A stretch of DNA of 63,970 bases, counting the filler, from Klebsormidium nitens (taxonomy: Eukaryota > Plantae > Klebsormidiophyceae), in NCBI GenBank assembly GCA_000708835.1. It is 5 parts of 5 records of this genome, joined end to end, with 100 filler letters (N's around TTAATTAATTAA, not from the genome) between each part and the next. Parts side by side here need not be neighbours in the genome. Positions count along the whole stretch, not along the records: positions 31,147 to 49,795 come from DF237915.1; positions 49,896 to 55,440 come from DF238419.1; 3 more parts are not named here. One strand, written 5' to 3'. The position numbers and the translations under genes are program-made. Of this stretch, positions 1-63,970 are shown one piece after another; within the stretch, counting starts at the first letter, position 1; each line of letters starts with the position of its first letter. A model generated the notes under the pieces. It was not told the DNA's origin and did not search any database. It saw only the letters and a program-made list of their open reading frames with translations.

Positions 1-289
1 ACTTAGAGCTATTGATTTTCGCCGACTAGGGCTTTGCAGCTTCCTTTCGATGTATCCTTTCATGTGCAAAAGACGGATCTCAAAAAGATGAAGCGAAGCT
101 CGAGCTATGCATGAAGACGTCTTCAAACCAGGGTTTTAGGGTTTTGAGTCGCGAATTAGGGAAGTTCGACCTTAATTGAAGCAGGACAGTGGTGGCAAGG
201 AAACGTTTTCTGCTCTTTTCCTGAGCGGTCGTGTCGGTGCAATTGACGGGTGACATCCGCAACCTCATTGTTTCAGCCTTTCTGGAGGA

Positions 290-3200
290 ATGTCTGGTTT
301 GTCTCGGCCACCGAAGCCCCGGGGTGCTCCTGGCAAGTCAAACATGGGAGAAGCGTCCCACACGTCAACACAGGAGCTGGGGCATATCGAAGAAGATACC
401 ATCACTGGCGATGAAAGCTCGGCGTCTCCAGAAGCGGCTGAGAGCAGAGCGACGGTTGCGGAAGCATTGACCAAGTGTGTCCTGCATTTTGTTCTTCCAT
501 TTTGTGATGATTGATGTACAGCCTCTTCCGAAGTTGATTAAAGTTTTTCTGACCTAGATCAGGGTGGTTTCAAGTGGTTGTGGCGCCCGCAGCAATTAAC
601 AATATCAAGCAAGGGCTGATTGGAAAGCTTCTCTTCCATCGAGTTCCAATGCCTCTGAATGCAGGATTGTGCATCGCTTTCACAACCTCTCTTGGTGCCA
701 CCATCTGAGCTGTGGTCACAAATGGTCCTCTCTTTAAACGTGAACGCTGCAACTCTTAAAACCAGCTGTCTCTTCTACATCTCATTGAATTGGTGTCAGA
801 AGTTCGGAGGGATTGACAAGCCAAGCACTATGAAAAGTAACACATACAAGCAGCAATATGGATGCAAGTAAAACATCACATTCTGGGAGATGTCAATTGC
901 ATTCTGTATATAAGCATACAAACATTGATGCGTCAGACCCTGTTCGATCATCTTCCTGGTGTCAATGCTGCCGAACGTGCCAAGCTTAGCTGTTTTGCAA
1001 ATGTGATTGCAATCCTCTACAAGCATAAGTTGTGTCTTCCTGGACAACCCGTTCCTGGAACTCAACGAAAAAGAAACGATCAGTAGGTCTATAACGACAC
1101 TTCGATTCGCGCCTGGTGCTGCTAAATGACCAATGCAACCACCGCACCACTGAAGGCACAGTCAAAAAAACACAGAATCGTATGCTGATTGAGTATTTGC
1201 ACCTTTTCAGCACGTTCCCTCTCAAATATCATGCTAATCAAAGCCAGAGTCCTATATGGATCACCAGATCTCATACCGGGGCGTCAAAAGACTTGGGGAC
1301 AGAAACAAGCGTGATTGACAAGACTCTTGTCCTTGCAGGCAAGCAGACAGCAGATATGGACCATTGCCTTGGAGCAACTACTTTGATGAGGAGAGGGATG
1401 TCGAGATTGCCGGCACTACCGACGTAAGCTTGTTGTCAATCTCCAATATCGAAGCATCTGATTAGTCTGTTGGTGGCTTTGCACTGGGTTGGTCTCCCCC
1501 AGAGCACTGCATAAGAGTCGCAACACTTGCAAACGACCTGGATGATCACCACTTCTTCGGGCATCATTACGTGCTCAGCTGCTTATCAAGCATCCGAGGT
1601 CCCGGTTGGCGCCGTTGTGTTTGAAAACATTGAGCGACCATTGCAGAAGAGTGGCCTCTTGGTTCCTCTGCAATCCCTGTACCAAACAGCCCACCTGTAC
1701 GAGTCTTTCTCTTAACATATTTTATACCCTCTGACTACGCAGGATCTATTGACCGACCACAAATTCTCACTCTGTCGAGTATTTTCTATTGGTTCACGGT
1801 AGTCTTGCCAATCGATTTCCAGATGTTCCACGTATATTCTGCGGGGAAGGAGGGCCCTGTTCTCTTATGCTTGCACGGAGGCGGCTATACAGGGTAAACA
1901 TCAATCCCCGTGTCTCAAATGTTTTTGCCGTTGCTTGATTGCTGTTGAAGCAATGCAGCTGTGCTTCTTCGAAACACCCTTTTTATACGTCCATCATCGT
2001 ACAACTCTCTTACGGTTAGCAGTGGACTGGCAAAAGAAAACAAAGGACGACAGGACAAGGCTTTATTGTCCCTTGTTTGATTTCCCTCCTGCCATAACTA
2101 TGGCTCGAAGCGCCGGTTGCCTATCATTTATGATGTCAAGGAGTTGGCACTTGCATACCGAACTCACAGGTAGGGACTTTGGTAGGTCACAGAAACTGGT
2201 AAACTTTCTCTACATGGCTTGACTTGGGCCAGCAGGGAAGTCTGTCCATTGTTTCATCCACAAAGCGTCTGTGCATGTGATTCTGCGGCAGATTTGATTG
2301 AGCACTTTGTTTTTCTTCGTCGCTGAAACAACGTTGGCACAACCCGTGAATGGACACTCAGTCGACGGGCAACAGATCAATGAGCCGCTGACAGGTGGCA
2401 TTAAGCGGGCTGTTAACACAACGATCCTTTGTTGAACTGTCAAGTCTATCTGCGAGAAATGTACGTGTCAAACGTCCTTCTTTCTGCAGGGTGTCCTTTG
2501 CCACGGCTGCTGCGCACATGAAGGCCACGTGTCGGGTCATTGCTCCGGACCTGCGCGGGCATGGTCGTACGCGCACGAGCGACGATGCGGATCTCTCTGC
2601 AGAAGTGAGCAGTTCGTTTCTACGTCCTGACATCACTGTTCCTCGTCGCTCTGTGACGATTGCATGCATATGACACTCTTAAGTAAAACGCAGAGCTCGA
2701 GCGTTCTGGCAATCATTACGACTAACGAACCGCTTATCAGATGAGGATCGCGAACATGTCCAATCTGCACGAATCGAACGACAAGAGCGTACGTGGGAGA
2801 AATTGTGGCCGCACAGTATTCAGATACCGCTGCAAACCTGGTGTTGGCAGTGCTGTAGCAGCCGAACGTTCAGAGAAGCGACGAGATGCTCATTAGTGGC
2901 AGCTTCAGAGCCATGTCTGCGTTTCCGTTTGGGCTTTACCTGGTTCTCAAACAGTCCGAAGCTCGTGATACGTGCGGTCGTGTGAGACTGGGCGCCTGGA
3001 AATCATTTGCAAATGTCAGAGCGGGGTCAAGGAGAATCAGTAACTTTAGGACCCGGACCGGGGGTGCTGTTGGAAGGGCTGACGTGGCGAGGTTTAGGGT
3101 TTTGACCTAGGCTTCCAGATCAATGATTGGTCGAAAGAAGCCTAGCCCAAGGGTTTCGCCTTAAACCCCGCCACGTCAGCCCTTCCAACAGCACCTCCGG

Positions 3201-6200
3201 CCCCGGTCCAGAAATGACTGATTCTCCTTGACCCCACTCTGTCAGTAGTCCGCCTCGAAGGTGAAGTCTGCACCCACTTACTCCAGATGCTTCGGACAAC
3301 GAGCGAGATGTCGGCTCCCCGTCAACTGCTTCCGCGTTGTGAGGAAAATGACGTCCTGAGACTCCGCTCTTGTTTCAGTGCAGACCTTGTGTGAGGACAC
3401 TGTCCGTATTTTCACGACGATGTTCGGGGACAAGAAAGAGGACCAGCCGCCAGTGGTTCTGATCGGTCACAGGTAAGACCGACGGATCGTTACTTTACAC
3501 TTTTTTAAGACGCGATTTTCATGCCGCTTGTTGATTCTGGCGCGTTGACCCTGGCCCCTGCGCATGAAAAAATCTCCCGCACCTTCTGCTCCTCAATGGA
3601 TTCGACAAGCCCCAGTCTGAAAGCGGAGGGAGGGGCGAAACTGAAGTGAGGGTACTAAACCTTTCGTCCCGTTACCCGAAGATAATATCGCATGCTGGTT
3701 CCTTCCGATCGTTATTTTGCCTCGGTGGGGTAGTCTATCATTCATATTTTAATCCACTGTGGTCGGCTGTTATCGATTGACCTCGTCGGACTTTGAAAGC
3801 TATCTTGATCTCCTCGAGTTCGTTGACTTTCCGGCTGGAAGCTGTTCTTGCTGGCAATGAAGAGACCCGTCCACGAGACCACGTGCTCAGAGGTTTGCAG
3901 GGTTCTAAGCCAGCACGCCCTGCTTTACTTTCGTTTGGAGTGGGAAGTACAAGACTTCGCCCCGATTTTGAGCCGAAGGTTGTGGCGCTCCTGTTCCCTA
4001 TATGCAGATTTCGGTCTCCACGATGCTCTTTATTTTGAATTGGTAATGTGCTAGGTTCATACTTGGATGTTTTGTAAGCCCACGCCCCCTCACTCTATCT
4101 CGAAGCTTGCATACTACTCTGTGGTGTCATCTCAGCCCGATTGCGTCGCTGCGTTGATGACAATCCTCTGCTTGTTGCCATCCGCTGGTTGAAGCATTTG
4201 CCTGATAGCCTGCCGCAATCGTACGAGACTCTCTTGAATAGGGAGGCTTGACCTCCTTCCTGGCTGATGCTGTCATCCAAAAGTGAATGAAGACGTACTG
4301 ACTGACCGAAAACAGAGTCAATGGCTACTCCACTGGCTGCGCCATCAAGTTCGGTGTGTTCACAATCAACTTCTTCACATGTTATGACTCCTGAATGATT
4401 GATTTGAGCCGATCATATTGCCTCGACTTTTTCTCTGACCGTATGGTCCGTTTTTCTCGTTGAGAGGACAAGCATGTCCTTCTTGATATGTTATTTGCCC
4501 GGGTACCTTACTAGCTCTGACTTCAGAGCTGACACAGTAATATGCTCGGATAGTTCTTTTCATGCGCAGAAAAGGCTCGTCACCCAGCAGCTGTTCCACT
4601 CTCATTGAAAATCAGCTTTACTAAAGCCGGAGGACAACTCACTGTCTACCTTGCGCCCGTTTTGCGCAAAATCTCATATGGAAGTGTTTGTTTGTTTGGA
4701 GAAAATGACCTGTCGGATCTGTGCATATGTATCTGATGGCGGCGACTTGCTGGGTCTTTGCAGATCAAGCTTTCCGTTGTTTGAGATTATTATGTGAAGT
4801 GCTTGGCAATGAGAGCGTCGTCCTTTTGAGTTGAACAACTCATGTAGGGAACGAGGTTTCTTGATGCTGAGAGCCTGCGGACGCATAGAACAATGATTTC
4901 TCGTTGCCCAGCCTCCACACTCCGTATCCTTTTATCACCAGTCACGACCCTCCCTTGGAGAAATGATATGACTCACGTCACTCTGTTTGCCTTCTTGGAA
5001 TGTGTTTTCGGAGACTGGTAACGAACTCCACTCGCTATGAGCTGCAAGATTCATGGAATGTCCGTTTCCCTCTTGGCGTCCTTCGAATCAAGAACATTCG
5101 CTTCCGGGTGCAATAGTTGCAACCGTTTCATGGTTGTCCGAATCCCATCGGAATAGAACATTTGTACTTCGAGTCACTGGTTGGACCCCGCCTGTGTATA
5201 AGTACCCCGTGTATGACGGTTGAGATCGGTGAAGAGCTCGTTAAACCTGCCGCTGTTCCTGGCCGTTTTAAACAAAGTCGAATTAGCATTCTGCGATGAA
5301 GCCCACACCTGTTTGGGTGACTTTTGCCAAAGTCCTTAATTGACTTTCTGATGCAAGAACTCTGATCTCTCCCGAGGTTTCGCGACTCTGAAATACGGTG
5401 GAAAACGGCACACTTTTCTGCTCTTGGGCTTCTATATCATCTCGACGTATGAGCAGAGGGTCATCCGACTTACAGAGGTTTTGAAAAGTCAGGCACGAAT
5501 TCTTTTACGACTGTCGCTCGACGGAGAGCGACGTTTCCTTTTGTACAAGAAGTCCTTCCCTTGGACGGTTGTTGCACCCCGTCGAACGTCTTTTCTTCTT
5601 TAGCATTGACGGAGGCGCCTCTCATCATGTCGGACTTCCGTTCTCCAGGAGCACTTTTTGCTATCTACAAGTTGCAGCTGCAGCTGCTTTGTGGCTGAAA
5701 GGCTTTGCAACCGAGAACCCTTTGCTGCATGTCGGCGCCAACTCGATCTGGGTCCTTTTTGGTGATGAGGAGAAAATGCTCCAAACCTGGGTGCTCGCAT
5801 CCAGTGAGATCGCGACCGCTCCGATGCCAAGCTTAATGGATATGCGTCTGAGGGTATATTCTCTGGCTGCAACCGCATCTGGGTTTGCTGCTTTTCGTGA
5901 AATAACATTATTCTTCTTTGACCGGGCACTACTGAGACCGGGGCTGGGCGGCCGTGTAGAAAACACACAACGTCCTGAGAATCAGTTCACTGCACAGAAG
6001 CTTGTCAATAAAACCAAACGGCCGTCATCATGTGCGCAACATCTCAGCGTTCCTGTTTAGAATTTTGTCCAGGCACGCTTATGGAGATCAGCGTGAAGGC
6101 ATTCTTGTTCCAGAGACGATGCACTTATCTTCGCCTGTGCTTCGCACCTTTTGACATGATCGACCGAGGTGTTCCGCTTTCGCTCTACTTTTGGGATCTG

Positions 6201-9200
6201 CCTCTATTTCGCTCAGTACAACGAGTCTGTCTTCCGTCTCGTCTTTTTCTTTGCAGCGTGCTATTCTGCGGTATTCGACCAGTGGCTTTGCTTCTGCGTT
6301 CGCATTAGTTTTGCTGCGATCGGATTTTGCTGGTAATGAAGAGTACTCCCGCTGGGTTTTTGAATCCAGAATGGACTCTGGTCCTGCTGTCAGATCCAGT
6401 GTGGTGCTGCGCTCTCAATGAAACGTTTCCGATCTGCTTTCAAGGAGAGTAGCAACGTGAGGGTTGGCATGAAAACGGGTTGCTTCCGGGCTCATGTCGG
6501 ACTCCGGCCCCAAGTCCGCGTCATATAAGCTTGCCTCGCTGCAAGCTTATGCTTGTAGCATTTATGCACTTCTCGAGATCCTCAAAGACTACGACTTTGC
6601 ATTCAAGCACGCGGGCAATTCCTTGAAATCCTTCCAAAGACACCCCCCGAACCAAAAGTCTACCTTGGCGAGGTGTTCAGTCGTGAAACGGCCCCTAGCT
6701 GGGGATACTCGAATAACACTGCTGGTCTTTGACTGAGGCCGAATGACTGTGCCGATCTCAGGGTATCTGTTGGGTCAAGCCTGCTCTTTCCCCTTCCCTG
6801 CGCAAATGCAGATTGCTTGAGACGAACCGGAACTAAGATAAGGAAAGAATCCTTCACTACGAGACGGCTGACGACCTTCTTGGGTAAGCAGATTGATACT
6901 TTTGATTCAATAAACCCTACCACTTTAATTGATCTCTCGACTCCATTTCCCCCTCTGCAGCATGGGAGGCGCCATCGCAGCCCGCACGGCCGCGCTCCGC
7001 AAGCTACCAACTCTCGCCGCCCTTGTTGTCATCGACGTCGTGGAGGTAAGCTTGGGCCCCTTCATCTCACATTCAAGATCATGTTTTCGACGAGAGTGTT
7101 CGATAGTTTCAACTAAGGCGGGGAGTGTAGGTTATCGTCGAGATTCATGAAGTCCGCACCCAAGGAACTCAGAGTGGCCGTGCAACATTTTGGGTGCGAG
7201 ATTGAGGGGCCCGAGAGGCCGCAGCATACAGCCCTGATAAAGAAGCTTGATGTTAAGGATTCTTGGAGCGGAGCCTGCTCAAGTACTGCCCGCTGCTAGT
7301 TCGACCTTCGATCCTGAAGTCCTTCTACTTTTTCTTTTTGCGCTAGTGTTTGTGTGCTCTTTAGATGCACTCAGTAGATCAGCTTTCTCCCGCATTCACT
7401 GCGCCTATTCTGAGTTCTATGCTGAGCTCATGTACTGCTCGTTGAAGCACTCTCTGGTTGTCACAGGTTCTGGATAGCCGACCTCTTGGGAATACGTTTC
7501 CTCGAACATACATTGTTGAACCGCTGCCCGAGACCTCCGCGAAACGCAGGACTGCTCAGCACGACGGCTCGTTTCCGCAGATTTCAATGCAGAGTCAAGC
7601 CATTTATGAGCAACTGAGAATGCCAGTTCAATTGCATAAGTACCAAGACGATCAGAACCCCAATCCACAAATTGCAAGTGTTTGCGATTGATCTGAAGGG
7701 TGCGGTGTGATCTCTATCCAGGGCACCGCAATGTCCTCCCTGGCTTTCATGCAAGGCGTGCTGGCTCAGCGGCCGTCGTCTTTCCCGTCACTCGATGAGG
7801 CGGTAAGGGGGTGCGACGAAGTGGAGTACTCAGGACTTGGACTTCTGCAACCGTTCTTTGTAATTCCAACGTCCATTTGTCAACGAGGCTGCGCTTTCTC
7901 TTCTGAAAGGACGCCGGATGTACATTGGTCATCTGTTTCTTGCAGCCTGAATGCAGATGGACGTTCTTTTCGTCAGCTCCCTCGCCGCTGTTTCTTCGGA
8001 AAAACACTCCTTATCGAGCTAGCCATCTAGCAGCGCATTGAGTCTTGGACAGTTTTGGTTGAGAGAAGCGGCTTCTTTTCTCTACTTTCGGGCTACTCCA
8101 AGTTTGACCCGGGTACCCGGCTACCCCTCTATTGCTCGAGTACGCTACACCTTATTTGTAAGACGCTAATACGCCTGGGGCTCCGTCAACGTATTGAAGC
8201 TGGCCGACCGTCCTTGGACTCCACCTCAAACCCCGCAGTTTGAACAATTATGTTACTACCGCTTTATCCGTTTGGGTTCACCCATCAGTCCAACGGACTG
8301 CATGAGTCTGCTTGATCCCCCTGCTTTAAAAAAACACCCCGCTAGTTATCCTGTACTTTTGATCCTGGGTTTACGCTGGCTGCCTAACCGTCCCACATTG
8401 GTTTTTGGTCCCTGGCTCTGCTGACCGGCCCTCATTCTACCTAATCATCCTTGACCCTTATCAAATCCACACGTCTGTGCGCAGATTCGGTGGGCTCACA
8501 GAACTAGCGCCGTCCGAAACGAAGAGTCCGCCAGGGTGTCCGTACCCTCCCAGATGGTCCGAAAAGAAAACCCTGAACGGTGATTTTCATTTTGATGACC
8601 CTAACAGTCTCGTTTGCTCTTCTTCTGAGGTTGATGCGAGGTATTAGGCTGATCGGTGATCGTTTTGAACAACCCTCTGCTTGCTCTTCTTCTGAGATAA
8701 GTGAGGTGTTAGGTTGATATGAGATTTCGATCAAGCTGAGAATGAGACAGGATCGAGATCACGCCTTGAATATTTCCCGATAATCTGGACGTGTTCGGTG
8801 AGTTTTCGGGCGAGTGTCTCGAGCATTTGCTTGCTTGTGTTGGGGCTGTCTCGCGTACTGCTCTTTCCGTCATCTCAGTGAAACGCAGGCGCATCTTTGA
8901 TTTGTTTCCAGTCAGCCCGTACTCGAGAGCTGTTTGTAATTTCAAAGATAGTCGTGAGGGAAACCCGGATACGTGGGCCGATTTTTTGCTCGTTTTGTAG
9001 CAAAGCGGACCTGTAACGATTCCGGCGTACTTCGCCCTGTGATTCTTGTACGGGCACATCTAGTTCTGCCAACACATACAAAAGTTCGGACCTCATCAAA
9101 CTGGTTTCTTTTGCAAGGACCCACGGTCGCCTCTTCCCAAAATCCACTGTCTACGAGAAACCTCCTTAACCCGCTTTGTTTCGTAGACCCTTACCAGACC

Positions 9201-10743
9201 TTGTCACTTTCGTTAACCCTGCTTATCTCGTTTAACGCCGCAGGTACGAGTGGCGGGCGCAGCTGAAGGAGAGCGAGCCCCACTGGGCCGGTTGGTACCA
9301 GGGCCTCTCTGACGTCTTCCTAGCGGTCCCTGTGCCCAAACTCTTGCTGCTGGCGGGAACGGATAGAATGGACAAGTAAGCAACATTAAGTCCACTTCCA
9401 CGCTCTTTTGGAGGACGGCTTATGTGTTTACAGGACTTCCAAAAGGCTACCGTGGATCTCTGTGCCCAAACTCTTGCTGCTGGCGGGGACTGATAGAATG
9501 GACAAGTAAGGGCAAAATCTGAGTCCAGTTTACCTTCCTTTGGAGGACGGTTTATGTGTACGAACGGACGTCCAAAAGGTTTCCGTCGGTCTCTGTGCCG
9601 AAACTTTTGCTGCTGGCGGGAACGGACAGACTGGCCAGAACCCTCGAGATCTTTATCTTAGCTATTTAACTACAGAATCCGCAAAAAACTGAAGCAGTAA
9701 CATCAAGCCCGCTTCTTTTGCAGGCCCCTGACAATCGGTCAGATGCAGGGCAAGTTTCATCGCAGAGCCGAGTCCAGAACGATGAAGCCGGAGTCCAAAG
9801 CGCTGAACGTTTTGGACGCTAAACTCAGAATATTACTTTCTTGCAGACCCCTGACGATCGGCCAGATGCAGGGAAAGTTTCAAATGACCATCTTCAAGAC
9901 GGCGGGCCACGCCATCCACGAGGACGAGCCGGAGCAGTTCTCAGAAACCGTGCTCGGGTTTGTGTCCAGGCACCGGATCGGCCAGGGCGCTCTTGAGGTA
10001 AGCTTTTCGTGACGGGTTAAGGTCTACTTCTCAGAGTTTTATTGACTGAGATGCCAGGCTAAGAATTGGGGGTTTTGGGAGACCTTTGTGCTTACACGGT
10101 CTACCTTCTTAAGGTCAAGAAACCGCATCAGACAGGGCGCCCTTTTGAGGTAAGCCTCGTTAGATTACGCCGTTTCATCGGCATGGTTTGTGACCTTGTC
10201 AGCCTAGGTTCGTTATTGTAGCTTCGGAAGATACTAAGCAACCTATGAGTATCGTAGTGGAATGCACCTAAGTCGGCTGCTTGCCAGTTGGTGTTTTTAA
10301 GTGCACGGAGGAGGGTCAATGCTCAAAAGGTGACTCTGCTGCCATGGTTACCCGGGTAACCATGCTTTAAACCCAAATTAACCCTGCCCTTTGCTCTCAC
10401 CCAACCAAGCCGTTAGCTCCTGACCCTCGCCTATAAGGAAGGAGATCTAGGTGTTTGAAACCGTGTGCTGTAGGGTTCCACAATCCTGTTCTCAGTGCTT
10501 CGTGTAAACGCCGTGAGGATGGGGTGGAGTATTTCTTGTTTGTGGCGGGATTATCGGTTTCACGAATCAGGCACACGACCTGGCGACCCAGATACTTCGT
10601 GTAACAACAACGTTCTTCTCGAGCGCTGGTGGAGATCTCCTTTTGGGTATCCGGCAACCCGGAGTCTTTCATTAACCACTGGTAACGTCCTTGTTTTGCA
10701 GATCAGTGCTTTGAAGTGGGGGAGCAAGACTCTACATCGCTGA
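290..10743 (+). CDS. PPME1: Protein phosphatase methylesterase 1 (PME-1, alpha/beta hydrolase), 11 exons: 290-474, 1339-1423, 1823-1893, 2490-2604, 3384-3472, 6961-7045, 7722-7802, 8485-8579, 9244-9375, 9847-9997, 10702-10743 (1131 nt, 376 aa)
   Basis: GT-AG exon chain with consistent phases. It gives YGPLPWSNYFD, GPVLLCLHGGGYTG, VIAPDLRGHG, nucleophile GHS|MGG split by intron 5, VIDVVEGTA, RNEESARVS, PKLLLLAGTDRMDK, GQMQGKFQ and GHAIHEDEP. First and last exons are less certain than the core. Confidence 0.92.
3015..3242. repeat. ~100-bp imperfect inverted repeat (fold-back) in PPME1 intron 4
   Basis: 3015-3114 (gtcagagcggggtcaaggagaatcag...ctgttggaagggctgacgtggcg...cctaggctt) is the reverse complement of 3138-3242 with scattered mismatches; loop ~23 nt. 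Confidence 0.85.
9325..9640 (+). repeat. ~130-bp tandem duplication (2.4 copies) of the PPME1 exon 9 3' end and splice donor
   Basis: tgtgcccaaactcttgctgctggcggg recurs at 9331, 9461 and 9594 (tgtgccgaaa variant). The first two copies keep gacaa|gtaag. Confidence 0.9.
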
Positions 10744-12397
10744 TCGGGGGATGGCAACAACGGATGACTCAGCAAAAGTCGCTGACTAGCTTGCAAAAGT
10801 CAAAATACATGGAGATTAGTACCGTAGCGTCTACTACCTGGTCGGGCCCATGCACTTGTATTCTTCTAGATACTGTTTATTAGATTCGTCCTTGAATTAT
10901 TTTGTTCATCCTCACTGAGTCAGCATTTGTACATCCCCCCTCAGGCTGGCGTACTAACATGTTACACGCTGCCAATGTTTCGACGCATGTACCAGTGCGT
11001 ACACACAAATACACTCGAAACGTAGCATGCATGATTGATGCTCACGTATGAATGCGCGCGGCAGCTGGCATGCTTATAAATGTATGCCACAGCTAGATGG
11101 ATACATTTGTGCCGCGCCCGATCAATTGATATTTAAAATCTTCCGCGCGACAGGATAACTAATCTGCTCGTATTCGAATAAATGATCGACCTATAGAGTA
11201 GTAGAGACGGTCGGACGGTTTTAGCTAGGCAGATCGATAAACAAGTCCGGTGAATCCGCATGCGAGAGGTTGCATGTCAGATTAAATGTACAGCTCAATT
11301 GAAGACATGGCGGCACTTCCCATAGAGCACGCGGCGCGGACCCTTTTACAAAGATCCCCGCTATCTTCGAGCTCAAAACGCAGTGCGCGCTGGCCGGTTA
11401 AGGTATCCGCAAAGTGTTTGCTCAACCTGCATGGCAAATGCTTCGTTAGAGAACCTAGGAGTGCCGACTCGCGGAAGCCAGTTCCTGCTCATGAAATCCT
11501 GCTCAAAGTAGCTAGCCTAGGCTAGCCAGCTCGCAAACCCTGTGCCAATGGTTCGAATCGTTAGCGGCTTCTCGAGTAGAACAATCCTATGTGCTCGACT
11601 TACAGCCTCTAGGTAAACAGCCAGGTCGGCGCCTTCTTTCCTTCACTGGTCGAGGAAACTGATAATCGATGCGCAGGTGCTCATTCCAATTTCGGAGCGC
11701 TGGTCAGCCAGATGTGGTACTGACCTTCGACTTGACCCACCAGAAGCTACAGATACGACGAATCTAGCGATCAAGCCGTTGCTCGACATGGTTGTCAGAC
11801 TGAGCTGAGCCGCGTGAAGAGGCACCTTCAAAGATTCTGATTGAACTGCGGGCTCGACTAGGCCAGGTCATAGAATCTTTCCAACTTCCTTTGTCGAAGA
11901 GTCGTTTAGAGACTTTCTCTGGAATGGGAGCCCTTGGAATGCTGCAGACAATCTGCCAGCTCATATAGCCCTGACTCTAAGCAGGCAAGAAAGCATTTAA
12001 AAGCGCTACCCTGCTTTTCTCGTCAGTATCGACTGCTCCGAGACTGCTCCTCAGCAAAGTGATGGCGGGCTGATAAGCAAGGAATCGACATCACGGTATG
12101 AATATGCTTGCAACCTCGTGGAACGTATGATAAACAAGCTTAGCTTCGACGCGATTTCAAATCCATTTCGAACCAGTGACGTATCCAGACACGTCTCAAG
12201 GGTTTAGCTGACCCTATGCGCGCATGCGTGGCGCGCCTGCGCCAACCGTCGGCGCCCGTCCCCCAGCGCGCGCGCCCGGCGTGCGCTCGCGAAGTGAAGT
12301 AAACGGACCGCGCACGCGATGCCTTCGGTGTAGCATGTAGCGGGTAGAGTGTTCGACTTTTGTCTGCAATTAGGTTTTGACGCCCTACCAACACGCC

Positions 12398-14270
12398 ATG
12401 GCGGCGGATCAGGCGCTCAGTCTCCTCTCCGGCATGGATCTGCTGAACAGTGACCAGCAGCCAGACGTGGTTGTTGTTCTGTTGCTTGCAAGGTCAGAAG
12501 AGGAGCCAGAGTCTGCTAAGAGGCGTTGCAGAAGGGAAGAGCCAAGAAGGCTTGCGCTCCACTCGACGGTGCTCAGACAAGGGAGCCCCTTCTTTGCCGC
12601 ACTCCTCCGCTGGGATTCTGAGCGTGACACCAAAGGCCAGGAGCCCCTTCAAGAAGTGGTGGTAGAGGGATGCCAAGACCTGGATGCCAGCGTGCTTGCT
12701 CTCCAATTGCTCTACTGTAGGGTTTTGAACAAAACGCCTGTTGGCCAAATCATCGTACAAGGGGTGGAGCACGCCCTCGCAGTTCTGAAGGCATGTACCT
12801 ACTTCCCGTCCGAGTCTGGCATCGAATACTGCAGGTCATTCTTGGGAGCAGCAAAATGGGACCACAATGATCGGGAAAGCATTCATCTGTGCTTTGGAAA
12901 CTTGGGGTTGGAGCTGGGAACGGACTTGACAGAAAGATTGAACGTCCAAAAGAGCAAGACTGTTCACGGGAGATCGTAAGCAGATTGTTTGCGGCTGCTC
13001 TATCTCTGGAAGGCCCTACCTTTGAACAAAGCAACGACCAACTCGGGACATGCAACCTGATCGAATCAGAAAGACCACGCATTGTGCTACAAGAGCAGGC
13101 AAAATCAGGCTGGGTTGGTTTGGACTTTGAAACAGTCCAGCAGATTGCAAGCGAAAGGATTCTGCAGCGTCCTTGGTTCACGAGAATCTTGCATCAAGTG
13201 GAATTCCTATGGGTTCGGCCTGAGGAAAATCTGGAGCAGTTTGTTCGGGAGGTTTCCTGCTTGGCCTGGCTAACCAGCTTCAGCCTTGATCACAAGCTAG
13301 CGCTCGGCTCCTTGAAGACTCTCTGGACATCCGACGACGCAGAGAATTTTGTAAGTCGTGTTCCAGAAATATTCGTCAAGCTGAATGACGATGCAGTGAC
13401 TAAGCCGCTGCTCGACGTGTTCGCGCAGCTTTTCTTGAAGCCACTTGAAAAGCTCTTCATCTGCGCTTCTGAGGAACCCTTGCCGTTTTCTGAAGAGCGG
13501 AGCCGAACGAACTTGCTGCGACTCTGGGTGCCTATCATGCTAACATTCGAGCAAGCAGAGCTTCTACATTTCTACTTCGAACCATATTGGATTGAGGCCA
13601 TCTTCAACTCGCTGTCACAAGAAGCAAAACATGGTTTCCTGGAAAAGTGGTTGGGCGAGAAGATCATCCTGTCACCAGACGTCTTGGAAAAAGGAACGGT
13701 TGGAAACTTCCTCAACACACAAGTGGAGTGCTATCTTATTCAACTAGAGCGTGACTCAGTGGAATCTATTTCGCAGCAGATTGAGGCCTTAAGAAAAAAC
13801 TTGTGACGAAAGCGTAAAAATCACTTTGTCAGGGTTCTGGTTTTACAAGCGGCTACATTGATCAAAAACGAACCTCAGAGGGTTCGAGAGCTTGCACAAC
13901 TCTGGTCGCAAACGGACATGACTCGAAAATTCGTCTAGGCTCGCCTCAGGAATCTCGTTTTCTGCAACCTTCGGCGGTCATTCTGGGAGCAGTCGCTGAC
14001 GTCAACAACCTGGTGCCAAAGAGCATCAGATTCGCATTTCTCAGTAAAGTGCTGCCGATGCTTCTCGAGGCAGACAAGGCTAGAGACCTGAAAGAGGACA
14101 CCGTGAACCACTTTGAGACCGTCCTCTCGACTCTATCAATCGGAGAACAGGAGCATTTAGCACTGATCTGGGTGAAGGGGCTTGTTCAGAAGGACTGCAC
14201 TGGCGCTCACGACGGCGGTTTCCTACTTGATCAAGTCTTCGATAGGTGGTGCAAGTCGCGGACGGCATAG
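12398..14270 (+). pseudogene. Disrupted BTB/POZ-domain gene (At3g50780/At1g63850-like family), paralogue of 15600-17522
   Basis: ORFs 12377-12979, 12889-13806 and 14013-14270 align colinearly with the 640-aa neighbour (LHSTVLRQGSPFFAALLRW, LEKLFICAS, DVNNLVP..RF.FLS.VLP.LLEADK). Frameshift at ~12950, in-frame stops at 13804 and 13936, and a further frameshift at ~13940-13980. Confidence 0.8.
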
Positions 14271-15487
14271 CGGTCAGCAATCTCGCAACTTGCGGACCTG
14301 AGAACCTTTGAGGTGTCAGAAGTGAAAGCTTTTTACGACCTTTTGGTAGATAACAAGAATATGGATGATGACAAATGTCAGTCTGATCAAAGATAAAAAC
14401 AAGCGTGGAACTAGATCGAGTGAAAATGTATTTTTGGTGCTTAAATTGAGGTCCTGTCGTGGTTCGAAGCTGTAATCGAATCATTTGGTATATTGTTTCG
14501 ACTTGTCTGACTCTTATGAGCGAACTTACGACTTAGCTGCTCTTGATGTAGATTTGGGATGCGTTCATAAGGCACAATGTTATACCTTCTGTCGACTAAT
14601 GCAGCTATGGAATCCTCTAGTGGTTATATATGATTGCCTGTTTTGAGACCTGATAACTACCTCCCGGCTCACTCATGTTTCTTCTTCCAGTGAGGATGAG
14701 GGCACGGAATTCTTTTGTGAGCGGCCCACACCACGTGATTGACGAGATCGACGGGCTGTGGAACTAATGGTCACAGAAAGTCGATGATGCAGCTCGACGT
14801 GCATTCACGAAGGGTGGCACTCTACATAATATTAAACTTCAGGCGGGTTCTTGACGGTGCAGATTTGCTTAGCATGGGCCGATGGATAGAACTTCTTCTT
14901 TGTACTCAAGCTGCAATTTGTTGCATTTGCACAAAACGTGACCTCAAAAGATTGCTCGAATGAGTTTCGGATCTTGAGTTCCTTTGGCTGGCATGGATGC
15001 CCGGAGACTAGCTCTAGACACTGAATGTACTGCCGATGTGGATGCACGGACACGAGCACGCTAATCATGGATCCAAAAATGCTTTCTAGGCCGTGCTGGA
15101 TGATTTTGGACGAAGCTGGGTTTGCGTGTGGATTGCATTCGAGCCGCAACATGAGCATATAGGCTTTGTCGCTGATTTTGTGGTCATTCCAGTGGTGGTG
15201 TTCCTCAGCTGGTACAACTGTTGAGAGCATTGATGATTTTCCGAAAAATCTCATTCCTCTGTCCGGATCATTCGACCCAGGGTCTTTGAATGCACGGTAT
15301 TGGCAAGTTCATGAAAGCGAGTATTCGAGAAGCGCGTAAAGCATCTACGTTCTCTTCCTATGTGCCGTGCCTTGTTTAGAGTTACCTGCAAGTTGACGTT
15401 ACTCAATACGGAAGGGCTCGAAAGGCGACGCGGCCGCGATGCCTGAAGCGGCGACAAAAAACGGGTTTTCGATCCGGGTAACCAACC

Positions 15488-15525
15488 GACACGTCACCAG
15501 ACACGTCACCTTCCGGTCACGCGTG
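15488..15525. promoter_or_regulatory. Two ABRE/G-box-like GACACGTC motifs plus a CE3-like CACGCGTG, 75-110 bp upstream of the BTB gene ATG
   Basis: GACACGTC at 15488-15495 and 15500-15507, CACGCGTG at 15518-15525. One GACACGTC also lies upstream of the paralogue (12188-12195). Motif match only. Confidence 0.35.
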
Positions 15526-15599
15526 GTTCAACTTATGTAACATCTTAAGTCGCGTTTGTTCATGTGAATTCAAGATGTCACTTGATGGCTTCCTGCTAA

Positions 15600-17522
15600 A
15601 TGGAATCAAAGTTTGCAATGGAGAGTAAAAGTTTTCTTCCCCTGGCAGGCGCCGAGTTCGTCAATGGAGACGAGCAGCCAGACGTGATTGTGTCGTTGAA
15701 ACTCAAGGAACTGGGAGCCGCAGCTAAGTCCCATAGAAGGAGACGCAAGCAGGTAATGCCGCGAAGGCTTGAACTGCACTCTTCAGTTCTAAGAGAAGGC
15801 AGCCCCTTCTTTGCCGCTCTCCTGCGCTGGGAAGCTGCTTCTGCGAAGGTCGCCGACCAAATTCCACAACTGGCTGTAGACGGATGCGGGGATCTGGACT
15901 CTAGCGTGCTTGCTCTTCAGCTGCTCTATTGTGATGTTTTGAACAAACCAGCCGTAGGTCGAGTAGTCCTCCAAGGAGTGAAACAGGCTCTCTCAATTCT
16001 GGAGGCTTCCAGCTACTTCTTGAACGACTTTGGCGTAGAGCACTGCAAGAGTTTCTTGGAAGCAGCCAAGTGGACCCCGCAAGACCGCGAGGCGATTGGA
16101 AGCTGCTTCAAAGGCTTGGTTTTGGAGATGGGACCTGATTTGTCTGCAAGGATGAACGTGGAACCCAAAGACAAGGCTGCTGCGCAGGCGATTGTAAGAG
16201 GCCTTTTTGACGCGGCAATTTCCCCAGATGGCCCCACTTATGAACAAAAGAAATCCGCGTTCTACTTCTTCAAACAGTTCGCCGTGAAAACCACAGAACG
16301 GCCAAGAAAGTTACTAGAAGAGCAAGCAGATGCAGGCTGGATCGGTCTGGATGCCAAGACCGTCCAAAGCATCGCCGAGGGTCAGATCCAGAAGCTGAGT
16401 TTTGCACGAGCTCTGAGACTACTGATGAACCTGAGATTCTGGTGTGGGGAAAGCGATTCTTTCGAGATTCTGTTCAGAGAAGAGCACCTAAGGCCCTTCA
16501 TCCGCGAGCTTTCGTGCTTGGGCTGGCAAACTGCGTTCTGCTTGAGACACGGACTTGGTCTTACGTCGGTAGAGGCTTTCTGGACGTCCAACGAAGCGCT
16601 GCAGTTTGCGACGGGATCCTCTCAGAAACTGTTCAGCCTGTACGATAATCGGGCCACTAAGCCGTTGCTCGAGATGTTTGGGAAGCTGATCTTTGAACCC
16701 TTGGAGAAGCTGTTCATCTGTGCCAGCGACAAGAACTCGGGATTTGGCAAGAAAGATAGAGCCACGTTGATGCAGATTTGGCTTCCAGTCTTGCTGAGGT
16801 TTGAACAAGCTGTGCTCCTGGGGGCAAACTTCAAGCCGTCGAGCGTAGAAACTCTGTTCATGTCGCTGTCTCAGGCAAAAAAGCAGGATTTGCTTGAGAA
16901 GTGGTCATCTGAGGAGGTCAGCGTATCAGCGAACATCTCTGCAGAGGGGACAATCCAGAAGTTTATAAGCGAGCAGCTGCGGTCTCTTTCTCGAGCGCAA
17001 CTAAGTGATCCGTTGGAAAGCATGGCTCGCCAGGTTGAGGCTTTCAAGGGGGCTAAGGACCAAAGTCGCAAAGATGAAGTAGCCAGAGTCTTAAATCTAT
17101 CAACTATCCAGCTGATTAGAATGGAGCCCCACCGAATCTGCGATCTGGCCAAGTTCTGGTCAGAGAGGGACATCGCGTCTTCAATCTTGATTAGAGACTA
17201 CTCTCTGATTCTAGACACCTCGGTGCGCATCCTGGAAGCAACCGCTGACGTCAACAACTTGGTCCCGGGAAACGTCAGGTTCTCGTTCCTGAGTTCCGTT
17301 CTGCCAATCCTGCTTGAAGCGGACAAAACGGGTGGTCTCAAGAAAGAGGCGGCAGAGGCTTTTGAGACCGTCCTTTCCACACTGGCAACTTGCAAGCAAG
17401 AGCAACTGGCGCTGCGGTGGTCCAAAAAAACAGGACAGAAAGATACGGACAGTACTGAGCATCTGAATCGGCTCTTCTTGGATGAAGTCTTCAGCAAGTG
17501 GTGTGAAACGCCCACGTCGTAG
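15600..17522 (+). CDS. Intronless BTB/POZ-domain protein (640 aa), plant At3g50780/At1g63850-like family
   Basis: N-terminal BTB signature (PDVIVSL...LELHSSVLREGSPFFAALL...LQLLYCD...CKSFLEAAKW). Family-type C-terminus (VRFSFLSSVLPILLE...FETVLSTL...QEQLALRW...FSKW). Single open frame from ATG to TAG. Confidence 0.8.
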   Translation: MESKFAMESKSFLPLAGAEFVNGDEQPDVIVSLKLKELGAAAKSHRRRRKQVMPRRLELHSSVLREGSPFFAALLRWEAASAKVADQIPQLAVDGCGDLDSSVLALQLLYCDVLNKPAVGRVVLQGVKQALSILEASSYFLNDFGVEHCKSFLEAAKWTPQDREAIGSCFKGLVLEMGPDLSARMNVEPKDKAAAQAIVRGLFDAAISPDGPTYEQKKSAFYFFKQFAVKTTERPRKLLEEQADAGWIGLDAKTVQSIAEGQIQKLSFARALRLLMNLRFWCGESDSFEILFREEHLRPFIRELSCLGWQTAFCLRHGLGLTSVEAFWTSNEALQFATGSSQKLFSLYDNRATKPLLEMFGKLIFEPLEKLFICASDKNSGFGKKDRATLMQIWLPVLLRFEQAVLLGANFKPSSVETLFMSLSQAKKQDLLEKWSSEEVSVSANISAEGTIQKFISEQLRSLSRAQLSDPLESMARQVEAFKGAKDQSRKDEVARVLNLSTIQLIRMEPHRICDLAKFWSERDIASSILIRDYSLILDTSVRILEATADVNNLVPGNVRFSFLSSVLPILLEADKTGGLKKEAAEAFETVLSTLATCKQEQLALRWSKKTGQKDTDSTEHLNRLFLDEVFSKWCETPTS

Positions 17523-19055
17523 AATAATGGTTCAAGCCCTCTTTCATGCAATTGGCAACTAGAAAGTAGTAAGCACTAAGCAGGTTACTGGACAATGTTT
17601 AGAGTTAATACCTCTACGAAAGAGTCATGCACGGCAAAGCTGCCGCCCCGTATCGTTCAGGAAACGATATTGTGCAGCCCGGCCTCGATCTCTCGCAGCA
17701 ATCATGTATGCCACATACAATGTTTGGATCAATCAGATTGATCATTGGCCCGTCGGATTAAAAGTCCCTTGAAAGAGTCGGACATTAGCATACGTTGGAA
17801 CGTGCATTATCCCATCCTCACATGAGCTCGTGGCGCCAGACCGGTGCCGACAAAAGTCTTAATTGACTTTCGGATATGCATGATGCCGGGTGTGACGGTG
17901 GCCTTTGTATCATACTAAGTACTGCCAGCGCGCAGCGCCTAGCAGGCTTCAGGCCGGCTCCGCATGCATGCATCAAGTACGTAACCCGCGATCAGAGAGC
18001 GCGCCTTAACTTGCATGAGTCAATTAGGTAGGTGTTAGCTTACTCAAGAGCTAGACGATCCGTCGGACAATCAATAGATATGACATGTGCGTATACTCTC
18101 GATATATACCTCAGTATTTGCGCATCCATCGCAATACATGATATACTAGAGTGATGAGCCATTGGCAACCTGCATGCATAGAACGTCTATATGTTCAATG
18201 GGCCTGATATGTCGTTGTTGAGTCTGTGCATTAAGTTATTCCTACCGTACTTGGATCATTCTCATTGCGCTCTGAAGCCGCGCTTCAAATCCGTTTCAAG
18301 TTTGGTAACTTCAACTAGCTGGAGCGGCCAGGCATCTACACCGATTCCAACAGTCAATATGCACAAACAAACTTGGTCGAAAGGAGAGTGACGTCGCCCC
18401 TTGTGCATGCAATCCAAGCGACAGGCCGCTTCCTCGACATACATTGGATTGCATGCAAAGCTACCTGACCGACCTCAGTGATGCTAATGGAAGCGCAACC
18501 GTTTCGGCTGCAAATCAAATTCACGCATCCGTCAATCTCGGAGTTTCAAACTCATCTATGTCTGCACAATGAACCCCAATCCGCCCTCGCCAATAAGTCG
18601 TCTGGCTACATAACAAATCGCTTTACTGTACGAGTGTCCTATGATTTGACAACAGAGGCCACCGAAGGCAGCTTCGGTGGCCCTATCTCTGGCGGGACAC
18701 ACGACTTCAGCTTGCCCTCACTCTCCTTGACGCTCGGCAGGGGGAGGAACCAATTGAATGGCCCTGCAAAGCCGACGAGGCACGTCAATCAGTTTCTTTT
18801 TCTTACTTGATCGGGCAACCCAGCCTGCTCCCTTCCACATGTAACGTTTAGCTATTCTTGCACCTCATGTAGCGAGAATCCGGGTTCTTTGCGATATCTC
18901 TCCATCAGCAGTCTGAGATTGAGAGTCGACAACATCAGAGAGCAACTTAGGGAATCTTGATGCAGGCCTCGATCAACTTTCGTCCCCTTCCGCACAACTA
19001 GGCGTCGCCTCAGGTTCGATAACTGGCCAACTTTTGGACTATTCCGGCCGCTCAT

Positions 19056-22000
19056 TCAAAGGAGGCGCGATGAGGATACGGTGGCCATATACCGGAAGTA
19101 ACGCAAGCAGCCAGGGACGAGGTATTTCTGCAATTCTTCTTCGCTGTCTACGTTGAAGACTCCTTTGTGCCGTTCCCTTGTTTCCTTCGACCGGTTACCA
19201 CAAGTATTCCGCCCGAAGATGAGCGAAAAAAGGCTCAAAGATCATCGACATTATTCTTAGGACCCAAAACTCCCGGTAGACGACAGAGCAAACGCAGAGC
19301 CTAGGGATCCGGAAGGTTCCCTTACCTGGAGTCCGGAGAAAGTCGGGCTCGATGCCGTACTTGTCGATGTCGATGTGGCCAGGTGTTATGTACTTTCCGA
19401 CAGTGATGGCGAGAGCTGACCCGTCGCTTAGCTCGTACACCGACTGGATTAGGCCCTGAAAATCAGGAGGGTTAATAGGGTTAGTACGCGGGTCAAAACA
19501 CGGGTAAGTTGAGGGGTAAGTGAAAATGGGTGCCCGTCTTTTGTCAGGCTGTGAAGGAGGACGGCACGTATTGGAGTCATGTCAAAGACCAGCAGCTTTT
19601 TCTGAGCGCTCAGGTATAGGGATTCTAGGACTAACACCTTACTTTTGTAGAGAATGTACCAAGTTATAGAATAATGAGTTGGGACTGGTTGAATACAGCA
19701 ATGCACGCAACTCTGCAAGCCGTAGAAAAGCAAGCAGAGCCTTAAAGCTTTCAGCCTCGATACCCGCTTGAAGAGAAGCTTCGAACTGCTGCAGGGTCAA
19801 AAGACTGTCTAAGGTGTGCGGTCTGCAAGTCATGTCCGCATCCATATGTACGTTGAGAAGTCTCATTTTCGAAAAGCACACAGCACCTCAAGCTATGCGG
19901 ATGCCCCAAACTTGCCTCGTTTAGCAGCACTTGAAGCTGACCAGCATTCAAAGAAGCAAGTCCGAAAAGGAATCCAAGTCCAAAAGCATCATCAGACAGA
20001 TTGTTCAAGCGGAAAGAGAGCATCCGAGAGCGGCCGCTTGCACACCAACCTCCTGCAGAATGTCAAACCCCGAGCTAAGAACATCCAGTCCAGAGAACAG
20101 ATGGATTATGAAAGTTGCTCTCTGACCTTCCCGTACGTCTTGTTCCCCACGAGCAGCGCGCGGCAGTTGTCGCGCAGCGCTCCAGCCACGATCTCGCTAG
20201 CGCTGGCGGTGCTCTCGTTCACCAGGACGATCAGCGGCGCAGAAAACAGGGCCTGCCCTTGCGCCAGCACGTTCTTCTGGGTCTCGGGGGTCCGCCCGAC
20301 TGTGTACACAACCTGTAGGAGATACCGAATGTGAGGCTCCTAAAGTTATGAATTGGCTATCTGCAACTCTCCTGCTGAGGAATCTGCGCGCACGCGTTCA
20401 TGTAGACGGTCAAAGGCGCGGAACAGACGGCCGGCCCTTACGCCAGGACGTTCTTTTGGGTCTCGGGGGTCCGGCCGACTGTGTATACAACCTTAGGGGA
20501 AAAGGCTTCGGTCTGAGGACTGGTGTGGGGCTTTGATGGCAACACGTTTGCTCTCAATCGACTGTCATATATGCAATCAGCACGCCCTCAGAGAAAGGAC
20601 GATCAGCAGCACGAAGAAGAGGGCAAAACCCGGGGCCAGGACGTTCTACTGGATCTCGGGCATTCGCCCAACCGTTATGCAACCTGTAAAAAGATAAAAC
20701 CAGCGTGAAGGCTCCCAGCGAAGCACGTTTGTTTACGTTTCTGCCTTTCTTCTTCACCTTTTTCCTTGATTTGTACAAGATCACGTACGAATGTTATCTG
20801 GGAGGATAATGAGCGGCTCAAGGTCGGGCCCGCCCCTGCGCCATGACAACTTGAGTCTCGGGCGTCTGCTCCACTGTGTATACAGCCTGTCTGAAAAACT
20901 GCGTTGTGTGTGGCTTTGTGAAAAGCTCGCTGTGCCTCTCCTGTAATTCAATCTCAAGGAAAAGGCCCCACTCACACGTCTCGCTCTCTAGCGCCTTCCC
21001 GCCCTTGTAAGCAAACCGAGGACCACAGAGGGAGGAGGTCTGAAAACCGAAAACGCCATCACAATTTCCTGGTTCTGGCAACGAAACTCCAAGTTCCATG
21101 CGTTTGAATGGTAGTGGCAACAATCTCAGAAGTGGAAGAACTCTGCCAAAGATAGAGGAAGTTGCAGGCTGGAACCGGGGAGACGTCACGAATCCACGGG
21201 GCCAAACGGCGTTCCCCCGTCGTTCGAATTTGCAGATTCTCCAATGTGAAGAAGAAAGAGAGTCCCTCATGAAACGCGAAGGAGCGAAACATGCACCAGC
21301 CTTATGCAAGTAAGCGAGAAAGCCAAGTCATGTTTTGTCCTGCTGCCAAAGTAGCGAGGAGGGGGAGGAAAAACGATTGAAAAGAGAATTGATAAGATCA
21401 AGGCTGAAACCACTCCATGTTTGTCAGTCACCTAGAAACAAGCAAGCAATCTATATTTCCGGCCTGCATCAGGCCCCGCAGGTTGCGGACTGAATGAGAG
21501 ACCAGAACGCTCTACTCGCCTGGGCGCAACTTTGTGGCCAGATGCCTTACGTCGCCTTATTCTGCCAAAATCAAGAGGAGCCAGAAGGGGAAGTCGAGTA
21601 CAAGTAGATGAGAGTAAGGCCGGAAAGAGGTTCACGGTCTCTCCCCCACATAGGGACAGGCGAGCAGTGTCCACCTTTCGAACCTTAAGAAGGAGGCGGA
21701 GTCAAAAGATACAAAAGAAATGTCAAATAGACGAAGCTCCCTTGCCCAGGGACAGGCGGGCAGTGTCTGCTCTTCGCACCGCTTTAAAGAAAAAACGGTG
21801 TCAGAAACTTGGAAAAAGACGGTCAGAATATGGAGCAAAGAAACGCTTACCATTTCCCCCTCGGCTAAGCACGCTCTTAGCACCGCCATCGAAGAAGAAA
21901 CGGGTCACGAAACTTGAAAAAAGGTGGTCAGAATATGGAGCAGAGAGACGCTTACCGTTTCCCCCTCGCCTAAGAACAGGCGGGCGATCTCAATTCCGGC

Positions 22001-25000
22001 CTGGACCAATCCCCCCAGGTTATCTTGCAGGTCCAGAATGAACGACTGCGCCCCGGCCTCGCGTAGCTTCTCCACCGCTGCAACAGGCGCGAGTGGTCAT
22101 CATCGAAAACGTTCGATTTCAGAATTCGCAGTGCCAACTTTGAATATCGTTCGACTTCCGTGTTCGCCTACCCGGACTGGGAGCTGTGTAGAAATTAAAT
22201 GTCGTCAAAGACACTCGATGACATGTCCTAATTCAAGTCCTGTATCGAAACCAGTGATGCACCACGGGGCGCGCCCAGCGTCAGAGCGGATGCATGGGCT
22301 ATGGGGCCAAGGAATCAAAGCTTCCCGCCAAAGTAGAACAGTCGGTAAGGAGACGGCTGTGCTTAATTTCCAGCTAAGTGAAGCTTGAATAGGCAACTGC
22401 TAGAAATGAACACTTTGAAGCAACTCGTTGGCCCATCGCATAGATGACGAGTTGTGAAGCGGAAGTCGAACGTTCTTACCGAACGACCGGAAGCGCAAGA
22501 AGGTCGTCCGACCAGTTATAAAATCCGCCTCAACGATACCTTTCTCTGCGAGTGCGCTGAGGTTGCGTAGCTTTTATTTACCATCTGCGGTCTTCCATGT
22601 TATTATCTCAAGTAAACAAGAGAAACCGAAACATATAGATTAAGAAAATGACTCACCGTCAACGACCCCCTTCTTTGCGAGCGCGCTGAAGTCGCGCAGC
22701 TTCACGTACCCCGCGGGCCGCCCCTCCGCGTCTTTCTGCAGCTTGTAAGTGACCGGCTGCTGCGCTTCCTTCCCCCTCGGAATGACAGCCTCGAAAGTTT
22801 CCCCGGTCGGTCTTTGCAGCTGCAGAGTGACCGGTTGGCCGACCGGTCCCTGGATCAGGGACGTGGCTTCAAAGGCGGACTTGCCCTTGACAAAGACGCC
22901 CCCCACCGAAAGGAGTTCGTCGCCCTGTAAACCAAGGAAAAAATTGAGCCCATTGAGAACCATTACTAAGGTTCTAAATCTGGATTTGCGGAGTGACCGA
23001 TTGACCGACCGGGCTCTGAATCAGAGAGGTCGCTTTGAAGGCGGACTTGCCCTTGACGCCGCCGCCGCCGACTGAAGGAGTTGGTTGCCCTGTATACGAC
23101 CAAGGGAGAGATTGAGTTGACATGAACCTAGTGTGAAGTTTTTGGTTTTGGTGGAAGTGGTAGGCCTACCAGGCCCCGGATCACGGACGTGGCTTCGAAG
23201 GCGGACTTGCCCTTGACAAAGACGCCGCCAACAGAGCGAAGCTCGTCGCTCTGCAAACCATCGAGGACTGGAGTTGAAACACCCGACGTAGGCAAGTCGA
23301 GTCAAGAGAGTAGCGGCAGAAGCCGGTTGGATCGGGTAGCAGAACAAGAGAGGTTGCGGACTTGCCCTTGACATAAACGCCCTCCACCAGAAAGACTGCG
23401 TCGCCCTATAAACGACCAAAGTAAGAGATTCCGTTTCCAACAGCCCGTTGTAAATCTTGTAAAACGAGGGGAATCAGGGGCGCGAAGTGATGGGTTGGCC
23501 TACGAAGCCCTGGATTTCGGAAATCGCTTGGGGGCAATTGACCTTGATACAAGCGCCTCCATCGTTCGTCGCCCTGTGAACGATCAAGAACGGGGGTCTA
23601 CCCAAGTCGAGTCTGTTTAGGGAGGAGTTTTGAAGTCGCAGGATGCTCATTTTCCAAGGGGCCTTGTATGCGCAACGTGGATTTGAAGGCGGCCTTGAGC
23701 GTGACAGAGATAATCCCCACCGAGAGAAGCTCATTGCCCTGTCAAACGTGATTTTAACTTGTCTTAACCTGACTCATGAAGGTCAGGTTCTCTGGAGCCC
23801 GAGAAAAGAGCGACAATGAACCAGTCGAACTCTGGTCATAGACAGCGAGACAGTACACAGAAGTCTCAAAAAACAGACAGACCAAGAAGAGAGAAGCATG
23901 AGAAAGAGAAAAGCCTCAGAGGCACATCGATCTGAGAACAGCCGACGATAGTACTGACGAGTCAAACGATCTGACCGCACCCCTCAATGATAAAGGCCAG
24001 AGTCGAGGCCTTCGCTTCGCACCTGCCAAAAACCGCTGCGTGCGATGAGTCGTGCATGTTCAGGACCAACCGGATCCCTCAGAACACAAAAATACCGAGC
24101 AAAGAAGCATGGGCGAGAGACACACCTTACAAGCACGTCATCCGAGTCATCGGCAAAATCAACAACGTTAACGATCACTGCCTTTTGACCGCACCCGTTG
24201 TTGACGAATATCGAGGTTTCTAAGACGCACCTGCCGAATCCCCGCTGCGTGCGCGGTTGAATCGTGCACGACTCCCAGGACCCGTAGTGACGTCACCCCG
24301 GCGTCATCGTCTACCTCGCCCATATTGAGTCCGATGCCGCTGACGTCAAACTTGGATAGAGCCTGGAACTGCGGGTCAAAGGAAATAGGCAAGTGACTTC
24401 TTTGCGCAAAAACGATTTCCGTCTCTGCTTGAATTGAGTTAGCCACCAGATCAGTACCGATTCTGTGCGGAGCAAAAGTCCTGCAGACTCGAGGAGCATG
24501 AGAACACCCCCATATGATCGGCCGAATATTCTTGTAACGTAAACAGATACTTGATTCAAGCTGTTCTGCTCGGTCGGAAAGACGAAGGCCTGCCGATAAA
24601 TGTCCAACAGAAAAGGGAACCGAAGCCAGATTCTTTTCAACTATGGCAGATCGAACGGCTGTCACAGCCTCGCAGGATTGACGACTAGACCTGATGTGGA
24701 GTCGCCAGACCCGTTGCCTGGGAACACGTATTGTCTGTTGAGTTTCAACATAGTGATTTTTGCGCGGTAACACATCATCTAATAACTGCTCTGAAAACAT
24801 GCGTCCAAAGCATAACAAAGCCCATCTTTGCGCAGCTTCTGGTAGCATGTATGGTCTTCTTAAGTGGACGATGTGACAGCTCAAATAACCGGCCGCTTTG
24901 ATCAAAAGGGCACAACTGACGCACTTCAAGTCACCATGCAGGTAACTTGGTTTGGACGGCTCTTGAAAGCTTTCTAATGAGTCTCTTTCTAGTCGTTCCT

Positions 25001-26852
25001 TACTGTGGGGAAGTCCAGCGGACCAACGCTTACCTGGTCGGGAGCGAGGAATCGAGTGTAGGGGTCATGCAGGCTGCCTAACAGGCCCCGAATGGCGGAG
25101 TAGGCAGCAATGCGGCTCCTGATGGGGTGCTTCAGGGCCTCATCCCGCTTGGCCTGAATCGGAGCAGAACAGCCAATCGAAGATTCTCAGAAATAGTCCA
25201 CAACGAATTGGAAGGTACAAGAATCCGTTGTGCCTGGTAGATGGGGGAATCCAGAAGGACGCTTTCTGCGCATCCGGATCTGCCTGACTTTCGCCAGGGG
25301 TTAATCGCACATTTCGAGAATTGTCGGGACTGAGAGGTTTATGCAGAACAATGAGATGCTTTCGCTCTTTTCAAGAAGCAACAATAGAAGGCACTTCCTT
25401 CCGGCACAGAGAGCAGGGCAGCGAGTGTTCAACCGCTCTTAGAGAAGCAGCTTGCGAAGAGTTGTCTTTAAAGAGTACTAGGTAAACGTCTCAAAAGCAG
25501 GCGCCGTAGTGCCCTTCCTTGCCAGGTTGACACTACAATACAGCTCTTACTTTCGGACATTCTCAGTCTCAAAGCACACCCAAGAAAAAAGAGTTGTGCA
25601 CAGTTTTCTGCCAAGAAGAGGAAGGGAAGGCAAACAGAGAACCCACGACCGAAGTAAGAATGGTTGGACTAGAACTGACCGCCCAAGCTTCGCGATCAAA
25701 CCCCTTGCCCCGCGCATCGAGGTAGACCTGATCCACAACGTTCCATGCCTCCAGGACGAGGTTAGCATTAACCTCTGGGTTAAGATCCGGAGACGCAGCC
25801 GGTAGACTCTTCTCTACGGGGTTACCGACCACTCTCTGTTCCCCATCCTTGCTTTCGGCAGTGTCCCCAATGCTACTTTCTAACTTGCCAATGTGACCAG
25901 TTTCTGAGCTCCTATGCCGGGTGCTAGTATGCGGATGCAACGAGTGCAGAACGGTGACGCCTGCATGAATTGGGGGTAACCCGGGCGTGTGGTGTGTCAA
26001 AGCTGACTCGTCATGTCCTACTGGGGGGGCAGTCAATGGATATGCAGTGCGTGCCGAACCTGTTCTAGTCATCAACTCATCACCTCCTGTTCTCAAAGTG
26101 GGGTCGGACAGAGCTCCCCTATGAGTGAAAAATTCTTCCAATGTGTGTGACGGCTCAGCAGTGGCCTGGGCTGGTGGCACTGAGGTGGACGCAAGTAGAA
26201 TGGCCGCACAAAATGAGGCGAACCTGGTCACTGCTTGCCGAAACTCAGGGCCCGCTGGCGACTCCTCTCCTATTCGCAAGTCCGATTGAGTGCCTGCCTC
26301 ATTACTGCGGTTGCTGCCAGAAAGCCCCTCACAATCTAGCGCCTCCAATGTGTCTGGAAAGACTGGAGTAGCCTGCGGCCTTTGTGTGCCGCCTTCTTTC
26401 CTTCTGCTTTCGCATGCATTTGCGGCTGTGAAGCTATGGCCGCAGAAATGATTATCAAATTTCTGCCCGAGGATTCCAACTCTCCTACATTGTAACCGGG
26501 GCTTTCCTGCCTTTTCTTGCTGTCTCTGCTTTTCTGATGGAAAGCACCCAAAAGAACGGGAGGCTCCCCTCGATCTCCAACCAGACCCTAGGGAAGATGG
26601 GGCCTCTGTTTGAGCGCCAGAAGAGCTACAGCAACCCACTTCATCGAGATCGCCCGCATGCCATCGTGCACCACCATTGCATCTTGAAGGTAAGGGTTCC
26701 GCGGGTTTCCCTCCGGACTGGTGAAACGCAGCACCCTTTGCAGCGAGCGGCGAAGGCATGCCACCAAGCTGCTGCCAGCAGAAGGCACCACAGCTACTCA
26801 AAGCATAATGCTGCGCGCAACAAAGCTCGCTCAGCCCTGCCACGGGCAGCAT
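19056..26852 (-). CDS. ctpA: Carboxyl-terminal processing peptidase (S41A, D1-processing CtpA; CTPA1-like). Exons: 26852-25680, 25153-25034, 24368-24231, 22924-22657, 22077-21956, 20312-20127, 19455-19326, and a tentative last exon 19162-19056
   Basis: Phase-consistent GT-AG exons give [78 protein letters not shown], catalytic Ser in [16 protein letters not shown] and Lys in TYGK|GLIQSVYEL, and IEPDF. The start codon, the long N-terminus and the terminal exon (weak acceptor) are uncertain. Confidence 0.9.
20415..20890 (-). repeat. Three degenerate intronic copies of the ctpA exon 6 acceptor and 5' end
   Basis: Variants of ...gttctt(c)tgggtctcgggggtccg.ccgactgtgta.acaacct at ~20415-20495, ~20575-20690 and ~20820-20890, matching the real exon start at 20312. 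Confidence 0.8.
21630..21955 (-). repeat. Three degenerate ~105-110-bp tandem copies of the ctpA exon 5 3' end and donor
   Basis: gcttacc.tttccccctcg.ctaag at ~21845 and ggacaggcg.gcagtgtc at ~21655 and ~21750 echo 21951-21990. Confidence 0.75.
23036..24067 (-). repeat. Four degenerate copies of the ctpA exon 4 acceptor/5' end plus one copy of the exon 3 donor, all in intron 3
   Basis: gaaggcggacttgcccttgac...gccct(g/a) motif at ~23036-23095, 23170-23265, 23355-23415 and 23690-23745; acctgcc...ccgctgcgtgcg...caggacc at 24017-24067. Confidence 0.8.
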
Positions 26853-29808
26853 TGTGGCGCTTGCAGCAAACGGGTAAGAGTTGGGTACGGGTGCGGCAGA
26901 CTGGCGCCTGAGGATACCGCATGTCAGGCAACTGGTGATTTTGACAAGGACCCAAAAAGCCCACCCTCTTCCTTCCGTTCTCTTTCAACCCTAGCTCCTT
27001 TGACCTCCTTGACTCAGAGTCAGAGACGAGATATTTTCCAGTTTGAATTGTTGTACTGCCCGTTTGTTAGATATATAATACTGGTTCAAATGCGGAGCCG
27101 TTTTCTCACCATTTCCCGCCTTTTTGGATTCTTTTATTGAACGTTGAATACTGGTACCTTCTACCGGTATGCGTGCGCATGCAAACCCAAAATATCTTCA
27201 GCTGAAACCAAATTGCAAACAGGCTTGGGTAAGTCCCAACTTTCTGCGTAACGTGGTTCGACGACCGGTGCTTCAATGGTCATTGTGTTGACTGTCCTCT
27301 ATTATCTAGAAATATCAAGATCGAAATCTTTTGGACAACTGGATTACTGTAGCTAGCTGCTTCCTTCTTTGTTCGGGACTGGTCAGTGTAACCACTTTGC
27401 TAAACCCCTGGTTCTTTTGATTTGCAATATGGTGTACCGGCCAGAGAAATTCGTAATCAAATACTAAATGGTAAGAAAAGTGAAAGCAGCTGAACAACGG
27501 CAGATATTGATATCTACCACTGCATAACCTGTTCATGCAAATCATGGCAAGGGCTGCGCTTCGTGGTGCTGGCAGGCGTACCGGTAAGTTGCTGGATTGC
27601 CTGCTCAGGAGTCGGGGCATACCTAGGGCAGAGGTCCTACTAGGACTCCACACAGGACACATCTACAGAACTTCTAGCTAAATTTGCTGCAGGCTTCCAG
27701 GTGGTCGGTGCATTTGGCGGCGCCCTTTTCCTGATGGCTTTTGAAAATTGTTCACCAATATTTGCATATGTGTCTGAGATGTGTCTGCGCTTTTCTTGAA
27801 ATACTCCTTTAATTCGTTGGACATAGTACTTGTTCAACATTGTCCTGGCAGGTTCACATCAGGTAGCCAAAGAAAGTCCTGTAGATGCCAGCAGCCTCCA
27901 CTGCCTGCAATTTTTATGCATCAAGCTTCAATTCAAGCTGGAAGTGCGAAGTCCACTTGCAGCCTTTATTGCCTTTTGCCACGGTCTTCCTTGCTGAGGT
28001 AGCCTTTTGCAAAGTGTATGAAGTCATCACCGCTGTGAGCTACATAAAAGGATGTTTCACATGCAGGATTGCACGAACGCCTGAAAGTCCTCCTTTCACA
28101 CCCTTCAAGTCACTTGTTGCAGCAAGCACAGCTACTGGTGTGAGTCAGTAGCAGTCTTGCACGGGACGGTGAGTCTTGCGGTATTGTCCATTTCTGCCGC
28201 ATGTGCAATGAGCACTCTGAAACCCATCGATTCTTTATAACTCCTCTGATAGATCCCAGTCTGTCGGTATGAGGAGGCAAGAGAGCATCTTGGGCGAGTA
28301 CGGAGCGACAGTGGGACAAGCCCCCCCAGCACCTTCTGGTGCAATAACCGCAAGCAAAGGGATCCCTCCTCTGCATCCTTTCAACAATCATCTTTCCTCC
28401 CCACCAATGCAAACAACGGAGTCAGGCGAAGGCGGCCCCTGCAGGTTTCGTTGGGCACCTGATAGCAGATCTGTCATGTGCGTCCCGTTCGGAGCCCAAG
28501 CACTCTGGGGAGCGAAGCCCGGATTGCTCCTAAGCCAACACTTGGGTGTGTCCAGATCAGCTTTTTATCTTTGAAGAGGCTAAAGATTGGTCCAACCCAA
28601 CTCCCTGTGCATCTGAGGCAGTTCGACCGTTGTAGTTGTGTCTGTTACTAAGGAGCACTGGAACCCAGTGTCGTTCCGCATCTTCTCTCAAGAGTTACTT
28701 GATGCTCGTTCAAGCAGAAATTGTACTCAGGAGTGCTTGTGTGGAGTTTGAAGTTCCCCTTGCTTTTTATGAGCAACTCAAAAGATCATCAGCACGATGA
28801 CCTAAGTTGTGTCCTAAAATTTGCATGCGAAGCCTCACCGTGCTGTTCAAGAGCTCTCTTGATCATATCGCAACTTGGAAGTAACACCATTGCACTCAGT
28901 ACTTCATTCTGGCTACTTCATTTCCGAGAACAAAGTGGTATATCAGCTTCTTGCCCTTCCCCAGCATTTAGGTTTGCGTGTCTGGTAGTTTGAAGTACAT
29001 GCGTTCCGTATATCGGTACTGTTTGCCTTTTTGCTGTTTCTGACAGTGCATTTGGTTGGAAGCAGAAGCCTGAAGAGTCACGAACTTGACGTCAAGTCAA
29101 CAAGCCCGTGCTCCTGCCGCCGCTTAAAAGTCCTCTTACTTTCTATGGTGAGAGCTTAGGAGCCTTGAAGGAAGTGTCTCGATCTCGTTCCTTTTTCACT
29201 TGAGCCCTGATTTTAACAAGCAAAGTTCGAGAGCTGGTAACTGCCCGCACCAATGCCGGAGATCAGTTTTGATTGCGAGCAGCTTTTGACTGTTATTTCG
29301 ACCCTTTTGCCAAGGCCCAAGGGCACGATGACTGACCATTTTGCAGTTCTGGAAAGAGTACCGGGGCCTTGTCTCGTTTTGAAGCTGTATTGAGGAGCTC
29401 AAAAGTATAAACTGAGCTTCGACTTTCCAAATGCGATTGTGTCTGCACCTTCAGCCAGAGGAGCAGCAACCGGAGAGACAATTGTTGCAACAGCTGGAAC
29501 TTCGTTGCTCAGACTGAATAGGAAGATTGATCTTTTGTACTTGCTCTAAGACTTGCCGAGACGCAGCTTTTGCGCCTTGTGGCATGGGCATCAAATTTGT
29601 TGTGATCACAACAATGTTCTTCACAACAACTTAAGAGGGGTTTGCCAACTATGCAACAAGCGCATGGTCAATGCTCTGTGCTTTTTTGGCTGGTAAGTCG
29701 GAGTTGCAGGCCGGTACAGTCGTACAGCCATGCATAAGATTTGAATCTATGCGACTCTCATGCTGAATGCCTAGGTTTTCATAGCAAGAAGTCGTATAGT
29801 GACACTCA

Positions 29809-30391
29809 GGCATCGTGTCAAAACATCTGTGCAAGGGCGTCCGGAACTCCGAAAAATAAACCGGCCACCAGGGGGGTACGACCGAAAAATAACTTGAAAA
29901 AACCGGCCACCAGGGATATCCCGGTTCTGGATCGATGTAAACCGGATATAAGGGGATGGAGCCTGCAATATCTACTTGTTGATTGTCGAAACATGACCAG
30001 AGGTTTTTCAGCTACTTTTCTTCGATTCGGCGCCGCAGTTGGCTTGTAAAAGGCAAAAAAGAGCCTCTGGATTTATGTTATTGTGGTGATATTCGTGCCA
30101 GACCAATTGGTTCGAGACTGGTCGGTTAATGTGGCCCCGTAATCCCCCGCCTCTTGCAGGGGGCTGATAGGGTCAAGTACACACATACGAGGTTGATCAG
30201 TCGCTAATACGCGGAAGTTCACAGGTACTTGGAACGATCTAACGTTTATCAGCAAATTTCAGCCGGGCACCGGCCACCAGCCCCCTCGACTCATCTTGGC
30301 GGAGCTCTAAGAACCGGCCACCAGCACCTCCAGAAAAATTGCGGAAACCGGAGTTCCGGACGCCACTGCACATATGTTTTGACACGATGCC
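29809..30391. mobile_element. Non-autonomous TIR element (MITE, 583 bp), PIF/Harbinger-like
   Basis: 43-bp TIRs at 29809-29851 and 30349-30391 (GGCATCGTGTCAAAACAT..., 3 mismatches). 3-bp TCA duplication on both sides. Internal ACCGGCCACCAG motif four times; no ORF. Confidence 0.82.
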
Positions 30392-31046
30392 TCACCCATG
30401 TAACGCTTTAACTGCAAGCTTCCGCATTTGCTGGAACATTGTGATGTTGGCGTGGTTCTGAGCTCGAGTTGAGGAAATAAGTCGAAGTTGATGATAGAGA
30501 ACACGGATTCTTCTGGTGTCGCTTGCATCTTAGCTAGAATCTGTTGCATGAGTAGCATGTTACCAGCGTCCAGGTTCGTACGGCTTGGGAGTAGATACTA
30601 GACACATGAGCGCACTTCGACATATGCAATATATGATGACAGTGGGGCCCTGGTGGAGCCATGCTACTAGCTATGTCCGATGAGGTATTGGCTGCGCTTG
30701 TAGGGTGTTGAACGATTGTGGTGGGACGACTTTATATCGATAATTGCGGGTGACTCCTGTTGTGTATGCGCCGAAACAACTCTGTACGCCTGATACAACT
30801 CTGTACGCCTGATTGGGACGGAAGTTGCAACTCTGATGAGTCAAGTCTATATCCTGAGTGGTACATGGCCGGGCGGCTTGTGCACCATGTATGCAGGGAG
30901 ACACGTTCAAGATCTCAAACCCGAACACTAGCTCGAGTCTGAGCATGTACGGGCTCAATTTTTGAAAAGGGAGTTAAGCCATAGTCGATGATATGAATCA
31001 TGCATATCTTTTAGCTTCAAGCTTCGAATGAAGCGGCGCTGAACAG

Positions 31047-31146
31047 NNNNNNNNNNNNNNNNNNNNNNNNNNNNNNNNNNNNNNNNNNNNTTAATTAATT
31101 AANNNNNNNNNNNNNNNNNNNNNNNNNNNNNNNNNNNNNNNNNNNN
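31047..31146. other. Assembly gap with artificial TTAATTAATTAA linker (same at 49796-49895, 55441-55540, 60265-60364); plain N gap at 34754-35332
   Basis: Each linker gap is exactly 100 nt with a 12-mer carrying stops in all six frames. Confidence 0.97.
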
Positions 31147-31921
31147 ACCATGCCGCTAGGGAGCCAAAACTATGAGTGCCGGAATTGGCCCTACCTGATC
31201 CTGCGAACGCCCAGCGGAGAGATGCAAAGTGCTGCAAATATAACACCTATCGTTCAGAACTTACCTTGGGCTATTGAGCCACCATGCCTTGAGTCTGGTC
31301 CAAGTCCTTTCAGCCTGTACACACTGTTGCTGATATGCCTGCACTGTTTCCGACCAGCGCTGCGTGCCTTGATGCCCAGACCTGAAAAACATGCACTGCT
31401 GTGAGCTAAGGAAAACAAGTCAGCAGCAATCAATGGCATGGTAGAAAACAGAAGCAGGTTCTGTCAATGCTTTCTTGTATGATGGGGTTATGTTAGCCAT
31501 AAGAAAAGTATTTCAGGCAACTATTTGGTCCAAGGTACGGCGCTGAGGGACTGGGAGGAGCTGTTCATTGCCAGATCTTGACATCAACACTCCCGATCAA
31601 CAGTCAGACTGCCTGAGTATGATCAACATTCAGTGACCCGAGCGGCAACGCCTCAGATGGTAACATTCGCTGAACCAAGCAGAGATTGGACTGAAGCAAC
31701 ATCCATTCTGGGCTTCAAGGAGTTGCTCACAGAGGGGTGGCACCCTGCTTCCTGGATGCTCTAGCTTAAAGTTGATCCTTCAACTTTCCTGAAGGATGGT
31801 CCTCGGATCCTGGCAATGCATTTATGTGGATTGGCAGAAAGCTCCTGAAGTGCTTGTCCTGAGCTGTCTCTGAAGAAAGAAATGCATGGTCAGGACTGCA
31901 GGAGAGATATGCAACTTACGC

Positions 31922-31963
31922 TGTAGTGCTTGCAACTTGTCCGCCCACCAAACGTCCCAATGC
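31922..31963 (+). other. Isolated CX2CX4HX4C zinc knuckle, probably a decayed retroelement ORF1/gag remnant
   Basis: CSACNLSAHQTSQC in ORF 31886-32095; surrounding frames are closed by stops. Confidence 0.35.
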
Positions 31964-34900
31964 CCCTTTCCGCCACGCTCGTTGGCACCAGCAGTGCGGC
32001 CAGTGCTCCATCCTTCCTGCTCCATGCGACCTGCCAATGGCAGCAGCTCATGGGAAGTGGCCGCATTGCTTTCCTGCCTACCGGTAGGTAGCTAGTTGCA
32101 GCACTGTGGCAGGCGCCATGTCGCTACCTTGGTATCTACTACCTACTTTGCATTGTCTGCTCAATGAAGTCAGATGACTTGCAGATTTGAAATCCTTTCT
32201 CAACGCTGTTGCAAGCATTCAGGACCGTCCGATAGCAAAGTTCCTAAATCGTACGGCGCGTCAGTACATATTGGCTGACGCGACGCTTTTCTGAAACCGG
32301 CGATCCCGGTAAGACTGATCTTACTCATGAGGTGCTCTACTAGCGCCGTAGTACTTAGCGGCATACGGGGCGTCACATACGGGGCCTGCGGAGCATAGGA
32401 TATGTAGACTCATATGGCCTATTATTGTGTTCAGTGGGCTTATGTGTAACTTCAGCATAGCCTTCCTACTCACGGATTGAGGCAACATCGAATCAACGTG
32501 GTTTCGGATGTTGATCTGGCCGTTTATATTTGATCAAGAACTGGTCGGGATGTCAACGGATAGTGTTTCAACTGGTTATAATCATCATCTACAGGTTTTG
32601 ATTCGTTTTTGGTGTTGATTCGACAAAAAACTGCGTGTTGAAATTATATTCTATTGATATTCCGTGGAATCAACACCATATCGACAAGAACCCAAAACGC
32701 TGATGTGTGCACAGCGGAGGCTGTGGCTGGCAGCGACGGAAAGAACCTGCCGGGAAAGATCGAGGTAAGTAGACTCTCTCAAGAAGACTTTTCAGGTTCT
32801 GCTTTTCATTGTCCAATTCGTTCACATATAATAAGATGCTAGGGCACAACACATTGATTGCAGTGCACAGAGGAGCAGGTAGCATTGGCCGCTTCGCACG
32901 TGCACTTCGCAGAAGGGATTTTATTGTCTGTTTCTTGCTTTCAGAGCATGCCACGTTACCTGAGCTTGCTGGGTCTATGTTGGGGCTTCAGAAGAGAGAA
33001 GCCTGTCTCCATATTACTTATTATATAGCCTGGAAGTATGTTCTGAAGGCAAGCAAAAAGCTGAGAATCAAAATAGCAAGCAGTGGCTTTAACATTACCT
33101 GGAGCCCTGCTCAACCAACTGAGAACAGGCAACAGACAAAGTCTTGTACCTGCACTGGTTGCTGCTGCATTGCACAAACTTCCTCATCTAAAGCAGATTG
33201 CAACACCTTTTTTGGAATAGGCTTGGCTCGCCATTAGGTTCTATTTGCTGCAGCTGACTGCTCTTGCTGAAAGGAAGAAGGATGTTTACCAAATTATGGG
33301 CTTCTTTGAGAAGGGCAACTAGGTCGTTGTGACACAAGTGAACGTTCGTGGATTGCAACCTCGGACTTTTACTCAGTGTCTCGCCATGCGTTTTCAAAAT
33401 CCCCTTTTCTGCCTTCTGGGCTTCGATGATTCCTCCAGCATACGAGACAGCTCACTAGACATTAGATGCTGGCATGTAACACACAGTTTGACGTCAGTAT
33501 GTCAACTCAGAATGCATTAATTGTCTGACTGCTCTGTTCTTCTAATGTCATGCACGGACTCTACCAGAGAGCCAAAGCAGAATTCTTATCGAAAGTCTTG
33601 TCTGCAGTTCTTGAAGGAAGGACCTGAACAATCCGTGAGCACAGTGCATCCCCATCTTACTGATCGCCTGTCGCTGGACAGCCGCAGAGTCACATGTGAG
33701 CCTTTCCATCCATCATTGAATCGAACTTTGAAGACTGCAACTCGAGCTTCGGTGATACTTTTGGAGCGGGCTTCGGATTTTCTATAGCCAGACTCGTTGC
33801 CCAAGACCTCTGCGGTTCATGACCAGAATTTTGGTGAACCTTATATAGCAAGATGATTCGACTGGATTGAATGGACCAAACAATCATTCGCTATTCTGAG
33901 AGCATGCTTCCGAGGCATCCGAGTTTGCTTTCTGCTGGGGTCTCGACGCTCAAATGTCCTTTTACTTCTGAGCGCTTGCTGTCGCATACGCCTTTGTTTC
34001 ATTGTGAGTAAAATGAAAAGCCATGTGAAGGTGATTGTTTGGTTGGTTCTTGCGCACCCCTCACATAGTCGACCGCTAGTTTTGCAGCGTGCCCTCGCTT
34101 GACCAGCCAACCTTGTTTGAATTTTCGGAACTATTTTCTCAAGTACACCTTTCTATGCACGTTCTGAAAGCACGCTGCTGATCTTGCAGTGCGGGCGACT
34201 TCCTGAACCAGGTAGGCATCACAAGTGGGCGGCACCATCGACCGGCACCAAAAAGATTAGGGAGCTGTCTTCTCGTCTTCCTGCATGGCTGCAGCCGGGG
34301 CAGCCCCGCAGTCGCAACCTTGACGAGACGCAGACAATCATACTGAAGCTGCTGATTCTTGGCCTGGTTGTGCCCGCAGGTAAACTCTGCAAAGCACTAG
34401 TTGCCCTGATGTTGTGGCTTAGCATGGATGTTGATAAGGTAATAGATTTCTTAAGTCACTCGCAATCGCTGCCGTCAGCGCCTCTTGCTTGATGTGGCCC
34501 TCTGGTTGCTGTTCTCAAGATTGCCACCCCCACAATGCGCTGTCCTTGTAAAATGCGACGAGCAATTTCCACAATCGAGCCCGTGGCAACGCACTTTCTG
34601 TGAGGGAAAGGACGTGGCAGTAAGTCAAAGCAGAAGTTGGGCTGCTGTAGTTGGGCTGCTGATTGTTTGAAGAATAGAGCGTGCAATTTGAAAACGTTGA
34701 GTTGCCCCTCGTCCCTCGACCTGCAAGTCTGAATCATTGTTTTGCGAGCTTGCNNNNNNNNNNNNNNNNNNNNNNNNNNNNNNNNNNNNNNNNNNNNNNN
34801 NNNNNNNNNNNNNNNNNNNNNNNNNNNNNNNNNNNNNNNNNNNNNNNNNNNNNNNNNNNNNNNNNNNNNNNNNNNNNNNNNNNNNNNNNNNNNNNNNNNN

Positions 34901-37900
34901 NNNNNNNNNNNNNNNNNNNNNNNNNNNNNNNNNNNNNNNNNNNNNNNNNNNNNNNNNNNNNNNNNNNNNNNNNNNNNNNNNNNNNNNNNNNNNNNNNNNN
35001 NNNNNNNNNNNNNNNNNNNNNNNNNNNNNNNNNNNNNNNNNNNNNNNNNNNNNNNNNNNNNNNNNNNNNNNNNNNNNNNNNNNNNNNNNNNNNNNNNNNN
35101 NNNNNNNNNNNNNNNNNNNNNNNNNNNNNNNNNNNNNNNNNNNNNNNNNNNNNNNNNNNNNNNNNNNNNNNNNNNNNNNNNNNNNNNNNNNNNNNNNNNN
35201 NNNNNNNNNNNNNNNNNNNNNNNNNNNNNNNNNNNNNNNNNNNNNNNNNNNNNNNNNNNNNNNNNNNNNNNNNNNNNNNNNNNNNNNNNNNNNNNNNNNN
35301 NNNNNNNNNNNNNNNNNNNNNNNNNNNNNNNNAAACTTCTCAGCTCCTTCTTTGAAGTAGGGATGTGGATCCATATGCTCCTTCCTTCTGGCCGTCACTT
35401 TTTCGACAGTAAGGCAAGTCAGATTGAGTACGAAAAGCTGGACACGCCCGAATCTGGATCGCATGCAATTAAGACGACTTGAGTTTTGACTTTGAGTTGA
35501 TCAATATCTTTTGATCAAGATTGATTTCGTTTTGCAGGGGCCTCGTCATAGCACGTACAACATGTACGACTAAGTTGTGGGCGAGTTTTTGGAAATCGGT
35601 TTAATTGATATGTGTCAGGACGTAAGACATGGCACCTGAATGTTTCTTGATCAGCAAGCGTGGAAGCCGAGTTTCATTAGAAGCATGTAAGGAGCACTGA
35701 TGAGTTGCGGCCAAGGCCCAAATTGCAAAGAGAATCTTGCGGCTATGTATTCTCGTATTCGAACCTAATGCTTATCTCTGAATGCTTGTATCTGCGCCTG
35801 TACAAGATTAACACTCAAGATTAACACTCAGATAGCCACAAGGATATCGGTTGCGAGGCTCTGTCAGAGCTAAGCTCGATGGGCAAAATGATAGCTATAA
35901 CAAGGTACCCAGCTTGAGATTCAAGAAGTACCTAATCACCAATTGGGCCAGGCGCATTTGAGGTGTTGAGCTTTACGGATAGATTTTGCTTCGTCAGCAT
36001 CTCCTATTGATGAGTTCCTACACTGTGTACGACACTGTATGCATGTGACACATGTGTTGCTTATGAAAAGATGGTACAGTTTCGATGTGCCTACCTAAAA
36101 CAGCTAGGCCTAGCTAGTATTAGTTGAAGTTTGAACCCATGACGTTTTGGCACAACATGTTCGATCGATTAGCAAAGCCATCTGTTTAGGGTTCGGGCTA
36201 GGGTTTAACCCTTTTGCCCACGATCGCTCAAGCACGTTCTACCGTCGATATTTCGCCTGCGGCGACCGACGGCCGTAAGAACGCCTCGGCGGGGGCCCTC
36301 CCGGGCCCCCTCCCGACCTCGTTTTTGCCCGGTTTTCCCTCCCGACCCTTAGAACGCGGCCCGTGGCGCGACCTTGCATTCCCTCCCCGGGCGGCAGGGA
36401 TGGTTCATATGATATCCCCATAAGGGCTCTCTCCCAGACCATAGGGGATGGTCCCATCCATTACCGAGCTGTGGGCCGTTCCCACACAGCAAACCCTAAT
36501 GCTGGCTGGTACAGTGACTGTGGTACTCGTAGTTGTAGAGAGCCAGGCACTACCCGGTACCGGCCGGCCACTTGGGCTCTTCTCGGGCCAACTGTAGTAC
36601 CGGTATGCAGCTCAGGCACTATGCAGAGCAGAATTGACCATCAGTGGCGCTTGCCTCTTGCACCTCTGCCGCGCCAGCAAGCTCCTCTGCTCACATTTTT
36701 ACGGATTGTATCAGGGTTCTCTCAGTGGAGTCTGACTTGGCGGTCCCTCAGCAAAATTTCCCTCAGGAGTTCTCGCTTTCATGACCGTCGTTGGTGGTTG
36801 GTTTGTGGGCAAGGTAAGCTTTGCAAAATCATTGCGCTAAATGCGTGGCTGCCCTTTTCTCCTCTCTTTGAAGACAAGCGTGGTCCCCTCTTGGTTGATT
36901 ATGTCCTGTGTTCCTACCAATTAGAACATGATGGCACTTTGCATTTGCCTTTTATGATTGGATGACACATTTGGTGGTTTCTGAAGTATCCTCTGAAGTT
37001 CACCAATCAATTGCCCTTACTTCTACGAAGTTGGATTAGGCAAAGCCAGGACATTGAGGCAGACCTGAAAATGGGATCAGGGGTCAGCTCCTGGCATGCG
37101 TGCGCCACGTAACGGCTTGTTCTCTTAGTGTGTGTACTGGTCAACTGCGTCACTGCGTAACGGCTTGTTCTCTCAGAAGTGTACTGGTCAAGAACAGCGT
37201 GTTCATTGTATAAGTATTATTGTACCCGGGCTATTAGTTACAGAATCAAGGAATCAGAAGGGTTATGGCCAGGCTCCTGTGTGTACGAAGACAGACTTTT
37301 TTGAAGTACCATGAACTTGGCCTCAAGGCAGAACTTTTCAATCTTTCATCATCGATGGTAAGGTGGCAGGGTTCAGGAGTAGGTCTGGTCTCTTTCAATT
37401 GAGATCACATTCATTATTGGTACGTGGCAATCAACAAACGGCTTCATTCACCCCCACAAAGCATACTCATGTAGACGTTTCTATCACAGGGTCTGAGCGC
37501 TGGCGACCAGCAATAGAGTCTTGTCAATGACGCAGTCTGACAGAGGTATCTTGGGCACCAGTAATGGGAGTTGCGAGCAGCTGGGTTCATGCTGTCATCC
37601 CCAGAGCCAGGTAAGCGACGGGCTTGTTTGAAAACTAAGGCGATCTAAGGGACATCTGAGATGCAACTTCTTGACAGCTTCTTAAGTTAGGCGAAGATTA
37701 AGAGCCTCTTAGTAAATCAAATCCTGCGGCCTATCAGGAATTTGATCATCAGTCGAACCAGACAAATTTTTGGAGAGTATCATTGGCATTCTCTTGACGA
37801 GCCTGGTGACCTGCCGGCTTGTCAATAGGGTCTGTCAATCAGGCTTGCTTATATTGGGAGTGTGCTTCTCAAATTATATATTGGGAGGGGTCCAATCATT

Positions 37901-38919
37901 GAGTCCCTCAGGAAGCACCTTTTGCTAAGCTTTCAGAGTCAACTTCAAGGGTCGTCAGCCAGCTGGCCACATGCTCTGGGCTGGGCAAGTACAATTCGGA
38001 CGGTTTCTTGTTAGTCCTCAGTTGCTGGCGGCCTTTCTGAAGCGTCCGCAAGAGGTCGCCGGTGTTGTGGTAGTGCAGGCTGAGGCTGGCTGTTACGACT
38101 TTCCGAACATGGTGGTTTGTCTTGTGACCTGTTCAGGTGGTGGATCCCACAAAGGGTGCGCAACTCAAGGTTCGAGAAAGAGACTCCCTCCTTCTGACCT
38201 TTGATGCTCTTCATGCAAATTCCGGATACAACCATGGGGGACTCCGCCCAACACTCCCCCAACTGCTTAAGCCTCCAACAACAGACATATGGCCTCCCAG
38301 AAGCCGTCTCCCCGCCAGAGTTCCAAGTCCTAGTGAGGAGCGCGCTTCTGCAGACTACTGTAAGGGGGCAGCGCGTCTTTCGAAGGAACGCAGGGAGCGT
38401 GTGCAGGCTGGCAAGAGAGGTGTGCGGGTCGGCAGGTCTTGACTGGTCAGAGGCTGCCTGGCATGGGTCGCTGACCGCTGCAATGAGCGGCCTGGAGGGG
38501 CTCACTAGCGTCCAAGAATCGGCCATGCTCGAGGGCTTCAGGCAAGTTATTGCCTCGGCGGCTGCGGCCCACCTTGAGGGGCTGAAGCAGCCGGGTAAGG
38601 TGCGGGCCCGCAGAGCTAAACCCCAAAGCCCAAGCCCAATCCCCCCGGGCAAGCACACCGGCAATGATTGCAACAAGCAGCTGGGGGCACGTTCAGGTAA
38701 GCCATTGGGTTGCGTCTAAGTCCTGGTCTAAGTCCTGGTCAGTCTGGTCAGGCGATGCTAGGTCATTGGGGCTGTATTGACGGGGTGGGGAATCAAGTAC
38801 AGGGGAAGTAGTCAGTGAACTGGCTCTGACTGGGTGTGCCAGCATGTATTGCAGCGCCCCAATTGCATGCAGCGCTGTATTGCTTGCCAGTTTTAAAGGG
38901 CTTTTTCAAGCTTCTTCAC

Positions 38920-39230
38920 GTGCCAAGCTTTGCCTCTTTCTCTTTTAGAGTATAAGAGGTTGTTTCTTGGTACATGCTGTCAGCTACAAAGTCCTAATTA
39001 GGCATCTCAGCTAATATGGCAGGGGTCGCCGTCCCTTCAGTGTACCAAGGTTGCCAGTTTCTTTTTAAAAGTATAAGAGGCCGAATCTTGGTACATGCTG
39101 TCAACTACAAAGTCCTAATTAGGAATCTCAGCTGATATGGCAGGGGTCGCCGTCCCTGCAGTGCACCAAGGTTGCCTGTTTCTCTTTAGAGTATAAGAGG
39201 CCGAATCTTGGTACACGCTGTCAACTACAA
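38920..39230 (-). repeat. ~120-bp palindromic-core minisatellite, cluster 1 (3 copies, inverted relative to clusters 3 and 4)
   Basis: TG(T/C)ACCAAG...~35 nt...CTTGGTACA cores at ~38920 (degenerate left arm), 39042 and 39162. Confidence 0.85.
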
Positions 39231-40170
39231 ACTCCCAACCCCACTAGGTCAGAAGAAAGTGTGATGATTGCAAAAGGTGGGGGTGGGTTGCGGCGCACAT
39301 CAAGTTTTGCATGCCTCTCTCAGTTCAGACTCCAGGTTCTTACCCAAACTCTGTCTTCTTTTTCAGACCCACATACTCTTCACTGCGACGAGTGCGCTGC
39401 CACCACAGAGTTCGGGCTACGAGGAAGCAAGGACGGGGGGAAGGTCAAGTACTTTTGCAGAGGGCATGTCGAGTCAAGTGGCTGCTTTCGTGTCGACAAA
39501 GATCGCGCAGGTAAGAGCATGTCATCATTTCGGCGCGGTCCATGTACGCGAAGCTCTGAGCTGTTCGAGCCCTTGTCCGCCTGCATCTTCAGTCTTGAGT
39601 CCATACCCTATACAGCAGTGTATCAAACACCTTCTGCGCCTCAAGTGCAGCTTGGACGCAGAATCGGGTTGAATGGCGCTTGAAGGCAGAGCTTGCTAGA
39701 CTCGAAGAGGAGCTGCGGCAACTGGGAGGGGCATCGTCCACTACGGATGATTGCGGCCAGGGTTGCTGCCTGTCAGGTGAGCGTTATGATTCAGACATGC
39801 TGGCAGATTCGTCCGAGGCTGGACATGCGGCATGCGGCAGGTTTGTTCGAGCCTTGCCACGAGTCTTTTCCAGTTGCCTCTGCGGCCGACGGCTTGCTGT
39901 GATCCATCATATGACCCTGGACTCAGTGCCTCGTTTACCATTTGCAGCTTGCAACGAATCCTGGCAGAACGCGGCGCACTGGGATTCAACGCCTAAGAGC
40001 AGATCGCTTATAGGTGAGACAACCGATGGCAGCGCTAGCTCTGGAAGCATGCGGTTGGTGCATCTCAGGTGTTGACGGTTCCTTTGTTTGCACGAATCCT
40101 GCGTCCAGCAAGCAGCACTTGCCCGTGCTTCAAACGAACCGTGTTCCCTGCAGCAAAGCTTCTGGCGATC

Positions 40171-40197
40171 GGTTGCGTGGAAAGCAACCCCGGACCT
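40171..40197 (+). other. 2A/StopGo-like ribosomal skipping motif GCVESNPG|P
   Basis: ggt tgc gtg gaa agc aac ccc gga cct, in frame in exon 40154-40284. Spliced context is SRSLI|AKLLAIGCVESNPGP; it matches the G-D-(V/I)-E-x-N-P-G-P consensus except D>C. Confidence 0.6.
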
Positions 40198-40672
40198 GTG
40201 CTGGACGAGGTGACTGCAGCTTCGGGCGAGACCCGGCCACGGGATGTTGGCGGTCGGCCACCCATCCAGATTCCATCTCTTCGGGTAAGCCTTTCCCAAT
40301 GTGACATGGGTGTTTTGTGACATCTGCCTTCAAGTGACTTGGCTCAATCGAGTAGCTCACAGTTCTGTTACCGAGAACGGGTTCTTTGCTGGCAGTTCAT
40401 GGCAAGTGCATGCCGTTTTTCTCATGAAAGCATCATTCCCTACATTTGTGCTGCGCAGAAGGTTCATCCGGCACCATCCCAGGATCAACCTAACGTCGAG
40501 CGCATATATGCCGCCTCCTATGCGGATTGGCGGAAGAACAGTGGGCTGAGCGAGCAGGTGAGTCCTTTGCCCGAGCAATTTGAAAATGGCCGTTGCATGA
40601 GGAGGTGCAGCTTGCCGACTACGGACTATCCGTCCGGGCCTTGTTTGTTGAGAGACGGAGGTTTGCAGGGGA

Positions 40673-40840
40673 TGTACCAAGCTCTGCCCTCTTCTCTTTA
40701 GAGTAGAACATGGCAATTCTTGGTACAGCGCAGTCAATCACAGTGACCTGCTAGAAACGGCCGGCCTTGAGAGGATGTACCAAGCTTTGCCCTCTTCTCT
40801 CTTGAGTAGTAAATGGTCGATTCTTGGTACACGTGCCATC
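40673..40840 (-). repeat. Palindromic-core minisatellite, cluster 2 (2 copies)
   Basis: TGTACCAAG...CTTGGTACA at 40673-40727 and 40776-40831. The flank gcgcagtcaa is the reverse complement of the ttgactgcgc flank seen at 43 kb. Confidence 0.85.
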
Positions 40841-41151
40841 AATTCAAGGTTCTTCAGTTCGCAACTTTTCGAGTATTCTCTTAATTGATCTGCTCTCTTC
40901 TACCCCTGTTATTGATCTTGAGCAAGCTTGTTTCCCACTTGAACGCTGCCTTTGTGCAGTGGTCTCCTGCAGTCCTATGCAAGCTTCTCATGCCGTCCCT
41001 CTTGCAGGCTGTGCCCGGCAAGCCTACGGCGGTGCCCGAGTCCGAGGGCGTCGTTGAACCTACTACCCTCGTCCCTCTTCAAGAACCACATACTGCTGGC
41101 GTCCCGGCGGAGGTAAGTAGACTACACCAGTTATATTGGTCGATTCACTTC

Positions 41152-41535
41152 TCAGTGAAGCCACCGACTTTGCTCGTAGAGCCTCTCGTTGTAGGAGTCC
41201 TCGAGGTAAGTCCGGTCTTTGGTATCATAATCAAGAAACGGAAGGCCCTCTTTGTCTTTGTACAGCCACCGACCTCCAAAGAAGCGTACCACGAAACCAA
41301 CGGGGCCCTTCACCTCGAAACCACCTCCTTGCTTGCATTTCCAAAACATTGCCGGCCAATCGAGATTCCTTGTCCAAGCGCCGCACCTGTACTCTTGTGA
41401 AACCGCGTCGATTGCCTCTGTAACCGCACTTAGAAACATCCTTGCCGACTCGCATGCATCTCTGTGATCATCGGCAAATTTGAAGAGGTCGCTGAGCTGC
41501 TTGTCCGACAGGCCCATGTATGCTTTGGTAGCCAT
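41152..41535 (-). CDS. Intronless 127-aa ORF nested antisense in an intron of gene A; unknown product
   Basis: ATG-initiated, with globular-looking composition (aromatic and charged residues), lying between gene A exons 41008-41112 and 41804-41971. No motif recognised. Confidence 0.4.
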   Translation of the reverse strand: MATKAYMGLSDKQLSDLFKFADDHRDACESARMFLSAVTEAIDAVSQEYRCGAWTRNLDWPAMFWKCKQGGGFEVKGPVGFVVRFFGGRWLYKDKEGLPFLDYDTKDRTYLEDSYNERLYEQSRWLH

Positions 41536-42066
41536 CAGCCCGAAATTTGCTCCTTTGGTGGCGAAGTCATTCCCCTAAGCTCATTCGGCTTCACTCCTAG
41601 CAGGTCGATGATTCCTCTGCAAGCACGACTGTTTCGAGCCTCGAGGACTCCGAGGACGTGAACCTTGGCAAGTTTGTTTCCTGGAGGAAGGCCAGAGCTG
41701 CGGAGGTCAGCGAAGCTGCATCCGGACCTACATAGATGTGCGCTGTTCCTTGCATGTCGGCCTTTGAGCAGAGGTGTCTTGTGCGGGTTTGGGGTTGCTG
41801 CAGGGTGGTTCGGAGCCGTTTCGGCTCGATGCAGACGAAGAGGCCCGCGGTATGGCCCCAAACCCGACGGCAGCTGGCGAGCAGGCGGAGGAGCTGACGC
41901 CGGTGGACAGACTGGAGGAGGAGTCGACGCTAGCAGGCAGGTTGGAGGAGGGGCCCGCGCTACCGGATGAGGTAATGTCTGCTCGGAGAAGATTGTGAGC
42001 ATTGTAGGCTAGACATGGGCCGTGAACGTTACTTAGGGGAATCGAACAACCCGAGTAGAGCAAGTT

Positions 42067-42490
42067 ATGGGGTACTCCACCAAGTTCACCGGCCGTTTTG
42101 CGCTTTCCAAGCCGCTCAGTAAGGAACAGCATGATATTCTCCAGCAAGTACAGCTGCACCGTCATATTGAGGGCTCGCTGCCCCCATACACGGTCGCTGG
42201 AGACTGTGACGTGCTGCTCGTTCATAATGAGAACCGGCGTTGCCGGTGTGATAGGTGTGAAGGGGCTGATCTGTGTCCACCGTTTCCACGGTATTGCCAG
42301 TGGATACTTTCTCCGAATGGCCGTGCTCTCATGTGGGACGGCGGGGAGAAATTCTATTGCTATCTGGCCCTGGTTGAAGTATCTGATGTCGCACTTTTTT
42401 CTGCCTTGGGGAGTGGAACTGAAGGGGACTGTCAGATGGCGCGGCAATGGGAAGAGTGATTGTGGCGTGATTGTGGTCCAGTCCAACGAG
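42067..42490 (+). pseudogene. Phage/virus-type conserved hypothetical domain (MGYSTKFTGRFAL...CQW...WDGGEKFY..PWLKYLMSHFFLPWGVELKGTVRW), +1 frameshift at ~42366
   Basis: ORF 42067-42459 joined to the frame of 42098-42514 reconstructs a motif pattern I recall from small uncharacterised phage proteins. It is flanked by a possible phase-0 acceptor (42060) and donor (42491). Confidence 0.55.
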
Positions 42491-43059
42491 GTCTGCGCAC
42501 GTGCCTTACCTTGATCAACTTCCGACGAGAACCAGACAACCAGCACCCTTCGATCTTGAAGCCTCTTGAAATTTCGGCAGTATCTCAAACCCTCTTAGAG
42601 GCCTCTAAACGTTCTTGCTTTTGTCGCGGTGGCTTTCCACTGAAGCAGCTAGCTGACGCCACCTTGTGAAGGGCCAAGAACGTAAACCAAAAGCTCTTGA
42701 ACGTGCACTCAACCTTTTTCCTCACGCAGGATCCGGAAGACGCCAGCGAGAGCATCGAAGACTCATCCGGAGAGACGGAAACGGAGGAAGAGCCGGACTC
42801 CAGCGATCTGAGCGCCATGGATGATTCTGAACAATCCAATGACGATCCCAACCTGCACCGTGCCGTTGACCAGACGCGAGAGAAAGAGAAGCTGCCACGG
42901 TCTGTGAATGCTGCTCTCGCTGGCATGCGCTTAGAAACGGAGAGGAGGCGCCAACAAGAAGAAGCGTCGGGCTCTGATCGGATTCGCCAGTCTGCCGTGT
43001 CCGACTTCGACCCTGGTTCCGGGTCGGATCACAAGTGAGAGAGACTGTACGTTTTTGAG

Positions 43060-43620
43060 GGTGAACTATGGTTGACTGCGCTGTACCAAGAATTGCATTT
43101 TACTCTTCTAGAAAGACACAGGCGAAACTTTGTACATGACTGCAGGAACGACCATGCCTGTGAGTTTCCGAAATATGTTTTGTAGTTGACTTTGCTGTAC
43201 CAGGATTCGCTCTGTACTTTTCTAAAGAGAGACAAGCAAACTTTGGTACATCACTGCAGGAACGGGCATGCTCAAGTGTGAGTTTCTGCTCGGGCACTGT
43301 CATGGATTGGGTTGTACCAAGATTCGCCCTTTTCTTTTCTAAAGAGAAACTCGCAAACTTTGGGACGTCACCAGTTGCAGACCCCCCATGCATGTGTGTT
43401 TTCGAAGAATCTAGCTTTTCTAGTTGACTGCGTTGTACCAAGAATCGCCCTTTACTCTTCTAACCTGGAGAAACAAGTGAATCTTCGTAGAACACTGTAG
43501 AAACGCCCATGCCTGTGAGCTTTCGAAACGGTAGCTTTTGCAGTTGACTGCGTTGTACCAAGAAGCTTCACTTTTTCGAAGAGAAACAGGTGAACTTGCT
43601 ACAGGCACCGTTTTGTGGTA
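43060..43620 (+). repeat. Palindromic-core minisatellite, cluster 3 (5 copies, period 114-121 bp)
   Basis: TGTACCA(A/G)G at 43082, 43196, 43313, 43434 and 43554, each followed by a pyrimidine run, a purine run, a degenerate CTTGGTACA and a variant of ctgcaggaacg..catgc. Confidence 0.9.
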
Positions 43621-44898
43621 TGCCATCGGACCGTTTTTGCCAGACTTTGGACACGAAGACTTATAGTTTGTTACCCGCAGAGGGCATTGATCTGAATATT
43701 GTGTGTTCCTTTTTATTCAGGGAGCAAGGCGCCGCTCATGGGCTGTCCCAAGGCTTCACCGCTGTGCCGGAGCCGGAGATCCGCTCGGAGCCTCTGACCG
43801 GGAATGAGGTGTTCAAAAAGGACGAGTTCCGTGTTCTGCGAGTGCACGAATTCGGCACCAATTGCTTCCATCAAGCTGGAAAGAACTTGAGCCGTTTTCG
43901 TAAGCACTTCATGCAACAAGAGGCCGCCCTGCTCAACCATGGAGTGCAAGTGGCCCTCCACAAGTTCTCTGGCAACCGTACCGAAGCAGGGGTTCCAATC
44001 GCTTGGCGCAGCTTCGCCTCCTATCCTAATTGGGAGACAGCCCAGGGAAACCTCGAAGGCCACGGCTCTGTCTTTGAGGTCATCCAAAACGGGAGGCCGT
44101 GCAAGCCCTACTTAGATCTGGACGGCAAGGACGGGCTCCCCTTAAAGTGCAAGTCGAAGCAACCCGCTGCGGCCTCAGCCGGAACAGGGAAAGCCCAGGT
44201 GAAACTCCTGAAACGGGGCCCAGCACTCAGGCCGGGGAAGCCGCGGGCAGTGTAGAGGAACATGGGAAAGGCGGTGAGGGGCGGTTCAGGCGCGAGGAGG
44301 TGATTGAGATTATCGAGCGATGGGCAGTGGTCGTCTTCAAGGATTCATATGCCCTGGACTTAGAGCCAAGCAGCTTTGTCTGGTTAGAGAGTGGGGGGCA
44401 GACCAAGTTCAGCCTCCACCTAACAATCAACCAGCTTCTGCCCCGCCAGTTGGTCTTCCCATCGAATTCCGAGAATGGCGCATCACACTTTGCCACACAC
44501 CTCAAGCAGAGGCTACAACCCTGGCACCCCACTATTGCCCCCCTCATCGACTTGAACGTGTACTCAAAGGATCGGGAGTGGCGCACACCGGGAAGCGCCA
44601 AGGTCGAGAAACCGAAGAGCGTCCTGAGATTCCTGAAGCCTGCCCACACCTGGAGAGACGGGCTGGTGACTTGGCTGCAATCTCTCGAGGTAAGCTGTGT
44701 GGTTCCTGTCCTGGGGTTCGTTTGTGCTCCAACCGCTGCCAGTGAAGGGCTTTTCTAACCCTCTTTCCTTGTTTGAAGTGACAACTTCTCTCGTGCCCTG
44801 AAGCGTCATCAACGTGTTGGGTCGCTTTTCAGTCAACGAACAAAACAAGCCTGGTAACCAGATTGTAAACCCTCTAGTATGCAATTTCGACCAGTCGA

Positions 44899-45165
44899 TT
44901 TTGCTGCTAACCAATCCGCAAACCAGCTTTTTTGGTTGCTAACCAGCCTGCTCACTCTTCGTTTTGCTGCTAACCAGCCTCCTAACCAGCTGGTTTGCTG
45001 CTAACCAGTCCGCAAACCAGCTTTTTTAGTTGCTAACCAGCCTGCTACTTCTTCGTTTTGCTGCTAACCAGCCTCCTAACCAGCCGGTTTGCTGCTAACC
45101 AGCCTCCTAAGTCTTCGTTTTGCTGTCAACCAGCTTCCTAACCAGCTGGTTTGTGCCAACCAGCT
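44899..45165 (+). repeat. CTAACCAG-based simple repeat with ~94-bp higher-order duplication, in a gene A intron
   Basis: Many (g)ctaaccagc units; 44902-44995 is nearly identical to 44996-45090. Confidence 0.85.
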
Positions 45166-48100
45166 TCTCAGCCATTGTTCTTTCTTATTGTCGGGAGGAT
45201 TTGCTTCTAATCCACCTGTTGTACCAGACACATCGGTTCGCTGTTTACAGTCGCTTTACTGACTTTGCTTTCACTGGGCCCAGGGCCCAGTTTTCCTTTC
45301 AACCTATCTTTGTGAGGAGGTGGCCTTTTCTGATCACTTCAGCTCCTGAAAGAGCTCCCTTTCCTCTGTGCGCCTGTATGCTACTATTGCTGATCATGTG
45401 TTGTCGAACTGTGCTGCAGGCTTGCGAGGAGATCAAACTGCCGTTCCAGCTGCCTAAAAATATGCATCGGGGGTTCAGAACCCCTCAGCACATGACCCGC
45501 GAGGGGACCGGGCGAACTCCACAGAATGGGGCTTTCGTTAGAGCCCGCATGCTGCAGTTGCTCAGAGAGCGGCTGCACCCCACTGCCTACGAGGAGGGCC
45601 CCGATCGGTTCAACTACTTTGATCGCTTAGAGCCTTGCTACACCGATCGCATCCACGAGAACCATCAGAACCTCACCTGTCATCTGACCCCAAATAGCAA
45701 GATATATGCCCTATGTTTCTGCACCAACGTCGAAGGCGGGGGGTCAGAGTCACCCTGCCGGACCAAGGCCTTCTACCTCGGGGACCTGTTCGAGGACGAC
45801 ATCACCTACGACTCTGGGGCCGTCTGTGTGGACATGCAGTATCTCCAGCGGGACCCCCAGGCATCCAGCCCCGAGCTTCTGAGCGAAGTGGCCCGGGGTC
45901 AGGCGCAGGCCACAAATGCTTTCAAGCTCAACACTGTGGCTAACGAGTAGGTATTTGTTTGACTTTGTGTCTTCACTTGAGCACGAGACTACCTGACTCA
46001 AATGCTGATTTTGTACATTCGTATTGAGGATCTTGTCTTTAAGAGAAGAACGGCTGACTTGTGGTACATGTCTGTGCACTCTTGGCACGAGGACGATCTG
46101 CATTTCCATCCATCGTGACAAGATTGTAGGACTTGGTGTACACTTGCTGATCCAATCCGTTAAGCCTGTGCACTGAAAGGTCCCGCAGTTTGAAATCGTT
46201 TTCGCTGCATGCTTATCCACTCTTATACAGGTTGGAAACATACCTTGCCTGCAAGTTGAGCAAATGCGCGCTTTCTCCCCCTTGCATGTTTTCGAAAAGC
46301 ATCGGAATCAGTCGCCGTGTGTTCTGATCTTGAAGAAGAAGAAGAACTTCCCCTCAGTGCTCCGGCTACAGGGAGATTCGAGTGTGCTTTGGGCCCCTTT
46401 CATTTCATTCTAGACTGAGGAGAGCTGCCGTGTATAATCTGACGAACTCTATGGTACTTGCAGGTGGCTTGCGGGGGCTTTTCAGCTGCTTGCCATCCGC
46501 TCTGCGGTTAACACGGGCAAGACGGAGTTTTGCAGTAGGGTAGTCGAGGAGATCTTTTGCCAAGTCAATGGCCGCCTGCTCAAGATACTCATGATCACAT
46601 ATCGGGTTGCGCAAAGCCAAAGATCTGAAGAAGCGCTTTCCGGGTGCTGCAAACTACCTCGATCTGAAAGCAGACTACAACGACGAGTTGTTCCCTGATC
46701 CCGACGACCCCAACGACTTCCAAACTGCGCTTCAAAACCGGGGCAAGTTCCCCTGGGTAGTAGTTCAGGTGGACAGCCTCCTCGGCTTGCGTCCGCACGG
46801 GATCGGCGAGGTCGCCCCTTTCGACCTCGTCATTCTGGACGAGGCCGCCAGCATTCTGGCGCATCTGTCTTCTGCGACCTTGCGGTGCGGCCTGGAAACC
46901 GGCGAGCTGTTCCTCGAGATCGTGCAGAAGGCCAAGCGCGTCCTGGCGATGGACGACGGCTACGGCCAACGCGAGCACGACTTCTTCCAGCTGGCAAGGG
47001 TACCAGGGAAGCTCGTAATCAACATGCGACGGGCTCAGGTGGGTTCTCTTGCTCCATGTAGGTCTGCCCTCGATTCGAGCATGCTTTGAGTCTTCGTTCG
47101 AATTCTGGGTTGCATCCTTGCTGTTCCCACGCATTTGGTTCGACTGCCCTGATATGGGTCGAGACCTGCATATGTAAAGTTGCTTGGTTGCGCCTCGCTT
47201 CGTTTTGGTGCTGTGTTAGCATCCGTACAATGTGCATTGGTGTTCTGTAGAGCTTCAATGAATCACAACTTGCAAGGAGCAGCCTGCCTCGGTGACAATG
47301 ATTGATGTTATTGATATATCCATTGTTCACTCGTTCTGAACCTTGACTTGAATTGCGCTGCAGGTGCCTCTCACGTTTCAGGTCGGTAAAGACGAAGTGC
47401 GATGGCTGGATCGTATCGTTGACGATTTGTCGGCCAATAAGAACGTTGTTGTTGTCAGTATGTCGGCCCGCATCTTGGATAGGATTCGTGATCGGGTTAC
47501 GAGTCAGGGAGTCCAGGACACTCTGGGGCTCGACCCGGATCGGAACATCCTGATTCATAGAGCAATGAGCGGGGGGGACAACGTTGAGCTCTACTCGAGA
47601 ACGTAAGGGTCAACTGGAAGGTTCGACTGCTGATGTACAGCCCTTCAGTCGAGGCGGGGGTGAACTTCGACGAGGCTTGGTTTCACAGCAAGTACCTATA
47701 CATGTGCAAGAAGAGCACGACAGCTCGGGCTGTTTGGCAGGCTTCATTGAGGGTCCGCCAGACGAAAAGCCCCGTAGTGCACTGCTTCGTGCAGTCAGGC
47801 ATCTCTGTGCGGCTCGACGGTGCCCGCGTGGTCCCGTTGGCACATGCAGAAGGGCTGGTAAGTGATCCTTCTGTCGTGGTTGCTCTAGACAGGCTAGTAA
47901 GTCCGCTCGTGCATTGACTTCGCGTCTCCATGACAGAGTAAGCGATCAATGTTGACTCGATTGTGAACTTGCGTTGTCTCGCCTGTCGACACTGCACATT
48001 TGCTATATCCAAGCAGGATTGAACGTCGGATTATCGATGTTAGATGTGCCTTTTGAAGCCCCCTTTCACGTGGACTCTATGCTGAAGTTCTAACCCCTGA

Positions 48101-48334
48101 GCTGCTTCGATCCATTTGATGCAGGAGAGCGCTGCGGCGTCACCAACACAGTCAGAGCTGGATCAGGACGCGGAGGATGACGTGAGTCCCGAGGTACGTG
48201 CCAGCTTGCTATGCTTCTGGTTTGTTAAAGAATGCTTTTGGATTGCTTCTGATAGGGTTTCTTTCCGAGCAGGTCGGGAGTAATGGTTTAGTCTCTATTG
48301 ATCCATTTCGATGTTCATCATGAAAGTGTTACAG

Positions 48335-48650
48335 GTAGTGTTGTACCAAGATTTGCCTTTTACTTTTCTAGACAGAAACAGGCGATTCTCGGTCACTGCA
48401 GGAACGGCCATGCCTATGGTTTGTGGGGCGGCTAGCTTCAGTGGTTTGTTGGGCGGCTAGCTTTTGTGATTGACAGCATGTACCAAGGTTTGCCTTTTAC
48501 TTTTTTAGAGAGAAACTGGCGAATCTCGGTACATCACTGCAGGAACGGCTATGCCTAGCTTCTGTAATTGATTGCGTGGTACCAAGAATCGCCTTTTACT
48601 ATTCTAAAGAGAGACAAGCAAAATCTGGTACACGTTCTTCAGTAGAACAG
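48335..48650 (+). repeat. Palindromic-core minisatellite, cluster 4 (3 copies)
   Basis: (T/G)GTACCAAG cores at 48342, 48479 and 48578, with ggcgaatctcggtaca-type right arms. Confidence 0.88.
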
Positions 48651-49895
48651 CCTGGTTACCTCAAGCGATTACATTTGATTCATACCACCGTCAACCGCCT
48701 TCTGACATTGAAACTTAAAACCTCATTCTTCAGGCGCAGTCAGACGACGACGACAGAGAGCGACTTGACGAGCAAGTGGCCAGTGGGGTACCTCTGGAAG
48801 TGCCTCGTCGTGCCAAGCTGGCAGCTACAAATCGTCACGGTTCTCGTTGCAAGAAGGGAAAGGGCAAGGTGAGATTCCTTGTTTGCAAAGTGTTCTTCGT
48901 AGAGAAGCCCGCGCGACTTTGACCTCTAGGCTACTTCGATGGCCTACCGAAATTAGGGTAAGCTTGTGAAAGCCACGAGCTGCTGGCATCAAAAGGGCAC
49001 ACCACAAAAGCCAAAGTAATCTGGTGTGATTAGCTTGTTTGATTGAGATCTATACGCATGTGGTTCCTGCAGGTTCACTCTTGGCTTCACATCATTGCCT
49101 GCAATGATTTGCTGCACTCCAAGTCAACCTTGCTTGGGCGAGGCCTGAATATTGCTTTGTCGATCATGCAGGGTGGGCAGCCTGGGTTGTTTCCTCCACC
49201 GCTGCGTGTGACAACAGCGGAGACACTCCAGTTTCTCCAAGCTTGTAGCCTTCGCACAACGGTCGCCTGGCGCCGGGTACCCTCTCGCTTTGAGAGTGGG
49301 AGGGGAACGGTCCGATTGGTCGAGGACGGGCCTCTCTTTCGTACGCTGGGGCACACAGAAGCTGAGCGGCGCAACTCGGATGCCGGCTTGCTGCAGGAAT
49401 TCCAGATGCAGGTCGCGAAAGCTGGGCACGTGGTGAACGTCGAGCCGTACATTGAGCCCGCTCAGAAGGTACGGCGGTCAGGGGGGCTGACTCAAGAAGC
49501 ATACGATGTCATCGGCGCAAGGACGCTCGGGTTTGCAGAGTACAAGGAGCTGGCCAGCCTCAGGAACGTTGGCAGAGATAGGGGGACGCAGCGCGTTGAT
49601 GTGACGGCGGGGCTAGCTAGCACGCCGTTGGACTGAATACACTTACGGCTGTCAGTCTGCTTACACATGTGCGGAAACCATGGGCAAGCTTTGCAGCCAA
49701 CAGACAAGGAAGACACGTGAGAGCGCCTCTTTGTAAAAGTGTTGCTTGATGCTTCCAAGTTCTGTCTGCTGTGTTTCCACTCACGGAGAGGCTGGNNNNN
49801 NNNNNNNNNNNNNNNNNNNNNNNNNNNNNNNNNNNNNNNTTAATTAATTAANNNNNNNNNNNNNNNNNNNNNNNNNNNNNNNNNNNNNNNNNNNN

Positions 49896-50205
49896 AGTCA
49901 GAACGGCCCTCCCTTCCTCTAAACAATGAGGGTCGCCTTTTGACTGGCCTCTCTCGAAAATCCGGCCTGCCGGAGTCAGAACGGCCCTCCCTTCTTCTAA
50001 GAAATGATGGGCACCTTTTGAATCGCCTCTCTCGAACATCCGGCCTGCCACAGTCAGAAAAAGGGCCGGAGACAGAACGGCCCTTCTTTCTTCTAGGAAA
50101 CGATGGGCGCCTTTTGACTGGCCCCTCTCGAGCATCCGGCTCGCTGCCGCTGCAGTTAGAGTGGCCCCCTTTCTCTCTAGAAAACGATAGGCGCCTTTTG
50201 ACTGG
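49896..50205 (+). repeat. 78-bp palindromic tandem array (4 copies, left edge in gap) upstream of gene B
   Basis: AGTCAGAACGGCCC...tcta(g/a)aa...GGG(T)CGCCTTTTGACT units starting at 49896, 49974, ~50052 and ~50154. Confidence 0.85.
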
Positions 50206-50463
50206 TTGCCTCGTTGGAGTTTTTAGCTCTCACCTGCAGAACGGCACTCGATCCTTGAACGGCACTAGTAGTGAATCGAGGGCAACCTTTTGCAAAGTCA
50301 AGCTTATTCGCCCACAATCGAGAGCAACATGGAGGTCTGGTTTAGAGACAAACTCGTTTGAGCTTATACGTGTTTCCGCAGGCTAAGGGCTCATCGTGAG
50401 AAACCGCTCGAAAACGGTGCAGAAGTATGGAATAGTGAAATGTTGTGTGGCTTTTGTCTTCAG

Positions 50464-53400
50464 GAGGTGACCTCCGAGGTGGACGAATGGGGTCAGACAT
50501 GGTACTTCCGGTTTGCACCTGCACAAGCCGCCTTCCAGGAGAGCTTGATGCCACCGGGCGCTTTCATTGCGTCGCGCGACGATAAAACCGGAGGGTCCAA
50601 GATGTACACCGCGTTCAAGAGCACACAAACCTTCGAGGAGTACACTGCGAGGATGGCCGCCGACTGCCGAACGCCGCACTTGCACGAGATCTTGCTCGCT
50701 TCAGATGCTTCTTGGCTCTACTCGGACCTCGACTATACGTCGCGTGCCGACGATCCACAAGACTTTCTCGAGAGGCGCCAGCATCTCCACCACCTCCTCG
50801 AGCACTTCTGCACCCACATCATGCAGCTTCCTCCTGGTCTACTCCAGCCCCTTGAAGTTGCTGCATCCCATGGAGCCCTTTCCCACGGTCTTTACAAGTG
50901 CAGCGTTCACGAGGTTTGGAAGGGAGTCTCCTTCTCGGATCTGGAGGCGCGTACTGAATTCAAATCGGCCTTCAGCCACTTCTTGGACCACCCCCCGGCG
51001 GAGCTGGCACGCAGCGCGGAGTTCATTGGATACATGAAGCCCGACAGCGGGAAGAGAGAACAAATCTCGGATGATTCCGTCTACTCGAGGAACCCAAACT
51101 GGCGCACGCTCCGCTCAAGCAAACTCGGAAGCACGCGCATCCTCTGCCCGGACGAGAGTAGCTCAGAGCGAGTTTCCGACCACCTCATCGGTGTTCGCGA
51201 TGAGCAAGAACTGGCGCGCGCGCACAAGATCGACGTCCGACCGCTGCAAGAGTACAACGCAGCGGCTGGAGGGGGTGGCGCATCGAGTCGCGCGGCGCAG
51301 GGCCGTGTCAGCGATCGGCAGATCCCCGTACGATATTCCTCTAAGCAGCATGAACCACTGGAACGGGACCTCGGCCCGGAGGAGAGAGCGCGCCTGCTCA
51401 GGTGCTGTCAGCAGGATCATCCCGGGGCTATGCTAGGGCGGATCGAGCAACCATGCCCAGGGGTTTTCTGCGTCCACATCTGCAGCCCTCCGGAAAGTCG
51501 GACCTGTTGCATTGCGGGGCGAACGCATACCAGCGAGGGCAACGGACAGTATCTCGTCTACCGTCGGCGACGACCAGCCGAGGCGGCCTACAAGTGCTTC
51601 TCACCGAGCTGCCAGTAAGTTTATGAGCGGTTCTCGTTTCTATGCCGGCGCTGGTCTGGCCTTTCACAAACTCTAGAGATCATAGCGATCAAGTCAGAAA
51701 CCTCATATGCAACGCCTCCGTGTTCCAAAACCATGCCGCAAGAAGACCTGGGAAAAAGGAAAAGCGGGGCGCCAGATCAAAGGCCGACCTCTTCCGTTGC
51801 TGTCTCGTCAACGAGTTGCGACTTCATCTGATCCAGTCAAAAAGCGACCCCTTCTTCTATAATGAAGACCGATCCCTTTTGACTGTGGGCTTGTTGGTTG
51901 ATTGTGGCCTCGCCCATTATATCAAGTCGAGATTGCGTCCTCGTCTTTGTCGCCTCTCCACCAGATTGCCACGTTATGCGGTTAGTCAGAAACGACCTCG
52001 ACTCATGATGGAACCGGACCACATCGTGAAGACTGGCTATGTACATTCAAGAAGTCGTGCTTACCTTGATGCAGAGGCATCGAGCGCCTCTGCTCTCTCG
52101 AGACGTCCCTCTGTTGGACCGAGGAATTACTCGCTGCCGACTGAAATGCGACCCTATCCCACGGTCAAGATCCACTCGGAAACCCTGCGGACGCTTCTGG
52201 TGAAAGCGAACAAGGGGGTCGGGAAGTCGAAGGCCGGTACTGCCTATCTAGTGGAGATGCTCGAGAAGAACCCATCTGCCAGTTGCGTCGTCATCGCTGG
52301 CAACGTGGCGCTGGCTGACAAGCACCTGGAGGAGCTCCATCGAGCGGGGCTGACGGACTTCGTGCTCTACTCCGATGTCGAGCCCTCGTATATTGAAGAC
52401 GAGAGAATCGTCATCTGCATCAACTCCTTGCCCCGACTGAACTCCCTTGACAAAGACATCGTCTACATGGACGAGATCGACATGACGCTGGGCAATCTAA
52501 ACTCCGACGTTATGAGGGACCGCAGATCGGTGTTTATGGCTCTGCACGCAATGCTTCGGGTCGCACGCATCGTCGTGGGGCTGGATGCGAATGTGGACAG
52601 TCCGCGCGTAACCGAGTGGCTTCAAGCGGTCCGCCCAAACGCTCTGATGCACGCCATTTGGAACACGGGAGTTCGCGCCTCGGAGCGAACAGCTACTATC
52701 TGGCCTATGCCCTCCTCTGGGAAGTTGGAGGACCGCTTTGCTCCGATCATCAACCAGATTCTCGACGAGGTGGAGGCTGGTCAGAACATCTGGGTGAGTT
52801 TTGTCAGCCGTGATCCTGATGGCCGTTAATTCTACCAGTGGGTCATTGCAGCCGCAGTTCGAAGCGTCCGCGATGTACCTCCAGCTCGTCGGAATTCATG
52901 AACGATTGTATGCAATCAAAGATTTGTTGTGATAAAGAGAGTTGGACTGGTGTCCGCTTGAAAGCTGGTGATGCTTGTGCTTGACTGGCTCCTTATCAGA
53001 GGCCTAGGATCGATGCCATAGGCGACTCTCCTCCTTCTCTCGATCTGATGGTCGACGTACCTTATGAAACTTGCAGGTCGCCTCGACGAGCAGAACCTTC
53101 ATCGAGCAACTCGAGAGGGCATTCGGTGCAATTTTCACTGGCACGGACAAGACTCTTCTCACCTTCCACGGCGGAAAAACCTCAGCAGAGGACAAAGAGC
53201 AGCTCCGACAGGCAGTGGCTGACCCAGACCGCTACATGGTGGCCCACTGTATGGGATACTCTCCGACCATAGGGCCGGGAGTCTCGCAAGAGGCCCAACA
53301 CTACCACCGGGGCGTGGGAATCGCGCTGAACCGCCCAAACGACGGCCCCGATGTTTTCACCTTCACCCAGATGTTACAGCGGGTGCGAGATGGGGGAGAT

Positions 53401-54651
53401 ATCGACATCTACTACATGGAAATTCCAGCGCCAAAGTTCGTGCCCTCTACCAAAGAGGGCGTGTTCAGAGCAATCGAACGGCAAGACGCCGAGTTGCACG
53501 CTCTGGTGAAACCCTCTGAGGTGCTTGACTTCTTGGAGAGGCCGGGCAAGCGGCCCGTCTGCGATCGGGAGTCTGCAACCTGCATTGTGTATGCCAACAA
53601 TGTCCTGGCGAGGTACCAGAGCATCACAAACTACGTCGGCATCTTGACAAAGGATCTCGAACAGCAGGGTTTTCGAGTGGTGAACAGACTGGCGGAGCCG
53701 CTGGATGATGCCGATGAGCAGGGTGGACCGGAGCGTAGCGGCGATTTAGATCCCGATGCGAGCCTGTCAGACGACCAGTGGCGAGAAGCCTATTGTATCT
53801 CGCCGACGGAATACTACAAGATAAAGGAAAAAAGGAGGAAACTGAAAGGCGTGAGCGAGCTCGAGCAAAAGCAGGTGGACATCTACCATTATGCAAACGA
53901 AGTCTACAAAGTGAACTACAAACAGATCAACCACACATTTCTCACTACCTACTGCAACGAGACGGCCAAGCGCATGTACCTGAACTACCGCAGGTGGAAG
54001 TTTTTCCCTTCTTTCCTTCTTTTTTCCATGATAGTCATCGATGGTTTATCACACAGGCCAATGATGACCTATCTGCATACAACGTGATTGAGAGCACAGC
54101 GGTTTGCTTGTGATGAGACTCGCTAGTCCTTGATAACTCCAGGCCCTCTTTCCAGGTTCCAACGGTCTGCGTACATAGACGTCCAAGCTGAATGGGAAAA
54201 CGAGCTCAGCGAGGCAAACGATGTCCTCCCCACGAAAGACTACCTAAAGATTCGCGACCAAGCCAAGCACCGCGTCGTGTTTGCATACCGCCTGCTCGCA
54301 GAGATGCTCCAGATCGACCCCGGAAATTTCGACCGTCTGCAACTCGGAGCTGCTTACCACGTATCAGAAAAAAACCTTCAAGCTGCCTACTCCAAGCTGA
54401 TCGAGCCAAACCTCTACACTGCAAAGCTTCGATACGAGATCAAACAGAAGGTGAAACGAGACGAGAACGGCCGTCCGATGATGACCGAGGCATTGAAACG
54501 CAACGTGGTAAAGGCAATCCTCGAGAAGGGTTTAGGGCTGAGGTTTGTGGAGGTGCCGGGGAAGAAGAGCAACAACGAATTTGTGAAGGAGCACGAATTC
54601 AGCCCGGAGCTTTGGAAAGAGGTGCACGCTACATACGGACCCGTAGTCTAG
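50464..54651 (+). CDS. Gene B: spliced AEP primase-Zn finger-UL9/origin-binding-like SF2 helicase fusion (~1080 aa). Exons 50464-51614, ~52085/52103-52793, 53077-53993, 54156-54651; possible tiny first exon ATG GAG at 50329-50334
   Basis: AEP motifs: LHEIL...WLYSDLDY, CSVHEVW, DDSVYSRNPNWRTLRSSK. Zn finger: CCIAGRTH...YKCFSPSC. Helicase: Walker A KANKGVGKS, Ia VIAGNVALA, Walker B VYMDEID, YSPTIGPGVS, FTQMLQRVR. No lesion seen in the exons; the start codon and second acceptor are uncertain. Confidence 0.82.
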
Positions 54652-56125
54652 AAGCATAAAGATTCATATCATAATCAAGACTTGTGAACTAGTACGACAT
54701 GTACATAAAAGGCTGCTATATGTGGATATGTTCTGGATAATCCTGTTAATACCTTCATCAAACTACCGCACATCGACATAGAAGACCCGGTTAATTTTCC
54801 CCGAAAGTGGCTGTTTTCAGCGATATGTCGGATATTTGTAGTTGGATTCCCGCGGATTGTTGGGTGCGTTTGCGGAGACCCATCAACCGCGGCCTGGACC
54901 CGTAAGCTACACTTAAAAAGCTGTATGCACCGTCGACATGCTGCGTATGCATTGTTTCAAGTTGAAGAAGGCGTCGAGTCATGTTGTTTTCCTACAAGAA
55001 CGGGTTGCAACTCAGTCAAAACCGCCCTACTCTTTGATATAAAGGAGGCGACTATTGACTGAATGAACCACGTTTGAGCTCACGTGGCTCCAAGCCGGTG
55101 GAAGTGCAATTTAATTATAGAACATCATCAAAGACACGGGAGATTATTGCGAAGAGCTTTCCGACCACATGCCACAGCAAACCCTTGCTGGTTGTTGTCT
55201 TAGTGGCTAGTAGTATATTACGAAAGGTACTCACGACCAGTAATCCCAACCGGCAAACTTCGAGGGAAACTTCGAGGGTCCGATCGCGCATTCTTTCCTG
55301 GGGCATACGAAACGACATGAATCGATATTTCTTTGGTTCACTTCATGTGCAGTAGGAAAAGCGCACCTAAGAATCCCCCTAGCCACCGAAACTCAGACTG
55401 AACCTGATCCGATGTCTAGATATCGACTCGGTATTGTGACNNNNNNNNNNNNNNNNNNNNNNNNNNNNNNNNNNNNNNNNNNNNTTAATTAATTAANNNN
55501 NNNNNNNNNNNNNNNNNNNNNNNNNNNNNNNNNNNNNNNNACCGCTAGGAGCGCTCGCAAAGTCGTGTGCTTGCTCACCGGGGCGCAGACTTCCTCGAAG
55601 TCAATTCCTTGCTTTTGCAAGTACCCTTTCGTCATCACCCGAGACTTATACCGCTCCATGTTCCCAAGCGCATCCCGCTTGATCTTGTAAATCCACTTCA
55701 TCGAAGCCGGTTTCACCCCTTCCGGTTTTTTCGACAAGCTCCCACGTCCCATTTTCCAACAAGGACCGCATCTCCTCGTCCATCGAGTTCCGCCGAAAAA
55801 CGCTCTCTTCTCCCCCTATGGCTTCCGGATGCTCCCCCAATCCCTTAAGGTGCTTCCCCGTTTCCGCCGCCAAATTCGCCCGATACCACTCCCCGGGCGC
55901 CCACCTCGCTCTAGCGGGGTATCTTCGATCCGCCGTCTCTTCTCCATCCGTTTCAACGGACTCCTCGCTCCCGGTGCCGGCCTCCCCCGTAGGGGTAGCC
56001 CCTGCACCGGGCAGAGTGTCGGTCACCCCCGTAGGGGTATCCCCTACACCCATCCGAGTCGGGGGGCTCACCGACTAGGGCCGCGAGCAGCCCCATCCTC
56101 CTTTTCCGGATCGGAGCCAAGCTCA

Positions 56126-56593
56126 CACAACGCAACCACGCCAAGTTTCAACGTACGGTGAATTTCGCGCGGCGGGCAGATTTTGAGCCCCGTAGACTCG
56201 GAGAGGCCCAGAATGGCGATTTTTAGGGTTTTAGGATATGGCCTAGTTTAGGCAGTTCTGCATGTAATATAAATTTGGAAATTGGAAATTTAGCCTTATT
56301 ACGAGCAGTCTAACATCGTATTAAGTTTTCAGTAAGTTCACAGGTGGGGATCTCAAACCGTCACGGTGGAGGTTTTTGCCTATGCAAAATCATAGAGTGA
56401 ATTTGACCGTGAGTTCCGAACCACGGCGGTCACTTTCAGTGGCTTATTGAAAATCGAACTTTCAGCCATCGAAACTTAGGGTTTTGACTCGGACCGTCGA
56501 GGGCTCCGGGACCGTGCGATTGTAAATCTGACGGTCGCTGAAGGAGGCCGGTATCGAACCACTTCGATCTGAAAATGGCGTGGTTGTGTTGTG
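56126..56593. mobile_element. 468-bp non-autonomous TIR element with CACAA termini and 2-bp TSD (CACTA/CMC-like), nested in the copia element
   Basis: TIRs cacaacgcaaccacgcca (56126-56143) and tggcgtggttgtgttgtg (56576-56593), 17/18 match. Flanked by CA on both sides; removal restores the copia frame RGPILIVELGSDP. Confidence 0.85.
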
Positions 56594-57304
56594 CAACGAT
56601 CAGAATGGGCCCACGCTCGTCCACGATGACGTCGCGGGAAGTCAACACCCTATCATCCCGCTCTCGGAGGACTTGGTAGGACTTAGAGTTGGGCTCGTAC
56701 CCCAAGAACACCCCTCGCTCGCTAACCCGCTCCATATTCTTCCAGTTTCCCTTGGGCACGTGGATTGTAGGCCCGCGCCCCAAATACCCGCAAGTGGTTA
56801 AGGTTCGGCTTCTCCTCGTAGAACATCTCCCAGGGCGTCTTGCCGTGCACGCTCGAGGGCACCCGGTTCCGGGTGTAGTTAGCCGTCACCATCGCTTCCG
56901 CCCAGAGCTCCGGCTTCAACCCGGCATCCTCTAGCAAAGCCCGCGCTCTTTCCTCGAGCGTCCGGTTCAACCGCTCCGCCAAACCGTTTTGTTCGGGAGA
57001 GTGCCCCGCCGTTGTGTGGTGCACCGTCCCTCTCTTCTCGAGGAGGGCCGTCATTCCCTCGTTGACATACTCCCCGCCCCGGTCCGGTTTGCACCCCCTT
57101 GACCTTCTTCCCGGATTGCAACTCCAAGCGGGCAAACACGCTCGCCGTGACCGCCGTGACGTCGCTTTTTCGCTTTATCGGTTGCACCACCGAAAGCTTG
57201 CTATAGTCGTCAAGGAAAGTGGCCAAGTACCTACTTCCCCTCTTTGACGCCACCGGCATGGGCCCGCACACGTCCATGTTCACGAGCTCGAGGGGCTCCG
57301 TACT

Positions 57305-57603
57305 TGTTGAAAGTGATAGTGGCTTAGGCGGCCAAATTGTTGGTTTAGGCCGTCGTTACTAGCTAGTTAGCTAGGCTAGTAGAAACCGTACGATATTAGG
57401 TTCTTACTTGATGTGAGCCGTTCGATGGGTTCTTTTGCTAGTAAAAGTTAGCCTTGAGCTAGGCTATTTGACTTGAGCTAATAGCAAAAGAACCCAATTC
57501 GTTCTAGGGGATGCTTGTAAGAGAGGAAGGCGCTTCTCTGTGAAGGCGCTTGTATGTGAGGGTGGTTTGGACCCTATGTTGTTACAAGCATGAGATTTCA
57601 ACA
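57305..57603. mobile_element. 299-bp solo LTR nested in the copia element
   Basis: TGTTGAAA...TTTCAACA termini; 5-bp TSD GTACT/TTACT; removal restores SKESTEPLEL upstream of the integrase core. Confidence 0.82.
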
Positions 57604-59305
57604 TTACTCTCCTTCGAGTCCGATTCTTTGGGAAACGGCTCTCGGGTTTGCTTCCCCATGATGCAAGGGTCGCACACCGAAGTTTTCTCCTCCCGAGCTC
57701 CCGGAACGCCTTGGCTTTGACCCTTATACCCCTGGCCAACCCGGGGCCCTCGACCATTTTGGCCAAATTCTCATAGCCGGCATGCCCCAACCTTCGGTGC
57801 CACAACACCGGGCTCTCGGCTTCCCTCACAAGCAAGCACGTGTCCTCCCACGTTGCCTTTGGTTGGCAAATCACCGGCATGCCTTCAGCGTTCCACTGTC
57901 AGGCCTGCATGGCAATATCTAGGGTGGTAATGGTCTTAGGTCCAAGTCCCGCCAATGCACAACTTAAGGCATTCCTCTTTAGGCTCATGCTCCATAAATA
58001 TGGCATCCAACAATTATGCAGGACAATCACAAGCGTTGCTCCATGCGGAATTTGTGTTCAAACGAATAGAGACTGGGGTTACAAAGCATCTTCCATATGT
58101 AATTCCTTGCTGGTAGAATGGTAGCACATGGATGCAGGCTGCTTGCTATCTTGCAGCATGCAGCACATACGTACCATATTTGTCATGATAGACTTACACA
58201 TAGGTACATAGAGGTGAGGTTCAGTATTGAACATGATTGTTTCCAAAGGACAAGCTTCTTTGGCGAAGAAGCAACTAAAGTTGTTGTTACATTTGCAATG
58301 ATGTCTACGTAGCATTGCACGTGCACAATCTGCTTTTTGTGCGACGAGGGCCCCTTGTGGTACCGCACCTGCAAAGTACGATCAAATCTTGTTTACGGGC
58401 TTGCCGGAGGTACGGGTGTGAGTAGGCAGAAACTCCTTTCTCACACGCCAATTTAAGCAGCCAATGTAAGCAGCCAAGGATTCTCCCTCCTTGCTTGTGC
58501 ATCCATAGAATCAGGTGCACTTTCTATCGTAATCGCGCACGTTGCGTACTGCACGATTTGCCGGTAGAGACAAAAGCTAGCTTTTAAAGACGAAGGCGGA
58601 TCTGAATTCCAGTCTGCCCACGCCCAAACGTTTAGGTAATCATGGAACGAGTTCGTGATGTCCGATTCAAGAGTTTGCAACACTCTGTTATCGAGTGCCT
58701 AGTTGATGGAAAGACAGCAACTCAAGCAGCAGGGGACAACGAAGTAACCGTGGCTAGCGTTGAGCGGGCGTTGAGAGCAATCAGACGGGGTAGAACCACC
58801 CCTCCATAGCCAACCAACCCCAGGGGATACAAAACAAAGGTACCTTGCTGCGAGAATCGGAAACCAGCTTCTCCGTTGGCAGCAACACCCTGGACCCCTT
58901 GGAGAACCATCCCCAACCTGATTGTTCTTGATTCCCAGCCAAGCCATAGAGTGCTTTAGCCTAGGCCCCAGATCTGCACTTATTTAGTAGCAACTTCACT
59001 TCCATGTAAAAACAACCCAGGAATAATAGGCGCGCGCAAAGTGCGTAGTCTACTCACCAGATCTAGTGCCGCAGCGAGCCAACCGCCTCCGGTTCAGCGG
59101 ATCCCTGCACGCGCCAGACCAAGGCGGCGAGGAGTCTGCTGCGGCAAAAGTGAAGATGGTTGTGGGATCGGGACCAAGGACAGAGCGAGGGTGGCGAGAA
59201 GGCATGGGGCTTGCAACAGAATGGCGACACAGCGGAGTGTCAGGCGAAGAAAAGAAGAAACGGGGTCCACGAGCAGCCGTCCACATAAAGAGGGGGAATG
59301 GCACA

Positions 59306-60264
59306 ATGCGGATGCAGAAGGAGAAGAATTGGGCGATGGAAGACATGGAAAAGGCGGTTCCCGAAGCGGGGAGCAAGATCAAGTCTTTGCAGCGGGCAGC
59401 AAAGGACAACAACGTGCCATTTTCAACCTTGAGAAGGCGGTTGGAAAGGATGAGGGGAGGGGAGGCCGGGGAGGTGAAAAAGGGTGGGCGGACTGTATTG
59501 CCAAAGCACGTGTAGCGAAGATTTGTGGCGTGGGTTGTGGAAATATATGGCGGACAAGGGGTTAGGGGTGTCGAAGGCCGAAATGGGGCTTAAAGACAAG
59601 GAGATGGTGGACACTTCAAGGGCTGATCATCCTTTCCGAGAAGGGATGCCTGGCAGGAAATGGTGGAACCTATTTCTAAAAAAAGGCCTCAGCTGGCAGA
59701 ACGCAACATGCAGACGCTGGACAAAGGTAGAGCAATGACGTTGTGGAAGCACTCAACAGCTTCTTTGTCAACCTGAGACGGGTTGTCGAGGAGCACAACC
59801 TGGGTCCCTCAGACATCTACAACTGCGACAAGACGAGCTTTGTGGCAGCTATGACGGACGGAGGGTTCAAGGTGGTGTGTTTGAAGGGGGCAAAACGGGT
59901 GTACAGACGAGGGGCGAGCTATCGAAGGCACATCACATGGAGACAGTATGTGCGGACGGGTCTCGACTGCCAGGGTACTACATCTTCAAGGGGTCGCGCT
60001 TCAGCGAGAAACTTCACTGTCATTTGCGAGGAGGGGGAATCAATGTCACTGCAAGAGAACGGCTGGATCGACTTGGACATGGCAGTAGGGTTCGTCGACC
60101 ATATGCGAAAGCACCTTGAGTTCGGCGGAAAGCTCCTTATCCTCGACCCCCATGCGACGCACGTCAATCAGCACTTCATTGACCGTTGTAAGTTTTTTTG
60201 TTTGATTAGAAAAGACAAGACTAAAAGATACCTCGCCCGCGTTCACGTGACAAGGCAGCTAATG
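59306..60264 (+). mobile_element. Degenerate pogo/Tigger-like (Tc1-mariner) DDE transposase
   Basis: HTH_psq-like WAMEDMEKAV...SLQRAAKDNNVPFSTLRRRL; CENP-B HTH-like GRTVLP...PGRKWWNLFLK; DDE_1-like DIYNCDKTSF, YYIFKG, NGWID and LLILDPHATH. Stop at 59513 and several frameshifts; runs into a gap; TIRs not found. Confidence 0.85.
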
Positions 60265-60364
60265 NNNNNNNNNNNNNNNNNNNNNNNNNNNNNNNNNNNN
60301 NNNNNNNNTTAATTAATTAANNNNNNNNNNNNNNNNNNNNNNNNNNNNNNNNNNNNNNNNNNNN

Positions 60365-60905
60365 GCGATTTGAAAAGTAGTTTGAAGTGCTAAAGTTCGA
60401 AAGGGCGACAAGGTTGTTAGAAGACCAAAAATAGTTCGAAGTGCTGAAGTTCGAGAGGGCGACAAGATTGTTAGAAGACCAGAAGTAGTTGGAAGTGCTG
60501 AAGTTCGAGAGGGCGACAAGGTTATTTGAAGACCAGAAATAGTTTGAAGTGCTAAAGTTCGAGAGGGCGACAAGGTTGTTGGAACACCAAAAGTTGTTGG
60601 AAAAAATCGTGTTTGAGAAAGACGTGATCGTGGTAGTGGTCGCGAGCGTGCCAATCTGATTTGAGCCCCACGTGGCGGTGTTACTATCATAAGCACGAAG
60701 AGGGTAAAAGGTGTTGCTTGTTACAAGATTACTCTGATTGTTAGATCCCCACGTGCTCGTGTTGCTGTCGTAAGCACGGAGGGGGTAAAAGGTGTTGCTT
60801 GTTACAAGATTACTCTGATTGTTAGATCCCCACGTGCTCGTGTTGCTGTCGTAAGCACGGAGGGGATAAAAGGTGTTCGAAGTTATCAAATTGCTTTGGT
60901 TATTG
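60365..60905 (-). repeat. Coding tandem repeats: 60-nt unit x4+ (FWSSNNLVALSNFSTSNY-type) and 81-nt unit x3 (WGSNNQSNLVTSNTFYPLRAYDSNTST)
   Basis: 60-nt period across 60365-60600; 81-nt period (ttacaagat at 60721 and 60802). Confidence 0.92.
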
Positions 60906-61965
60906 CTGCCCCAAGTCGCCACAGCGGCGGCGGACACAGCAATATTGCATCCACTTGTCGCACAGTTCGACGAGAACGTCCCTAAGCCAACAGCAGTCGA
61001 TGCTGAGTTCGATGCCCATGCTGCTTGATTAGATAAGGTTATGAGATTGAGGACGCAATATTAGAACATGATATGTTCCCGACGACATCTAGGGTGGATT
61101 GAGGGTTCGAATTATTGATGCCAACCATACCATATGCGGATATAAAGAGAGGCGTGTTCATCGTCGTGTTTACACTGCCAGTTTGTCGTGTCAAAAAATA
61201 CAAGTCTGATGAATAATTATTATCGACTGCCATAATTCTTCCTGACGCTGCCGCAGGTTGAAAAGGGTTCTGGTACCCGAAATCGATCTGTGCAGAGTTG
61301 CCTAGACCACCAGGCCAGGTAAACCCAAGGTTATTATACCCCTGTGGTTTTCTGATTTCTAGAGCAAATGAAGGATTGGAAGCCGAGCCTAATCCAATGT
61401 TTCCAATCATCACCGTGTTTGAGCCGGATAAAGACCATGGCGTCTGTCAGAATTGCAGGCTGGAGAAACTCCGCTGCGTTACTAACGGTGAACACAGGTA
61501 ATATGTCTATGTCATCAATCAGGTTAGAGCACGCCGCATTCGAAGTCGAGCAGGCAATCTGAAACGTCCCAGACACGGGGTTTAACCCTGGATTGGTGGA
61601 AGCAAATTGCAGCGAATTGTTGATGTAAAGTTTGATCTGCGACACAGATTGCTTGACCGTGACAAGATTACTCTGAAACCGAACGATTGGTAAGGCATTA
61701 CACTGAGTGAGAAGGGTCGAATTGCTCAAAAGTTTAATGTTTGATGCAGAGTGATTAAGTTGAATGCTAAGGGAGTTATTTGAGTCACCCCACTCAAGGT
61801 GCAGTTCGAATTGTTAGACCCTGTGATGTAAGTAAACCCCCAAACAAACGTGTTAGGAGGTGCTACGTTCTGGATCACAATACCAGTCTGATTTGAACTT
61901 GTGGTTATCACAATGTTGCACGCAGTTGTGCTGTATGTAGCAGAACCAGCGTAAGAAACAGACAT
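60365..61965 (-). pseudogene. Intronless virion-fibre-like Ser/Asn/Thr-rich gene, broken by about three frameshifts; 3' end in gap
   Basis: ORFs 61965-61726, 61729-61334, 61413-61039 and ~61040-60365 abut in shifted frames. Fibre-type beta motifs GNIGLGSASNPSFALEI and GMVGINNSNPQSTLDVVGNI, then tandem peptide repeats. Confidence 0.65.
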
Positions 61966-62019
61966 CCTTTAAATAGAAGCATACAAAAACTAAAAGTTGA
62001 AGAAGGAGTTTGCAAGAAA

Positions 62020-63745
62020 CTATTTCGTGTATCCAGCTGGGCTTAAAGAAGGCATGTTTACTACTCCGCTAGACATGTCGCCGAGCACCATTGAATCTTG
62101 CTCGCTGAAGAGGAGCTTTCCGTTGTACCCGTAGATTCCAGGTGTAAAGCTTCCGCTAACCTGCAAGCCCCCAGTCCCAAGCTGGATCACGTTAGTTCGC
62201 ACCACACCCCCGCAGGTCACGTCTTTTCCTGTCGTCAGGTTCGAGTTGACGACCAGCGAGTTGGTCGAAGTATACATCGAATTGTTCTAAAGCTCGCCAG
62301 TCAGCAGCACATTGCACAGACCTGTCATGCTTTGATTAGAGTCGATCTGCACCGTCTTATTGGTCACATTTGACCCGTTCGAGGTTGAGAAAAGCAGCTT
62401 GAAGTTGGCAGGGTCTTGAATGAAGAGCGTGGTTTGATTGCTCTGCAGATTCTTGAGGATGATATTGGAACTATTTAAGGAAATGCCGGTGGTGGCGTAG
62501 GGCGTCTGGAACGGATTGGAATTGGAACTCTGCTGAACCCAAGTGAGATTCGACTGACTCACGTTTAGGTTGCAAGAGGACAGTTGCAGGTAATTGCAAG
62601 AACTCATGACCAGGTTGCAAGAGCTCGCCAAGGTCAAGGGCACAGCCGCGTTCGAAAGGTTGCTCGTATATATCTGATTCGTTATATTGGAAGCAGAGAT
62701 GAATTGGGCTGAGACATTACTTGTGCTAGTCATGCTAGGAACTATTGTTGCACTCGCGATGTTCAGAGAGACATTCGAAACGGTCGAGATGCCAGAGATC
62801 CCTATGTTAACCGGACCGAACTGGGCATTCGAACCAGACAATTGAACGTTAGACATGGAAACAGATTGAGGGTAAAGGGTCTGAGTCGTCATGTCGATCA
62901 GCAGATTGCAGCTCGTGGTGGTGTTGTACAGATTCCCGTTGTCCGTGCTGAAGTTTCCAGTCGGAATTCTATATATTTTTGACAAGTCTGATAGATACAG
63001 ATGATTCTTAATGCCGACAGAGTTGTTGGAAGCAGCGATGGGTCGTCGAAAGACACGTTCCCACGCCACATTCAAAGCGTTGCTCGAAGTTTCGTTTGAG
63101 TCTGACAGAGCATCTGAGATTGGGTCTTTTATATTGTCAGGCAAAGATGGCGTGTTGCCCAAGAGAGACTGAAGCTGCTGGTACATATCGTACCCTAACT
63201 GAGCCAAAGCATAGGCACCCTGTGCGATTGCGAGCAGATCTAGACCGTTTGATTCTGGAATATTCTTGATAGACGCCCAATCAATCTTGCTATTTGAGTC
63301 GATCACCACGTTGTTTGACCTGTCTAAAAGTTGCAAAAGAATGTAAACGTTTGACCCGAGGATTGTCGTAGCATCTAAGTAATTGGTAAGCACAGACGAG
63401 GCGGCAAGGTTGCTTGTGCAGGTCAGCGTATCTGTCTGAAGGTCGCTTGCATCAATGGAGCCACTTGCCAGATTTTGGAGAACCAGGTTGCTCCCCGAAC
63501 CTGCATGGAACGACAGATTGGAGAAGGAAGCATCGTGCGCAGATAGAACGGTCGTCAGAATGTTGAGCACTCGAGACAAGATTGGGTGTGTAAAGAAGGG
63601 TCGTGGCTGCCAGGTAAGACTCGGTAAAGACGAAGTCACTGTTGCACGATGTTATGTTGCTCGTGCTGACCACACCGTGAAGTACATCAATGGCTACCGT
63701 ATCCTCTAGATCTTCTAAATAGCCACTTGCAACAAAGTAGTCCAT
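62020..63745 (-). pseudogene. Second intronless Ser/Asn-rich virion-fibre/structural-like gene, with one frameshift (~63570) and one in-frame stop (62287-62289)
   Basis: ATG at 63745 follows AT-rich sequence. Frame MDYFVASGY...YTPNLVSS joins VLNILTTVLSAHDASFSN. ORF 62287-63639 and ORF 62020-62277 are in the same frame, separated by TAG plus 9 nt. Recurrent SN/SCN dipeptides. Confidence 0.62.
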
Positions 63746-63970
63746 TCTTTACTATATGTTTGTTAAAAAGTAATGCTACATTGTGACGTTTGGGCTATGG
63801 TTAAGTCTAACCACTCAAACCCACAGATCTAAACGACGCTCACCCATTCAATGGGTACGCGACGCGTGTCAATCTAAGTCCACTGTCTATTAGTGACACG
63901 TGGCATAGTAATAATTAATCGAAGTAATGTTCGATAATAGTCATTATTGGATATGTCGACTAACGTTAGT

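Follow-up and report, generated by a model that had tools for sequence, protein, structure and literature searches.

Two broken primase–UL9-like helicase genes of separate viral-type families in Klebsormidium nitens, with family-specific hairpins

Two spliced primase–helicase genes and the state of the copies

The window, which is the whole stretch of DNA analysed here (63,970 nucleotides), carries two co-oriented spliced genes, A and B, at 38204..54651, and the first-pass annotation that reported them was confirmed on this point. Both show the shared architecture it had described, with motifs I-III of an archaeo-eukaryotic primase (AEP), a zinc finger of the form C-H-C-(C), and a helicase part with Walker A/B as well as motifs V and VI. 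The Pfam check that it proposed returned Herpes_ori_bp (PF02399) twice, with E 1.2e-7 at 46619-47038 and E 8.5e-21 at 52143-52793. The two genes are strongly diverged, as had been claimed: the top direct match between A and B is 23% over 126 aa (E 0.015), and the differing intron positions can be seen by eye in alignment A1. The intron junctions of both genes are canonical GT..AG.

Gene A corresponds to the annotated gene KFL_009660020 (P0152) and has about 17 exons, all on the plus strand. About ten N-terminal exons (38234..43035) were located by tblastn with P0152 and the intact paralog P0153 and by the motif list, which places a Cys/His finger at 39367-39510 and a 2A-like motif near 40150-40190; this part also has a low-complexity acidic linker. 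The joint 38696/39367 is spliced in a contig of a gene A paralog from the likely RNA run X14. The AEP primase exon (43721..44689) carries the motifs YLDLD, SLH and DLNVY and one frame break near 44190, and profile A5 matches human PrimPol (E 1.4e-8). It is followed by a zinc-finger exon (45420..45946) with 100% identity to P0152, 60-78% to six paralogs and 41% to the intronless relative P0159, and by the UL9-like SF2 helicase in two exons (46464..47857, PF02399) with frame breaks near 46620 and 47592. Through the final three recognisable exons (48125..49633) similarity to P0153 stops at residue 1674 of 1945, where gene A ends relative to this paralog. Past them lie a high-copy repeat, with a summed contig depth of 585 in bin 49320-49790 vs about 15 elsewhere, and then a gap. 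A frameshifted phage-like ORF (42067..42502, plus strand; phrog_38666, E 7.6e-7) is nested inside a gene A intron; it is 41% identical to four viral contigs and has an 84% paralog in run X1.

Gene B, also on the plus strand, includes an AEP primase and zinc-finger exon (50464..51614; motifs YSDLD, SVH and DDSVY; C-H-C-C). The structural model of this exon has a pLDDT of 89.7, and Foldseek matched it to human PrimPol (E 1.9e-11) and to F1055L of African swine fever virus (ASFV; E 1.6e-13). The UL9-like helicase and C-terminal region (52075..54651; exons 52075-52793, 53077-53993 and 54156-54651) contains the stronger of the two PF02399 matches and is 62% identical to P0001 over 1103 columns, with a frame break near 52125.

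In total, three frame breaks were found in gene A and one in gene B. Those of gene A are also present in identical DNA contigs (42321-44985, 45055-46834 and 46831-47741), and that of gene B in an identical DNA contig covering 51564-52234. Run X5 was not used for gene A, much of 35400-49790 being uncovered in it. Both window copies are thus broken members of their families. An assembly typo as the origin of the breaks was considered and is disfavoured, with the caveat that the sample behind run X1 may be the one that was assembled. An unsized gap, represented by 100 filler bases (49796..49895, N44-TTAATTAATTAA-N44), separates the two genes. The description of A and B as a tandem pair was therefore not established, given this filler, their placement in different clades and the frameshifts in both copies.

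Family-specific hairpins and a 2A-like motif

Two types of hairpin accompany the genes. Type 1 (about 55 bases, TGTACCAAG...CTTGGTACA) occurs 13 times between 38918 and 48634, in four introns of gene A and in both orientations. Type 2 (about 50 bases, AGTCA...TGACT) occurs six times on the plus strand within 49896..55062: four copies precede gene B, one sits in the first intron and one follows the gene at 55013-55061. In the window each hairpin is confined to its own gene, all 13 type-1 copies lying within A introns and all six type-2 copies around B; the profiles had been built from the very copies that they then recovered (11 of the 13 and all 6, respectively), and the host control for this confinement comprises only about 31 kb. 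Other genes in the window likewise carry private repeats. The iterated palindromes reported at first pass are borne out, TGTACCAAG being found exactly 15 times vs 0.36 expected, with 14 of the 15 within gene A. On folding, 4 of 11 hairpins scored no better than z -1.6, and a generic hairpin scan, too unspecific to be of use, counted 3.9 per kb for the element and 2.5 for host DNA. Neither type was found in 46 retrieved loci, and no tRNA or Rfam match was obtained. The available text on herpesvirus oriS describes inverted boxes around an AT-rich spacer that form a hairpin. By eye, and without a count, the type-1 inner arm looks like the core of HSV Box 1.

At the right-hand side of gene B, one contig each of runs X1 and X5 departs from the window just past the final type-2 hairpin, with loose ends at 55048. 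Two contigs place the right end of the B copies near 55050-55080, and the left end falls in a gap. Homology between B copies extends no further than about 430 bases past the stop codon.

The 2A (StopGo) sequence is defined as G(D)xExNPGP plus upstream leucines. All seven A-type proteins that have the relevant N-terminal stretch carry a 2A-like motif, with NPG in 7/7 and the full non-canonical core GxExNPGP in just two of them. The window copy reads GCVESNPGP, a variant absent from the reporter table, in which a K. nitens relative was scored as skipping in HEK293T cells. Judged from its sequence, gene A has a candidate 2A-like ribosome-skipping motif, which is new here, as are the family-own hairpins, the end of the B copies after the last hairpin and the nested phage-like ORF.

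Two multi-copy families of viral type

The genome contains at least eight A-type and at least four B-type genes. The eight annotated A-type proteins lie on eight scaffold numbers, 7/8 of them on records shorter than 32 kb, and several A-type copies are partial; the B type comprises three annotated proteins, the window gene and one copy of about 90% identity. Helicase and primase are continuous in the intact paralogs P0153 (A) and P0001 (B); the locus tags of the intact paralogs are KFL_002940130 and KFL_003120135. Profile matches connect the proteins to HSV UL9 (E 8e-40) and PrimPol (E 2e-11). Family A is nested within intronless proteins from metagenomes (support 100 and 98), adjoining protein L003 of a giant-virus MAG, and the neighbours of these intronless relatives are dense virus-like genes. 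Monophyly of A and B was rejected (AU test, p 6e-5). These results establish the domain identity, the separate ancestry and the many copies of the two families, and they make a viral origin of two old multi-copy families very probable. The viral ancestry, intronisation and multi-copy status put forward at first pass are hereby supported. An ordinary cellular PrimPol or RecQ class was not recovered: no RecQ family match occurs in the window ORFs, the PrimPol-type fold is fused to a UL9-like (PF02399) helicase as in giant viruses, and neither type is single-copy.

Scans of viral contigs with P0159, P0001, A2, A6 and the hairpin pattern gave no match, and a profile search of viral contigs with the intronless relatives gave 16 loci, one of which spans primase and helicase. 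A metagenome scan yielded 30 loci (20-40% identity), none of them an intron-bearing Klebsormidium copy. No capsid, PolB or packaging ATPase was found in 53 neighbour ORFs from 12 of these loci. No link to mirusviruses was found in the text of the mirusvirus paper, and no description of the A and B families was found in the literature searched.

AEP–UL9-like fusions are already known from viruses (mimivirus R8, ASFV pF1055L, Ostreid herpesvirus 1 AAS00940 and Yaraviridae SF2_hel; NCVOG0024) and are conserved in several giant-virus groups. Like these, the K. nitens proteins have PrimPol-clade AEP motifs I-III at the N-terminal side and, in intact paralogs, the helicase in frame, with identical domain order and intact-looking catalytic motifs. 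In contrast to them, the genes here are nuclear, intron-rich, multi-copy and free of surrounding viral core genes, and family A has the extra N-terminal finger/2A region. With herpesvirus UL9 they share the helicase homology, at about residues 70-415 only; at the sequence level the C-terminal origin-binding domain (536-851) was unmatched by profiles A1, A4 and A7. Mammalian UL9 has no primase, unlike genes A and B. RepA of N15 and PY54 likewise joins a primase and an SF2 helicase in one protein, and its helicase region is homologous to that of P0159, a relative of the A type (E down to 4e-10). It differs in being bacterial and intronless and in having a DnaG-type primase; the analogy is functional only.

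Selfish units, domesticated genes or remnants

The explanation that we tentatively prefer is that A and B are broken copies of two separate families of giant-virus-type primase-helicase genes which gained introns and multiplied in the nuclear genome of Klebsormidium, perhaps spreading as gene-sized selfish units that use hairpins. A one-gene selfish unit per family is plausible. The protein of an intact member would load at its own family's hairpin, the predicted binding and initiation site; that of family A would probably be released from the N-terminal finger part through 2A skipping. It may then unwind the hairpin and prime synthesis, host polymerases would copy the gene, and the copy could re-enter the genome via end joining or strand invasion, with no transposase involved. 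The window copies would be non-autonomous relics. In favour of such spread are the confinement of each hairpin to its gene within the window, the end of the B copies beside the last type-2 hairpin, the broken copies and the 2A-like motif, whereas the lack of a match to the origin-binding domain of UL9 counts against it. Precedents are offered by N15/PY54 RepA as a single primase–SF2 replication protein, PY54 repA being called a minimal replicon in the title of the cited work, and by IEE of E. coli, for which the available text describes an AEP plus helicase on mobile DNA and microhomology end joining; IEE works with a separate IS transposase, unlike A and B. The integration step is unaccounted for, because no nuclease, recombinase or transposase linked to A or B was found in 116 ORFs of 31147-63970. 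Helitrons and Replitrons are DNA transposons with introns and a hairpin near one end, and are defined by an HUH endonuclease. No Pfam match to an HUH Rep endonuclease was found in the window ORFs or in five A paralogs. It appears rather doubtful that the two families form a transposase-free class of eukaryotic DNA mobile element, in which single intron-bearing giant-virus primase-helicase genes would recognise their own family's hairpin origins, sited in their introns and at their ends, and would copy and reinsert themselves; such a class would have arisen in Klebsormidium twice, from different viral donors.

A serious competitor, itself short of even confidence, is that the alga retained the viral primase-helicases for purposes of its own (repair of its DNA, replication restart or antiviral defence). 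Ordinary duplication would then account for the growth and decay of the families, and the hairpins would be passive intronic repeats duplicated together with the genes. Spliced contigs of A paralogs with GT..AG joints occur in the likely RNA runs X14 and X17 and are absent from DNA run X1, and in X14 the B paralog P0001 is represented by a contig of 3593 bases. For the gene A stretch itself, none of 57 and 52 contigs (X14 and X17) was at least 99% alike, and gene B had no likely RNA run among those listed. Third codon positions account for 16/21 and 16/25 of the listed paralog differences, and in 9 of 10 B-type ORFs confined to a single exon (39-65% identity) the match breaks off where one and the same intron lies, an intron conserved across diverged homologues. 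Eukaryotic PrimPols themselves reportedly came from an NCLDV-like source, as far as the available text goes. The spliced paralogs, the roughly 17 exons of A and the conserved B intron suit long-kept host genes equally well. Against such retention stand the family-specific hairpins, which are spread over four introns and face both ways, the common right-hand end of B copies beside a hairpin, the short A records and partial copies, and the 2A-like motif and nested phage-like ORF.

It seems unlikely that A and B were carried by, or are left over from, a larger integrated element, be it an endogenous giant virus or one with a tyrosine recombinase, whose remaining genes would be in the gaps or lost. 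A degraded fibre-like gene with weak tail-fibre matches lies at 60365-63650; it is intronless and two more gaps away. The Ndc10 domain is linked to Crypton recombinases. It is the top match of the other skipping 2A protein of K. nitens in the reporter table. No Crypton-type tyrosine recombinase was present among the 116 window ORFs of 31147-63970, and these ORFs extend the first-pass observation that capsid, DNA polymerase and integrase are absent. NCLDV core genes (capsid, PolB, A32 ATPase, VLTF3 and D5) were likewise missing from the ORFs of 31147-63970 (for 1-31046, four ORFs were scanned), and the features of Mriyavirus/Yaraviridae (HUH endonuclease plus capsid genes; 35-45 kb genome) were not seen in the window ORFs. 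Several NCLDV inserts have been reported in K. flaccidum (PMC5294986, section 3.3), the same host with viral-type genes in nuclear DNA. In these inserts, which are contigs, viral genes predominate and core markers are present, unlike in the stretch studied here, and the available text does not name the A/B gene type. The end of B-copy homology so near the stop codon also argues against a larger unit.

The earlier proposal that A and B make up one two-gene autonomous, self-replicating replicon is very improbable: the genes share a strand, lie less than 1 kb apart in the window (gap aside) and have hairpins weakly alike in the centre (best cross E 5e-4), but such an element is not shown, since the genes are not sisters and fall in separate clades, the gap is unsized, the hairpins differ, both copies are broken, the two types do not occur together on any other annotated record (their locus tags bear different scaffold numbers), and gene A's annotated record has 22,974 bases, fewer than the 23,615 of the three window pieces (31147-55440, without gaps).

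With candidate hairpin substrates and a culturable streptophyte alga, origin recognition by this enzyme class can be tested directly. If the families move alone, they would represent a new virus-to-transposon route in eukaryotes; were they instead domesticated, viral PrimPol-type enzymes would have been captured a second time, near the origin of land plants.

Architecture and broken state of genes A and B

Gene A (38234 to about 49600) and gene B (50464 or earlier to 54651) are both spliced and lie on the plus strand. When the catalytic part of gene A (1078 aa, 3 frame breaks) and gene B (1093 aa, 1 frame break) were read through with X at the breaks, AEP motifs I-III, the zinc finger, Walker A and B, and helicase motifs V and VI were retained in both, and exons of both match Pfam Herpes_ori_bp. 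The AEP, zinc finger and SF2 helicase architecture proposed in the first-pass annotation is thus borne out, as is the strong divergence of the two genes, which can be aligned at just 23% over 126 aa (E 0.015). By eye, an insertion in aligned gene A shifts the last zinc ligand relative to intronless relatives. Family profiles match HSV UL9 (E 8e-40) and human PrimPol (E 2e-11); matches were reported likewise for an A-only profile, and a B-only profile matched UL9 alone. For the predicted structure of the first exon of gene B (pLDDT 89.7), the best PDB match of the model is PrimPol, and its matches among viral models are pithovirus primases, the Bodo saltans virus origin-binding protein and ASFV F1055L. 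The AEP-UL9-like fusion is known in mimivirus R8, ASFV pF1055L, oyster herpesvirus and yaraviruses (10.1101/2024.02.29.582850) and corresponds to NCVOG0024 (PMC3493329). The feature is real and is better described as a variant of a gene kind already known from viruses than as a proven new replicon.

The same annotation called the genes a tandem pair. Two plus-strand genes of like architecture are indeed present, but a 100-base filler gap lies between them and both copies are frameshifted. All 4 frame breaks were also found in DNA contigs of run X1 identical to the window, a run which may be the assembly's own sample. Furthermore, the match of gene A to its intact 1945-aa paralog P0153 stops at residue 1674 and is followed by a high-copy repeat and then by the gap, in which the remainder of gene A may sit. 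Therefore, the window copies are most likely pseudogenes. The repeat (49590-49795, summed depth 585), interrupting gene A just upstream of the gap, is possibly an LTR end. The filler gaps number four (31047-31146, 49796-49895, 55441-55540 and 60265-60364), are identical and carry stops in every frame, and the gene order seen across them may not be that of the genome. The annotation record of gene A is given as 22,974 bases, which disagrees with the window pieces.

Gene families, introns and constraint

One gene A exon matches K. nitens KFL_009660020 at 100% identity. At least 8 annotated A-type proteins (on 8 scaffold numbers, 7 of the 8 on records under 32 kb) and at least 3 B-type proteins were found, lower bounds from the matches listed in word-limited searches. 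Gene A is 75% identical to P0153 and gene B 62% to its paralog P0001; an additional B copy, about 90% identical, was found in run X1. Of the named matches listed, those from eukaryotes are K. nitens and one EukProt gene, which is weak evidence that the families are absent from land plants.

In two runs that we guess to be RNA, up to 5-6 paralog contigs stack across gene A and are joined through GT..AG at 38696/39367 and 47038/47364, where introns had been predicted; DNA run X1 did not show these joints. One of the likely RNA runs also holds a 3593-base contig of P0001. Paralog differences, taken from partial lists, fall at third codon positions in 16/21 and 16/25 cases. Public assemblies yielded 10 single-exon B-type ORFs that share 39-65% identity with P0001, and 9 of them lose their match at residues 762-769, the position of an intron in the window gene B; that intron is old. 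The P0001 DNA contig is 283 bases shorter across 52549-53235, the exact length of the second intron of gene B, which was likely lost in this expressed paralog. A 31-base tandem array (44890-45164) and a frameshifted phage-like ORF (42067-42502) lie within gene A introns.

The motif LL-x-I-x-x-(V/I)ESNPG was present in all seven A-type proteins that include the stretch, and the full non-canonical 2A core GxExNPGP, as defined in PMC13405545, in two of them. In the supplementary tables of that preprint, the peptide of K. nitens GAQ93188.1, whose N-terminus resembles family A by eye, is scored as skipping, and similar peptides are scored as skipping, falloff or non-skipping. Outside the window, the K. 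nitens Ndc10-domain protein GAQ92643.1 carries a skipping 2A-like peptide resembling that of family A, and may hint that tyrosine-recombinase transposons of this alga use 2A peptides.

Hairpins, unit ends and neighboring features

The type-1 hairpin is an imperfect palindrome of ~55 bases, and all 13 copies lie, in both orientations, in four gene A introns. A different, ~50-base type-2 hairpin has all 6 copies around gene B. Profile scans, with both profiles trained on these copies, found no convincing copy elsewhere in the window. Exact type-1 arm matches numbered 15, against 0.36 expected, and 14 of these were inside gene A. Folding gave z of -2.4 or lower in 7 of 11 copies, with boundaries set at the arms. 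As a control, host-like genes at 9303-9637, 20224-20675, 22833-23748 and 25572-26984 have private repeats in exons or introns, which indicates that gene-specific repeats are common in the window. Joints in runs X1 and X5 place type-1 units in further contigs too. One contig in each of these runs tracks the region downstream of gene B and departs at 55048; since the first 30 loose letters beyond are still window-like, the unit shared by B copies ends shortly past the last type-2 hairpin. Its left end falls within the gap.

Further along lie a degraded copia-type retrotransposon (55541-57900, minus strand; gag-pre-integrase, rve, SH3) and an HTH_psq match followed by a broken DDE-like ORF (59030-60264, plus strand), by eye a pogo/Tigger-like remnant. 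At 60365-63650 on the minus strand, Ser/Asn-rich ORFs that are intronless and frameshifted carry 54- and 81-base repeats and give weak tail-fibre matches; together they resemble a virion fibre gene, now degraded, from an endogenous virus. A pair of related long ORFs (12374-17519, plus strand), each a single exon, comprises one of 640 aa and one that is broken; their start looks BTB-like by eye, and Pfam gave no match.

Ancestry and possible modes of maintenance

At E of 0.001 or better, 298 representatives were retrieved with the helicase exon of gene B. Apart from one long protein, the best 17 are Klebsormidium-like, either proteins or exon fragments; past these, most listed relatives run uninterrupted for about 1000-1300 aa, and PF02399 was present in all 24 relatives tested. 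A helicase-core tree was built on 180 rows, after 54 of the 234 profile matches, including sequence P0011 and the short B fragments, were dropped for fewer than 230 filled columns. In it, family A lies inside a clade of intronless metagenomic proteins (support 100) adjoining a giant-virus MAG protein, and gene B is placed apart. A 41-row mixture-model tree concurs (support 98); on it, with long branches in play, A and B as a single clade were rejected (p-AU 6e-5). Genes next to the intronless relatives encode domains including T5orf172, peptidase S74, PriCT-2, MutS and NPH-I; neither a capsid nor a polymerase gene was found among 53 neighbor ORFs. Support therefore extends to "giant-virus type" enzymes rather than to a particular donor group. 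NCLDV inserts are described in this alga (PMC5294986), and those of Figure S5 in that paper might include the contigs of A and B. Further related sources are PMC4889955, PMC9170930, PMC12543377, PMC6222260, 10.64898/2026.06.19.733378, PMC9943667 and PMC12768974. No description of the Klebsormidium families or of an AEP-UL9 transposon was found in the literature searched, mostly outside subscription journals and bioRxiv supplements.

Tentatively, we prefer that each gene plus its own hairpins forms a selfish unit, which would be copied by its own primase-helicase together with host polymerases, and whose copies would be reinserted without a transposase. N15/PY54 RepA and IEE offer analogies for such a unit, not tests of it. 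Counting against it, no nuclease or recombinase linked to A or B was found among the ORFs of 31147-63970, and the UL9 DNA-binding domain was unmatched in sequence comparison. Also against it, splicing and constraint fit domestication, through which the host may instead have retained A- and B-type genes. That self-driven spread of the families would be demonstrated is rather unlikely. Carriage of both genes as cargo of a larger element is unlikely, and the first-pass proposal of a two-gene A+B replicon is very improbable. We are highly confident of the joint picture of a viral-type enzyme with two origins, in old, intron-bearing, multi-copy families under constraint, of which these copies are broken.

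Follow-up and report, generated by a model that had tools for sequence, protein, structure and literature searches.

Position, frame and splicing of the motif

Does a StopGo (2A) peptide release a leader protein ahead of a DNA replicase in a spliced nuclear gene of the streptophyte alga Klebsormidium nitens? So far StopGo has been described chiefly in RNA viruses and non-LTR retrotransposons; in this process, the nascent helix and the ExNPG segment prevent the next peptide bond from forming while Gly is in the P site, after which the chain is released by hydrolysis and the ribosome goes on translating. We analysed a stretch of 63,970 nucleotides joined from five parts of the K. nitens assembly (the window), in which the sequence carrying the gene ends at an assembly linker at 49796. 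We located the motif at 40154-40197 (+), where, after a CAG acceptor, a split codon (G/CA) for A is followed by K L L A I G C V E S N P G P. Its last eight residues, CVESNPGP, are coded by 40174-40197, and the skip is predicted between G (40192-40194) and P (40195-40197). No other octamer of this type is present in the six frames of the window, in which chance alone would give about 0.0015 (strict) to 0.005 (loose). The window peptide contains the StopGo core (D/G/C/N)(V/I)ExNPGP as the class is defined in the available parts of PMC12846837, and a hydrophobic upstream run, SLIAKLLAIG, with G at position 11 (p11) of the 20-mer. The features of the gene are as follows.

37527-37610 (+): possible upstream leader exon, from an ATG to a GT donor; 62% to residues 1-26 of P0015
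38234-38696 (+): leader exon 1, from ATG 38234, the start of the P0001 model; 64% to the P0015 leader
39367-39510 (+): leader exon with the Cys/His module HCxxC...FCxxH, common to P0002, P0004 and P0013-P0015
39651-39776 (+): leader exon with a coiled coil predicted by eye; 65% to residues 155-200 of P0002, placed by phase check
39948-40013 (+): exon coding for residues 1-5 of the 2A 20-mer; 72% to residues 198-222 of P0002
40014-40153 (+): phase-1 intron, GTGAGA...CAG, splitting the upstream, exit-tunnel portion of the 2A peptide; skipped by a paralogue contig in runs X1, X4 and X8
40154-40197 (+): StopGo/2A motif A-KLLAIG-CVESNPG/P, skip predicted at 40194/40195; 18/20 identical to the P0002 20-mer
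40198-40284, 40459-40557, 41008-41112, 41604-41705, 41804-41971 and 42730-43034 (+): acidic low-complexity linker exons, by phase check and partial P0002 matches
43721-45946 (+): PrimPol-type AEP primase and following domain (exons 43721-44689 and 45420-45946); frame break near 44190
46464-47857 (+): UL9-like SF2 helicase (exons 46464-47038 and 47364-47857), PF02399 at E 1.2e-7; breaks near 46610 and 47590-47606
48125-49633 (+): C-terminal exons (48125-48193, 48734-48868 and about 49172-49633), to which P0055 maps; a spliced contig is identical to this copy

All ten exons between ATG 38234 and 43034 are followed by GT, and those after the first follow a CAG; with the exon at 43721 they make eleven that connect in phase into 747 stop-free codons. 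These GT-AG exons place the motif in frame between a Cys/coiled-coil leader of about 280 aa and the primase-helicase, with G18 as residue 280 and primase motif I (PYLDLD) as residue 699 of the predicted spliced product, so that the 2A-like motif ahead of the primase-helicase claimed in an earlier note on this DNA is upheld at the level of predicted exons. The note's further claim, that the motif crosses a splice junction, holds for the 20-mer, which has five residues and one split codon upstream of intron 40014-40153, but not for the core octamer, which lies entirely within the downstream exon.

The junction itself was looked for in four contig sets, the RNA status of the runs being the tool's guess. 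A 2822-nt contig joins 40011 to 40152 (GT..AG, a cut shifted by +2 relative to these positions that equals the predicted intron) in three of the four runs, from three studies; this evidence comes from a paralogue, not from the window's own copy. The contig is probably RNA of KFL_002940130 (P0002), since it carries 40182 A>G, a change that also distinguishes the window from the P0002 20-mer coding sequence, and its remaining junction letters translate to P0002 residues. Paralogue contigs likewise join 38692 to 39363 (GT..AG, cut +4) in 2/4 runs. Contigs identical to the window copy reach a depth of just 2.5-6; one of them, at depth 4.4 in X1, is spliced from 47856 to 48124 and from 48191 to 48732.

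The protein models used are automatic, and the P0001 model leaves out two leader exons. The exon at 37527-37610 may possibly make the leader longer; in the window copy it could be connected to 38234 only out of frame or through an additional intron (frame check). The HCxxC...FCxxH module is likely to bind zinc; its exon gave one weak match, to Zn_ribbon_recom (E=0.11), and no other Pfam match. We do not claim that the leader is an EsV-1-7 protein, because the TM-score was only 0.29 and Pfam gave no match. No usable feature match to the leader was found in the Atlas.

Conservation of the motif among K. nitens paralogues

The window gene corresponds to K. nitens KFL_009660020, which its primase exon matches at 100%; the exon also matched eight further named K. 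nitens proteins at 65-78%, with 12 matches in total. The octamer is present in eight of the 12, counting the window's own model P0001, and the other four models begin at most 145 aa before the primase landmark, whereas the motif sits 251-400 aa before it. A divergent K. nitens protein, P0044 (38% identical), carries the octamer, and the gene model of P0019, which combines a leader exon, a ubiquitin-like domain and a primase-helicase, lacks it. When these two are included, the conservation check proposed in the earlier note finds the motif in 8/9 other K. nitens primase-helicases that are long enough at the N-terminus to be informative. The nine K. nitens rows formed one clade (SH 99) with two deep subclades, and 2A occurs in both (FastTree, midpoint root, 68/158 rows kept by coverage).

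Across 13 proteins with the leader and motif (hereafter cassette proteins), I10, E14, N16, P17 and G18 are invariant, L8 is kept in 12 and G11 in 11. The residue at p12 is G in ten (the family consensus), C in two and A in one, and that at p19 is P in eight, W in three and M in two; directly after p19, identity drops to 0.13 at p20. P0005 carries A12 and P0017 carries H19, and the second K. nitens cassette protein with C12 is P0165. Two unnamed proteins also show a C12 motif, namely P0172, with an OTU-like N-terminus by eye, and P0166, with three tandem 2A-like units. An origin of the 2A peptide from a retrotransposon ORF1 is hinted at by P0169 and P0171 by eye, with no support from Pfam.

The replicase cargo

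By sequence and structure-model comparison, we assign the cargo of the window gene to the giant-virus AEP-UL9 primase-helicase type. A profile of 46 relatives matched human PrimPol (E 7e-18) and the herpes origin-binding protein (E 7e-33), the AEP motif residues D129, H201 and D244 are invariant in the 46 aligned proteins, and 1586 representatives scored at E<=0.001. The model of paralogue P0003 (pLDDT 88) matched PrimPol in Foldseek (E 8e-12) together with giant-virus primase/origin-binding helicases; the AF2 model of P0008 was set aside (pLDDT 35). PF02399 was found in the window and in seven of the nine models scanned, the two misses being models that end before the helicase. A TAG at 45948 was considered as a stop and rejected, as it is intronic (donor GTAGGT at 45947; P0001 reads through).

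The nearest relatives outside Klebsormidium (35-40%) are metagenomic proteins that start at the primase, and distant ones (23-26%) lie in IMG/VR giant-virus contigs; of 14 ORFs neighbouring the metagenomic relatives, three had Pfam matches (C962R-type AEP, PriCT-2 and T5orf172). Scans of viral and metagenome contigs for the K. nitens family itself gave no match. Giant-virus core genes have been reported in K. nitens (PMC5294986, in part). In the 14.5-kb piece 35333-49795 we recognised no capsid, packaging ATPase or DNA polymerase gene (ORF list; Pfam on 18 chosen frames), and there was no terminal inverted repeat among 22 repeat pairs, the right end being lost at the linker at 49796.

Several other features of the window were recorded. 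A 60-75-nt imperfect-palindrome repeat (GTACCAAG...CTTGGTAC ends) lies in introns of the gene at 39168-39229, 40671-40737, 43071-43495 and 48339-48632, and all ten of its blastn matches in the window fall within the gene; it could be a small foldback element or a set of putative sites for the origin-binding helicase. A GC-rich hairpin at 36240-36370 (-26 kcal/mol over 101 nt) may mark an origin of the element or a 5' end that its copies share; a 2279-nt contig matches 36314-36366 close to one of its ends. An intron of the gene holds a 135-codon open frame at 42052-42456 (+), with no Pfam match and a related X1 contig at 13 differences. On the next assembly piece, a second, unrelated primase/UL9-like helicase gene at 50467-54648 (+; PF02399 E 1.4e-20, weak Herpes_UL52) follows 78-96-nt repeats at 49896-50205; it was rejected as part of the window gene, as it lies beyond the linker with no tblastn match to P0002, and the six-frame search found no 2A octamer near it. 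Elsewhere are two related tandem genes at 12374-14270 and 15600-17522 (+), the second without a Pfam match, copia-type integrase-like and pogo/DDE transposase-like fragments by eye at 55560-57800 (-) and 59400-60260 (+), and Asn/Ser-rich repetitive ORFs, virus-fibre-like by eye, at 60317-63651 (-) in an AT-richer piece.

The same leader and motif precede other cargos

A search with the leader found P0013, P0014 and P0015, in which the same leader and motif are followed by putative P-loop NTPase proteins. P0002 and P0013 align over residues 1-234 and 1-236, respectively, up to G18, and their cargos do not align; P0014 (KFL_002940140) is annotated adjacent to P0002 (KFL_002940130). The NTPase matches of P0013-P0015 fall below curated cut-offs, and their cargo resembles AAA_35/Crinkler/PDDEXK clusters with Atlas feature scores of 0.96-0.98 and a TM-score of about 0.55. 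No profile match to an REase domain was found in this cargo, which is predicted to be a nuclease. On these alignments, the replicase is not the only cargo of the cassette, which also heads unrelated, Crinkler-like NTPase proteins.

The leader and the motif are both absent from stand-alone metagenomic homologues: among 147 new matches, the octamer occurs in one (P0044 itself), and it is not present in 639,563 bases of 86 loci. Since the stand-alone homologues are without the motif, the cassette was likely joined to the replicase within the Klebsormidium lineage.

Activity of related peptides and the alternative explanations

We consider it probable that the gene belongs to a family built on a portable, intron-rich leader-plus-StopGo cassette, which would release the leader and continue into a swappable cargo, here the PrimPol-UL9 primase-helicase. 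The L-rich helix together with I-G-[GCA]-[VI]-E-x-N-P-G would stall the peptidyl-transferase centre as viral 2A does, so that the ribosome would release a Cys/coiled-coil leader of about 230-430 aa at NPG and carry on into the cargo. Because the stall would release the leader, the cargo would obtain a free N-terminus from a single promoter and a single mRNA, and incomplete restart (falloff) would keep a replicase or nuclease that might do harm scarcer than the leader. The leader, which has no family match, likely acts as a nucleic-acid-binding helper for the element, and we infer that the cassette genes are probably selfish, virus-derived elements.

The polyprotein reading of the earlier note is favoured by conservation, selection on the peptide, paralogue splicing and a published skipping call with the same leader: in the supplement of the preprint by Snell and Matreyek (PMC13405545), KFL_013500020, a listed sequence with the same Cys leader, is classed as 'skipping', as is a K. 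nitens Ndc10-domain protein with a different 2A. Those classes were assigned by an SVM (86% training accuracy) on pooled 20-mers in HEK293T cells. Among the rows listed in the supplements, we judged at least ten native look-alikes to be family-like, of which 5/10 skip, 1/10 falls off and 4/10 are non-skipping, with 2/10 tied to K. nitens; for bacterial peptides in the same screen, 14.86% were skipping or reduced. The P0002 peptide is listed there as a candidate without a result, and the window peptide is absent from the supplementary files searched. Elsewhere, two candidate motifs are given for a single Klebsormidium protein by Rao et al. 2025 (PMC12338488), and the viral screen of Baral et al. 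(bioRxiv 2026.09.24.754024) found 139/1969 non-canonical-core peptides highly active, both as given in the accessible parts. Against the skipping reading stand the four non-skipping look-alikes, the small share of highly active peptides in that viral screen, A12 in P0005, H19 in P0017 and the motif-less P0019.

Perhaps the peptide is mainly a terminator or attenuator: the leader would be released and the ribosome would mostly fall off, leaving the leader as the real product and the cargo barely made. The P0013 20-mer, 16/20 identical to that of the window, is classed 'Falloff Only' in the PMC13405545 supplement, P0165 consists of the leader, the C12 motif and just about 40 residues beyond it, and in run X1 seven paralogue contigs cover the Cys exon 39367-39510 as against one on the 2A exon (at least 80% identity). 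However, the primase and helicase keep a mean pairwise identity of 74-78%, the P0002 model is open over 1945 aa, and the primase is covered by several paralogue contigs; at least some copies must therefore produce the cargo. Moreover, five of the look-alikes are classed as skipping. We therefore regard this account as unlikely for the family.

A further explanation is that the family uses StopGo but the window copy is a decaying pseudogene, its motif silenced by G>C or by a broken context. The copy is indeed damaged, a point absent from the earlier note, with three frame breaks in the replicase, near 44190, 46610 and 47590-47606. The break near 44190 is probably not an assembly error, because a 174-nt contig identical to the window copy spans 44129-44302 without a gap. 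The window copy cannot make an intact replicase, and its 5' leader is probably broken as well; release of a leader from it could still occur. The low depth of the window-identical contigs and the family consensus of G at p12 (10/13) also fit decay of this copy. On the other hand, its downstream part is still spliced, and a comparison by eye of its 20-mer coding sequence with that of P0002 gave 10 synonymous and 2 non-synonymous differences. Silencing by C12, too, runs against published variants: the earlier note had suggested that the change from D to C may reduce or abolish activity, yet G12, C12, M19 and W19 are natural variants with about 90% activity or more, C at p12 is more than 95% active in its native context, and CVESNPGP itself occurs 54 times in dataset S1 (PMC12846837, in part). 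The same paper reports that D12A kills F2A. As C or G at p12 and W or M at p19 are active in RNA viruses, and C12 recurs in P0165 and P0172, a loss of activity through C12 is not likely, and we drop the note's suggestion; silencing of this copy as a whole seems to us distinctly improbable.

Finally, it is highly improbable that the segment is kept as a structural helix or interaction end of the leader, in a polyprotein that is never separated or is separated by proteolysis. In favour of this reading, p19 is variable (P, W, M, H) and the peptides with measured skipping are not replicase-linked ones, but the invariant and variable positions fit the StopGo pattern, three of about four independent p19 changes are to M or W, the virus-active residues (rough p 0.004, independence assumed), and the type LLxIGG[VI]ExNPG[PW] occurs in five of the seven viral contigs found by pattern, two of which have RNA-virus domains. 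These five IMG/VR contigs are L008 and L010-L013, with W19 in L010, an RdRP in L011 and an RNA helicase in L013.

Comparison with known systems and implications

The peptide type is known already, and some K. nitens family peptides stand in the supplementary tables of PMC13405545. The predicted window peptide agrees in every sequence criterion with class A StopGo, 'motif 5' of Li et al. 2026 (PMC12846837), and the family shares with that motif the core, the L-rich run ending in (A/G/S)G and the rare M or W at p19. However, motif 5 as described in the available text is from RNA viruses, whereas here a streptophyte alga codes for it in nuclear genes that are spliced, with an intron within the peptide and a DNA replicase after it; the same 2026 survey reports almost no natural StopGo use in plant viruses. 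The 2A peptides of APE-type non-LTR retrotransposons (Odon et al. 2013, PMC3708506) and of eukaryotic proteins (PMC13405545) likewise lie near the N-terminus, where they part an upstream function from an enzyme, and lowering of the downstream product has been proposed for such cellular and mobile-element 2A. Unlike these, the Klebsormidium cassette is without reverse transcriptase or APE, has primase-helicase or NTPase cargo, and has a leader common to unrelated cargos. The parts searched of the main texts of PMC3708506 and PMC13405545 make no mention of Klebsormidium, primase or helicase, and in the literature searched we found no report linking StopGo to a DNA replicase, or a shared leader across cargos.

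On the cargo side, giant-virus fusions of AEP and UL9-like domains (Marseillevirus, Bodo saltans virus, ASFV F1055L type) have a PrimPol-like fold and an SF2 helicase in one chain, as here, but the K. nitens genes are intron-rich and multi-copy, with a 400-850-aa N-terminal extension carrying the leader and 2A. CR (Crinkler-RHS) NTPase+REase proteins (PMC5289972) resemble P0013-P0015 in the putative P-loop NTPase of the latter and in modular header swapping; P0013-P0015 differ in having a putatively releasable leader and 2A in front and a free-living alga as host.

At least 13 annotated proteins of a streptophyte alga share one intron-split 2A cassette, placed before a DNA-virus-type replicase or another cargo. 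Among the paralogues, the rare active variants C12, W19 and M19 are all represented, so that nature supplies an allelic series on which StopGo rules could be examined with green-lineage ribosomes. The proteins also offer candidate plant-native 2A tools, the Met-start type included, as well as a lead to an unclassified family of primase-helicase elements. It is possible, if doubtful, that these are undescribed, capsid-less, intron-rich, self-replicating PrimPol-UL9 DNA elements, in which a promoter-leader-StopGo cassette serves as a universal plug for recombined-in ORFs. If true, any ORF placed after the Gly codon would be expressed both free and throttled, and StopGo would drive gene shuffling in a relative of the land plants.
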